From the NCBI RefSeq assembly GCF_044704955.1, contig NC_091996.1:57350001-57414000 (forward strand): 64,000 nucleotides of DNA, given 5' to 3'. Positions 1 to 64,000 of the stretch are shown piece after piece. The notes beneath the pieces were generated by a model that saw only the letters and a program-made list of their open reading frames with translations, was not told the origin of the DNA and did not search any database. Position numbers and translations under genes: made by a program. Position 1 is the first letter of the stretch. Every line of letters starts with the position of its first letter. This stretch comes from Pristiophorus japonicus. Taxonomy: Eukaryota.

Positions 1-272
1 GCAGAATATAGGGAATGCAGCAAAGTGCTAAACATCAAAGAGCGTTCAATGTAGTTATATTTAGTTTGTTCAAGCAATTCAGTTTCTTCAGTTACATCAA
101 CCCCTGCTGTTTCTTGACTGCAATTAAACATTATTGCTACTTCTAAAATGTGGATTTTACTGCAAAGTCTCCTCCTTATAAAAAGCAGCAAGCTTAAAAC
201 TTTGATAGCTTTACTGGGTCTTCATTTGGCTACCAGTTGATGTCGCCTGTTCTTTCAGATCATTAACACAAG

Positions 273-1102
273 CATGATAGAATGATATCAGCACAGCAGG
301 AGGACATTTGACCCATTGTGCCTGTGAACTTTGAAAAAGCTATCTACTTAGTACCTTATCTTGTCTTTTCCCCATCATTCTGCAAATCTTTCCCCTTCAA
401 GTATTTATCCAATTCCATTTTCAAAGTTATTATTGAATCCGCTTCCACTACCCTTTCCAGTGCATTCCAGATCATAACAACCCGCTGTATAAAAAAAAAT
501 TCTCCTCATCTCGCCAATTGTTCTTTTGCCAATTACTTTGAATCTGTGTCTTCTGGTTACCAATTCTCCTGCCACTAAAAACAGTTTACCCTTAATTACT
601 CTATCAAAAACATTCGTGATTCGAACACTGCTATTAAATCTCCCCTTAACCTTCTCTGCTCCAAGGGGAACAACTCTAATTTCTCCAGTCACTCCATGTA
701 ACTGGTACCATTCTCTGGTACCATTCCCTAGTAAAATCACTTTTGAACCCTCTCCAAGGCCTTGACATCCTTCCTAAAGTATGGTGCCCAGAATTGGCCA
801 CAATACTCCAGCTGGGGCCTAACCAGTGATTTATAAAGGTTTAGCATAACTTCCTTGCTATGTACTCTATACCTCTGTTTTATAAAGCGAAGGATCCTGT
901 ATACTTTTTTAACAGCATTCTGAACTTGTCTTGCCACCTTCAAAGATTTGTGTACATACATCTTCAGGTCTCTCTGTTTCTGCACCTCCTGTAAAATGTT
1001 TACCATTTAGTTTATATTGCCTCGCCTCATTATTCCTACCAAAATGAATCACTTCACACTTATCTGTTACATTTTATTTGTCATAAACCTGCCCATTACA
1101 CC
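273..1102 (-). mobile_element. CR1-clade LINE (HER1-like), 3' part of ORF2 and 3' tail, degenerate
   Basis: ORF 737..1006(-) 'KEVMLNLYKSLVRPQLEYCGQFWAPYFRKDVKALERVQK' is the typical CR1 ORF2 C-terminal region; the element continues after the LTR insertion at 3776. Confidence 0.9.
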
Positions 1103-1319
1103 TGTTATGTATTGATGTGTGTATCGTCCTGGTACCTTAAATGTAATGTAAGCACAATGCTACACCACAGAGGGTGGGAAACCTGGAAGTACACTATAAA
1201 AGGCTGACCACCACACCTGAGAGGCACTTTGGAGCTGAACAATAAAGGACGAAGGTCACAGCAGTTAGATTTACATCAGACCGTGTGGAGTCAATGATTT
1301 GTGTGCTACATACACCACA
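1103..1319 (+). repeat. 5' LTR
   Basis: Direct repeat of 3551-3775; contains TATAAAA and AATAAA. Confidence 0.93.
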
Positions 1320-1320
1320 T

Positions 1321-1331
1321 TGGCGACAAGG
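1321..1331 (+). promoter_or_regulatory. Primer binding site, probably tRNA-Ser(GCU)
   Basis: TGGCGACAAGG directly after the LTR; resembles the complement of the tRNA-Ser(GCU) 3' end (TGGCGACGAGG). Confidence 0.7.
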
Positions 1332-1354
1332 AAGCGGATGAACTCCACGCAACC

Positions 1355-3166
1355 ATGGCTACTCTGGGCTCACTAAAGGATTTTACCGTGGGCAATGATT
1401 GGGAGGCCTTCACGGAAAGGCTCGAGTACTATTTCACAGCAAACGACCTGACAGAGGACACGGACGCAATGAGAGATAAGCGAAAGGCGATATTGCTCTC
1501 CAGTTGTGGAGATGAGGTTTACTGACTCGTCAGGGATTTTCTGGCACCCGGGAGCGCCAGGGACAAGTCATACGAGGAGCTGACTGAACTCATTTGTGAC
1601 CAGTTGAAACCGAAGGAGAGCATCCTCACGGCCAGATACAAATTTTACCATCACTGCAGACCCGAGGGCCAGGATGTCACCAAATATGCTGCGAACCTCA
1701 GGAGACTCGCGGCGCCGTGTGATTTTGGCGCACACCTTGACGAGGCGTTACGGGACGTTTTCGTTATGGGGATTGGCCACGAGGGCCTCCTTCACAAGCT
1801 GCTAGCCACAGAACCCACAGTCACTCTGACAAAGGCCATCACCATCAGCCGGGCACATATGACCTCGACTTGCAGCACCAAGCAAATAATCCACACAATC
1901 TCGAACTCGGCAAGCACTGTCCACAGGATAGCACCCACCACGGACAAAACTGCAGAACGTGACTCTGCCCGGGGCAGAGAGCACGGACCTCGGGGTCCTG
2001 GAACTCAGAGTCCGCTGAGGGGGGGGCCAATCAAGCAGCACCATGCTGCCGTTGTGGAGGAAGCCATGGGGCTCACCAGTGCAGGTCTGCGGAGTACACG
2101 TGCAATACCTGCCACACAAAAGGCCACCTTCAGCGTATGTGTAAAAGAAATCGGACTCACCATGTAGCTGAGGAGATGGGGGATGATCCACCATCCAGCA
2201 AGGAGCAGGCAGAAGATGATGAGGTGTTGGGGACTGTACACGTGTACCGACGATTCACCCCCAGTGATAAGGGAAATAAAAATCAACAGAGTCCCTGTGA
2301 GTATGGAAGTAGACACGGGCTCGAGTCCATCGTTTATGAGTCAGAGAACTTTTGATAAACTGTGGATTAACTCAGCCTCACGACCCAAGCTGGTCCCGGT
2401 CATGGTGAAGCTGCGTACCTACACCAGGGAACTAATACCTGTTCTTGGCAGAGCGATGGTGCAGGTATCCCACGGGGACGAGATGCACGGTTTACCTTTG
2501 TGGGTCATTGCAGGCGATGGGCCAACACTCCTCGGCCGGAGGTGGATGGGGACGGTCCGTGGGAGCTGGGAAGACTTCACCACTCCACAGGCTACTGCTC
2601 CCCAGGGTGCTGCCATGCCCCAGGTCCCCAGAGAGCAGCGCCGACCGAGCTGGAGCTGCAGCCTCAATCCACCCACAGGCAAGCCCCAGCCCTGGACCTC
2701 ACACAGAGATCCTGCAGCCTCAGCCCCCACAGGCAAGCAGCCCTGCAGAGAGGGGCCTGGTGGGGGGGGCGGGGAGGGTGAGCCGGCGGGGTGCGAGAGA
2801 TCCAGGATGGCCGGCGGATTTGAGGGGCCCACGCAGAGGGAGAGTTGGGTGACGGCAGTAGCTGGAGGTCGGCGGCCACGAGTCGGGAGGCGGCAACAGC
2901 TGGAGGTCGGCGGCCGCAGGGGAGGCCGCTACGGAGGACGCGGGGGAGGCGGCAAGTGCAGCCGCTGGAGAGGCTACGACGGCCGCAGGGGAGGCGGCTA
3001 CGGTGGCCGCCAGAGAAGCGACGACGACGGCCGCAGGAGAGGCGGCAAGTCAGGTGGCGGCAGAGGGCATCCGGAGCGGCGGAGAGCAAGATGGCGGCGG
3101 CCTCGGTCCAGAGCATCAAAGATGGCGGCGCCCAAGGAGAAGCCTCGTGGAATCCTCCTGCATTAA
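1355..3166 (+). pseudogene. gag: Gypsy gag-protease pseudogene with a GC-rich C-terminal extension
   Basis: MATLGSLKDFTVGNDWEAFTERLEYYF... with an in-frame TGA at 1523; zinc knuckles at ~2045-2140 after a frameshift in a G run; protease motifs 'MEVDTGS' and 'LLGRRW' in ORF 2183..3166. Confidence 0.88.
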
Positions 3167-3550
3167 AGATGACGCCTTAAAAAGGAAATGCACCCGGGAG
3201 TCTTAAAAGGGCCTTACCATGTGGTGGTCCCCACAAAGGACTTCTGTAAGGCAGAGTGAGTCTAAAATGAGCTACGTTAATGTGAGATGGCGAATTTATA
3301 ATAAGAATTAATTTTTTAATGCTGAATGGCCACTGTATTTGTATAAAATAATGGATATGAAGTCCAATTAATGATAAGGGCTAACAAGGAAATCAGGGAT
3401 CCGTTACCAGTCAATAACTAGTTAATGTACCAGATAACATGTACCATACTAACACACTGTCTATGCCTACCTGCCTTCCATTGGACAAGTGTGATGTTAT
3501 GTATTGATGTGTGTATCGTCATCCTGCGTCCTGGTGGGGGGGAAGTGTGA

Positions 3551-3775
3551 TGTTATGTATTGATGTGTGTATCGTCCTGGTACCTTAAATGTAATGTAAG
3601 CACAATGTTACACCACAGAAGGCGCTGTGGTGGGAAACCTGGAAGTACACTATAAAAGGCTGACCACCACACCTGAGAGGCACTCTGGAGCTGAACAATA
3701 AAGGACGAAGGTCACAGCAGTTAGATTTACACTAGACCATGTGGAGGCAGTGATTTGTGTGCTACATACACCACA
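3551..3775 (+). repeat. 3' LTR
   Basis: Direct repeat of 1103-1319, preceded by a PPT. Confidence 0.93.
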
Positions 3776-4920
3776 ACACCAGTCTGCCTTAGTCCTTCTG
3801 AAGTCTCTTACTATCCTCCTCACTATTTACTACATTTCTGAGATTCGTGCCATCTGCAAACTTTGAAATTATGGCCTGTATACCCAACATTAATATATAT
3901 CAAAACGTGGCCCCAATATTGACCCCTGGGGAACACCACACTATGCATCATTCCAGTTTTAAAAACAAGTTCACCACTAATCTGCTTTCTGTCACTTTGC
4001 CAATTTCGTATCCACACTGTCACTGCCCCTTTAATCCCATGGGCTTCAACTTTGCTAATAATTCTATTGTATGTTATTTTATCAAATGCCTTTTAAAAGT
4101 CCATATATAGAACAGTAACCACAATATCCTTATCAGCCCTCCTCCTTAATTCATCAAATAACTCAGTCAAGTTAGTCAAACATGATTTTTCTTCAACAAA
4201 TGAGTGCTGGCTGTTATTTATTAACCCATATGTTTCCAAGTGACAGTTAATTGTGTCTCTGATTATTGTCTTTAAAAGTTTCCCCACCACAGACTTTAGG
4301 CTGACTAGTCTGTAATTGCAAGGTTTATCCCTCTCCCCGTTTTAGAACAGGAGTTTAACACTTGCAATTGTCTGGGTCTCTGGCACCATACCCATATCTA
4401 AGGAAGATTGGAAGAATGTGGCCAGAGCCTCTGTGAGCTCCATTCTTGCTTCCCTCAGCAGCCTGGGATGCATCCAGACCAGGTGACTTTTGTACTGAGT
4501 GCTGCCAACCTTTTAAGTACCTCCTCTTCATCTATTTTTATCTTATCCAATTTCTCAACCACCTCCTCCTTTACCATGATATTGGCAGCATTCTGTTCTT
4601 TAGTGAAGACAGGTGCAAAGAGGAATAAATTGGCCTGGTTTGCACCTCCCGTTAGCGCCTCTGGAGGGCGGTAACGGGGCGCTCAAATTGTTACCGACGC
4701 CCGCAAACTTCAATGGCGGGTTTGTGTTGGCGCTAATACTTACCACCTCGATCTCTTGTACACATTTCATAAATTCTTCCCCCTCTTTGCACTTAACACT
4801 GTTATTTTCCCAGGATATTTTAAGATAATTGAAGTTCCCCGTTATCACTACGTTTTACTTCTTGCATTTTCTGAAATTTCTCTCTAAATTTGCTCACCTT
4901 TCACCTTCCCAGTATAGTAT
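3776..4920 (-). mobile_element. CR1 LINE continuation (RT region), degenerate, with a small GC-rich insert at ~4622-4745
   Basis: ORF 4093..4290(-) 'VGKLLKTIIRD...SQHSFVEEKSCLTNL...YMDF'. Confidence 0.85.
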
Positions 4921-5204
4921 ACACCCGCTATTTCTGAACTACTCTTTATTCAAATGAACCGATATGATTTCTTGGTTCATTTGCATATCATTAGGGCTAC
5001 AGTTGACAGTTATACCCCTCGCTCCTTGTGTTAAAGTTGATCAGCCCCTCTGATTTGGTGCTCTCAAACAGCTCATTAAGCAACTCTGAAAACAGTTACC
5101 AGGAGTTTCTGGATTAGAATAATTAATTGACCACAATCGTAAATAACTGGCTGTCTTGTAAACTCACACCAAATGTATTCATACAGAAGTATGTATTCAA
5201 ATCA

Positions 5205-5366
5205 CAGATAGATAGATTTTTAACCAATAAGGGAATTAAGGGTTATGGGGAGCGGGCGGGTAAGTGGAGCTGAGTCCACGGCCAGATCAGCCATGATCTT
5301 GTTGAATGGCGGAGCAGGCTCGAGGGGCTAGATGGCCGACTCCTGTTCCTAATTCTTATGTTCTTA
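5205..5366 (+). mobile_element. CR1/HER1 3' tail fragment
   Basis: 'gatcagccatgatcttgttgaatggcggagcaggctcgagggg...ttcttatgttctta'; near-identical to the reverse complement of 52800-52960. Confidence 0.85.
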
Positions 5367-5587
5367 AGTTAGCTTAGCTGCTCCTTTAAGCTTTGCAAAA
5401 CTTGCTATAGTTGTTTTGAGTCAAACTGGGAACCATATTCTGAGTGTAAGTGAATTTTATTTTTAACTCCTTATGTGAATGACTGAATTAGATGCACCTC
5501 GACAAAACTAAAACAAGATAGAAATAAAAACATAAAATGTTGGAAATACTCTGCAGGCCAAACAGCATCTATGGAGAGAGAAACAGA

Positions 5588-5622
5588 GTCAACGTTTCAG
5601 GTCGATGACCTTTCGTCAGAAC
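5588..5622 (-). ncRNA. Minimal type I hammerhead-ribozyme-like motif
   Basis: The minus strand reads GTT-CTGACGA-A-AGGTC-ATC-GACCT-GAAAC-GTT-GAC: CUGANGA and GAAA cores, a 5-bp stem II and a palindromic AACGTT stem III region. Confidence 0.55.
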
Positions 5623-6099
5623 GAAAGGTCATCAACTTGAAATGTTGGCTGGAATTTTCCCGTTGCCGGGCGTGCAGGTTTGGGGGCGGGTTGGAAAGCG
5701 ACGCCATCCTGCCGCCTTGCACACTTAACGCGTGCGCGTTTCCCAGCACGTCACGGGTGGGCAACCTAATTGAAGTCATTAATTGCTTGTTGTGAGACCC
5801 TTAACAGGGTTTTTAATTTTGATTTTTACTGGATGACCACGGGAATCATGCAGCTCGGGAACCTCGTCTGTCAACGTGAGGCAGAAGCTCAGTGGCCATT
5901 GTCCGAGGTCATTACCGGACACCAAGGAAATCCACATAAATACACTCACATAACATGCCTAAGAGAAAGGCTCTTGCTGACTCCATTTTTTGCACAGATT
6001 TAGCGTTGTCTGCAACCTTGGAAGTCACTCTCACCACATTGTTAGTCAGTACAACTACATTGACCGATTGGTCCTCTGATCTCGACTTGGTTTGCCATC

Positions 6100-6790
6100 A
6101 GCAGGGGTGCTGCTCATACTGTCTCACCTTGGTCCTCAGAAGTGGACCAAGATGAGCCCCAGCAGCAGCAGCAGCAGTCGCAACAACACCACTAGCCTTT
6201 TCCTCAATGCGCCACAGGAGAGAGGGCATCAGGGCAGGGCTGCACCGCTTCGGAGCCGATACCCCCAAAAAAGCGTATACAGGCAGAGGATGAGCTTCCT
6301 CAACATGTCTGAGCAGCAGTGCCAAAGGAGACTCAGGCTATCGCACCAGATCATTGCAAACATTTGCACATTGTCGGAGCAAGACCTTCAGCCCTGGTGG
6401 ACGCATACATGTGGCCATCAGGGCACCCTCACATCACCCAGGAGTATTTGTGAACCGCAAGGGCTTCCACTCGCTCAATGAGCAACTGGTCTTGCAATCA
6501 AAGGAAGATCATCCGACATGTGTGCGCCAAATTCCATGGCAGCTGACATGACTCTTTCGTGCTGCGTCAGTCCACCCTCCCTCAGCTCTTCGCATCGCCA
6601 TACACACTTAACGGCTGGCTGCTTGGAGACAAGGGCTATCTACTGAAGACATGGCTCATGACACACCCTTGAGGAGGCTGAGCAACAAGGCCCAGGAGTA
6701 TTATAATGAAAATCACATGTCTACCATATGTGTCATAGAGCAAACACTGGGCATGATGAAGGTACTCTTCAGATGCCTTGACAGTTCTGG
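6100..6790 (+). pseudogene. Harbinger (HARBI1-like) DDE transposase, frameshifted and internally deleted
   Basis: '[23 protein letters not shown]', 'HVAIRAP...[11 protein letters not shown]', 'HDSFVLRQS', 'WLLGDKGY', 'VIEQTLGMMKVLFRCLD'. Confidence 0.85.
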
Positions 6791-6992
6791 AGTTCACACA
6801 ACCCCGCCATTGCTGGAGATTATGTTATGTCTCACCAGCCACTCCAACTCACAAAGCCATTTCCAAATAAGCAGACAAAAATGGGCATGACCAGAAAGTG
6901 GTGAAACTAAATACATTTAAATGTGTGATAACAGTAACGGAACCTTAACAATAACACTTCTTTATACATCCGTGTGCATAACCCTAATGCAT

Positions 6993-8876
6993 TTAGGATA
7001 GTCTGATTTTTTTTTTCCGCGTGCTTCTACAAGGTGCTACCCCTGTGGCTTCAGCACATGTAGAGGCAGTCTTCTCAATTCCCTGCTGTGACTGTTTAGA
7101 CACTCTTGGCGAACGTCCTCTGGATCTCGGAGCCTGTGAGGGCCCCGCCAATGTCTGCTCCTCCTGCAACTGTGCAGAGGCAGACTCGCCCACCACTGTC
7201 CAAGCTGGCATCTGGGGCTCTGACGGAGGGTGAGGCAATGGGGGAGAAGTAGGAGTGCTTTGAGAGGAGCCCCCACTTGCCCTCACCATCATCCCTCTCG
7301 TGGGTCACCCACACCTCCCTGCTAGCAAGGAGCTGGAGAGCACCCGACTGCACTGCAGTAGGGTCACGAGGACCCAAGTCTACATTTAGAACCCTCCTAG
7401 AGAGGAGGTCTATGAACCTCTGCCATCTGTTCTCCATGTGCTCGTGTAAGTGCCGCATTAGCTGCTCCATGCAGGTGGCCATCCTTTCCATGGAAGAGTA
7501 CGGCATTGCCATCGCCTGCGACATGGTGGTGCTCATGTTGGAGATGGACTCCTCCATTCTCTACACATTTATAGACATCATGGTTCCAAAACCTACCAGA
7601 GCTTCCTGCATTGTTTGCTGCCCCTCCAGGATCACCCCCTTTCTTGATGGCCCTCGAGGCTCAGCGTCGGCATGGAGCTGAGCAGAGTTAGGAGCATCTT
7701 GTGCCCTCCCGTGAGGAGTCTCCATGGCTGTTCCTGTCAACACCATCTGCTCTTACATAGAAACATCACTTATGAAGTGTGAGACATCAGGTGACAACAA
7801 TACTCTATCTCGCATAGGACCCACTGAGTTGTATGTATCTATGCTGGTACTGGGTACGCTTGGGTCTGCTGATCGTGGGCTGGAGGCTCATCTGAGGAGT
7901 CGACTTTCTCCTCCGGCTGGACAATGTGGGTGGTGGCTCTTGTTGGACCTGTGGGAAAATAGAGAGATGATTTGGAAATGTTATATTAAGAGTGGGTAAC
8001 GTTGCCGTTATGCACATGATGAACATTCACTGGCTGCTGACATCAGTCACCATATGAGTGACTGTTGTATGCCATGTGGCTGTATGAGATGTAATTCTGT
8101 CACCAGGTTGCTGAGAGGTCCCCCTCTCTCCATCTCCCACCGCCAACTGCTCTGCAGCTCTCGACACCTCCAGGGCCACCTCCCCATGGAGTCAAAGTAA
8201 CGAAGGATAGAGGGCCACCTCCAGTTCACTGCCTCTCCCACGTGTTCTGGGCTCTTTTCTCCGGCAAGGAGAGAAAGAAGAGAAGTTAGTGAAAGTGGCA
8301 GAATGGATGGGTTACATCTGCAGAGGGTGACTATGAGGGAGTGGCGTGACAATTGCAAATGACCTCCTTCTGTGGTGGTTTGATAGCATCTTTGCTATGA
8401 TTGCATTAGGATGACAGTAAGTGTCAGTGGTGGTTAGTCAGATGGGGATGTGAGTATGTACATAGAGAGAGAGGGATGGGTCAACCTGGAAGATATGTTG
8501 GTATGTATAATGATATGCAGGAGAAGGCTTGGGAAGACAGAGTGATGGGGAAGTGGTGATAGACATATCGGGATGAAGGCGAGTGTGGCTTTGCACTCAC
8601 CTTTCCTGATCTCATCAGATCATTGAATCTCTTCCTGCAATGTACACATATCCTCCTGACTACATCCCTGCTGCTGACCTCCTCAGCAATTTTGAGCTGT
8701 GCCTCTTTGGTCTCTTGTGGAGGTCTCTTCCACCCATCAACAGGGAAGAGGATCTCCCTGCATGCTGTTTCTCCCTCCACCAGAATATGTAGTGAGATAT
8801 CTGAAAAGTGGTGTACTACTCTCTGTCTTTGAGAACTAATTTTTATAAGTTGCAGCAATAACTTAATGCTCTCCAA
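6993..8876 (-). pseudogene. Harbinger Myb/SANT-like DNA-binding protein gene (spliced), degenerate
   Basis: 'HFSDISLHILVE...IAEEVSSRDVVRRICVHCRKRFNDL' followed by the donor AAG/GTGAGT at 8600; downstream coiled-coil-like segment and basic C-terminus 'RSTRKKK'. Confidence 0.75.
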
Positions 8877-9719
8877 TACTCACTCCACATGCCTACATCA
8901 ACCTTCAATGCGATGTGGCCAAGGCTGCGTTAAATATCCCCGCTGGAAATGAGTCATCGATGACGTCCTCATACCTGCACCTTTTAATACGACCAGAAAA
9001 CACGTATGACGAGTTTAATAGGGGTCATTAACTAAAAGTCGCTGCTCACGTCTTCGGACTCCCGACCCGCTACAAAGCCCACACCCATGCAACCCCTCTC
9101 GAAAGTAAAAATTCCGGCTATTAACTCTGCTTTTCTCCCCACAGATGCTGCCTGACCTGCTAAGTATTTTTAGCATTTTCTGTTTCTATTTCAGATTTCT
9201 AGCATCCGCAGTATTTTGCTTTTCTAAAACAAGATAAGGCTGCTTAATTTTTGTCACACCTCCATGCTGTTAATCATGGACTGGAGCCTCAAGTCTTCCA
9301 CATACTGTGTGACCTTTCAGAAGTCCCTTTTGAAACTTGGGGTGCACATCGCAGTCAACTGATGCGAAAAACATAGGATCACTGTACGACAACAGTTATC
9401 AGAGCCAGCACAGTATACGCGTTATACGCGTTACACAATACTGCTCACAGTCTATCAAATTATTGAAAACCTGTGGTCTCCTTGGATAAATGGTTAGACA
9501 AAGAAGATTACACAGTTTTTGTTCCTCAATCACCCATTTGAGCTTCCAATGTCAAAAGGTTTACTAATGCTATTAATAAACACAAGTTTTACTTCATAAT
9601 ATCCTGTAAATGGAAACACATTAGGGGAAGAGTTTAAGCCTCCTCAATTATTATTGGCAACCAGTTTTCAGTTTGTTTCTACAGCTGCATTACTCTATTT
9701 TAGTATTCATATTAGAAGA

Positions 9720-10020
9720 CTAGTCAACCTCCTGTGGCATTGCACATGTGGAGTGAAGGCCAAGCAGTCTTCAGGGTAAATGTGCAGAAATAATTCAGCC
9801 CCCAATTGGAAGTCATACATTCTGTCCTTATTTATTATTATAGAACTTGTCGATCTCCCATGGCATTGCGCACAGGGGGTCAAGATGGAGAGTAGTGCAC
9901 AGAGGGCGGGGGTGGTTTATTGAACAGGGTGTGCAGACATAATTCAATCCTCATGTGAAAGTTATATGCCCTGCCCTTATTGATTTTATAAAATTAGTCA
10001 ATCTCTAATTGCATTGCACA
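9720..10020. repeat. Degenerate tandem repeat, ~130-150 bp period, about two copies
   Basis: Recurring 'gcattgc(a/g)ca', 'tgtgcaga(a/c)ataattca' and 'ccttatt..tt.ata'. Confidence 0.5.
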
Positions 10021-10356
10021 GTTAAGAGGTGTTTTTCAATTCAAGATGATTTGAGTACAGGAGCAAGGATGTCTTACTACAGTTATACAGGACTTTGTTG
10101 AGACCACACCTGGAGTATCGTTGTTATGTATGTAAACATTGTAACTCACCAGAGAGCGCAACTGTTGGAGGCCCAAGGGTCATGGGCATACCTTGTGCAA
10201 GGGAGTATAAAAAGGTTGTCTGCCATGCTGCTTAGACACTCTGGAGTTGTATTAAAGAGACTAAGGTCACATCAGTTTTAGCTCACAGTACTCAGTCTTG
10301 TGGAGCTCTTTCATACTTAACAATTGGCGATGAGTAACAGATTACGAACTTTCACG

Positions 10357-13300
10357 TGGTCACGACTGCCGTTGATATTTGAGAGAGATTTGTCGAGGAT
10401 GATTATTGGGAAGCCTTCGTTGAGCGTCTTGACCAGTACTTCGTGGCCAACAAGCTGGATGGGGACGATAAAGCAATCAAGCGCAGGGCGATTCTCCTCA
10501 CTGTGTGTGGGTCCACAATATACGGCCTCATCAAGAATCTTCTAGCACGGAGAAACCAGCGGAGAAGACATATACAGAGTTGGGTACGCTGTTCGGAACC
10601 ACCTCAAGCCGAAAGAAAGCGTCTTAATGGCCAGGTATCGCTTCTACACGCACCACCGCTCCGAGGACCAGGACGTGGCGAGATATGTCGCCGACGTGAG
10701 ACACCTTGCGGGAACTTGCAAATTTGCTGAATTTTTGGGGGAAATGTTGCAAGACTTTTTTGTGCTTGGCATCGGCTACGAGGTCATTCTTCACAAGCTG
10801 CTGTCTGCCGAATCCCTAGACCTGAGCAAGGCCATCACGATAGCCCAGGCATTCATATCCACGAGCGATAATACCAGGCAGATATCTTCCCAGCATCGAA
10901 GCTCACCGGCAAGTAATGTGCATAAAATAACGTCGCTAGCAGGCAGAACTGCATATTGGCAGGGACTAAACGTCTGCAGCTGCAAGACCTAGGATAACTG
11001 AGAGTCTGCCAACGGGCATGAATGCAAATCCTTAAGCACCATGTTGGCGCTGTGGGAGTAATCATCGAGCCCATCAATGTCAATTCAAGCACTACATGTG
11101 CAAAGGCTGCGAAACAATGGGGCACCTCCAGCGAATGTGCAAGAGTGCTGCGACTCACCACGTGGCAGAGTCGGCAGAGGATGATCGATCTGGCGTGGAT
11201 CACGCAGAACAAACAAGAGTGGCAACTCAACCTGAGGAAGAAGTGTATGGGGTACACACCTTCACCACCAAGAGCCCTTCTGTCATGCTGAAAGTCAAAG
11301 TGAACGGCATTCCTGGATCAATGGAGTTGGACACGGGGGCGAGTCAGTCAATTATGAGCCAGAAGGCTTTTGAGAAACTGTGGGGCAACAAGGCACAAAG
11401 GCCCAAACTGAGCCTGATTCAGAAAGCTGTGCACCTACACCATAGAGCTCATACCAGGCATTGGCAGTGCGGCAGTTAAGGTATCGTACGATGGTGCTGT
11501 GCATGATTTATCACTGTGGATTGTACCAGGTGATGGGCGAACGCTATTCGGCAGAAGCTGGCTGGGAAAGATTCGATGGAACTGGGATGATATCAAAGCA
11601 CTATCTTCAGTGGATGATGCCTCATGCGCCCAAGTGCTGAGCAAGTTTCCGTCGCTATTTGAATCAGGCATCGGCAACTTCACAGGCGCCAAGGTGCAGA
11701 TCCATCTAGTCCCCGATGCAAGGCCCGTTCATCACAAGGCTCGAGCGGTTCCATATATGATGAGGGAGAAAGTCGAGATCGAACTGGACAAATTTCAACG
11801 AGAGGGAATCGTATCACCAGTCGAGATCAACGAGTGGGCCAGTCCGATTGTTCCTGTGTTGAAAAGTGATGGCACGTCAGAATCTGCGGAGACTACAAGG
11901 TAACGATCAACCGAGTCTCGCTTCAAGACCAGTACCCGCTACCCAAGGAGGATGATCTGTTCGCAATGTTAGGGGGCGTGGTGGGGGGGGGGAAGTCGTT
12001 CACCAAGTTGGACCTAACCTCAGCCTACAAGACACAGGAGCTGGCTGAATCTTCGAAAAGATTGACGTGCATCAACACGCACAAAGGACTGTTTATATAC
12101 CACAGGTGCCCTTTTGGGGATTCGCTCAGCTGCTGCTATCTTCCAGAGGAACATGGAGAGTCTGCTGAAATCGGTTCCTTGCACCGTTGTGTTTCAAGAC
12201 GACATCCTGATCACCGGTCGTGGCACCACCAAACACCTGCACAACCTGAAAGGGGTTCTAAGTCGACTAGACAGAGTGGGACTCAGGCTGAAACGCTCCA
12301 AGTGTGTTTTCCTGGCGCCAGAATTTTTGGGGAGAAAGATTGCGGCAGACGGCATCAGACCCACGGACTCAAAGACAGAGGCCATCAAGAATGCACCCAG
12401 ACCACAGAATGTGACAGAGCTGCGTTCGTTCCTGGGACTCCTCAACTATTTTGGTAACTTTCTACCCGCGTTAAGCACTTTGCTGGAACCATTGCACATG
12501 TTGCTACGCAAGGGGGACGACTGGGTTTGGGGTAAATCTCAAGAGACAGCCTTTGAGAACGCCAGAAACCTACTTTGTTCTAATAAGTTACTTGTACTGT
12601 GTGACCCGTGTAAACAATTAGTGCCAGCTTGTGATGCATCTTCATACGGGGTCGGCTGTGTGTTACAGCAAAGCAATGTATCGGGCAAACTTCAACTGGT
12701 TGCATATGCGTCTAGAAGTCTGTCTAAGGCTGAAAGAGCTTACAGTATGGTCGAGAAAGAGGCGTTAGCATGTGTATACAGGGTTAAGAAAATGCACCTA
12801 TACCTATTTGAACTTCAGTTTGAGCTTGAAACCGACCACAAACCGCTCATTTCGCTGTTTTCAGAAAGCAAAGGTATAAACACCAATGTTTCGTCCCGCA
12901 TCCAAAGATGGGCACTAACATTGCCTATGACTATGATTATGTTATCAGCCACAGACCAGGCAGGGAGAACTGTGCTGATGCCCTCAGTCGGCTACCATTG
13001 CCCACTATCGGGGTGGAAATGGCACAGACTTGCTTCTGGTCATGGATGCTTTTGAGAGCGAGGGGTCACCCGTCACTGCTCGTCAGATCAGGACCTGGAC
13101 TAGCCAGGATCCTGTGCTATCACTTGTAAAAAGCTGCGTCCTCAATGGGAGCTGGTCGGCCGTTCCCGGGGAAATGCAGGATGAAATTAAGCTGTTTCAC
13201 CGACGCAAAGATGAAATGTCCATTCAGTCGGATTGTCTCTTATGGGATAATCATGTGATTTTGCCAAAAAAAGGCAGGGAAACATTTATACGTGACCTAC

Positions 13301-14776
13301 ACAAGTTTTTAAATTCTGATGGGATTGGACAGGTTAGATGCAGGAAGAATGTTCCCGATGTTGGGGAAGTCCAGAACCAGGAGTCAGGATAAGGGGTAAG
13401 CCATCTAGGACCGAGATGAGGAGAAACTTTTTCACCCAGAGAATTGTGAACCTATGGAATTCTCTACCACAGAAACTTGTTGAGTCCAGTTCATTGGATA
13501 TATTCAAAAGGGAGTTAGATGTGGCCCTTATGGCTAAAAGGATCAGGGGGTATGGAGAGAAGTCAGGAGTGGGGTACTGAAGTTGCATGATCAGCCATGA
13601 TCATATTGAATGGTGGTGCAAACTCGAAGGGCCGAATGTCCTGCTCCTGCACCTATTTTCTATGTTTCTATGTTTCTATGTTTCTATACTCACCCAGGCA
13701 TAGTCATGATGAAGGCTATAGCCAGGTCGCATGTTTGGTGGTCTGTCATTGAATCGGACTTAGAGCCATGCATACACCAGTACAACACGTGCTCACAGTT
13801 GAGCAATGCACCAAGGGAGACTCCATTGAGTCTGTGGTCATGGCCCTCCAAACCGTGGTCCAGGATCCACGTAGATTTTGCTGGCCCCTTTCTTGGAAAG
13901 ATGTTTTTAGTTGTAGTGGATGCTTACTCTAAAATGGATTGAATGCGTAATCATGTCACCCAGCACATCCACTGCCACCATTGAAAGCCTCCGGGCTAGG
14001 TTCGCCACCCATGGCTTGCCCGATGTCCTTGTCTGTGACAATAGACCGTGTTTCACCAGCTCGTAATTCAACGCGCTTATGACCCGCAATGGCATCAAGC
14101 ATGTAGGTCTGCCCCGTTTAAACCCACATCCAACGGTCAAGCGGAACGGGCAGTTCAAACTATCAAGCAGAGTTTGACGGGAGGCTCCTTGCAGACCCGT
14201 TTATCTCGGGTTCTGCTCAGCTACCAGATGCGACCCCACTCGCTCACTGGGGTACCCCCTGCAGAATTGTTAATGAAGAGAGCACTCAAAACCAAGCTCT
14301 CCCTAGTCCACCCAGATCTAAATGATCACGTGAAACCCGGCGTCATCGGCAAAACATGTACCACGATCGCGCGGCTGTATCGCGTGACATTGATGTCAAC
14401 GACCCTGTGTTTGTCCTGAATTACAGTCATGGTCCTAAATGGGTCGCAGGCACTGTCTTGGCCAAGGAGGGGAATAGAGTGTTTATAGTCAAACTATTGA
14501 ACGGACAAACGTGCAGAATGCATTTGGATCAGACCAAACTGCGGTTCACTGACAACCAGGAACAACCTGAACATCACCATCATCGATCCACCAACACACG
14601 CCCAACCAACAATTGAGCTCGCTATCAATCAAGAGGATGAACCCACCATTCCCAATAGTCCTATCAGACCAGCCGCGCCGCAGATCAGCAATGGTCCGAC
14701 TAACTCACCCATGCCAGAGTTTAAACTCAGATGATCAACCAGGGCACATAGGGCCCCAGATCATCTCAACTTGTAA
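10357..14776 (+). pseudogene. pol: Gypsy gag-pol pseudogene
   Basis: PR 'MELDTGAS'; RT 'KLDLTSAY' and 'VFQDDILI'; RNase H 'ACDASSYGVG' and 'ETDHKPL'; IN 'HPGIVMMK', 'PWSRIHVDFAGP', 'SNGQAERAVQ'; many frameshifts. Confidence 0.92.
13304..13686 (+). mobile_element. 5'-truncated CR1/HER1 copy inserted in the Gypsy integrase region
   Basis: 'RTEMRRNFFTQRIVNLWNSLPQK' and a (TTTCTATG)n tail; splits 'RDLH|THPG'. Confidence 0.92.
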
Positions 14777-15939
14777 ATAATTTGTATCAAAAACTTTGGG
14801 TGGGAGTGATATTATGTATGTAAATATTGTAGCTGTGAAAGACTTGCCACCAGAGGGCGCAACTGTTGGAGGTCCAAGGGTCACCTGCACACCTCGTGCA
14901 AGGGAGTATAAAAGGTTATCTGCTATGCTGCTTAGTCTCTTTAATACAAATCCAGAGTGCCTAAGGTCATATCAGTTTTAGCTCACAGTACTCAGTCTTG
15001 TGGAGTTTTTCCATACTTAACAATTGTGTGCAGTTTTGGTATCCTTACCTAAGAAAGGATATACTTGCCATAAAGGGAGTGCAGCAATGGTTCACCAGAA
15101 TGATTCTTGGGATGGCAGAACTATCTTATGAGGAGAGATTGGGTCGACTAAGCCTGTAATCAATAGAGTTTAGAAGAACGAGAGGGGATCTCATTGAAAC
15201 GTATAAAATTCTGACTCGGTTGGACATACTGGATGCGGGAAGGATGTTTCTCCTGGCTGGGAAGTCTAGAACAAGGGGTCACAGTCTCAGGATATGGGGT
15301 AGGAAATTTAGGATTGAGATAAGGAGAAATTTCTTCACTTAGGAGGGTGGTGAACCTATGGAATTCTCTACCACAGAAGGCTGTGGAGGTCAAGTCACTG
15401 AATATATTTAAGAAGATAGATAGATTTCTAGACACAAAAGGCATCCAGGACTATGGGGAGAAAGCGGGAATATGGTGTTGAGATAGAGGAACCACCATGA
15501 TATTGAATGGCGGTGCGGGCTCGAAGGGCCAAATGGCCTACTACTGCTCCTATTTTTTGTTTCTATGTTTCACCACTTAGACATTGAACAGATCGGCTGC
15601 CTCACCCTGTACATGGGTTGTCTTTGGTTTTCTGTTAATCTGACTCCAGGAAGCAGAGGAGTAGTATGTCCGATACCTTCACGTGCAGGATTCAACAGCA
15701 GGCCTGTCAATTAGACCAACTACCTCCTTTCCCAAGAATATTCCACCCATAGACTCCTCGTGCCAACCCCAAACGAATAGGATCATCCTGAACACAATGG
15801 TGGGAGGGGGAATATTTGTTGGCCACTTTTCCTTTCCTTTGGGACCTAATTCGGGTATCTACAGCAACAGCGTGTTTTTACTTCGGACCGCTCGCCATTT
15901 CTTGGTTATTCGAGTAGTTTTATGACTCTTTGAGCAATA

Positions 15940-16255
15940 CAGGCCAGGAAGGCTCCAGGTTCATACCCCAGCCGGTGCTGAGTTAGCTGATCGCAGGCTC
16001 TACACTTGGCCATCGGCCTTGAAGAGAGAATAAGCCATGGTTCCCACTCCTTGCCCCTGCTTGGAGTCTGCACGTGTGGCACTGGCCGAGAGCAGGATCA
16101 GGCTCAGCTGTGATATCCTCCACAATTGGATAGTCTTCCCGCACCTAATGTGAAAGTTCACACATACATAGTGGCTATCTGGGCAAGATACTGGAGGATG
16201 GCCGAAACCCTTGGAGCCATACCTCAGTGAGGGAGCCGATACCTTAAGGAGAAGG
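15940..16255 (+). mobile_element. Old tRNA-derived SINE, LF-SINE-like
   Basis: 'ccaggaagg..ccaggttca...gtgctgagttagctgatc' head; a similar element lies at 39020-39760. Confidence 0.45.
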
Positions 16256-16339
16256 GAGACAACCCAAGGAGAAAATAAGTGGTGGCTTGTTAGTTCAATA
16301 TCCTTTGACAGGATGGAGCTAAAAAAAAAAAATTAAACT

Positions 16340-17900
16340 GCCAAATCTTTGCAATTCAAGTTTTTACATGATGCTTCGAGTTACTGGAGGTCATCTCACA
16401 GAATGGCATAAGGCTTGTGCAAATTGGAAATAAATCAAAATTTAAGCAATAAACAAAATAACTCAGGGAACTTGGGAACAGCTAGATTAATCCAAGCTTG
16501 AACCTTGAATTCAATCACAGGATGACACAGTAGTAAATAACTGAGGGCCTAAACCCACGACACAGATGGAATGATTAGTCCACGCACGCACACAGTCACC
16601 TCATCCAGCATCACCCAGGGAGCACTAACTTCATTATTGTGTGCGTCCCAATTACTAGCACAAAACCACAATATAAGATGGACAACGTGGGAGTGCCAGA
16701 TTCCAGGCTCTTTGCCAACCAATTATAACCAAACTAATTGACTAACAGCAGCAAAATATGGAGATAAAATTCTTGGGGGAGGCTAGCATTGGACGTGGCA
16801 GCCAGCCAACCAGCTTGCTTAACAAAGTAGTCCATAATTGTTGCAATTGGACGTAGATCTGAACTGAACTGAAGTACTGAAATAACATTTTCTTCCTGTT
16901 TTTTTTTTAAAGAATGATGGTGCACATGTGGAAACAAGGGAATTCCAGTCTGGTTGGCTCATTATACTTGCACGCCTCTATTTTTTAATATCTTTATCAG
17001 CACAACTCCTCCGCTTTCTGAGTGACTGGCTCATGAGTGGCTTCTGTCTGGGGGGTGAAACAATAACATTTTTTTTTTATAACTCATTGACGATAAAAGT
17101 ACATTAGTGCTATGTGTTGAAGCTAAATAATTGCTCCCTTTTGGAATTGATCATGCTATTGGAGTATCAACAGCCACCATTTTACAAAATAATTGGGTAT
17201 GGAGATATTCTTGAAACAGAGCAAGTTCGTAGAGCACTGCCGTTGCCTGACTTACCATCATCTGCCAATTCAACCAGGATGTTTCCATAATTTACTGTCA
17301 AAATCCAGATAAGCCAAAAGTGTGTTCACAACCTGTGTATAAGGGATACCTCTTCTTTTCTGTTAACTCTGACTCCAGAAGCAGAGGGATGGTATGTTTG
17401 ATACTTTCATGTGCAGGGATTCAACAGCAGGCCTGTCAATCAGACTAACTAGTTCCTCCCCCAGGACTATACCATCCACAGACTCCTCATGCCATCCCCA
17501 AACGAATTGGATCATCCTGAGCACCATGTGTTGGGGAGAATATTTGCTGGACACCTGACACAAAATGACAAAATGCTTGATGTCCCTGTTTATCCTCACT
17601 AATAGGCCCGGGATGAGACGATGGAATAGATTTTCACATTTTCACCCAGGAACTTGAATTACCAATCTGGCGGTTTCTATAGTGAGTGTCCAAGCCGCAA
17701 TGCCAGTTTTATGCCGGGGCAGTTGAAAATCTACCCCAATAGATCCTCGTTCTATTAGTATGAAGTACACCATGAGATGTGACATCATGCTGAATGCATC
17801 ATCCAACTTTGATACATATTCTTCAATGCCTCCAGCTGTAGGATGATGGCTTCATCCTGGATTAATTTGTAGCAGGCAAGAACAATTAGTTAACATTACC
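16340..17900 (+). pseudogene. Possible highly decayed retroviral env-like glycoprotein remnant
   Basis: Frameshifted reading gives Cys-rich pieces with N-glycosylation sequons ('ICQFNQDVSIIYCQNPDKPKVCSQP', 'NQT'); a partial paralog lies at 15575-15830. No homology search was done. Confidence 0.3.
17623..17737. mobile_element. Small Harbinger-type MITE
   Basis: TIR tagattttca...tgaaaatcta(cccc). Confidence 0.55.
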
Positions 17901-18051
17901 GCCCAATTCTCAGAGTTCAACACTGAAAAATAATGACAAGCCACCAATAAATACAATTCCCACTGTGCATGGCAGCCTTTACTGAGTCTGATCAACATTA
18001 CACCTATCAGTCTGTCTCTTGAGCTGCTAAGCTACGTTATAGTTACCAGTT

Positions 18052-18259
18052 CCTCAGTTCCCTGCGTGCTCACGCTCATCCCAGTGGTCTGCTGATGTGT
18101 CATGATGTGAGTCTTCTGATGACTGACCGGGCCACCCTTCCTTGATGGCAGCCTTGTTCCTACTCAGCTTTGCTGATTCTCTGCCTCAGTTTCCCTGCAC
18201 ACTCAGGCTCGACCCAGTGGTCTGACGGATTCATGGAGCACAACTTCTGATGACTGACC
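18052..18259. repeat. Two diverged ~76-bp direct repeats (18052-18128, 18185-18259)
   Basis: cctcagtt(t)ccctgc...cccagtggtctg...cttctgatgactgacc occurs twice. Confidence 0.75.
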
Positions 18260-18261
18260 AG

Positions 18262-19245
18262 TGTAAGTGGTTTCCCTTAGGTGTTTTCGAAGCAACCCCA
18301 CTTTATAATAGTTCTAGAGCTGGGAGTGATTACTGTACTGAACAAATGAATGAGTCATGAACGAACACCTTGGTCTGAAGCAGCAATGCTTTTATTAAAG
18401 TTAAAGCACACACACCTGCACCCAGTAAAACCACACACACCCTTCTGTATAAAACAAACAAATGCAATACAATACACAGTTTGGCCCGTCTAAACAGGCC
18501 CCTAATGCAAAGTACCCACGTCTAACACCTCCCCTGAAAACCCATAAGAATTTGGTTGGGATAACACATGATAGCCACGGTCTGAGGGAGTGTGATCTTA
18601 AAAGATGTGTGTGCAGAGATGATGCTCACCGATTCGCTGGCTTACTCGCTGCTTCTTCTGATGAAAAGCTGTCTCTTCTGGTTTCTTCTCTCCGTCCCAT
18701 ACGGAGCGTTGGATTCTTGTAGAGGCGAAGCAGCGAGGCAAGAGAGAGAGCTGTGTCCACATGGCCTTCTTTTATACCCCCATACTGTCTGCCCCTTTCA
18801 GCCCGAATAAAGTTTTGAGGCTTCCTGTGGGTGTGCCTTCTTTTTGGCTCAATAAAGTTTTCTTCCTTTGTTTCGAGGTTTCCTGTTTTTTGAGTGATGG
18901 GTTTCACTTCCGAGCCGTCTGGGCTTAATGGCTTTCTGTTGTTGTGGTATCTCATCCAGGTAATGGCTCGATCACTGATCAGTTCACTTGATGAATTCAC
19001 ATTGCTTAACAAATGAACCCTTCATTTTCTCATCACCTGCGATGAATTGCTTTATCTTGGCCATTATCTTCCCAGACTCCCTGCCCATCATTCCAAATCC
19101 AACATGAAGAAGTACCTGGGCCCCTCCCACAAACGGCTTCCAGTTTTTTACTGCAGTGAGAAATTAAAATGCAAGGTCCAGATAACAAAAAAATCCTTGG
19201 GGATTAAAACGCAATGTCCAGATCCTAGGGGTGTCGATCCTTACA
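18262..19245 (-). mobile_element. Long solo LTR (~984 bp), endogenous-retrovirus-like
   Basis: Termini TGTAAG...CTTACA; flanks CCAG/ACAG; minus-strand TATAAAA at 18770-18776 and AATAAA at 18391-18396. Confidence 0.65.
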
Positions 19246-20430
19246 ACAGGTCACTCGTTTCTGACTACTGCGGGCTGCTGTTCCGTGGTCTGTGAGATTT
19301 GTCCTTGCCTTTTCTTAGGTGTTGTATCCTTAGGTACCTGCCACCCATTGAATCCTTCCTTTGATCCATCAATGATCTATCTTCTTTGAGCACGCATGTA
19401 GCACTTTGTAAAACTGGTCTATTTACTATAGTCTAGCGCTATCATGGACCTCATTTTGTTCAGTATCGTTTTTTTACATTTCTACAAAGGTTTAGTCAGC
19501 ATCGATATTTACATGTCTACAAAATATTTCCTACAGTAGTATCACTTCCATTGTGTTTTGGTTTATTTTCTGATTACAGTTTATGTGGTTTTACATTTCT
19601 ACAAAAGGTTTGCCAACAGTCACTATTGCTTGTATTGTGTTGGTGTTTCTAGCACAGATTAACATGAAGCATTTTAACCAGAAGTCTCCAGGAGTTCTTA
19701 CATATTACAGGAAGTCAGTATTTACAGCTTTCTTATTTTACATTAAGCATTTTATACAGAATGTTTAAAAAGATTAATCACGGAATTCGATTTCATGGGC
19801 CTTACTCTGGATGCTTTATACAAAAGTTTTCTTTTGAAAGTTATTACTGATTTTCAAACGGGTGACGTTTTCAAGCCCTACACAGCCACTTTGTCAAACC
19901 TATGTGAATTCACTTTGTTTTAACATGCAACACAACCATTAAACATAATTCAATCCCAACATCCTTTCCATGAAGGAAAAAAAGAGATCAAAAATGCCAA
20001 AATGTGCCGGTTACTTTTCAAACTCTAGATTGACTAATGGATCTCAATTTTCCTTTTTTCTACATTCCTGTCTGTCATGTACTTGCTTCATGGGTTCTTT
20101 GCTCAAGAATTCATAGCAACACATTGCTATTAAGAACTAGTTGATTTATTAACAAAGGTTCATCAATCACACTACACATTACTATTCATCCACTGGGCTC
20201 ATACCTAACTGCATACCTCATCGTGGATGACCTAGGGAATCTAACTGACTTGGGTTTTATTGAGTCTTGTGAACATCAAGTGACTGGTTAAGCCATTCAC
20301 AATGCAACAGCTCTACAACTATTTTGTTGCGTCTGTAAATCTGTAAATCAAAACGTAAATCAAAGGCCTCATTATTAAAGGGGCACAAAAATCGACAATT
20401 TGAACAAATTAAACTTTAACCTTAAAATGG

Positions 20431-20738
20431 TCAAATTAAAATTTGGTTGACGGGGGTGATGACACGCTCCAGTCCCTCCGGCACCCACCTCTCCGGAAGG
20501 CCGCAAGCGTATATGGGCCAGCAAGATAGCCACCTGACAAGAAATGGCAGTGAGGTGGCTCATGCGGACCTCTCCTTGGCAGTCCAGGAGCCACGTGGCC
20601 TTGTCTCCCGGAACGGTGTGGATTTCTTGCAGGAAGCACACCACGTATTAGCCCTGCCGTCGGAGCGAAAAACGTGTTAAATCTACGGTGTGCCTCTCTG
20701 TCGCCGTTGATGTTGAGGCTGGCTATGGTTATCTCCAT
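20431..20738 (-). pseudogene. Tx1-like ORF2 remnant (APE start fused to the C-terminus)
   Basis: Deletion junction near 20515; no RT motifs. Confidence 0.8.
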
Positions 20739-20759
20739 GATAAGAGCATAGTGCAATCT

Positions 20760-22867
20760 CTACCTTATACTACGTGGGGAGGAAGCGGAGTCGTGCGATG
20801 ACCTCCACTCCCTCAGCAATCCAGTGAGGAACATTTTGAGCCAGAGCAGCTCAAGATTGTATTTTTTTGGTAAGGTCCTGTCCGTTCCCATGGTTTTGAT
20901 GGCGGCGCGGACGGATTTGATGAGCTGCGCCGGCTCAGACTATTTGTCCAGGGCCAGCTGGGCTCTATTGCAGCGACCATGGCATTCCGCCAAAAAGTCC
21001 CAGAGTTCCTTGACAGGAATGAGGGTGGACTCAGCGGCAGGCACGAGGAGATCCATCGCCTCGCTGGCGATGGGATCTAAATCCTCTCCCACGCCTAGAC
21101 CGAGTCCCCGTCCTCCTCCGGGAGATTGCCACCAGCGGCCAGTCTGTCGACCACATGGGGTACGGTGAATGGCCCAGCCACACCATCCGGCCCTACGTCT
21201 GTCACGATCCCACCCCCGGGATTGTCGGCAGAGGAGTCCCCCCCTGGGCACCTCCTAGGATGCCGGGTTGGGAGACCCCCTCCACCTCAGGCACCGGTGA
21301 GCACGGAGAAACCGGGCCCAAAAACATTTCCAGTTCCTCCAAGTCCCCCAGCGCCAACGTCAGGGACAGAGATTAGGATTCCTCACCTTCCACGCCACCA
21401 CCACCCACCCCGCACCGCCCCCCCCTCCCCCCCACTGGCCCAGTGGGTGGAGGTACTTGAAATTCATTTTCTGCCTGGTCGAGCAGATCCCAGGGGATGT
21501 TGAGGTTAGACTGGGTGGGCTCAGTCTCGGCCTCGCCCGCCTCAGTCCCCAGGACGCTCGACCCAGCGGCGATACTTTCTTTTTGTGGCCCGGCAGCCCC
21601 CACAACAGGCAGGTCTTTTTCCCCATCCCCAGGAGGCTCAGGCTGGGCAGCCTCGGCTGTCTCACCGTCCCAAGGGATAGACTCCCCCTGCCTTCGGCGC
21701 ACATTGGGAGTGCTGGTGGGGGTCGCGGGACACTCGCCGGGCACCAACTCCTCCATGGAGGGATCTTTGTCATCCTCCACTTCCCCGGAGTGGTGCCTCC
21801 TTTTTTCATCTGGATGGACGCTGAGGTAGAGAGACCCCCATGTCTGCCGAGGACTCCACCTCCGCCCCCTACTTCTGGGTGTCTTGCCTGCGCCTGAGCC
21901 CGACTGCGGGTATCGTACCATTCGCAGAAGCAGGTGTGGTCAAGGGGTCAGGCTTGGGCCTGGGATGCCCCGCACTCGCCAGTTATAATATGGGGCCGAG
22001 CGCAGTGTTGGGGATGTCTGGCACACTGAGGGGACTCGCATGCTGGTGTTTGGCTTTCCTCCGCGCGTTCCTTCTGCGCAGATGCTCTCCCTCCACCCCC
22101 ACCGGAGGCCGTGATGGACAATGGCTCCCGACGATGCCCGCGCATCTACGGCTCCCGACACGTGGATGGTGATAGGGGGAGGAGTGGCAGCAGCAGCAGC
22201 CTCAGCCGCTTTAGGTGTTTTAGCGGCCTTGGAGGCGGGGCAGTTCTTGCAGACATGCCCCACCTCCTTACAGGCATGGCACCACACGCCATCCGATGTC
22301 CAGAAGATGCAGTAGGCTGTCCCCTCGTGGACCACGTCGAATCTTCCTTCTGTTACCTCCTCCCAGACCAGCTGGATGAAAAACTGGCGCTGGAAGAAGA
22401 ACATATGATGGAGGCCTGAAGCCGAACAGAATGGGATTAAACTCTGACCTCTCCTCTCCCAGTTGATATAGGTGGGGGAGGAGGAGCTCACTGGGAACAA
22501 AGGGCGGGACGTTGGATATAACTAGTCTCTATGCGGTGGCCTCGAGGGGATCCACCGGCAGGAAGGTCCCGCCCACCATGAGCCCCTTACTAAGGGCGAG
22601 GGACACCGCGCGCTCCGACTCCAGGAAGGACACAGCCTTCCCATACATTTTAGAGGCGGCGACAATGGCCGAGGGGCCGACGACCCCAGCCATTGCTCTC
22701 ATGCACTCCTCAATATCCATGTTGGGGTGAGTGTAGCTCTTGACCCTGTTCCTTTTGGTTAAAAGTTTGAATGGTGGCAGGGCAGCAGGAGGAACAGCAG
22801 ACGCCGTGGCCGCCACTTGCGTATAGGTCTTTGCTGGCCCCGCCACCGGCGAAGATGAACTCGCCAT
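20760..22867 (-). pseudogene. Tx1-like ORF1 (CCHC zinc-knuckle nucleic-acid-binding protein), frameshifted
   Basis: 'IEECMRAMAGVVGPSAIVAASKMYGKAVSFL' is the typical Tx1 ORF1 N-terminus; CX2CX4HX4C motif present. Confidence 0.85.
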
Positions 22868-23708
22868 GTCAGGGTCCCTTTGGGGGCCACACTCACTCCA
22901 ATGTCACAGGCCCAAAAAGTCTTAATGGCCTCCTAAATTTAGCAGAGGGAGCTCTTAATTAGGCACATCTCTCCCCTGCGGGTTTAACAATTGGGGAGGC
23001 GCCTTTTTCCCTCTGCTCAGTTGTCTTGATTTCATTAAATTAAAAAGAAGAGAAGGAGAGGCCTCTCAGAGAGAGAGAGAAACTGGAGAGACAGAGAGAG
23101 ACAGAGAGAGAAAGAGCGAAGGGGCTGGGAAAGAGGGAGGCTGTGAGGGCAGGGTCGCCCCTCTCAGTGTTGGGTGGGTGCACGCGGAGGTGAACTCTCC
23201 GATGGAAATAGAAAGTCTTTATCGATGGTCTTCTGGTGGGGGGAAAAGATGTCTTTGCTCGGGATAACTGGAACCACCCAGGAACAGTCCTCCACTAGGA
23301 CTCAACGTTGTAATTAATTGACAGGCAGCTCTGGCTGCCACGGGCCAGGCAATGGGGGAGGGGTGCATTTAGTAGTGTGTGGGGCCCAGTTATATGCAAG
23401 AACCCCACACACTTACACACACATACCCCCGCACCCCCCCCCCCGCGCCCCCCCCATGATATTCCAGCCTTCTTAAATGATCTTCTTTCCTTCCCCAGTT
23501 GCTGCAGCTTTTTATTTTACCCTCTCTCCAACTCTTTGGCAGCAGTGTTGTAGCTCTTGCTCTCCTCCTCTCCCTCAAGGTGTTGAAACAGTAGGCCTCT
23601 TCCTCCTCTCCTGCAGACTCAGGTTGCAGCAGCAGCAATTGCAGCAGCTCCTTTCAGCAGGCTCACAGCTCTCAAGTGACTAAGCCACTCCCGCAACAGC
23701 TCTACAAC

Positions 23709-24491
23709 TATTTTAAGTTGCACCTGTAAATCAAATAATCAAGTAAATCGTGCCCCCTGGTTAAAGGGAGGGAGGGCACTAAAACCGACACAATTAAACA
23801 AATTAAACTTTGGACAGTCAACTGGTTCAAATTAAAATTTGGTTGCCGGGGGTAACGATGCACTCCAGTCCCTCCAGTGCCCACCTCTCGCAGAAGGCCA
23901 TGATCGTACCGGTGGGCACTGCGTGCTCCATCTCTAAGGACACCCTGGACCGGATGTAGGCGCGGAAGAGAGGCAGGCAGTCAGGCTGAACGACCCCCTC
24001 GACCGCCTGCTGCCTGGCCCAGCTGATGGCCCCCTTGGCCATGCCCAGGAGCAGTCCTACGAGAAGGCCTTCCAACCTGCCCGCTCCCCTCCGCACAGGG
24101 TGCCCAAAGATCAGGAGCGTGGGACTGAAGTGCAACCAGAAATTGAGGAGCAGCCCCTTCAAATAATGAAATAGGAGCTGCAACCTCACACATTCCATAA
24201 AAATGTGGAACACGGACTCTTCCAGACCGCAGAAATTGCAGGCGGCCTGGGAGTCCGTGAAACGGCTAAAGAAATTATTGCACGGGACTGCTCCGTGCAC
24301 CACCCTCCAGGCCAAGTCCCCGATAAATAGTGGGAGGACTCCCACATAGAGTACTCCATCGGGGACCCCTGCCTCCTCCGGATAGCAAGATGGTGTGCCA
24401 TGATGTGTCCGGATGGCAGACGAGGATGGCAAGTTGGAGAGTGTGCAGGAGAAGCCTGTACAGGAAACCCCTCTGTGCAGAACTGAAAGGA
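23709..24491 (-). mobile_element. Tx1 copy B, 5'-truncated
   Basis: 'GDLAWRVVHGAVPCN...ACNFCGLEESVFHIFMEC' (zf-RVT) plus 3' UTR; flanked by target repeats. Confidence 0.9.
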
Positions 24492-24506
24492 CAACAGCTC
24501 TGTAAC

Positions 24507-25407
24507 TCTTTTGGGAGGGGGACAAAATAGACAGTTAGTTCGAGTGCCCCCCAATCTGGGGGACTCGAACTAAAACACTTTTCGAATGTCCTTTTTTTGT
24601 TTTTTGTTTTTTTTTATTTTTTTTTTTGTGTTTTTATTTGGGCTTTAAAATCATATATTTTACAAGTGCCCCCTATAAAAGGGGAGGGGGACACTAAAAA
24701 CCCAGCAATGAAAACAAATTAAAGGTTAAAACATATAAAATCAAATTAAAAGTTGGTTGCCGGGAGTAACAATGCACTCCAGTCCCTCCGTTGCCCACCT
24801 CTCGCGGAAGGCCGTGAGCGTACCGGTGGACACCGCGTGCTCCATCTTCAAAGACGCCCTGGCCCGGATGTACGCGCAGAAGAGAGGCAGGCAGTCAGGC
24901 TGAACGACCCCCTCGACCGCCCGCTGCCTGGACCGGCTGATGGCATCCTTGGCCGTGCCCAGGAGTAGTCCTACGAGGAGGCCCTCGGAACTACCCGCTC
25001 CCCTCCGCACAGGGTGCCCAAAGATCAGGAGTGTGGGACTGAAGTGCAACCAGAAATTGAGGAGCAGCCCCTTTAAATAATGGAACAGGGGCTGCAACCT
25101 CGTACATTCGATAAAAACGTGGAACGCGGACTCTTCCAGACCACAGAAATTGCAGGCGGCCTGAGAGCCCGTGAACCGACTAAAAAATTTATTGCACGGG
25201 ACTGCTCCGTGCACCACCCTCCAGGCCAAGTCCCCGATAAATAGTGGGAGGACTCCTGTGTAGAGTGCACTCCATCGGGGACCCCCGCCTCCTCCGCACG
25301 GAAAGATGGTACGCCATGGCATGTCCGGATGGCAGACGAAGATGGCAAGGTGGAGAGTGTGCAGGAGCAGCCTGTATAGGAAATCCCTCTGTGCAGAACT
25401 GAAAGTA
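24507..25407 (-). mobile_element. Tx1 copy C, 5'-truncated
   Basis: ORF 24741..25322 zf-RVT C-terminus; flanked by target repeats. Confidence 0.9.
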
Positions 25408-25422
25408 CAACAGCTCTATAAC

Positions 25423-25462
25423 TCTTTTTGGGAGAAAAAGTAAACATTAAATCAAGTGCCCC
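25423..25462 (-). mobile_element. Tx1 copy D, 40-bp extreme 3' end
   Basis: Matches the 3' end of copy F; flanked by target repeats. Confidence 0.75.
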
Positions 25463-25477
25463 CAACAGCTCCACAAC

Positions 25478-26338
25478 TCTTTTGGAGTTAACAATAAACA
25501 TTAAATCATAAACGTTAAATCATGCCCCCCCGATCTGGGGGACACTCCAAACATTTCCCAAGGCCCATTTTTGGGTTTTTTTTGTAGGTTTTTTTTGGGC
25601 TCTAAAACCATAATTTACAAGTGCCCCCTATAAAAGGGGAGGGCGACTCTGAAAACCCGGCAATTAAAACAAATTAAACTTTAAAACATATAAAATCAAA
25701 TTAAAATTTGGTTGCCGGGGGTGAAAATTCACTCCAGTCCCTCTGGTGCCCACCTCTCGCGGAAGGCCGTGAGCGTACCGGTGGACACCGCGTGCTCCAT
25801 CTCCAGGGACACCCTGGCCCGGATGTACGCGCGGAAGAGAGGCAGGCAGTCAGGCTGAACGACCCCCTCGACCGCCCGCTGCCTGGACCGGCTGATGGCA
25901 CCCTTGGCCGTGCCCAGGAGCAGTCCTACGAGGAGGCCCTCGGACCTACCCGCTCCCCTCCACACAGGGTGCCCAAAGATCAGGAGTGTGAGACTGAAGT
26001 GCAACCAGAAATTGAGGAGCAGCCCCTTTAAATAATGGAACACTCCATAAAAGCGTGGAACACGGACTCTTCCAGACCGCAGAAATTGCAGGCGGCCTGG
26101 GAGCCCGTGAACCGACTAAAAAATTTATTGCACGGGACTGCTCCGTGCACCACCCTCCAGGCCAAGTCCCCAATAAATAGTGGGAGGACTCCCGTGTAGA
26201 GTGCACTCCATCGGGGACCCCCGCCTCCTCCGGACGGAAAGATGGTACGCCATGGCGTGTCCGGATGGCAGACGAGGATGGCAAGGTGGAGAGTGTGCAG
26301 GAGCAGCCTGTGCAGGAAACCCCTCTGTGCAGAAAGGA
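25478..26338 (-). mobile_element. Tx1 copy E, 5'-truncated
   Basis: Same ORF2 C-terminus as copies B and C; small internal deletion near 26041. Confidence 0.9.
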
Positions 26339-26353
26339 CAACAGCTCTATAAC

Positions 26354-26549
26354 TCTTTTAGGGGGAGATAAAATAAACATTAAATCAAGTGCTCCCTGAT
26401 CTGGGGGACACTCCAGACACTTATACCTGGCCTCTTTTTTTGTTGTTTTTTTGGGGGGGTTTTTGTGGGGTTTTTTCCTCTTGTGATTTTTTTGGGGCAT
26501 TAAAATCATATAATTTACAAGTGCCCCCTATAAAAGGGGAGGGGGACAC
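26354..26549 (-). mobile_element. Tx1 copy F, 3' UTR only
   Basis: Two GC hairpins and a T-rich tract as in copies C and E; flanked by target repeats. Confidence 0.85.
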
Positions 26550-26639
26550 CAACAGCTCTACAAACCTGTGAACTTACGCCCAGGTGCATACATTACACTG
26601 TTTTCATTTAGAAATGTTCTGATCTCCCTCTCTGACACT

Positions 26640-28660
26640 CTAGATACAGTCACACTGGAAAGTGGGCAATGCAGATACTGCTATTAAGGAGAAGTGTGAT
26701 ATTCTGGATGAAATAGTGAGAGAGGAGGTATTAAGGGGTTTAGCAGCTTTGAAAGTAGATAAATCCCCAGGCCCGGAAGAAATGCATCCCAGGCTGTTGA
26801 ACGAAGTAAAAGAGGAAATAGCAGAGGCCTTGACCATCATTTTCCAGTCCTCTTTAAATTTGGGCATGGTGCCAGAAGATTGGAGGACTGCTAATGTGGT
26901 ACCCTTGTTTACAAAGGGAGAAAGTGATAGGCCGAGTAATTACAGGTCTGTCAGCCTAACCTCAATGCTGGGAAAATTATTGGAAAAAACCCTTAAAGAC
27001 AGTTTAAATCTACATTTGGAAAGGCAAGGATTAATTAGGGACAGTCAGCACGGATTTGTTGAGGGAAGATCGTGTTTGACTAACCTGATTGAATTTTTTG
27101 AGGAGGTAACCAAGAGGGTCAATGAGGATAGTGCGTACGATGTAAATGGACTTTAGCAAAGCTTTTGATAAGGTCCCACATGGTAGACGGATCATGAAGG
27201 TTAAAACCCATGGGATCCAGGGCAAAGGGGCAAGTAGGATCCAAAATTGGCTTAGTGGTAGGAAGCAAAGGATAATGATTGATGGATGTTTTTGTGACTG
27301 GAAGGAGGTTTCCAGTGAGGTTCCACAGGGCTCAGTACTGGGTCTCTTGCTTTTTGTGGTATATATCAACGATTTAGATTTGAATATCGAGAGTATGATT
27401 AAGAAGTTTGCAGATGACACTAAAATTGGCTGTGGGGTTGATAATGAAGAGGAAAGCTATGGGCTGCAAGAAGATATCAATCTACTGGTCAGGTGGGCAG
27501 AGCAGTGGTAAACAGAATTTAATTCAGAAAAGTGTGAGGTAATGCATTTTGGGAGGGCTAATAAGAAAAAGTAGACACATTAAGCAGTAGGCACTTAATC
27601 ATGTAGATGTACAAAGGGGTCTTGGAGTGCTTGATCCCTGAAAGTAGCAGGCCAGGTGAATAAGGTGATTAAGAAGGCATATGGAATGCTTGCCTTTATT
27701 GGCCGAGGCATAGAATATAAGAGCAGGGAGGTTTTGCTTAAATTGTATAATAATTTGGTTAGGCCACAGCTGGAGTACTACTTGCAGTTCTGGTCGCCGC
27801 ATTATAGGAAGGACATGATTGCACTAGAGAGGTTGCAGAGGAGATTTACCAGGATGCTGCCTGGAATGGAGAATCTTAGATATGAGGACAGATTGAATAG
27901 GCTGGGTTTGTTCGCATTGAAACAGAGGAGGTTGAGAGGAGACCTCACTGAGGTGTACAAAATGTTAAGGGGCCTGGATATAATGGATAGCAAGGCCCTA
28001 TTTCCATTGGTGGAAGCATCAATTACAAGGGGACATAGTTTTAAGGTGGTTGGTGAAAGGTTCAGAGGGGATTTGAGGAGGGGGGGGGCTTCTTTACGCA
28101 GAGGGTTGTGGTGATCTTGAACTCACTGCCTGGAAAACTGGTGGAGTCAGAAACCCTAACCACATTTAAAAGATGGTTGGATGGGTACTTAAAGTGCCGT
28201 AACCTGCAGGGTTACAGACCTAGAGCTAGTAATTGGGATTAGACTGGATAACCTCTTATTGGCCGGCACAGATATGATGGTAAGTACTGCAGGGAATCGA
28301 ATACAGCCAGGGTGATCTCCTGGATTACTTTTGATCGCCTGGATGGGTCAGAGAGGAATTTTCCCAGATTTTTTTCCCCAAATTGGCCTGGGTTTTTATC
28401 TGGTTTTTGCCTCTCCCAGGAGATCACATGGCTTCGGTTAGAGTGGAGTATAGAATGTTTCAGTGTAAGGGGTGTCGCAGTTGTGCAGGGCGGACTGGTT
28501 GGGTTGGGTGCTCTTTACCTTTCCGCCATTGTTCATAGGTTTATATGTAGCCTTCAGGACTGCTGACCGAGGGCTGTGCGACTCTTTGTCGGCCAGCGCG
28601 GACACGATGGGCCGAAATGGCCTCCTTCTGTACTGTAAATTTATATGTTTCTATGTTCTA
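26640..28660 (+). mobile_element. CR1 LINE, 5'-truncated, with RT domain and long 3' UTR
   Basis: 'KSPGPEEMHPRLL', 'PQGSVLG', 'KFADDTK', 'LVRPQLEY'; tail 'tttctatgttcta'. Confidence 0.92.
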
Positions 28661-28954
28661 GTGTCTCATGATCTCAATCCATAGCCTGTAGACTTCAAAC
28701 GAATACCTTTACAACGTGTGTGGCTTAAGATTGTTCAGAGCTAAGAGCAGGACATGGCAAGTGCTTCAGAGTATGAACCGGTTCCCAGTGATCTTCAAAC
28801 GAGTGGCTACAGGTCCATCAGTTTCTCTCAGGAGTCTGATGTAATGATAATTCTTTTCCTCAAAAGATCAGTATCTTTATCAAACTTTACCTTCAAGATA
28901 TTTTTGGTGTATCATAAATGAAGGAAATCCTTTTGCCTAAATCTGCTGTTATAA

Positions 28955-29150
28955 GAACATCTTGCATTTATATAGCTCTTTTAACATATTAAACATCATT
29001 TTTACAGGTGCTTCACAGGAGCATTTTCACAAAATTTGACATCGAGCCACATAAGGAGATATTAGGACAGGTGACCAAAAGCTTGGTTAAATAGATAGGT
29101 TTTAAGGCGCGTCTTCGAGGAAGAGAGAGGTAGCGAGGCGGAAAGGTTGA
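28955..29150 (-). mobile_element. L2-clade LINE 3' end
   Basis: 'ttgcatttatatagc...ggagatattaggacaggtgaccaaaagcttgg'; tail shared with the SINEs in this window. Confidence 0.7.
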
Positions 29151-29777
29151 GGTACAAGTTATTCGTCCGAAATTGGGATGCTTTACAGATGTGACAGATT
29201 AGACCTTTGAAATAGACCTTCTTATCTACTTAGTTATCTTCTACCCATTCTTTTATTTTGGTGTGGCGTGTTCACAATTTATTAAATATCTTCTACGTTT
29301 GTGACTGCAGATTAACCTGCTCCAGGCAAGTCAGGCAGACAACCTCACGTTTTCAGTCACATATCTCATTTAGGTTTTTATGTCAGGGTGAGGGCTGGGG
29401 GAGTGGGACAAGGAACTGATCTGAGGCCTGCCGCATTCACTCTGCTGCGAATCATATGCCATCTGGGAACCATTGAGCTGTAGATTAAGGACAGCAGTGC
29501 AGTGACATCAGGTTCGCACACTGACATCTCCGAATGTCTGGAGGTCAATTAGATCAATTATCTCTTGTCACACTTATCTCATCAGACGCAGGATTCATTC
29601 CAGCTGCAAGCTGCTAATGCCACTGAAGCAGTGCTGGATATGTGGGCCGTTCGTTCTGACCACTCGAGCTGTTATTGGCTGGAGACCCTAAAAAACCAAA
29701 CACACTCACGTTCATTCTGCAGCAGCCAAGAATTTACTTTGTTACTTACCATTCAGAAAGAAAGTTAGGAAGTTCCT

Positions 29778-30503
29778 GGGGGCTGAAAATCCCCTGTTGT
29801 GTGCCTCCTGTTAACATCTCCGGGGAGGTGGGGGGGCGTTAATAGGGTGCAAAGGTGTTTTCCCCTTTGGGGGAGAGCGCTACGGGCTCCCATGAAATGG
29901 CACGGGAGTTAGCGGACGTGCAAATGCATTAGCGCCCCGGGCTGCTGCACCAGCAATGATTACGTTAGCGCAGTGCAAGGTGGCAGCTTTCCGGCCCACG
30001 CTGAAAATACAACAACGTGAAGCCGCCACGGGCAATGCTGGACACCCATCGCGGGGCAAAAGTTAAAAGGGGTTGCGCTGTGCCACCCGCCGCCATCTTT
30101 GTTTATTACCCCCAGTTACCGGTCCAGCCGTAGTCGCACGATATCGCGGAGTCTGTGCCGCGATCGTGCAGCCCAGCATTCCGTTTCGGTGCCAGGCTGC
30201 GGCCACAGCACCCCTTAGCCCTGCTGGCACAGTGGAGGCCATCAAAGGGCCATACAGAACTCGCAGTGTCCCAGCCCTTTAACGGAATTGGAGGGGCGTT
30301 GGAATGCCTGTGTGCGTTACGCACCGCGCTCTGCAGTGCACCCGGGTAGCATCCCTGATTCCGCTCCAAAAGGAAGTGGAGCGCACAACATTGTGCTCCA
30401 CTTCCTGTGAGGGGCAGTAACCGGAATTTCGCTTCCGGGCGCAGGATGTCCTGCGCCGGAAACGTTACTGCCCCCAACTGGGGCGATTGGGAAATTCACC
30501 CCC
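29778..30503. mobile_element. Harbinger-type MITE
   Basis: TIR gggggctgaaaatccc...gggaaattcaccccc; GC-rich noncoding interior. Confidence 0.65.
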
Positions 30504-30648
30504 GATCGCTATGGTTCAGGTAATAAAGGGTTAATTTATGAGAACAGGTTGCTAAACTTGGCTGGTATTCCCTTGAGTTTAGAAGGCTGTGGAGTGATCT
30601 AATCCAGGTGTTTAAAATGATAAAGGGATTTGGTAGGGTAGATACAGA

Positions 30649-32243
30649 GGGCCCAAATTTCCCCAACTCCTTTTTACGGCGCACTCTCCTGAGATGCGTC
30701 AACTTTGTGTGCTGGAAACGGCGCCGAAAAACGTACTCACGATTTTGGCCACTCTGCTGTGTGTCCCGGGTCCTGGCGCGGCGCTCCTCGTGGAGTGGGG
30801 GGGAAGGGGTGGAGCTACAGCCCTGCGCCAAAAACAGTGGCAGCAGCTGCGCACGTGCTCAGTAGAGCGGTCCCGCATGCGCAGTAGCTCCGTCCCATGA
30901 TTGTGATGATGATGCCTGCAGAACGCATCCCGCCCCTGTCCCAGGCCGAATGGCCTGTCATACAGGCTGGCCGCTGCAAGAAACAGGTTGGTGCGACTGA
31001 GTTTTGATCGGGGCGAGAGAGAGAGAGAGGGGGGAGAGGTTGGTCGTCTTTGGCTGCAGTCTAGTGGTTCGGACCGAGGATAGCTTGGCGTGCAGCGACG
31101 TCGATTGCCATGCTGGACTGGCTTTGCGTTCGTGTGGCTGGGTGGCGGTTTGCCAAAGAGTCTCTGCAGTGCCGTGTGTTGCGCTGGACCTCGATGTCCT
31201 TCCACACGTGGCCCGCTTGGCTCGAGCACACTTGCCGACCTTTGAGCGTGCACCCAAGTCAGTCCTCGTACGTCTCGCCGCTGTCGCTGCTGCCTGCTTT
31301 TATCCTCCAACACTCCGCGCTGCCCAGCCACTGCCCTTCTATCTCTCTCTCGCTCTCACTTCGATGTCGCCTGTCCCTCTGGTGCTTTCTCTCTCTCTCT
31401 CTGAATCAGGACTCCAGCGACTCGTGCACCCAGCACCCCCCCCTCGTCTGTCCGTCTGTACTATCCCACCCGGGTTGGTCTTGATGACAGCGGTGTGGGT
31501 ATTGTTGTGCTGGAGATGCCGGCCGGCACTGACAAAATACCTTTCTGCCTACGACCTGCGACCCCAGGGCTGAACTTGGGCGTGTCGACCGATCTCCGAA
31601 CTCCTTTCGGGACTAAATGGAGTCATCTGCAGTCCCTCACGCGAGGGAGCCGAAGCCCCATGCCTCTGCCAGGTTTCAGGTTGCCGTTTTCAAAGCCCGA
31701 CCAAAAACCCGAAAAATGAGCAAAAAGGGAAAAAATTCCCGCCCGAAAAGGGTTGAAAGTCGATGGGGCGGCAGCCGCGTTCTCCCTACCCTATCCCAGG
31801 CCGAAGGAACTCCTGCACGGCCAGCTGCTGCCGAGTTTAGTCGAAGGTAGGATTTACTTCAGCTCTTTATTTGTTCATTTAATTATTTACTTCAGTTCTT
31901 TATTTTTTATTGAATGGTTATTACTGCTTGTGCTTTGTTAGGTGCTTGGTGGTGCTTGAAATGTTTTTACTTGCGCCGATTCCTTAACTGTAAGTAAGGT
32001 CTTTTTGTGCCGACCAAAGTGGACACATAAGCTGCCCTAAGTTAGTTTAGTACAACTTTTTTCTGGCCAAATTGGCATAAATGGTGTAAGTGGCTGGGAA
32101 CGACCCCTTTTGAAAAAAAACTGATCCAACAAAAAACCTAACGAACACTGGCACAAATTAAATAGCCATATTTGCAACTAAAAAGATACACCAGAAAAAT
32201 CAAGTTACACCAAAAAAAAACGGTGCAACTCATGGGGAAATTC
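30649..32243. mobile_element. Non-autonomous Harbinger-like DNA element with GC-rich interior
   Basis: TIR gggcccaaatttcccca...tggggaaatt (right end eroded). Confidence 0.65.
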
Positions 32244-32370
32244 TAGAGAAACTGGCCCTGAAATTCCAGCCTCCCCAGGACCGTACGGAGTGTGTATGGA
32301 ACTGGAAAGGCATCACATAAGCCGGTTTTCGGCACGCAATGCGCATGTGCCGAAAACCAGCTTTTCCCAT

Positions 32371-35300
32371 TCTAAAGTCCTGTCCCCTCAGTACAGATTC
32401 ACACGAGGCATGTAGTGAAGTCAAGGTCACTCTGGACCTGCACCTTTATCTCACAGCTCTGGAATGCTGCACTTGCCTGAGACCTGTCCTTATATACCTG
32501 TCTCTTGCAAGTGCACCCCTGGTGGTAAGGTATGCTGGTGGTTACAGGTCATATCTTATTACAGTCATGTATAGCATGTTAGGATACAGTTATATATAAT
32601 AATGTAAGATACATGACATCACCCTCCCCCAAGGTCTTATTGTCTTTATAGGTTCAGTCTCTCAGGTGGTCTACGCTCTCGCGTGGAGCGTCTGAGTTGT
32701 GGTTCAGTTGTTTGCCTTGGTGTCTGTTTTTCTTTGGGTGTGGTTGCTGGTATCTCGCCTGGGCTGTCTGTTTCGATTAGTGTGATTGTTGTTGACTCAC
32801 CTGGGCTGTCTGTTGGGATTGCCCTTTCCTCAGGTTGTTCCCTCTGTCTGTCCACCAGGTATGTTGCGAGTTCCACATTGTAGTCTGCCTCTGGTTCCGC
32901 AGTGTTGTTGCCAAATCTGCTTTTGATTTGGTCTACATGCCTCTGGCAGGTTTTGTCATTGTCCATTTGTACTACCAGTAGCCTGTTTCCTTCCTTGCCC
33001 GTTACTGTCCCTGCAAGCCATTTGGGGCCCCTGCCATAGTTTAGTACAAACACTTTGTCCCCTATCTCATTCCATCTCCCCCTCGAATTTCTGTCATGGT
33101 ACTCAGTCAGCTTACGGCGCTTTGCCTCAACAATTTTGTGCATGTCTGGGAGGATTAATGAGAGCCTTGTTTTTAAAGTCCTTTTCATCAACAGTTGCGC
33201 GGGGGGATCCCAGTCAGTGAGTGCGGACGAGATCTGTATGCCAGCAGCAGTCGCGACAGGCGACTCTGCAGCGTGGGACTTTGGATTTAAAGCATGCCTT
33301 GTTTAATAATTTGCACTGCTCTCTCCGACTGGCCGTTGGAGGCCGGCTTGAACGGTGCCGTCTTGACGTGATTTATGCCGCGGTCAAATATAAAGTATTG
33401 GAATTCTGCGCTGGTGAAGCACGGACCATTGTCACTGACCAATATGTCAGGGATTCCGTGCGTTGCAAACATGGTTGCGAGGCTCTCCACAGTGGTGGAG
33501 GTTGTCTCGAGTTTACAATGGTGCATTCGATCCACTTTGAAAATGCATCTACAATTACGAGGAACATTTTGCCCATGAATGGGCCCGCATAGACTATGTG
33601 CACCCGCGACCACGGTTTGGTAGGCCAGGGCCAGGGGCTCAGTGGAGCCTCCCTGGGGGCATTGCTGAGTTGGGCACAAATGGTGTACCTTCGGACGGAG
33701 AGCTCCAAGCCCGCGTCAATACCAGGCCACCAGACGTGGGATCTGGCTATGGCCTTCATGAGAATGATCCCCGGGTGCTCGCAGTGGAGCTCCCGGACAA
33801 ATGCCTCTCTGCCTCGCAGAGGCATGACTACTCGGCTGCCCCACATCAGGCAGCCTGCTTGTAGTGATAGCTCATGCATGCGCCTGTGAAAGGTTTTAAT
33901 TCCTTGGGGAAGGCATCGCGAGCCTATGCCCAGTCACTGGTTAGGAAACAGCTTTTTACTAAGGATAACGTGGGGTCGCTGACCATCCAGGCTCTGATTT
34001 GGCGAGCCGTCATGGGCGAACCTGTGGACTCAAAGGCATTGGTTGCCATGACTATCTCACAGTCCTGTTCGTCAGACCCTTCCGTGGTCGCCAGGGGTAG
34101 CCTGCTGAGCGCGTCGGCACAGTTGTCTGTGCCTGGTCTGTGTCTTATGGTATAGTCGTAGGACGCCAGCATGAGTACCCACCGTTGAATTCGCGTTGCC
34201 GTTTATTGCCTTGCTCTCAGATAGGAGGGACATGAGGGGCTCGTGGTCAGTTTCTAACGCGAACTTGGCCCCGAAAAGGTATTGGTGCATCTTTTTGACA
34301 TCGTACACGCACGCGAGCGCTTCCTTCTCTACCATTCCGTACCCGCGCTCCGCCCGCAAAAGTGACCTGGAGGCATAAGCTATGGGTTGTAATTTGCCCG
34401 CGCTATTCACATGTTGCAAAATGCACCCGACCCCATACGCTTATGCATCGCATGTGAGAACTAGCTTTTTACCTGGGTCAAAGAAAATCAAAACACTGTT
34501 GGAACACAGAAGGTTGTGTGCCTTATTGAAGGCGCGTTCCTGGGCGTCCCCCCAAAAGCAATCGCACCCCTTCCTGAGTAGCACGTGGAGAGGCTCCAGC
34601 AGTGTGCTTAAGTTCTGCATAAAGTTCCCAAAGTAATTAAGTAGCCCGAGAAAGGCACGCAGTTCTGAGACATTCCGGGGCCTGGGAGCCAGGCGAATTG
34701 CTTCTGTTTTGGACTCTGTTGGGCGGATTCCATCAGCGGCAATCCTTCTGCTCAAAAATTCAACCTCGGGTGCCAGAAACAGGCACTTGGATTTCTTGAC
34801 TCGTAGGCCTACCCGATCCAACTGCTTTCGTACTTCCTCCAAATTATGGAGATGGGAGTTGGTATCCCTGCCCGTACTAAGTAGGTCGTCTTGAAATACA
34901 TCCGTCCCCGGGATGGACCTGAGCAGACTTTCCATGTTGCGCTGGAATATGGCAGCTGCTGACCTGATGCCGAATGGGCATCGATTGTACATGAAAAGGT
35001 CTCGATGTGTGTTGATGGTGGTGAGTAGCTTGGATTCCTCGGTCAATTCTTGCATCATATACGCAGATGTGAGGTCTAATTTTGAGAAAAGTTTACCTCC
35101 AGCCAATGTGGCAAATAAGTCCTCCGCTCTGGGCAGCGGGTACTGGTCCTGTAGGGAGACTCTGTTTATGGTAGATTTGTAGTCCCCACAGATTCGTACG
35201 GATCCATCAGGCTTCATGACTGGGACGATGGGACTTGCCCAGTCGCTAAATTCCACAGGTGATATAATGCCTTCTCGCAGAAGCCTGTCTAGTTCGTGTT

Positions 35301-37106
35301 CAATCTTTTCCCTCATCACATAGGGTGCAGCTCTGGCCTTGTGATGGACCGGTCTAGCATTCTGTGTGATGTAGATTTTGACTTTGGCCCCTTTGAAAGT
35401 GTCCACATCTGGCTGAAAGAGATGTTCAAATCGCTTTATAACTGTTGAGCAGGAGGTCCATTCCTCTAATGACATGGCATGGACATCATCCCATTTCCAG
35501 TTTAGTTTTGCCAGCCAGCTTCTCCCCAGCAGTACTGGGGGGTCTCCGGGGACAATCCACAGGGGAAGTCGGTTCACTGTCCCTTTGTGTGTGACAGAGA
35601 GCATGGAGCTGCCGAGGACTGGTACGATTTCTTTGGTATAGGTCCTTAGTTTGGTGTTGACCCTTGTGAGTTTTGGTCTGTCTCTTTTATGCGGCCACAG
35701 TTGTTCAAATTGTTGAGCGCCCATGAGAGATTGACTCGCTCCCGTATCCAGCTCCATGTTGACAGATATCCCGTTGAGTAGGACCCTCATCATTATAGGA
35801 GGCTTCCTGCTGTAGGAGCAGTGGCCATTGATCGTGTTGAACCGCTGTACATCGGTGTCCCGGGTACTGTCCCCACCATCTTCTGGTCCGCTTTCCGACC
35901 CATCCGATTCGTATACCAGCCGAGCTGCCGTTTTTTTGCACATGTGGGCCAAATGCCCTGTATATTCACAATTTCTGCAAATAGCCTGCTGAAATCGACA
36001 TCCCCTTGACGAGTGCCCACCCCCACACCTCCAGCACAGACCTATTCCATTGTTCCAATTGTTCCCAAAGAATGAGCTGCGTCTGGCTGATCTCTCGTGA
36101 GCTTCTCTCAGTTTGTAGTTGATTGCTCGCATTGTGGGTTGATGAGGTGTGAACGGCCGTTCCTGTGGCCCTTGATGGCTTCTGCCTGCTGTCGAGAGCC
36201 TGTTCTCCCGGTTTTGTCTGTGTGTGGGGGCAGCAGCTTATTTAGTGCTGTGAACTTCTTGTTCCGATATTTCGTTAGTTGTCGTACCTGCATTGTAAAT
36301 CAACCTCGTTTCTTCTTCCCCAACCAAGAATGTCTGTGCAACCAGTGCTGCTGCCTCTAAGGTCAGGTTCTTGGTCTCAGAGATTTCGGAATATGCCTGC
36401 GTGGCCTATTCCTTCAATGAAAAAGTCTCTCAACATTTCTCTCCTCAGTTCATCGAAGAACTCACATAAACTAGCCAACCTCCGAAGTTCCGCCACGAAG
36501 TCAGGTATGCTCTGGCCCACACAGCGTCTGTAGTTATAGAACCTGTGTCTGGCCATGTGTACGCTGCTAGCTGGCTTCAGGTGGTCTCTTACCAGTGTGC
36601 TCAATTCTTCAAACGACTTGCTTGTTGGTTTCTCGGGTGCCAACAGATCCTTCATTAAAGCGTATGTTTTCGAGCCACAGCTGGTCAAGAGATGGGCTCT
36701 TCTCTTGTCTGCCTTATCATCGCCTAACCAGTCTTTGGTTACAAAGCTTTGCTGGAGCCTTTCTGTAAAGTCCTCCCAATTGTCTCCCGCATTGTACTTT
36801 TCATCTGATCCGTTGTTCGCCATTCTATGGATTCTGTAATCCTGTAACTCATCGCCACTGTAAAGTCCTGTCCCCTCAGTACAGATTCACACGAGGCATG
36901 TAGTGAAGTCAAGGTCACTCTGGACCTGCACCTTTATCTCACAGCTCTGGAATGCTGCACTTGCATGAGACCTGTCCTTATGTATCTGTCTCTTGCAAGT
37001 GCACCCCTGGTGGTAAGGTATGCTGGTGGTTACAGGTCATATCTTATTACAGTCATGTATAGAATGTTAGGATACAGTTATATATAATAATGTAAGATAC
37101 ATGACA
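32371..37106 (-). mobile_element. Full-length Gypsy LTR retrotransposon
   Basis: 248-bp LTRs at 32371-32618 and 36859-37106 with about 5 differences by eye; TSD CCCAT/CCAAT; PBS TGGCGATGAG at 36848-36857; PPT at 32619-32630. Confidence 0.95.
32646..36823 (-). pseudogene. pol: Gypsy gag-pol pseudogene
   Basis: gag 36377..36823; 563-aa ORF 34441..36132 with zinc knuckles, PR 'ELDTGAS' and RT 'FQDD'; RNase H and IN in frameshifted ORFs. Confidence 0.93.
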
Positions 37107-38009
37107 CCAATCTGTCAAGTTCTGGCTTGACAGTTCGCACATATCTTGGCAGCCAGGACATTCGCATCGGAAAGATTGCGCTATTTGCCTATCACTTGCC
37201 CAGCAAATGTCCTTAAAACTCTTATACCTGGTAAAAGCAAACGCATAGCCTACTTTTAACAGCATAAGAGTTTTAAAACATATAAAAAAACATGTAAAAA
37301 TAAAATTTAAAAACACATTTTTCAGTTAAAAATCCTGCCCACTAAGATAAGATTATGTTAAAGTCTAATTATTAAAAAAACAGAACAATATTTATTTTTC
37401 TAAGACATTTATTAACTTTAATTTCAATTAATTTTAATTATGTGAGGTGTGTTTTTTATTTTTTATATTGTGTTTAGTGTGTTTGTTTTTTTTTCATTAA
37501 TAGCAATGAGAACTCGTAGATACGGAGTTCCCATTGCTCGTAATGAGAATACTGTACCTGATTGGTTGAGCAGTCACACATGACTGCACCTTCTGCATTG
37601 GAACCTCGAGGACAGGAGCGCGCTTCGCAGTGCGGGAAGAGAAGGCCTCCCCGCCGGAATCGAAGGTGCCTCCGGGAACAACAGATTATTTCGTTAAAAT
37701 TCTTGGGTCGGAGGCGTTCGTCCGAAAGAAGCCTCCAACCAGAATTTCGGGTCCATTATTTCCTCTGGCAGGGAAATCCAGAACAAGGGGCATCATCTTA
37801 AAATTAGAGTTCGTTCATTTAGGAGTGAAATCAGGCAGCGCTTTTTCACCCAAAAAGTAGTAGAAGTCTGGAATTCTCTCCCCCAAAAGGTTGTGGATGC
37901 TCGGTCAATCAAAACTTTCAGGACTGAGATTGACAAATTTTTGTTAGATAACGGAATCAAATTATATGGAGGAGAGAGGCAGGAAAAAGGAGTTGAGATG
38001 CAGATCAGC

Positions 38010-38935
38010 ATCATCATCATAGGCAGTCACTCGGAATCAAGGAAGACTTGTTTCCACTTTTAAAATGAGTCCTTTGGTGGCTGAACAGTCCAATACAAGA
38101 GCCACAGTCCCTGTCCCAGGTGGGACAGATAGTCGTTGAGGGTAAGGGAGGGTGGGACAGATTTGCCGCACGCTCTTTCCGCTACCTGCGCTTGATTTCT
38201 GCATGCTCTCAGCGATGAGACTCGAGGTGCTCAGCGCCCTCCCGGATGCGCTTCCTCCACTTAAGGCCGTCTTTGGCCAGGGACTCCCAGGTGTCGGTGG
38301 GGATGTTGCACTTTATCAGTGAGGCTTTGAGGATGTCTTTGTAACGTTTCCTCTGCCCACCTTTGGCTCGTTTGCCGTGAAGGAGATCTGAGTAGCGCGC
38401 TTGCTTTGGGAGTCTCGTGTCTGGCATGCAGACAATGTGGCCTGCCCAGCGGAGCTGATCAAGTGTGGTCAGTGCTTCAATGCTGGGGATGTCGGCCTGA
38501 TCAAGGACACTAATGTTGGTGCATCTGTCCTCCCAGGAGATTTGTAGGATCTTGCAGAGACATCGTTGGTGGTATTTCTCCAGCGACTTGAGGTGTCAAC
38601 TGTACATGGTCCATGTCTCTGAGCCATACAGGAGGGCGGGTATTACTACAGCCCTGTAGACCATGAGCTTGGTGGCAGATTTGAGGGTCTGGTCTTCAAA
38701 CACTCTTTTCCTCAGGTGGCCTAAGGCTGCACTGGCACACTGGAAGCGATGTTGAATCTCGTCATCAATGTCTGTTCTTGTTGATAAGAGGCTCCCGAGG
38801 TATGGGAAATGGTCCATGTTGTCCAGGGCCGCGCCGTGGATCTTGATGACTGGGTGGCAGTGCTGTACGGTGAGGACAGGCTGGTGGAGGACCTTTGTCT
38901 TATGGATGTTTAGCATAAGGCCCATGCTTTCGTAC
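38010..38935 (-). mobile_element. RTE-clade LINE (BovB-like), 5'-truncated
   Basis: 'FPYLGSLLS...KLMVYRAVVIPALLYGSETWT', 'MPDTRLPKQ'; (ATG)n tail; 10-bp TSD GCAGATCAGC at 38000-38009 and 38936-38945. Confidence 0.92.
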
Positions 38936-39019
38936 GCAGATCAGCGATGGTCTACTAGAATGGCAGAAGAGGCTCAGAGGGTTGAATGGCCTATTCCTTT
39001 TCCTATATGAAACTGAATC

Positions 39020-39760
39020 CCATGGACCAGGAAAATCCTAGCATTGATCCCATGTGGTAAGTTAGCTGATCATTGCCTGGGCAGGGCTAGGAGTGTTACA
39101 ACGAGCTTCAGTATTCCTGGGCTAAGGAAGATAAATTAGCCACTTAATCTCTGTCCAATGACCCGAGGGTGGAAAACGCATGCGCGAGGATGTCGAGTGA
39201 GCACGGGGTGAGGCTTTAATGATGTCCGCTGTTATGTATGTAACTATGTAATACTTGCCACCAGAGGGTGTGACTGTTGGAGTCCTAATGGTCACCTGCA
39301 CACACATTGTTTAGGCACTCTGGAGTTGTAATAAAGAAGACTAAGTTCACACTAAGTTTAGCTCAAAGTACTCAGCCTCATGGAGTTCTTCTATACACAA
39401 CATCTGCCATGCTTGAATACTGTCTCAGTTCCCGTGTGAAGTATGGCCACCAGACTGAGGTTCTGCAAGGAAACCAGTGCCCATGGAACTTTATCTCAAT
39501 GCGAGTCAGCATTTGCAGGTGAGGGGGATAGAACTGGAAGTGGGTATGAGCCCAATGCACAAAAACTTAGTGCCAACTGGCAATAGATCACAAGTAGGGC
39601 AGCGATAGGAAATGTAAATCTTGCACTCATGCAGTCAGGAATGCTCTTCAGCAAATAGGTTTGGGGAAAGTTGTTGAGTAAACTGAAGGGAACTCAGATC
39701 AGGGAATTTGAGAGGAGAATTGCAATAATTCTTTAAATGTTGTTTTCTTCCTGTTCAAAA
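39020..39760 (+). mobile_element. Old LF-SINE-like element interrupted by a solo LTR
   Basis: 'gaccaggaa...agttagctgatc' head similar to 15940. Confidence 0.4.
39230..39402 (+). mobile_element. Solo LTR related to the 10122-15022 Gypsy LTRs
   Basis: TGTTATGTATG...ACAACA; TSD TCCGC/TCTGC; shared 'ttagctca.agtactcag' block. Confidence 0.88.
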
Positions 39761-40371
39761 AATCTTAGAATTGGAAACAAAAAGGTGTAAGATGTTACAG
39801 GTTTGATTTACATTAACACAGCATTCAAATGATGTTTTCCCTTAAACAGGTCTGAAATAACAACTTGCTTTGTGTTGCATGCTGTTTTTAATGAGGTGAA
39901 TTCTGAAAGCAATAATCGTTTCCTTGGTAGAATTACTGTGAATTTCAATTAAATTAATTCCATATGAGTGCTGCAGTCACATGTACAATGCTGCGATCAG
40001 CTACCCTGCTAAATTTAAGTTCCATTTTAATCAAAGTAAATAGAAGAATGAAGTTATGTAACTGAAAGATAAGCTGACTCCGCTCTACAGTGATTGAATT
40101 TTCCAGAACGGAGACAGTTCTTTACTCGAATGACTCATTACAGAATTTTACCTTCCTTTCCCCTGTTGCTGTCTGATCCTATAGTGATGAGGCGCTGGGA
40201 TGTGCTTTCGGTGAGAAGATTTATGCTTTCGCTTCTGCATTTGAATGCAGTGCCATTGACTGGGTGACTGAGATTAAGCCTCTCTCTGGCTGCTGTAAGT
40301 GTGCTAGGTAATATGACTTTGGGCACTCTAAGTTCAGTAGGTACTGTTCTCCGTTATTAAAGTGCATTAGT

Positions 40372-41063
40372 GTCAGCTGTGGTTCAGTTGGTAGCACACT
40401 TGCCTCGGAATCAGAAGGCAGTGGGTTCACGTCCCACTCCAGAGACTTGAATGCATAAATCTAGGCTGATGCTCCAATGCCGTACTGAGAGAGTGCTGCA
40501 CTGTTGGAGGTGACGTCTTTTGGATGAAACGTCAAAATGAGCCCCACCTGCTCTCTCAGGTGGACGTAAAAGATCCCATGGCACTATTTGGAAGAAGAGC
40601 AGGGTAGTTATCCCTCAATCATCATAACAAAAACAGATTATCTGCTTATTATCACATTACTGTTTGTGGGAACTTGCTGTGTGCAAAATTGGCTGGCACG
40701 TTTCCTACATTATAACAGTAACTACACTTCAGAAAAAGGACTTCATTGGCTATAAAGCATTTTGAGCTGTCTGGTGGTCATGAAAGGTGCTATATAAATG
40801 CAAGTCTTTCTTTTCACTATTTCAAAGAAGAGCAGGGGAGTTATCTGCGGTATCCTCATCAATATCTATCCCTCACCAACATCACTAAAGCAGATTATCT
40901 GGTCATTATCACATTGTTGCTTGTGAGAGTTTGCTGTGTGCAAATTGGCTGCCGCGTTTCCCACATTACAACAGTGACTACACTTTTGAAGTTTTTCATT
41001 GGCTACAAAGTGCCTTGGGATATCCACGGGCTGTGTAAGGTGCTATATAAATGCAAGTTCTTC
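40372..41063 (+). mobile_element. tRNA-headed Deu-domain SINE (SacSINE1-like) plus a tandem partial second copy (40815-41063)
   Basis: A/B-box-like head, Deu core 'gtaaaagatcccatggcactattt', L2 tail 'gctatataaatgcaagt'. Confidence 0.78.
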
Positions 41064-41359
41064 TTCTGTACAAACTCAGGCTCAATTCAGACAAGCATGT
41101 GACTGCAATGGGGAAACATTAGCTTGGTGTATCAGGTGTCACTCTTCCGAGATTGGGGGTGAAACAGTTTCTTGCGAGACAACAAAGAGAGTTTTGCGTA
41201 ACATGTATTCTGAGCTGTACATAACTTGGGAGTGCCCATTTTGACCATGTGTGCGAAATCGATTTCATTTCCAAGCACTGTTATCCCTTAGTTAAACAAC
41301 CATAAAACTCACCCTAAATATTGGTAAAATCAGTCTGTGATAAATAATAAATACGAACA

Positions 41360-41740
41360 TTTGGGGCTGTTTTCCTTAGAACAGGAAAGATTATGGAGTG
41401 ATGTGATAGAGGTTTTTTTTAATTAAGAGTGAAGGGACATTGTTGATGGAAGCACACTAGAACCAAGGAACTTAGATATAAGATGCAATATAAAAGAGCG
41501 GGAGAAACATTTCACAGAGGGTGGAGAGATTGTGGGATGCAATACTAGAGTTTGTGATTGGAGCAGAGACCATCTCAACACTTATGAATAGGTTAGATAG
41601 GAGGTTGAAGGGAAGAGGACAAAAAGGGTTATGGGAACAGGATAGGAATGTGGGACTAAGACTAATGCTTGAGTGGAGGATAAACAACAACATGGACTGG
41701 TTGGGTCATGTTTCCGTGTTATAATTTCAATGTAATTGTA
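41360..41740 (+). mobile_element. Old CR1 3' fragment
   Basis: 'ttttccttagaacagg...ggagtgat.tgatagagg' and 'V.RLWDA' similarity. Confidence 0.6.
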
Positions 41741-41819
41741 TGTAAAAACATTGCCCACGTAACAACAGTTAATGCATTTCAAAAATTAATGGTGCAAAGC
41801 GTTTTGTGATAAAACACTA

Positions 41820-42330
41820 TGGGGATTAAATTGAGTAAGATTCAAAAACAGGTGTGGGGATCGTGGTGCGTTGCTGATTTCCATGATTGCTGCATGCAGC
41901 CAGTGGTACCTGCACTGTTCATTGGCTGCATGCATCAACAAGGCGCCCAATAGTGCGAGTGGCTAGCACCAATTAAAGGTAGCCTGCAGCTCTTAAAGGG
42001 AAGGTGCATTGTGGATGCTGGAAGTGGTGTCAGGAAGCTAATTGAATTTGAAGATTTTTGCCAAATGGCTCAACCTGCAAGAGAACGTGCACCAAGGCTT
42101 TGTGATAATGCACTGGAGGCCTTGGTGCAAGATATGGAGAGAAGGAGAGACACTCTGTATCCACAGGGGGCTGGAGGCCCTCGAGACATATGCTCAGGAG
42201 GCATTGGGAAGAAGTAAGGCAGAGGTCAATGCCAGGAGTATAGCTCCAAGAACATGGATGCAGTGCAGGAAGAAGTTTAATGATTTAACATAACTGTCAA
42301 GGTGAGTGAGTTCAATCATAAATGGTATAT
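41820..42330 (+). mobile_element. Harbinger fragment containing the first exon of the Myb/SANT gene
   Basis: 'MAQPARERAPRLCDNALEALV...EVNARSIAPRTWMQCRKKFNDL' followed by AAG/GTGAGT. Confidence 0.8.
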
Positions 42331-42334
42331 CCTT

Positions 42335-44890
42335 TTTCTTTTATTCATTCACAGGATGTGGGTATCAATGGAAAGGCAAGCATTTATTGCCCATCCCTAA
42401 TTGCTCTTGAGAAGGTGGTAGTGAGTCATCTTCTTGAACCACTGCCGTCTGTGTGGCGAAGGTACTCCCACAATGCTGTTAGGTAGTGACTTCTAGGATT
42501 TTGACCCAGCAGCGATGAAGGTATGGAGATATATTTCTGGGTCAGGGTGTTGTGTGACTTGGAGGGGAACTTGTAGGTGGTGGTATTCCCATGAGCTTGC
42601 TGCCCTTGTCATTCACGTGTAGTAGAGGAGGTGCTGTCGAAGAAGCTTTGTGCCACAGTGCGCTGGTGATGGAGGGAGTGAATGTTTAAGGTGGTGGATT
42701 GGCTGCTTTGTCATGAATGAGCTTCTTGAGTGTTGTTGGAGCTGCACTTATCCAAGCAAATGGAGTATATTCTATCACACTCCTGATTTTTGCCTTCCAC
42801 TTGGTGGAAAGGTTTTGGGGAGTCAGGAGGTGAATCACTGACCTGCTCTATAACCACAGTATTTATGTGGCTGGTCCAGTTAATTTTCTGGTCAATGGTG
42901 ACCCCCAGGATGTTGGTAATTGGGAATTTGAGGATGGTAATGCCATTGAATGTCAAGTGGTGGTGGTTAGAAACATAGAAAATAGGTGCAGGAGCAGGCC
43001 ATTCAGCCCTTCGAACCTGCACCACCATTCAATATGATCATGGCTGATCATGCAACTTCAGTACCCCACTCCTGCCTTCTCTCCATACCCCCTGATCCCT
43101 TTAGCCGTAAGGGCCACATCTAATTCCCTTTTGAAAATATCCTACGAACTGGACTCAACAACTTTCTGTGGTAGAGAATTCCATAGGTTCACAATTCTCT
43201 GGATGAAAAAGTTTCTCCTCATCTCAGTCCTTGATGGCTTACCCCTTATCCTTAGGTTGTGACCCCTAGTTCTGGACTTCCCCAACATTGGGAACATTCT
43301 TCCTGCATCTAACCTGTCCAATCCCGTCAGAATTTTATGTTTCTATGAGATCCCCTCTCATTCTTCTAAATTCCAGTGAATATAAGCCTATTCGATCCAG
43401 TCTTTTTTCATATGTCAGTCCTGCCATCCCGGCAATCAATCTGGTGAACCTTCGCTGCACTCCCTCAATAGCAAGAATGTCCTTCCTCAGATTCAGAGAC
43501 CAAAATTGTTCACAATACTCAAGGTATGGTCTCACCAAGGCCCTGTACATCTGCAGTAAGACCTCCCTGCTCCTATACTCAAATCCTCTCGCTATAAGAC
43601 AAACATGCCATTTGCCTTCTTTACTGCCTGCTGTACCTGCATGCCTGCTTTCAATGATTGATGTACCATGGCACCCAGGTCTCGTTGCACCTCCCCTTTT
43701 ATTAATCTGTTACCATTCAATAATAATCTGCCTTCCTGCTTTTGCCACCAAAGTGGATAACCTCACATTTATCCACATTATACTGCATCTGCCATGCATT
43801 TGCCCACTCACCTAACCTGTCCAAGTCACCCTGCAGCCTCTTAGCATCCTCCTCACAGCTCACACTGCCACCAGCTTAGTGTCATCTGCAAACTTGGAGA
43901 TATTACATTCAATTCCTTCATCTAAATCATTAATATATATTGTAAATAGCTGGGGTCACAGCACTGAACCTTGCGGTACCCCACTAGTCACTGCCTGCCA
44001 TTCTGAAAAGGACCTGTTTATCCCAACTCTCTGCTTCCTGTCTGCCAACCAGTTCTCTATCCACATCAATACATTACCCCCAATACCATGTGCCTTAATT
44101 TTGCACACTAATCTCTTGTGTGGGATCTTGTCAAAAGCCTTTTGAAAGTCCAAATACACCACATCCACTGGTTCTCCCTTATCTACTCTACTAGTCACAT
44201 CCTCAAAAAATTCTAGAAGATTTGTCAAGCATGATTTCCCTTTCATAAATCCATGCTGACATGGACTGATCCTGTCACTGCTTTCCAAATGCGCTGCTAT
44301 TACATCTTTAATAATTGATTCTAGCATTTTCCCGACTAGCGATATCAGGCTAACCGGCCTATAATTCCCTGTTTTCTCTCTCCTTTTTTAAAAAATCGGG
44401 TTACATTAGCTACCCTCCAATCCATAGGAACTGATCCAGAATCCATGGAATAGATCCTTGTTTGTTGGATATAGCTGTTGCATGGCACTTGTGTGGTGCA
44501 AATGTTACTTGACCAAGCCTGAATGTCGTTCAGGTCTTGCTGCATGCAGGCACGGATTGCTTCATTATCGAAGGAGTTGCAAATGGAACTGAACACTATG
44601 CAGTTTTCAATGAACATCCCTACTTTTGACCTTATGATGGAGGGAAGGTCACTGATGAAGCAGCTGAAGATGCTTGGGCCTAGGACACTGCCCTGAGGAA
44701 CTCCTGCACCGATGTTCAGGGGTTTGAGATGATTGGCCTCCAACAACCATAACCATTTTCCTTTGTGCCAGCTAGGAAGATGTCCTATGACATCAGTAAA
44801 CATGCCCTTTCCAGAGGTACCTGGATAGTGATGGAAAGTGGGAATCATGGCCAATTGTTCCCTTTCCCAGGTGTTGGCTGCTGTGGTGTG
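42335..44890 (-). mobile_element. CR1/L2-group LINE (Crack/L2B-like; 42335-42968 + 44453-44890) interrupted by a HER1-like CR1
   Basis: 'AGVPQGSVLGPSIFSCFISDLPSII' and 'NILGVTIDQKINWTSHIN'; 3' tail 'gggcaataaatgc...tgaatgaataaaa' on the minus strand. Confidence 0.7.
42969..44452 (-). mobile_element. CR1/HER1 LINE, 5'-truncated
   Basis: ORFs 43956..44327 and 43335..43550 carry CR1 RT motifs. Confidence 0.92.
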
Positions 44891-46266
44891 GGACAACCCA
44901 AGCTAACCTCGGCCAAGTCAACACAATGCATTAATTCCATTATGTAATAGTTGACATCCTGCCATCTTCATGCCTTTCATGTCAACATGAGAACTAAATA
45001 GAACAATTCCATGCTCAACCTCGGTTTGTAGCACCACCTCCAGCCCCTTCCCCCTTTCAACTCCGGCTGATAGCCATTTTCAAAGGCATGGCAGGGAAGG
45101 ATGGGAGCTGAGGCTGGGCACAAAAATGCATCACTGTTCAATGTCCCAACATCTTCAACTGGAACTATCTACTATAATCCCATTTACTTGCCTTTGCTCG
45201 TACTATTCTGTATTTTTTTTCCATTCCAAACACTCATCCAATTCCCTTTTAAATTATGTTAGTATAGTCTCTGCCTCAGTAGCAACTTAAGGCACAGAAT
45301 TCTATGTTCTGGAAGCCATGTGGAAAATGTTATCCTAACTTCCCCATGTCTTTTGCTTCACTCTCAGTTTTTGCTCATTGCGCTGTTCTGCACACTGAAG
45401 TCCTAGGATTGTCAGGACAGATACGATGATCACTTGATAAGGACCATGTACAGCTTCCTGCTTTCACCCCAGATCCTCAGAAATGCTCCTCGTTTCATCC
45501 ACTTTGGAAGGCTGAAAGGCCAAGTGAGCTCGGCCTGGAGTTGCCCCAGTATCCAACACTCAATCAAATAGGCAAGTCTCAATCGTTCATGGTGCAGATA
45601 CTTCCTTACCCAGCACACCGTACTGTTCTCGGAATCGGAACTGGCAGTTTACTGCTACTCACAGTATTTTATCTTGCTGTGGTTGGCTAGATTTAAAGGG
45701 TCGCTGTTTATGTTGAAAAATCTTTCCTTTATTTTGAAAGGCAGTAGAGACATTTTGATCGCAACTGTGCTGGACCCAAGTGTCACAATGACACATGGTT
45801 TATGTCATTGCGTTTAAGGTTGATAACAAAAATGAAATAAACAATTCCTGACATGTCCATAGGAATGGACTCCCCTTTTAACGTGTACTCTGCTGGGTAA
45901 AATATTATCCTGGAGTATTCCTCAGGAAAATCTTCCCCCTCCACCCCACCCCCACCCCACCCTGCCTGCTGCCGTCACCATCTATAATCAATCCAGATAA
46001 TAAATAAAATAATCACAGCTGGGCTTGTCCGAGGAGGCTTCCTGTCTATTAATACAGTTCGAGGCGGTCCCAAAGGAGGTGATTATATTCTCAGGATGCA
46101 CGTTCCCAGTGTAAAACCAACCCCTTTGAGATTATGTTCTCTCTGCAGTCGCTGTACTGATGGAATCTCTTTTTTTTCCCATAAAATAATCGAAAATATT
46201 TTCTGTATTATTTCCAATAATGTGTAGAAAGTAAAATTAAAAGGCTGATATGATAATTAAATGTTC

Positions 46267-47005
46267 ATAGAATCATGGAATTATAGAAATTTACGGCACA
46301 GAAAAAGGCCATCTGGCCCACTGTGTCTGCGCTGGCCAAAAAGCAGCTGCCAGCCTAATCCCACTTTCCACTTCTGGGTCCACAGCCCTGTAGGTTACGG
46401 CACTTCAAAGTGCATATCCAAATACTTTTTAAATGCAATGAGCACTTCTGCCTCTTCAACCCTTTCAGGCAGTAAGTTCCAAACACCCACCACCCTCTGG
46501 GTGAAAAAAGTTCTCCTCAACTCCCCTCTAATCCTTCTACCAATTTCTTTAAATCTATACCTCCTGGTTATTGATCTCTCAGCTGAGGGAAATAAGTCTT
46601 TCCTATCGATTCTGTCTGAGCCCCTCATAATTTTATACACCTCAATTAAGTCTCCCCTCAGCCTCCTGTGTTCCAAAGAAAACAACCACAGCCTATCCAA
46701 TCTTTCCCAATAGCTTAAATTCTCCAGTCCAGGCAACATCCTCGTAATTCTCCTCTGTACCCTCTCTAATGCAATCACATCTTTCCTGTAATATAGTGAC
46801 CAGAACTGTATGCAGTACTCTAGCTGTGGCCTACCTAATGTTTTATACAGTTCTAGCATAACCTCCCTGCTCTTATATTCTATGCCTTGGCTAATAAAGG
46901 AGAGTATCCCGTATGCCTTCTTAACCATCTTATCTACCTGTCCTGCTACCTTCAGGGATCTGTGGACATGCACTCCAAAGTCCCTTTGTTCCTCTACACT
47001 TCTAA
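46267..47005 (-). mobile_element. CR1 LINE 3' fragment
   Basis: ORF 46395..46973 is a CR1 ORF2 C-terminus. Confidence 0.92.
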
Positions 47006-47109
47006 ATGTTGTCTATTACACATATTATAAAATAATAATTACATTTTGTCACATGCTAATTAAAAATGGTTTCAATATTAAATAGTTCAAATAACTCAAA
47101 TCAGTAATA

Positions 47110-49260
47110 AAATTCACTTCAGGCTCATCAGAAGAACAAAGAGTTGGAGGAGTTCAGAGGTAGTAAGGAGTGAGCCCATGGATAGAGGTCTACATGAAGA
47201 TGACGTTGTAAATCCAATGCATTGGGGAGCCAGCAGAAATTGGGAGAGGAGATAGTAGAGCTGGATTTGGTGTGTGTAAGAATAAAGGTGGTGAGGTATT
47301 GAACATATTGCAGTTTTTAAAAAATTATTCTTGTGGTATGGATGACACGAGCAAGGCTATATTTACTGTCCAGCTTTAGTTGTCCTGAACTGCTGCAGCC
47401 CTTGTGGTGATGATACTTCCATGATGGTATTAGGTGGGAATTCCAGGATTTTGCCTTGCGACAAAGAAGGAACAGTGACGTCTGTCTAATTCAGTTCATG
47501 GAGGGTGGAACCTGGGAGCTTAGTGAGGAGATCATTTGAACCATTGACCTTGGGAGAAAGCAACATTGTCGAGGTGGAAGTTAGAAGGCTGGGATGTGAG
47601 ATTTATAACACAGCTCAGGGTCAAATTGGACACACTGCGGGTGCATACTGCTAGATTCAGCCTGACAAAATAGCAACAGAAGGAGGTGAAATCAGGGGCA
47701 AGAGCCCCAACAGGATGGCCTGAGTCTTGCAAATGTTAAGTTGAAGAATACCACATAATGTCAGTCAGATGGCACAATCTTAGTTGCAGAGTCCAGCGAG
47801 GTGGTGGAGAGATACAATTCGGTGTAAGCACACACATGAAAGCTGACCCCTGCCAAAGAATGATGATACCAAGGAACTGCATGTAAACAAGGAAAAGAAG
47901 GGGGGGCAAGGATGGAATCATGGCACACTGCTAACATGACCGTGACAGGGCAATAGAAGCAATGTGCTGAATGTGTTGGGACAGGTGCAAATGGGACCAG
48001 GTGCTGGCTCAGGGTAGTCAACAACGAGAAATGATGGAGCAGCATGATGTGTCCCACACCACAGTGGAGTAAAGGAGAGATAACACACTATGGTTAGAGG
48101 CTCAGAGTCAGTGATTTTCATCATCGTTTTCATGGTGCTGCAGGGAGGGTTGTGGGACTGAAACCCAATATTCATCACCAAGATTGTTAACTTCCACCTC
48201 CACAGCATCGCCTCCCTTTGCTGCTACCTCACCCCATTTCCATGAAATTCACTTCTATGCTTTTGTTACTTCAAGATCCATTTTATTCAATACTTTCTTT
48301 GCCAATTTTCTAAGCTCCACCCTACATTATTTAAAAACCGCCCATTATAGTGACTATCCTGTCGCTGATTTTACTGTTCCCTTTAAAGGGTTCAAAATAT
48401 CTTTATAGGAATGCACAGTTCCACTCAAACATACTGAAAATGCAACCTGGCAGCAATTTGAGGGAAATAGAGTCAATCACAATAATGAATTGCTGTTCCT
48501 CAGTATAAAAAACTGCAAAGAATCCATTGCTTTATAGGATCATATAATTTACAACCCAGAATTATTTTTCTTTATTCATTCACGGGATGTGGGTGTCGCT
48601 GGCACGGTCAGCATTTATTGCCCATCGCTAATTGTCCTTAACTGAATGTCTCACTTGGTCGTTTCAGAGGCAGTTAAGAATCAACCACATTGCTGTGGGT
48701 CTGGAGTCACATATAGGATCGGGTAAGAATGCAGGTTTCCTTCCCTAAAGGACATTCGTGAACCAGATGGGTTTTTCCGACAATCATGGTCACCATTACT
48801 GATACTAGCTTTTTATTCCAGATTTATTTAATTAACTGAATTTAAATTCACCAGCTGCTGTGGTGGGATTTGAACTCATGTCCCCGGATCATATGTCCAG
48901 GCCTTTGATTACTAATCCAGTGAATTGGTTCACGCAAAGGTCTGGATTATTAGTCCCGTGTCAAATTTTGTTTGATTACACTCCTGTGAAGCATTGTAGG
49001 ATGTTTTACTACATTAAAGGCGCTATATAAATACAAGTTGTTGTTTAGGGTTCAACTCTCACCATGGCAAGTTGTGAAATAGAATTCAACAAATCTGGTA
49101 ATACATGGGCTTGTGCCAGGAAAATATAACCATGAAAGCTGCCAGATTGTCATAAAAAGCCAACCGGTTCACCAGTCCCCTTCGTGGAACAGAACCTACC
49201 ATCCCTACCTGGCTTGGCCATACAAATGCCCCCTGTGTAGCCAAGTAAGCCACTCAATTG
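47110..49260. mobile_element. Cluster of old L2/Crack LINE and SINE fragments
   Basis: Crack-like tail at ~48565, L2 tail at 48955-49045, and decayed L2-like RT sequence at 47520-48330. Confidence 0.5.
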
Positions 49261-50653
49261 TAGAAATCAATTATGCCCACATGCCAAAAACTAATTAAAA
49301 AAGATTGATCAACTCGTGATGTCTATTAGAATCCACCAAGAATCTTCCAATCAGGCGATAGTGGCCCTTTAAGAGCACAACACAATTAAATAAATTCACT
49401 TATATTTTACCACAGTTTCATAAACAGCTTTGATAACTCAGGAAATTTAGTGAAGTGGATGATTATTCGCTCTCTGGGAGCTACAAAGGCATATTACCTC
49501 ATGTCCCTGCAGCCCTCAGTGAGGTACATGGGGTTGAAAACCATGCAAATGATTTCACCACTTAGAAACTGTGAACTAATCAAGAAAGCATTAAATAAAC
49601 CCTCAGTTCAACTTTGCTCCTTCAATATAATGTGACTTGTACTTGTCATTAAAATCCTTATCAGTCTCAAATCCATAAATAACTACAGAAATGAAAGGTG
49701 TTAAAAACCTTCCCATTAAACAATCCTGCTGTGCAGACTAGATAATTACCACATCAGATAATAAATGCTTTATAGTGTAGCTGTGGCATTTCCCCATGGT
49801 CTGTTGCAAATTATTCACCATTAAAACCAAGGTAAGAAATCACAAAGCATTACAAGGGGATAATATCACTGAAAATCCCTGACCGAGTCTCGGACAGATG
49901 AGAGAGAATTCTACATTACAGAAGTGTGCTAGATGGAAGGCAGAACGTCTGCTCTCTTTCTCCATTGGTTGCATCCACCAATGTAAATATCATGGCCCAT
50001 AGAGAGGCAGATTGTTAAACATGACAGTGTGGGTCTACCAATCCCTATTAGATCAAGCCCATCTCTACCTTTACTGTTTCTGTCAGAGTGTAGCGTACAG
50101 CAAGCGATAACTCTGATTCTCCAGCTAGCTTCAACACTACACCAAGAAATATGGCTATAGGTCAGAGCTTCAGAATCCAAATCCTTTAATAAATGCAGTG
50201 TAAAACTGTTGGTAAAGAATAAAGACAGATCTAGAATTCTTGTAATACAACAGTAATAATCGAATAAAAACAGCAATAAAGAGAAATTACTTACCTCTTA
50301 CTGTACATCAAAGATAAAATACAACAATTCCAGAATGATTGGATAAGGAGAAGTTACTTACATAACTGTACTTCTAGAAAGGTCCACAACTACAGAAGAT
50401 CCGTTTCTAATTTACAAAAGTTAAATATTGTTCTAGCTAAATTGGAGGCTGACCTATGCTTTCTCTCTCTCTTTGTTTCTGTTTCTCTGCCTGTCTTTGT
50501 CCAATCGGGAAATGCCACCCAGTGGCGGGAAAACATCAAGACAGCTATGGTGGCCACAATCAGTCAAGAAGCTCCAATCATTACACTCCCCGTCGAAAAA
50601 TAACAAGTATTGACATTTTTACCAGTTAAAGTTCAGTTCCTTTTAGTTCGTGG

Positions 50654-52785
50654 TCATCTGTATGAGTACAAGTTCCATCTCAGGTAGCTGCAATGTGTGC
50701 CATCACTGCAGACCATACCATCCACCTTATGTACCCTTCCGTCATTGATGGGGTAGGACACGGAGGCTCGTGCAAGTGGCCAGTCATTCTGGGGAAGTTC
50801 TTTCTGCCAGAAGAAAATGACATCCCGACAGAGGTGTCTGGCTTTGTCTCGTTCGTCTTGTGTCAAGGCTGTTGGCTCTGCCGTCGAATCTGGAGTTGAT
50901 CTGCAGGTGGTTGGGTCCGTCACCCTTGTCGTCGACCATACAGATCCGGTTGCGACAAGTTGCCAGCTGGTGCCTGGAGGGACTGAGTTTTCGAAGCCAC
51001 AAGCATGGCGGGAGTAAGTGCCTGAGGTTCATTGTTGAGAAGTGGAGGGAACTCTGAGATTCCCTCCGAGTTAAGGTGAGCACCTTCTGTCATGATCTTA
51101 ACTGAGTGTTGGTGTCGGATGGACATGGCCTTTGGTGGCCGAAGGATAGTACGGGTGACAGAGGCATTGGCTTTCTCATTTGACCCGCTTGGGCAAACCT
51201 GTCCAGAGACTGTCCAGCCTAGGTCTGTACGTTGTGTGCACAGTGATCCTCTCAGCCCGTTGCGAGACTCCCTGATCTTGAGGGGTTCAGGGCAGTTTCT
51301 TCCAATGAGGAGGATGATGGGGGCATCCTCTCTTGGCTCGGGTATCTTTTTCGCCACTGACCTGAGATGGAGGAACTTCTCGCAGAAATCAAGACGTGGG
51401 ATCTCGCTTCTGTCTCTGGGGATGTGGGCATTCTCGAGGATGGTAGGCAGCTGTTCTGTCTTTCCATCTACTGCTTCTATGATTAGATGGCCTGCTCATC
51501 TCCCCTTGGCCGTGATCTCATCTCCGCCACTGGTGGCAAGCTCATACGGGAAGGCTGGACACGGAAGTCTAACACATAAAAGATTTTGGGGTCTCCGAAA
51601 CAGGCATTAGATTGGTCATCCACCACCACGTAGCCAAGGATACGTTTTGAGGGACGATCCCTGTGGTTGATTCGACATAGAATGATCTTAGAACAAGATC
51701 GTGCGGAAGGGCAAGCCAGGTATCTGGTGCACTTTGCGTTGGTCTGTATGACCTGTGGCTCGTCAATTGGCCTTTCGTAGTGGGTCTCCCCGCCATTCTG
51801 TCCCAGTGTCACGTGCATGAAGGAGGCATGCTCTGTGCCTTGGCATTCCTTGCAATGCACCTTGGTCTGGCAGTCTTGCATTCTGTGGTGGTCGTCACAC
51901 CTGAAACACAAGCTGTTGGATCTGCAGAATTCTGAAAGTGATGCAATCCGACAGATGATGGCCTCGCCCATCATGGTAGAGGCATAACTCTGAAGCTAGC
52001 AACGTGGGCGCTGACTTCGTAAGTGTACATGTTGCCAAGTCGCGAAGGGAAGAGCTGGGACTTCTGTTTCCTCCTATCCTCACTGAGGGTGGCTGATGTA
52101 CCTTGCTTAATGCGTAAAGGTCACTGTCGCTCTGCTGTCTGGCTTCTTTTTTCAGGAATTTAGCCAGCACGCTGAAAGGAGGATAGCTGCTGTTATCGGT
52201 CTTATGCTCTGATATGCGCTTACTCCATGCATTGCTTATGTAGTTATGGAGTTTTTTAAGCATCGGATAAAGAGAGTGGGAATAGTTGAGCAGCCCCAAG
52301 TCGGGAAAGTCGTCCATCTGTGCTGCGATGTCCGTGCACAATTCGCCAAGTTCGCGAAGTTTGTGGCCTTTGTCCACCCTGAACTTCGGAAAGCTGTTGA
52401 GCTTTTGAAGGATGGATGTGGTAATCCTTATCCTGTCACCAAAACTCTCTTCTAGTTCCTTCCACGCTTCCTGGTAGGCTGTTTCAGGGTTCAAAATGTA
52501 CCGGTGCCAGAACCTGTCTACCAATATCTTGACCTTCCCCGATGTGAACTTGGAAAGAAAGGTAAGCTTCTGCGTGGCTGGGGTGGTGGCCTAGTCTACC
52601 ATGGTTTCGAATGCGTAGTGCCATGGCTGAAACATGATGGGGTCCCCATCATAGACATCGGGCTCGCGTACAGGCTGATGCTGATGAGCGAGAGTGTAGG
52701 TAATGTCCTTTGTCAGGTTGAGGAATGGCTCCCTCTGCCGGCTCGAGAGGATGGGGGCTCAGGTAGTTTGGTGCTACGCTGCTGA
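50654..52785 (-). pseudogene. gag: BEL gag-protease fused to the integrase C-terminus
   Basis: 'YQEAWKELEESFG', 'YPPFSVLAKFLKKEA', 'LLIGRNCPE...TDLGWTVSGQVC', 'ALTPAMLV'. Confidence 0.85.
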
Positions 52786-55192
52786 ACATAATAAGAACGT
52801 AAGAACATAAGAATTAGGAACAGGAGTAGGCCATCTAGCCCCTCGAGCCTGCTCCGTCATTCAACAAGATCATGGCTGATCTGACCGTGGACTCAGCTCC
52901 ACTTACCCGCCCGCTCCCCATAACCCTTAATTCCCTTATTGGTTAAAAATCTATCTATCTGTGACTTGAATACATTCAATGAGCTAGACTCAACTGCTTC
53001 CTTGGGCAGAGAATTCCACAGATTCACAACCCACAGGGAGAAGAAATTCCTTCTCAACTCGTTTTAAATTAGCTCCCCCGTATTTTGAGGCTGTGCCCCC
53101 TATTTCTAGTCTCCCCGACCAGTGGAAACAACCTCTCTGCCTCTATCTTGTCTATCCCTTTCATTATTTTAAACGTTTCGATAAGATCACCCCTCATCCT
53201 TCTGAACTCCAACGAGTAAAGACCCAGTCTACTCAATCTATCATCATAAGGTAACCCCCTCATCTCCGGAATCAGCCTAGTGAATCGTCTCTGTACCCCC
53301 TCCAAAGCTAGTATATCCTTCCTTAAGTAAGGTGACCAAAACTGCACGCAGTACTCCAGGTGCGGCCTCACCAATACCCTGTACAGTTGCAGAAGGACCT
53401 CCCTGCTTTTGTACTCCATCCCTCTCGCAATGAAGGCCAATATTCCATTCGCCTTCCTGATTACCTGCTGCACCTGCAAACTAACTTTTTGGGATTCATG
53501 CACAAGGACCCCCAGGTCCCTCTGCACCGCAGCATGTTGTAATTTCTCCCCATTCAAATAATATTCCCTTTTACTGTTTTTTTTCCCACGGTGGATGACC
53601 TCACACTTTCTGACATTGTATTCCATCTGCCAAACCTTAGCCCATTCGCTTAACCTATCTGAATCTCTTTGCAGCCTCTCTGTGTCCTCTGCACAACTCG
53701 CTTTCCCACTAATCTTTGTGTCATCTGCAATTTTGTTACACTACACTCTGTCCCCTCTTCCAGGTCATCTATGTATATTGTAAACAGTTGTGGTCCCAGC
53801 ACCGATCCCTGTGGCACACCATTAACCACCGATTTCCAACCCGAAAAGGACCCATTTATCCCGACTCTCTGCTTTCTGTTAGCCAGTCAATTCTCTATCC
53901 ATGCTAATACATTTCCTCTGACTCCGCGTACCTTTATCTTCTACAGTAACCTTTTGTGTGGCACCTTATCGAATGCCTTTTGAAAATCTAAATTCACTAC
54001 ATCCATCGGTACACCTCTATCCATCATGCTCGGTATATCCTCAAAGAATTCCAGTAAATTAGTTAAACATGATTTCCCCTTCATGAATCCATGCTGCGTC
54101 TGCTTGATTGCACTATTCCTATCTAGATGTCCCGCTATTTCTTCCTTAATGATAGCTTCAAGCATTTTCCCCACTACAGATGTTAAACTAACCGGCCTAT
54201 AGTTACCTGCCTATTGTCTGCCCCCTTTTTTAAACAGAGGCGTTACATTAGCTGCTTTCCAATCCGCTGGTACCTCCCCAGAGTCCAGAGAATTTTGGTA
54301 GATTATAACGAATGCATCTGCTATAACTTCCGCCATCTCTTTTAATACCCTGGCATGCTGGCTGGTGGAACAGCTCTTCATTTCATTCCGAATGGCTGAA
54401 AGATCGAGGCCGTTGTCCGAAGCAGAATACAGAGGCAAACTTAACTGACCTGTCTGCGAGGTGCCGAAATTGCGAGGCATGGTCGTTTGAGATCTGTTCT
54501 GGTGAGGTTTGGGCCCAAGGCCTTCATGCCTCTTGTCCGGCTCGCTGTATCTCCTCTACCCTTGTTTGCTGTATGGCGGTGGTTTTCCTGGCTTGAAGTC
54601 TCTGGAGGTCCGTCTTGGCCTTCGCTCCTGCCCCTTTTGACTCGGCCGTTTGTCTCGCTATGACTTCCTCAAACTCTGCGTTCTTGGCGGCAGTGGCGGT
54701 GTCGGCTCAAGTGTTGATCAAGGTAGTCCGACTTGAGGACGATGTCCTGGAGATCCTTGTCGAATGTCCTGACCATCTGCTGACGCTCGACTTCCGGCAT
54801 CTCTTTTAATACCCTGGGATGCATTTCATCAGGACATGGGGACTTGTCTACCTTGAGATCCATTAGCCTGTCCAGCACTACCTCCCTAGTGATAGTGATT
54901 GTCTCAAGGTCCTCCCTTCCCACATTCCTGTGACCAGCAATTTTTGGCATGGTTTTTGTGTCTTCCACTGTGAAGACCGAAGCAAAATAATTGTTTCAGA
55001 TCTCAGCCATTTCCACATTTCCCATTATTAAATCCCCCTTCTCATCTTCGAACGGACCAACATTTACTTTAGTCACTCTCTTCCGTTTTATATATCGGTA
55101 AAAGCTTTTACTATCTGTTTTTATGTTTTGCGCAAGTTTACTTTCGTAATCTATCTTTCCTTTCATTATTGCTTTCTTTGTCATTCTTTGCT
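52786..55192 (-). mobile_element. Young CR1/HER1 in two pieces (52786-54352, 54791-55192) separated by BEL gag sequence
   Basis: ORFs 53069..53626, 53941..54174 and 54996..55184 are colinear CR1 ORF2; the pieces overlap by 26 bp. Confidence 0.9.
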
Positions 55193-55869
55193 GACTTGTG
55201 AACCGGGTGATTACTCGGGGTAATTCTTAAATCATGGTTCACAGTTATTTTTACGATACTGTTTCTGTCAGAATGTAGCATATGGCGAGCGATAACTCTG
55301 ATTCTCCAATTATCTTCAACACTACACCAAGAAATATGGCTAAATGTCAGAGCTTCAGAATCCAAATCCTTTAATAAAAGCAGTGTAAAACTGTTGGTAA
55401 AGAATAAAGACAGATCTAGAATTATTGTAATACAACGGTAACAATCAAATAAAAGCAGCAATTCAGAAAAGTTGCTTATCTCTTACTGTACATCAAAGAT
55501 AAAATACAATAATTCCAGAACAATTGGATAAGGGAGAAGTCACTTACAATAACTGTACTTCTAGAAAGGTCCGCAACTACGGAAGATCCGTTTCTAATTA
55601 ACAAAAGTTAAAAATTGTTCTAGCTAAAATGGAGGCTGTTCCATGCTTTCTCTCTCTCTTTGTTTCTGTTTCTCTGCCTATCTGTGTCCAATCAGAAAAT
55701 GTCACCCAGTGGCAGGAAAACATCAGACAGTTACGGTGGCCACAATCAGTCAAGAAGCTCCAACCATTACACTACCAAGAAGCTGAGGACAAGGTTGATT
55801 GCATCATCTCTGTGACTGCAATTGTAATCCAGTTTAAGGTGTGCTCACTCTCTCTCTCTCTGGTTGTAT

Positions 55870-56763
55870 GATTAGGCAAACTCAATGTATTTCCCAGTGG
55901 ATGTGGCAGCAGGAAACACAACTGCCCTTAATGTACCAATGACTCCACAATTGGCATTAATTAGCACTAAACTGGCACTCTCACTCAAAGAAGTCACATT
56001 GATGGCAGATGTGGAAAAGAAAGGAGAGGAGAGGAGAATTAGAGGAATGTAGGAAAACAGCACAGGAGAGGGGGAGGATGAAGGGAAAAGGAGGAGGAAG
56101 GGAAGAGGAGGAGGGGAGGATAGAAGAAAAAGCTGAGAAGCAATATGAGACACTTTATGCTGGTATTGTGGCTGGTGTTTCTGATGGTGGGGCTCATCTT
56201 GGTCCGATTCTGAGGACCAAGGTGAGACAGTATAAGCAGCACCAGTGCTGATGTAGTAGAAGGCAGGTAAAGTGGAGATCAGAGGGACAATTCCTCAATG
56301 TTGTGATAATGAATAGCAATGTGGTGAGAGTGGCTTCTGAGGTTTCAAAAATGACCTGCAAACTGCTGACACCCAAACCTGTGGACAAAATGGAGTGACC
56401 AGGATTCTTTCCATGAGGCAAGTAATGAGGTGTAATGCCGCAGTATTCATGTACTTTTCCCAGCTCTCAATGAATGAACTCACCAATGGCCACTGAGCTC
56501 TGCCTCTCCTTCACAGGCGAGGTACTCGACCTCCGTGCATCCCGTGCTCCTGCAATAAGACTCAGAAGCTGGTGTTAAGGGTCTGCAAACAAGCATTTAA
56601 TGATTTCAATGAGGTCGCCCACCTCTCTAGGCTCCTTCAAAGCCCCTCCGAGTTAAATACTCGAGGCAGCGTGATGATGGCGGGTTCCCGACGCGCTCGC
56701 TATTTTCTGCATTTCCACCCTCTCCTCCAAGCCCGCACGTGCGGCAACAGGAAATTTACGGCC
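55870..56763 (-). mobile_element. Harbinger terminal fragment homologous to 5646-6200
   Basis: 56192-56252 is the reverse complement of ~6097-6160; TIR ggaaatttacggcc. Confidence 0.8.
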
Positions 56764-56788
56764 AGTGATTTACTTATTGATCAGAAAC

Positions 56789-57161
56789 TCTTTTGAGTTT
56801 ACCTGCAAAACATAAAGACATTAAACGGTGCCACCCGACCTGGGTGACACTCCAGACATTTACAAGGCCCTTTTTTTCCCCCCTTTTTTTGTTTTTTTTG
56901 TGTTTTTTCTTTTTTTTTTTTTGTTTTTTTTTGGGCACTAAAATCACAATTTTTCCCCAGTGCCCCCTATAAAAGGGAAGGGGACACTAAAAGCACCGGC
57001 AATTAAAACAAATTAACTTTAAAACGTAAAATCAAATTAAAATTTGGTTGCCGGGCGTGATGATGCACTCCAGTCCCTCCGGTGCCCACCTCTCGCGGAA
57101 GGCCGCGAGCGTACCGGTGGACACCGCGTGCTCCATCTCCAAGGACACCCTGGACCGGAAG
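56789..57161 (-). mobile_element. Solitary 5'-truncated Tx1 copy
   Basis: Same ORF2 end and 3' UTR as the array; perfect 16-bp TSD CTTATTGATCAGAAAC at 56773-56788 and 57162-57177. Confidence 0.92.
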
Positions 57162-58542
57162 CTTATTGATCAGAAACCTGATTTTCCCTGTGCCCAGGTG
57201 TTTTTGTGCAAATCTAAATTGTTTGGGTAGCAAATCACTGCCAATATAGCAAGTACAGAGTTATCCAGATTTGCGTTGTGTGTTGTGATTTATCGAATCA
57301 CTTCCCCCTTTCACATCACCTGGCAGCCATTTCAAGGGTGACAGTTTATAGATAATGGATATTCTAAGCTCCCTGGAGATTATATTTTCAAATGTGGCAA
57401 ATAGATTTATCCACACAGACACATGATCACCACACTGAACTTCAGTGCTATTAACAAGTAATCACCATAATCTATGTCTGTAGCACATCAAAGGTGAATT
57501 GAATAGATAGATACATGCAAATTATTGCTGTAAGTGTTATTTCAGAACAGAAGTAATGGTTGTCAATTTATGTCATATTTTATCTTTTGTTAAACGGTAG
57601 GTCAAAATTGAAGAGTATCCTTCAAATCACATTTATTTTCGTAATAAAGAAGTCGAGGTGAGAAAAGAAGTGTGTTTGTATGCTAAAATATGCTTTTAAG
57701 CAAACAGTCCAATGTAAAATCGCAAAAAAAAAGGACTTAATAAATAAAAGTAATTGGCATTAAAATAGATAAGCTGACTGTGAGAATAGAAAGTCGTTGT
57801 AAGTAGGCAAATAAATGGATTTGCATGTGTTTTATGTATCAAGGGCAATTAGGGATGGGCAATAAATGTTGGCCTTGCCAGCAACGTGTACATCCCATGA
57901 ATGAATTTTTAAAAATTGAAGTTGTTCTTAAAATTATGTACATGGCCCCTAACAATACTACATATTGTTTATGGTTCCCTTTCCGGCAGAGAATGCATAT
58001 AAAAATACTCTCTCAAATACTTTGCTCTAATGGCTCCCAAAAGGCAGCTATTTTGCAACTGTCTGGTATCTAAATGACGTGTGTGAATTTCTTGTCTGCA
58101 AGAATTCTTAAGATTTAACATCAGTGATTACCCCCTTAATGGTTCGAGGATGTTGCAGGCCTTTCTACATTAGCTGTGCTGCTATTTGTTGACTTTGATG
58201 TCATGGCCCTGTCTGCAGTAAGACATGGCTAACCCAGTCCCAATTCTATTAATAACAATAAACTGTCAACCTCATTCAGGGACAGTAATCTACAGGACAT
58301 GTACTGAAGGGAACGTGTAAATAGGATACATGGAGTTGCTTAGAGATATGTTCAAATAGGATGTACACAGCCCCATGGTCTCCTGTTACACTGTAAGGAG
58401 GGGCTACTTTAGAAACTTCTGATAGGTTTGGAACTTGATTCACCCAAACGTCTTAAGCTTTAATGGTGGAAAATAGACAGCAGTGGTCAGATGTTGATTA
58501 AATTAGAGAACTGAGCTTATTTATTAACAGTACAGTAAGAAA

Positions 58543-58730
58543 GAAAGACTTCCATTTATATAGCACCTTTCATGACCTCAGGACGCCCTAAAGCATTTTA
58601 CAGCCAATGAAGTACTTTTTGAAAAGTCGTCACATTTGTAATCTAGGAAACTCTGCAGCCAAGTTGCGCACAGCAAGGCCAGGACCCACAAAAGCAATGA
58701 GATAATGGCCAAATAATTGTTTTAAGTGAT
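58543..58730 (-). mobile_element. Deu-SINE/L2 tail fragment
   Basis: 'gaaagactt.catttatatagc.cctttcatgacctcaggacg'. Confidence 0.65.
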
Positions 58731-58964
58731 GGCAGTTCCTCCCTAACTAACATTATTTAACCCTTGCCAGACCTAGCTTGGTTTCAGGCCAGTGTTACTT
58801 TTTTATTCTGGTTTAATGCGCATCTTTAAAGAATTGACATCTATATAGCATTTCATCACAACCTCAAGAGAATCCAAATCAAGCTACAAGCAATGTATTA
58901 CTTTAAAAGTCATTTAGAACAACTCATTGAAGCCAGTATGATGAGACTGTTGGGAAGGCACATA

Positions 58965-59962
58965 GAGGGTTATTTTGGTGAAAGGGTGAAAACGTGCGCA
59001 AAATGGGTGCTGTGCTAAGACGCGCCTGTTTGAAATTGTGGTTTTAGCACACAATTGTTGATTACCATAATTTAAACTTGCCTTGAGGTGCTAAAACTGA
59101 CACCTGCAAGTTTAGCACTCAAGTGCTGATTAGACACAATTTTCATGGGGCAGTTTCTGTGGGCTCCACGCACCCACTTCCACTGAGCATATGGAATGGG
59201 CTGACTGACACACAACGACAGGTTTCAGATGGCTCAGGGACTGAGTTGGAGAGTGCACAGGTACCCAGATGCAGCACTGGAGGGGGGTCCTGGAGGAGGA
59301 GGTCCAGAAGGGGGAGGGATGTCCTGTACCCACAGGGAGAAGGAATCCACTCACCCTCCTGTCCCTCTCTCCTGCAGCAGCTCGTGCTGCTCTGCCTGGC
59401 CTCATGTCCGCCTCCCATTCCCTCTGCAGACCAAGGGAGATCCTAGCAAGATGGGGATAACCAAGCACTTCCTTTGTCCTGGTGACTCCTATAAGGTAGA
59501 GTAGCACAACACTCACTCTTTTAAGGTGATGTCCTTAGAGAATTTCTAGAATAAATGTTTATAGAGTGTTGGTGAAGTCTTGGCCATGCGTCTCAGAAAG
59601 TCTCAAATCTCCAGTAGCAAGTTAACAGTGAAAGGTGATATGCATTTAAGTAGCACTCGAAATCCTCAGCAATGACTTGTTTACTCCCAATCATCTGGTC
59701 GCTATTAGGAGAGGGTGTTATGTCAAGCGCTGTCTACTAAAATGCTGTACAGTCTCCTTAATAAGCACAAGCAGGCAATTTAAGTGGCCATCAGGTGCTT
59801 AATGATCTCCTGAGTGGCTGTTCCGAGGGCAGGCTTCAACACTTCAAATCCTTTACCAAGATGGTGTCTTGCACTAAATGCGAGCTAAACTGTCATTTTA
59901 GCTGAAGGCTGTCCACCTCAGAGGCTCTTTAGCACCTGACCGAGCCATCGAAAATTACCCCC
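58965..59962. mobile_element. Non-autonomous Harbinger element with a Myb remnant
   Basis: Ends agggttattttg...cgaaaattacccc; 'RYPDAALE...RDVLYPQG' resembles the ORF at 42065. Confidence 0.6.
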
Positions 59963-60509
59963 TTTGGGTTTTGAGTTGACCCGCCTCCTGAGGGAATGAT
60001 GTATTGCGCTCGGAGTGGGGGAGAGGGGCGGGGAAGAGAGTAACTTAGACAGAAAAAAGAGCCAAAACAAATAAAAATAATTGGGCATTAAAAATTGACA
60101 ATAGATTGGCAGTTACAGTGGAAGTGATAATTAGCAGGCTCTGCAGAGTCATATTATAGAAAGCATCATGTCACTCAACTTCCCAGTTCTGCAATTCTTA
60201 ATTTCCCCATAGTATCTCATTAAAATTGCACTACCTTGTTTGCTTCTGACTTTTCTACAGGCTTTCTCTTGCTGAAAAAATCCCAGTGCTGTGCTGAGGA
60301 GACACGTACTGCCAGTTCAACTTAGAGGTCATCTTTGAAGAGAAAAATCTTTGTCTATACCAACACACCTCGCTGTTTCTCCAGAGAAATGCTCAGGATT
60401 ACATGAAGGCATCTGACATCACATCAGGAGTTTTAACTCTCACTATTTGGGTTCTTTCTTTTACAGCAGTAGGTTTATGAAAATCCGCAGCAACACCCAA
60501 ACAAAGCCA

Positions 60510-60640
60510 CTGGCTTGGTTCAGTTGTTAGCATTTTTGCTTTTGAGCCAAGAAGTTGTGTGTTTGAGCCCCACTCCACGAGTTGAGCATATAATGTAGAC
60601 TGAAACTTCAGGTGCAGTACTAAGGGAGTGCTGCATTGTC
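60510..60640 (+). mobile_element. Deu-SINE 5' fragment
   Basis: Similar to 40372-40510. Confidence 0.6.
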
Positions 60641-60656
60641 CCCAAATTCAAATTTG

Positions 60657-61137
60657 AGGGAGAAATTCGATCAGGGCGCTAACTTTTTAAATTTTGAAAA
60701 TGTAGCGGCTGGCGCAAATTAATCTTAGCTGCCTGTTGGCGGCCTGGCCGAACCTGGCAGTCAGCCAACAAAATAAAACATGGTGCTGCCCGCAGCGCCA
60801 CCTCTCCTTTAAGGGTGGCCACGCCATCAAGGCACAGAAAGGGTACCAACTGCAAAAGCTGTCGGGGGCACTGACCGGTGGCAGCAACGCTCCTGCGGGG
60901 CAATTTTCAAAAGGGGCAATTTCCCACAGGGCAAGAGGTCGCCGCCGGTCGGTAAGTGGTTGGCGTGTGCACGACACGGCGGGAAAACGGGTGGAGTGTT
61001 CCCTTACCCCGCTCAACCTGAGGAAAGGGCAATTTATAAATTATGGCCCCTCCACGGAATCTCGATGGGTAGTCTGCACCAATCCGTGGCCAGCGCTTTC
61101 TGGCAGCGACGGCCCTTATGGAAAGGGCCAATTTCAC
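60657..61137. mobile_element. GC-rich MITE-like element
   Basis: Ends ggagaaatt...aatttcacc. Confidence 0.5.
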
Positions 61138-61566
61138 CACCTGGGTCTCTTTTGTCTTGAAAAAAGAGACTGAGGGGTGACCTAATAGAGGTCTTTATAA
61201 TTATGAAAGAATTTGATAGAGTGGATACAGAGAGAATGTTTCCATTTGTGGGAAAGAGCATGACTAGAGGCCATCAATACTAAACAGTCACCATGAAATC
61301 CAATTGGGAATTCAGAAGAAACTTCTTTACCCAGAGAGCGTTGAGATTATGGAACTCGCAACCACAGGGAGTGGTTGAAGCGAACAGTATAGATGCATTT
61401 AAGGGGAGGCTAGACAAGCATATAGGGAGAAGGGAATAGAGAGTAATGCTGATAGATATAGCTGAGAAAAGACGGGAGGAGGCTCGAGTAGAGCATAAAC
61501 ACCAGCATGGACTGGTTGAGCTGAATGTCCTGTTTCTAAGCTGTATATCCTATGTAATCCTATGTA
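61138..61566 (+). mobile_element. CR1 3' fragment
   Basis: 'LGLFCLEKR.LRGDLIEVF'; tail (ATCCTATGTA)n. Confidence 0.85.
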
Positions 61567-61906
61567 TTCCAATGGCCGAGTTAAGTGTTTATTCCAAGTC
61601 CAATAAGATCACCCGAGAGCACGTGATGTATCCGGTAAGTCAAACTCCAGGGACGAGGGCTATCTGTTTGATAACTGGACTTGTACTAATTAACCTAGAT
61701 ACAGGTAAAAGCAGTTCATTAGGGCTTTCCTATGGGATTGGCCTGAGATGCTGAAGCCAAAATAACTCTTTATAAATGCAGAAGTGTAGCAGGTGGCTTC
61801 GAGGCGGCCCTCACCAATCTGAAAATGGCTAGACCACACATGCATCCATTATCAGTTGGATCATCGCAGGTGTTCCACACCAGCGAGTGCTTGTTGGCTA
61901 GTTAAT

Positions 61907-62720
61907 GAGCCGGAATCTTCGGTCAAAGTAACCACAAGGCTAATGGCGCACCGTTATTTATTGATGCAGCAACTGCATGGTTATACTCAAATATCCAAAA
62001 GTTGCTGTCCGAGTTACGCCACTCTGCTGTGAGTTTCTCGAAAACAGCATCTCACTGTCTGCCGCACCGTTGACGTGCATTGAGCGGCGTGGAGTTGCTG
62101 TCTTTGTGCAGTAGAGGCGAACTAAACTCGCATGGAAAGTTAGGCATTGTCATTTCAAGTTGAAGTACCCTTTTAACAACATGATAAATGCAAATCGACC
62201 ATTCTGGCACCGAAAATTAACTATTGTCTGGAGTCTCTTTCAGGTTTTAATTGTTGAAGATTTAAAAATGTTAAAAAAATTTTTTAACATTTCTTTTCTG
62301 TCTCTTTTTTCTCTCTCTTTATCCAATATTTATTTCCCCCTCTTCCGTACCTGATTTGACATTGAATTCACGCACTCTAAATTAGAAAGAAAGACTTGCA
62401 TTTATATAGCGCCTTTCACGACCACTGGACGTCCCAAAGCGCTTTACAGCCAATGACGTACTTATTTGAAGTAAAGTCACTGTTGTAATGTAGGAACTTC
62501 CTTCTCTCAGTTTTTGCGTTGTGAATTTCGCAACCCTTCGATCGGATTGGTGAAAGTGATGCACAGTTGCTTGCCCTGTTCACTCAGGTTTCCCTCGCTG
62601 CGACGTTATCACACTTTCAGCAACATGTCACGCAACAAATTGAAAAACTTAAAACATGCAAGGGCAAATCTAACTAACAGCAGACACTGTTAGATACCCT
62701 GCATCAGCAAATTCTGGCTC
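61907..62720. mobile_element. MITE containing a SINE-tail insertion (62382-62497)
   Basis: TIR gagccggaat...attctggctc. Confidence 0.6.
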
Positions 62721-63091
62721 ATCAATTGTAGGAAGTGTAAAAATGTGCCTGACACTGTATTAGTATTTGGGTAAATCTGCCCAGCTTGCATTATCCAGTG
62801 ATGACTGTGGCTCCAAGGCATCACCCTGTATGTTGGATTCAATTGACTAATATTTGCTTTGGGAAAAACACAATTGCCATTGGTAGGAACTGAATTTTAC
62901 GCATATACCAGATAAAAATATTTACAGCACCTCAAAGAAAAGATTTGATGTTTCTGCACTGAGCCATGAAAGTAGCAGAACAAATATATCGGAAAGACTT
63001 CTTCAGTTGGTTCGGGGGAAGTGGGTGGAGAGAAGTGTTGAGGGGGTGGAGGGATGATGCAGTGATGCTCCTTATCCTCAGGCTAGACCTT

Positions 63092-63549
63092 TAAGAACAT
63101 AACATAAGAAATAGGAACAGGAGTAGGCCATACGGTCCCTCGAGCTTGCTCGCCATTTAATACCATCATGGCTGATCCAATCATGGGCTCAGGTCCACTT
63201 CCCTGCCCGCTCTCCATAACCCCTTATTCCCCTATTGTTTAAGAAACTGTCTATTTCTGTCTTAAATTTATTCAATGTCCCAACTTCCACAGCTCTCTGA
63301 GGTAGCGAATTCCACAGATCCACAACCCTCAGAGAAAAAATTTCTCCTCATCTCAGTTTTAAATGGGCGGCCCCTTATTCTAAGATTATGCCCTCCAGTT
63401 CTAGTCTCCCCTGTCAGTGTAAAAATCCTCTCTGCATCTACCTTGTCAAGCCCCCTCATAACCTTATACGTTTCGATAAGATCACCTCTCATTCTTCTGA
63501 ATTCCAATAAGTAGAGGCCCAACCTACTCAACCTTTCCTCATAAGTCAA
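63092..63549 (-). mobile_element. CR1/HER1 3' fragment
   Basis: ORF 63268..63549 'MTYEERLSRLGLY..EFRRMRGDLIETYK'. Confidence 0.92.
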
Positions 63550-64000
63550 CCATTATTCCAACAGTTTCGAATGCAACATGTATCTAGCTCTCAAAGCTGA
63601 CAGAATAAATAACTAGTGTCACTGCTTTTAAAACTGAAAATGCTGCTGTCTCAGTGTTGAAGTGATGACAGTATTAGTGGGACATGACAGTGATGTGAGC
63701 CCTCATCCAGCAAGCTCTACCTTGAAGTCCAATTGCCTTGAACTTTAAAAACTTTTAAAGCTTTAATTTTGAAACTTGCTAGTGTCAGCTAAGAGTTGCC
63801 TCTCAGTTTGCTCACACTAAAGATGCCTGTTAGTGAATGGAGCGTGTAAATGCTTACACACAAGCAGAGCTCCTCTCCCCAGACTGGACAACATGCGACT
63901 GGGCGGTATAACTCAGCACTGCTCTATCCCATTGTACATCTGGTACCAGTCTCAAGCTGGTAACTGCAGGACAATATTACTATACGATTAGCTTTTGATA

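Follow-up and report, generated by a model that had tools for sequence, protein, structure and literature searches.

How LINEs of the APE type join their 5' ends and prime the second strand is still poorly understood. Chimeric L1s are reportedly the product of SDSA-like pairing, as proposed by Gilbert et al. in 2005. Within the Tx1 clade, the type element Tx1L of Xenopus laevis (YTX2_XENLA) has another mobile element as its target, the piggyBac derivative Tx1D, and Kojima 2015 (PMC4494074) describes two crocodilian families that prefer specific LTR retrotransposons, as well as tandem SINEU-3 copies that sandwich a TSD. The likeness of Tx1-8_Crp, Tx1-4_AMi, Tx1-Mar and SINEU-3, which cluster with Keno, to the Pristiophorus family analysed here, judged by description, lies in the preference for LTRs, the TSD-sandwiching tandems, a host element with two favoured sites and heads taken from other sequences; inherited truncation points are not known to be reported for them. 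For R1, pairing between cDNA and its target and tandem growth on the 5' side have been described, and in the tandems of Drosophila 28S rDNA the homology consists either of microhomology or of 6-27 nt of rDNA that lies upstream of the nick and is co-transcribed (Stage and Eickbush 2009, PMC2718515). In human tumours 22 templated L1 insertions were found, a count that according to the authors may be too low, in which cDNA pairs with DNA adjacent to the site and non-L1 templates of <250 bp, lying within 15 bp, are duplicated (bioRxiv 2024.08.27.596794). Finally, in the double-insertion TE dimers of McGurk and Barbash (2018, PMC5932611), a preserved target together with the TSD leads to tandems by repeated insertion, and distinct truncations mark independent events.

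With these systems in mind, we analysed 64,000 nt of Pristiophorus japonicus DNA (the window), in which six Tx1-clade copies, all on the minus strand, and seven 14-nt target copies form a stack within a solo LTR of probable Gypsy type, 34-48 nt into its U3:

20068..20072, no strand: left copy of the 5-nt duplication flanking the host LTR, matching 26598-26602 at 4/5 positions
20073..20304, minus: solo Gypsy LTR, downstream portion, made up of the remaining U3 with R and U5, AATAAA near 20256; other copies have the PBS attached at this end
20305..20318, minus: target copy 1 (14 nt), the 3' junction of unit U1
20319..23693, minus: U1, an internally deleted Tx1 of the older subfamily, with head and 5' UTR, a broken ORF1 (ATG 22867), the APE start (ATG 20738), the end of ORF2 (~20431) and the 3' UTR
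23672..23693, minus: opening 22 nt of the head of U1, resembling LTR 20276-20304, directly downstream of the target
23694..23707, minus: target copy 2
23708..24491, minus: U2, a 5'-truncated Tx1, comprising the ORF2 C-terminus with zf-RVT and a short 3' UTR of the older type
24492..24505, minus: target copy 3, with 2 mismatches
24506..25407, minus: U3, a chimeric Tx1, its 5' end as in U2 and its 3' UTR different, of the younger type
25408..25421, minus: target copy 4
25422..25462, minus: U4, a 41-nt Tx1 3' tip
25463..25476, minus: target copy 5
25477..26338, minus: U5, a Tx1 with its 5' end as in U3
26339..26352, minus: target copy 6, bridged by a single short-read contig with no differences
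26353..26549, minus: U6, a 197-nt fragment of a Tx1 3' UTR
26550..26563, minus: target copy 7, the 5'-most site, with the LTR start still attached
26564..26597, minus: opening 34 nt of the LTR's U3
26598..26602, no strand: right copy of the 5-nt duplication

This layout bears out what the sequence-only reading had described, seven motif copies, six Tx1 copies in one orientation and differing 3' UTRs: all seven motifs sit precisely where it had placed them, with 0-2 mismatches each, the units measure 3375, 784, 902, 41, 862 and 197 nt, and their 3' UTRs are 69-91% alike and unequal in length. At ≤3 mismatches the window holds 15 motif matches against 7.07 expected, a number obtained in 0/100 shuffles. 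Every unit is delimited by a target copy, and the view that each insertion regenerates the site is supported. U1 is not 5'-truncated, as head, ORF1 and APE start are kept; it is the middle of ORF2, ~3.3 kb between 20511 and 20515, that is gone. U2, U3 and U5 have a common 5' end, at reference positions 666, 665 and 658 with a small deletion beside the junction in U5, and U2 is the likely donor of this junction. The window units differ by 5-10% in ORF2. The two ends of U5 have different relatives: over its 5'-most 100 nt, U3 ranks first of 66 units as match, whereas over the last 150 nt of ORF2 it ranks only 90th of 217, and the first 295 nt of the ORF2 tail show 96-98% identity to 39 copies elsewhere versus 90-91% to the array neighbours. 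The view of U4 and U6 as a duplicated pair, of the kind seen at locus L071, found no support, given their lengths and 86% identity over 43 nt.

The assignment to the Tx1 clade is supported, on sequence similarity, by an almost intact copy at another genomic locus (L065), whose RT region is 62% identical to the ORF2 of Tx1L at 100% coverage; identity is 45% over the stretch that starts at the APE C-terminus, and again 45% in the C-terminus, where U2 aligns to Tx1L residues 1124-1292. The family shares with Tx1L two ORFs, an ORF2 of APE, RT and zinc finger, and another mobile element as target. Its domain matches are zf-CCHC (weak, E 0.004) for the knuckle of ORF1, and RVT_1 and zf-RVT for ORF2, with an alignment to Tx1L residues 134-409; the window copies are broken or truncated. 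A fixed 3' end, variable 5' truncation and a TSD, the signature of TPRT, are all found.

The host sequence in the window has TG...CA ends and 280 nt, compared with 274 nt in the reference uninterrupted LTR copy. Of the TG...CA solo LTR with a 5-bp TSD that had been read from the sequence, the ends stand, while the TSD is imperfect; in 37/63 host copies a 5-nt duplication with at least 4/5 matches is present. A PBS directly at the LTR end was seen in 0/39 pattern matches and a common PPT flank in none of 18 distinct host loci, and the view of the host as a small DNA transposon with 10-nt inverted ends was dropped once a PBS with a 3-nt spacer had been found. Most of 104 host pattern matches have the same PBS-like junction, the PBS-joined copies continue into gag-like, RT and rve integrase reading frames (RVT_1, weak, and rve), and paired LTRs are present at two loci (L291 and L295). 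These features support the host being a true LTR with the target site in its U3. It is probably of the Gypsy superfamily and lineage, judged partly by characteristic motifs; its decayed internal parts are 32-41% similar, by tblastn, to a second pol of Gypsy type that comes from the window.

Other copies of this LTR are occupied at the same site in 10/29 and 7/30 cases in two samples. Conversely, Tx1 copies lie inside the LTR in 17-20/29, 21-23/29 and 7/29 cases in three samples of top-scoring matches rather than a census, the ranges reflecting a looser classifier with one or more false LTR calls, among them L032 (a CR1 site). In all three samples one sequence type makes up >20% of flanks, which is Kojima's criterion for a target-specific Tx1. 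The proposed preference for the U3 of an LTR retrotransposon hence holds as strong enrichment at one site, but not as exclusivity, the 7/29 stemming from the U3-like sample: the LTR site is a genome-wide hotspot. The remaining flanks are dispersed sites, and the U2, tRNA spacer, 5S and microsatellite targets of Keno, Dewa, Mutsu, Kibi and Koshi were not matched; in this, a Gypsy LTR plus many off-target copies, the family differs from Tx1L with its Tx1D target. TSDs in 26 non-host arrays measure 11-24 nt (mode 14), and since 21/26 off-target TSDs end in ACA or ACAA, pairing of primer and RNA may contribute to target choice. The suggestion that such a target was undescribed did not survive comparison with the crocodilian families: both LTR-targeting Tx1 elements and the stacking of tandem copies where a target has been duplicated are on record (PMC4494074, PMC2718515), and the LTR target taken alone is a routine new example.

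What sets these arrays apart is their 5' ends. In 56 multi-copy arrays from the same assembly, collected from top-scoring matches (40 scored per DNA search) and not as a census, 53/88 closed neighbour pairs have a common 5' end (51 within 3 nt; 35/53 arrays; pairs within one array are not independent), compared with 630/24,165 cross-array pairs (2.6%). The shared points vary by locus, from reference position 122 to 1834. For residents with 180 nt of ORF2 or more and neighbours of equal or greater length, 51/59 pairs share the end, versus 2/10 with a resident of <180 nt; next to residents of at least 180 nt, 8 longer and 21 shorter neighbours were not captured, several of them shorter by <250 nt. 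End-sharing is found in 23/28 of the youngest copies and in 20/21 and 8/10 of older ones, and in 9/15 pairs outside the LTR. A genome-wide truncation hotspot was rejected, as the apparent common end at other loci was only the end of the query.

Furthermore, the shared pairs are chimeras, the 5' part resembling the neighbour and the 3' part matching copies elsewhere. Among shared pairs of 200 nt or more, the neighbour ranks within the top 5% of all units over the 5'-most 80 nt in 30/50, but in only 4/50 for the last 100 nt of ORF2 and 4/45 for the 3' UTR; for the 5' segment of non-shared pairs the figure is 0/19. The neighbour is the best match of all in 1/50 for the ORF2 end and in 1/45 for the UTR, so that the set may include a few true duplications; generally, the 3' parts belong to other subfamilies, and the neighbour's rank for them is what chance would give (median fraction better 0.48). 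Within 249 nt of the junction, rare variants of the resident are found again in the neighbour in 22/45, 14/35, 14/75, 15/73, 8/49 and 14/58 instances, and beyond 249 nt in 1/24, 0/123 and 1/138, against a background of 50/3360; the copied tract is thus shorter than about 250-300 nt. For 20/50 shared pairs not even the 5' end places the neighbour among the top 5%, so that in these the copied tract is either short or uninformative. The arrays run from the older subfamily on the 3' side to the younger on the 5' side: an older-type 3' end followed by a younger-type one is seen in 25 pairs and the opposite in 1, and the 5'-most unit looks younger in 39/55 arrays, whereas the age proxy among shared pairs alone gives no direction (27 vs 23, p=0.67).

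We thus propose, with a probability of about 0.72, that Tx1 elements stack at a preferred LTR site and that most later copies bring their own 3' end and take the neighbour's 5' junction, likely through pairing of cDNA with the resident. In this mechanism, built from genome sequence, APE would nick the bottom strand at the target copy directly upstream of a resident element, and the target 3' end, usually ACA or ACAA, would pair with the RNA tail and prime reverse transcription. The target top strand, comprising the target copy and the resident's first 10-250 nt, would then anneal to homologous cDNA, either within one molecule or by way of the sister chromatid. cDNA reaching past the resident's 5' end would be lost and the junction duplicated, amounting to a long target duplication masked by homology; the length of later arrivals would therefore be capped by a short resident. 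Sequence between resident and nick is predicted to be duplicated as well, and two such cases exist: at L071 a short Tx1 piece in this position is duplicated, the copy being its best match of 196 units, and at L142 ~90 nt of non-Tx1 spacer are. R1 and the templated L1 insertions provide precedents. In contrast to R1, the homology would extend over up to ~250 nt of the resident downstream of the nick and set the newcomer's truncation point; in contrast to the tumour L1 templates, it is the element's own resident copy that is used, as the majority class in inherited arrays; and in contrast to the TE dimers of McGurk and Barbash, separate events leave identical truncations.

Later gene conversion is an unlikely alternative. 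Here the newcomer would insert with its own 5' end; while the locus is still heterozygous, the target copy upstream would break, perhaps through an abortive endonuclease cut, and repair from the older allele would put the resident's 5' end in place of the newcomer's. Short gene conversion tracts of such size are common, and short non-crossover tracts between alleles would give the same chimera with a similar tract length, duplicating the intervening piece as at L071 and L142. Yet conversion would have to succeed in ~51/59 eligible cases, between copies up to 19% different and without a known drive, and end-sharing does not increase with age. Ordinary crossing-over was rejected on 1 distant shared variant against 23 expected under uniform breakpoints, and unequal exchange between sister chromatids requires a third copy, yet ends are shared in 7/11 two-copy arrays that have LTR sequence at either border.

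It is very improbable that a single truncated unit was duplicated locally in tandem and that the copies then diverged or had their 3' parts replaced from other loci. Such duplication would yield identical 5' junctions and junction letters, distinct truncations being for McGurk and Barbash (PMC5932611) the sign of independent insertion, and the rare pair with the neighbour as best UTR match would suit it; however, 3' parts at chance against the neighbour and the ORF2 tail of U5 demand 3' replacement nearly every time, and simple tandem duplication or a TE-derived satellite is rejected as largely refuted. Still less probable are fully independent insertions at the regenerated site, with ends common by chance or through an RNA truncation hotspot. 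Tandem R1 arrays arise by independent insertion (PMC2718515), and this plain reading, implicit in the original description of the array, fits U1, U4, U6 and the 35 non-shared pairs; it fails for most neighbours, whose 5' junction is common and whose make-up is chimeric. For the shared pairs it is refuted by the locus specificity of the shared points, by the chance level of 2.6%, by rare locus-specific variants common to neighbours and by longer copies that pass the window's truncation point uninterrupted. That dispersed copies were wrongly assembled into this array is scarcely credible: no short-read contig (from one study, possibly of the source sample) spans it entirely, yet its units diverge, 56 multi-copy arrays occur in the same build and junction 26339 is bridged.

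The Tx1 arrays amount to an extensive natural experiment that carries its own marker, in which up to ~250 nt downstream of the nick are copied into the new insertion, and they offer a simple assay substrate. Tandem copies with the same truncation are not necessarily duplications, which breaks a common rule of thumb, so that counting or dating insertions by means of these arrays can give false results. Should an occupied site truncate whatever arrives later, site-specific LINEs would in part restrain their own spread. More tentatively, and at somewhat less than even odds, homology-guided capture of the resident's 5' junction may be the default, hitherto undescribed finish at an occupied site in this Tx1 lineage, each truncated copy trapping later arrivals to its own length, and the older head may use the same annealing for precise full-length junctions at empty sites.

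In an anchored comparison this older-subfamily head is clearly similar to the LTR sequence directly downstream of the target (median score 19, against -1.5 to 0 when the hosts were shuffled, over 23 heads and 116 hosts), the unanchored shuffle test being marginal (7/500). The idea of a head-only SINE that creates LTR-free self-targets was weakened by four older-type heads without the 14-mer and by L157 and L143, which fit 3' transduction better: in each, transcription of a single upstream copy would have run on across the target and taken in ~190 nt of the head that follows.

The stack of Tx1-clade LINE copies in the window, numbered U1 to U6 from low coordinates, is real. All seven sites at which the sequence-only reading had placed the 14-nt target motif were found with 0-2 mismatches (20305, 23694, 24492, 25408, 25463, 26339 and 26550), and at ≤3 mismatches the window holds 15 matches against 7.07 expected, with ≥15 reached in 0/100 shuffles. 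Its six same-orientation Tx1 copies were likewise confirmed: all measured units lie on the minus strand, U2 and U3 match zf-RVT, and U2 shares 45% identity with the ORF2 C-terminus of Xenopus Tx1L.

Units between successive motif copies in the window
20305 to 23694, minus strand: U1, 3375 nt
23694 to 24492, minus strand: U2, 784 nt
24492 to 25408, minus strand: U3, 902 nt
25408 to 25463, minus strand: U4, 41 nt
25463 to 26339, minus strand: U5, 862 nt
26339 to 26550, minus strand: U6, 197 nt

In U1 the middle of ORF2 is missing, while the head, the APE start and ORF1, though broken, remain; near-intact relatives exist elsewhere in the genome (loci L064 and L065; RT 62% identical to Tx1L). U4 is probably an insertion into an internal target copy. 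The units had been read as separate insertions with different 3' UTRs, which agrees with their 3' ends and overlooks that U2, U3 and U5 stop at one common 5' position, past which longer copies run. A short Tx1 copy also lies outside the LTR (56772-57180); it has a 16-nt duplication of its own, and the bases that follow resemble those after the LTR site.

Genome-wide, 201 merged regions yielded 143 arrays with 235 units. A unit was counted only if it had 40 nt or more of the ORF2 end, which leaves out U4 and U6. The pair test covered those neighbours for which the fetched DNA contains the 5' end of each copy, 88 pairs in all. The 5' end was the same within 10 nt in 53 of these (51 within 3 nt), and 35/53 arrays contain such a pair, while 2.6% of 24,165 cross-array control pairs share an end. 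Loci differ in the shared point, which lies between 122 and 1834 nt into ORF2; in the shortest case (L142) about 90 nt of flank is shared too. Outside the LTR, 9/15 pairs share their ends.

Local tandem duplication, raised earlier as the alternative to repeated insertion, agrees with the 5' tract but not with the remainder of the copies. For pairs with ≥200 nt, we ranked the neighbour against all units of other arrays: in shared pairs it fell in the top 5% in 30/50 for the 5'-most 80 nt (best in 21), but in 4/50 for the last 100 nt of ORF2 and 4/45 for the UTR, and non-shared pairs gave 0/19, 1/19 and 0/13, respectively. In the window, U3 is the best match of U5 for both 5' segments, whereas at the ORF2 end it is 90th of 217. 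Where the 3'-side copy has a rare variant, the 5'-side copy has it too in 87/335 cases up to 249 nt from the junction and in 2/285 beyond (background 50/3360); in units ≥400 nt, 23 distant shared variants would be expected from uniform crossover breakpoints, against 1 observed. The segment rankings and the decay of rare variants thus identify the shared-end copies as chimeras, in which a short neighbour-like 5' tract is joined to a 3' part of other source.

We propose that the target would be nicked and reverse transcription started there, and that the target top strand, consisting of a target copy and the first bases of the resident (the 3'-side copy), would anneal to the newcomer's cDNA, which would duplicate the junction and lose the extra cDNA. 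The model predicts duplication of anything lying between resident and nick; such duplications are seen for a short Tx1 piece at L071, whose copy is the best match of 196, and for the ~90-nt spacer at L142. Junction capture depends on homology length: given a resident with ≥180 nt of ORF2 and a newcomer at least as long, it occurs in 51/59 cases, against 2/10 where the resident has <180 nt; 21 further neighbours are shorter than the resident. The main rival is later conversion from the older allele, which may instead account for the shared junctions and would yield the same chimeric structure; with age, sharing does not rise (23/28, 20/21 and 8/10). An inherited 5' junction, the outcome in the majority of cases here, is a variation on cDNA-annealing chemistry that is already known. 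Passages of McGurk and Barbash (PMC5932611) describe double-insertion dimers, and those of a tumour study (bioRxiv 2024.08.27.596794), which cites Gilbert 2005, report 22 instances of templated insertion with L1, typically shorter than 250 bp and no more than 15 bp away from the site; in a preprint (2024.12.14.628481), small tandem duplications found at L1 sites are interpreted as large TSDs. Full-text searches, with most subscription journals and Repbase outside their scope, turned up among the listed hits no description of LINE arrays whose copies inherit a truncation point.

In 25 pairs an older-type 3' end comes before a younger type, with the reverse order in 1 pair, and 39/55 arrays have a younger-looking unit in the 5'-most place; within shared pairs alone, the age proxy is not significant (27 vs 23). 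This ordering fits array growth on the 5' side, like that stated for tandem R1 in a passage of PMC2718515.

The host pieces flanking the window array sum to 280 nt, and an uninterrupted reference copy has 274 nt. The proposed TG...CA solo LTR with a 5-bp TSD holds for the LTR and its ends; the duplication matches at 4/5 positions. In the 5.9-Gb genome, our search found 3945 candidates, a count that puts the family at no less than ~0.02% of the genome. Among 63 copies having both ends, 37 show a 5-nt duplication with 4 or 5 matching positions, and the 4-nt and 6-nt registers show no such matching. The pattern of an LTR end with a spaced PBS matched 104 times, mostly with an identical junction; in the internal parts of PBS-joined copies there are reading frames for gag-like, RT and rve integrase sequences, and paired LTRs occur at two loci. 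Hence, we identify the host as a solo LTR whose sense strand is the minus strand; the Gypsy-type superfamily label is assumed partly from motifs. Other Gypsy-type LTR families (L221:8608, L156:15983) share the host's first 7-11 bases and not its body; one directly adjoins the 5' end of a Tx1 array. Remains of other LTR retrotransposons lie at window 32367-37109, 1173-3775, 50072-55725 and 10546-13055.

Coding remains of other LTR retrotransposons in the window
34441-36886: Gypsy-type gag/pol
2168-3166: Gypsy-type gag/pol
12066-13055: RT/RNase H
51895-52590: DUF1759, presumably BEL/Pao-type

The target lies 34-48 nt from the start of the LTR's U3 region, with Tx1 oriented as the LTR. Tx1 occupies it in 10/29 other loci returned by the LTR search. 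A 20-mer from the far LTR end selected 30 loci: the site is filled by Tx1 in 7, empty in 18 and missing in 2, another 2 are unclassified (one with a head-type insert there), and 1 lacks an LTR call. By pattern, 10 of 19 PBS-joined LTRs were called occupied (one of these elsewhere, at a second site) and 4 empty; the remaining 5 include L282, which inspection shows to be occupied. Copies inside the LTR make up 17-20/29 of U5-like, 21-23/29 of U2-like and 7/29 of U3-like samples. The suggested preference for the LTR's U3 region is upheld as an enrichment that is strong yet leaky, not exclusive. In 26 non-LTR arrays the duplication spans 11-24 nt (mode 14) and ends ACA or ACAA in 21. The sequence-only reading knew of no earlier description of such a target; passages of Kojima 2015 (PMC4494074) already report a preference for LTR retrotransposons in Tx1 families, as well as tandem copies of SINEU-3 on either side of a TSD, and ours is a further example of a known Tx1 habit.

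Internal-joined LTRs (L271-L290) look occupied more often, in ~10-11/19 (4 empty) vs 17/59 solo LTRs, a small sample. A second Tx1 site lies ~110-117 from the LTR's U5 end (L044:1076-1117, L144:1300-1345, L189:1614-1922, L289). The paralogous LTR copies L172 and L173, with flanks 90% similar, form a natural filled/empty pair. Four separate insertions (L061, L064, L065, L156) share one ORF2 position, to within a few bases, in elements that we take to be CR1-like, possibly a second hotspot; L061 is a three-copy array with a shared end, and L064 has no clear TSD.

The first ~22 nt of the older subfamily head resemble the LTR just downstream of the target (anchored score 19; shuffles at most 0), and younger heads carry a diverged version, motif included, even at non-LTR sites. 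This start may plausibly have been LTR sequence captured by the same kind of long duplication as proposed above for the junctions. Seven inserts (L141, L143, L149, L153, L155, L157, L165) stop ~190 nt into a Tx1 head, on an A-run resembling the element's 3' end, and probably arose by 3' transduction, with transcription running through from an upstream array copy. A long copy at L067 has inverted internal segments, as in twin priming.
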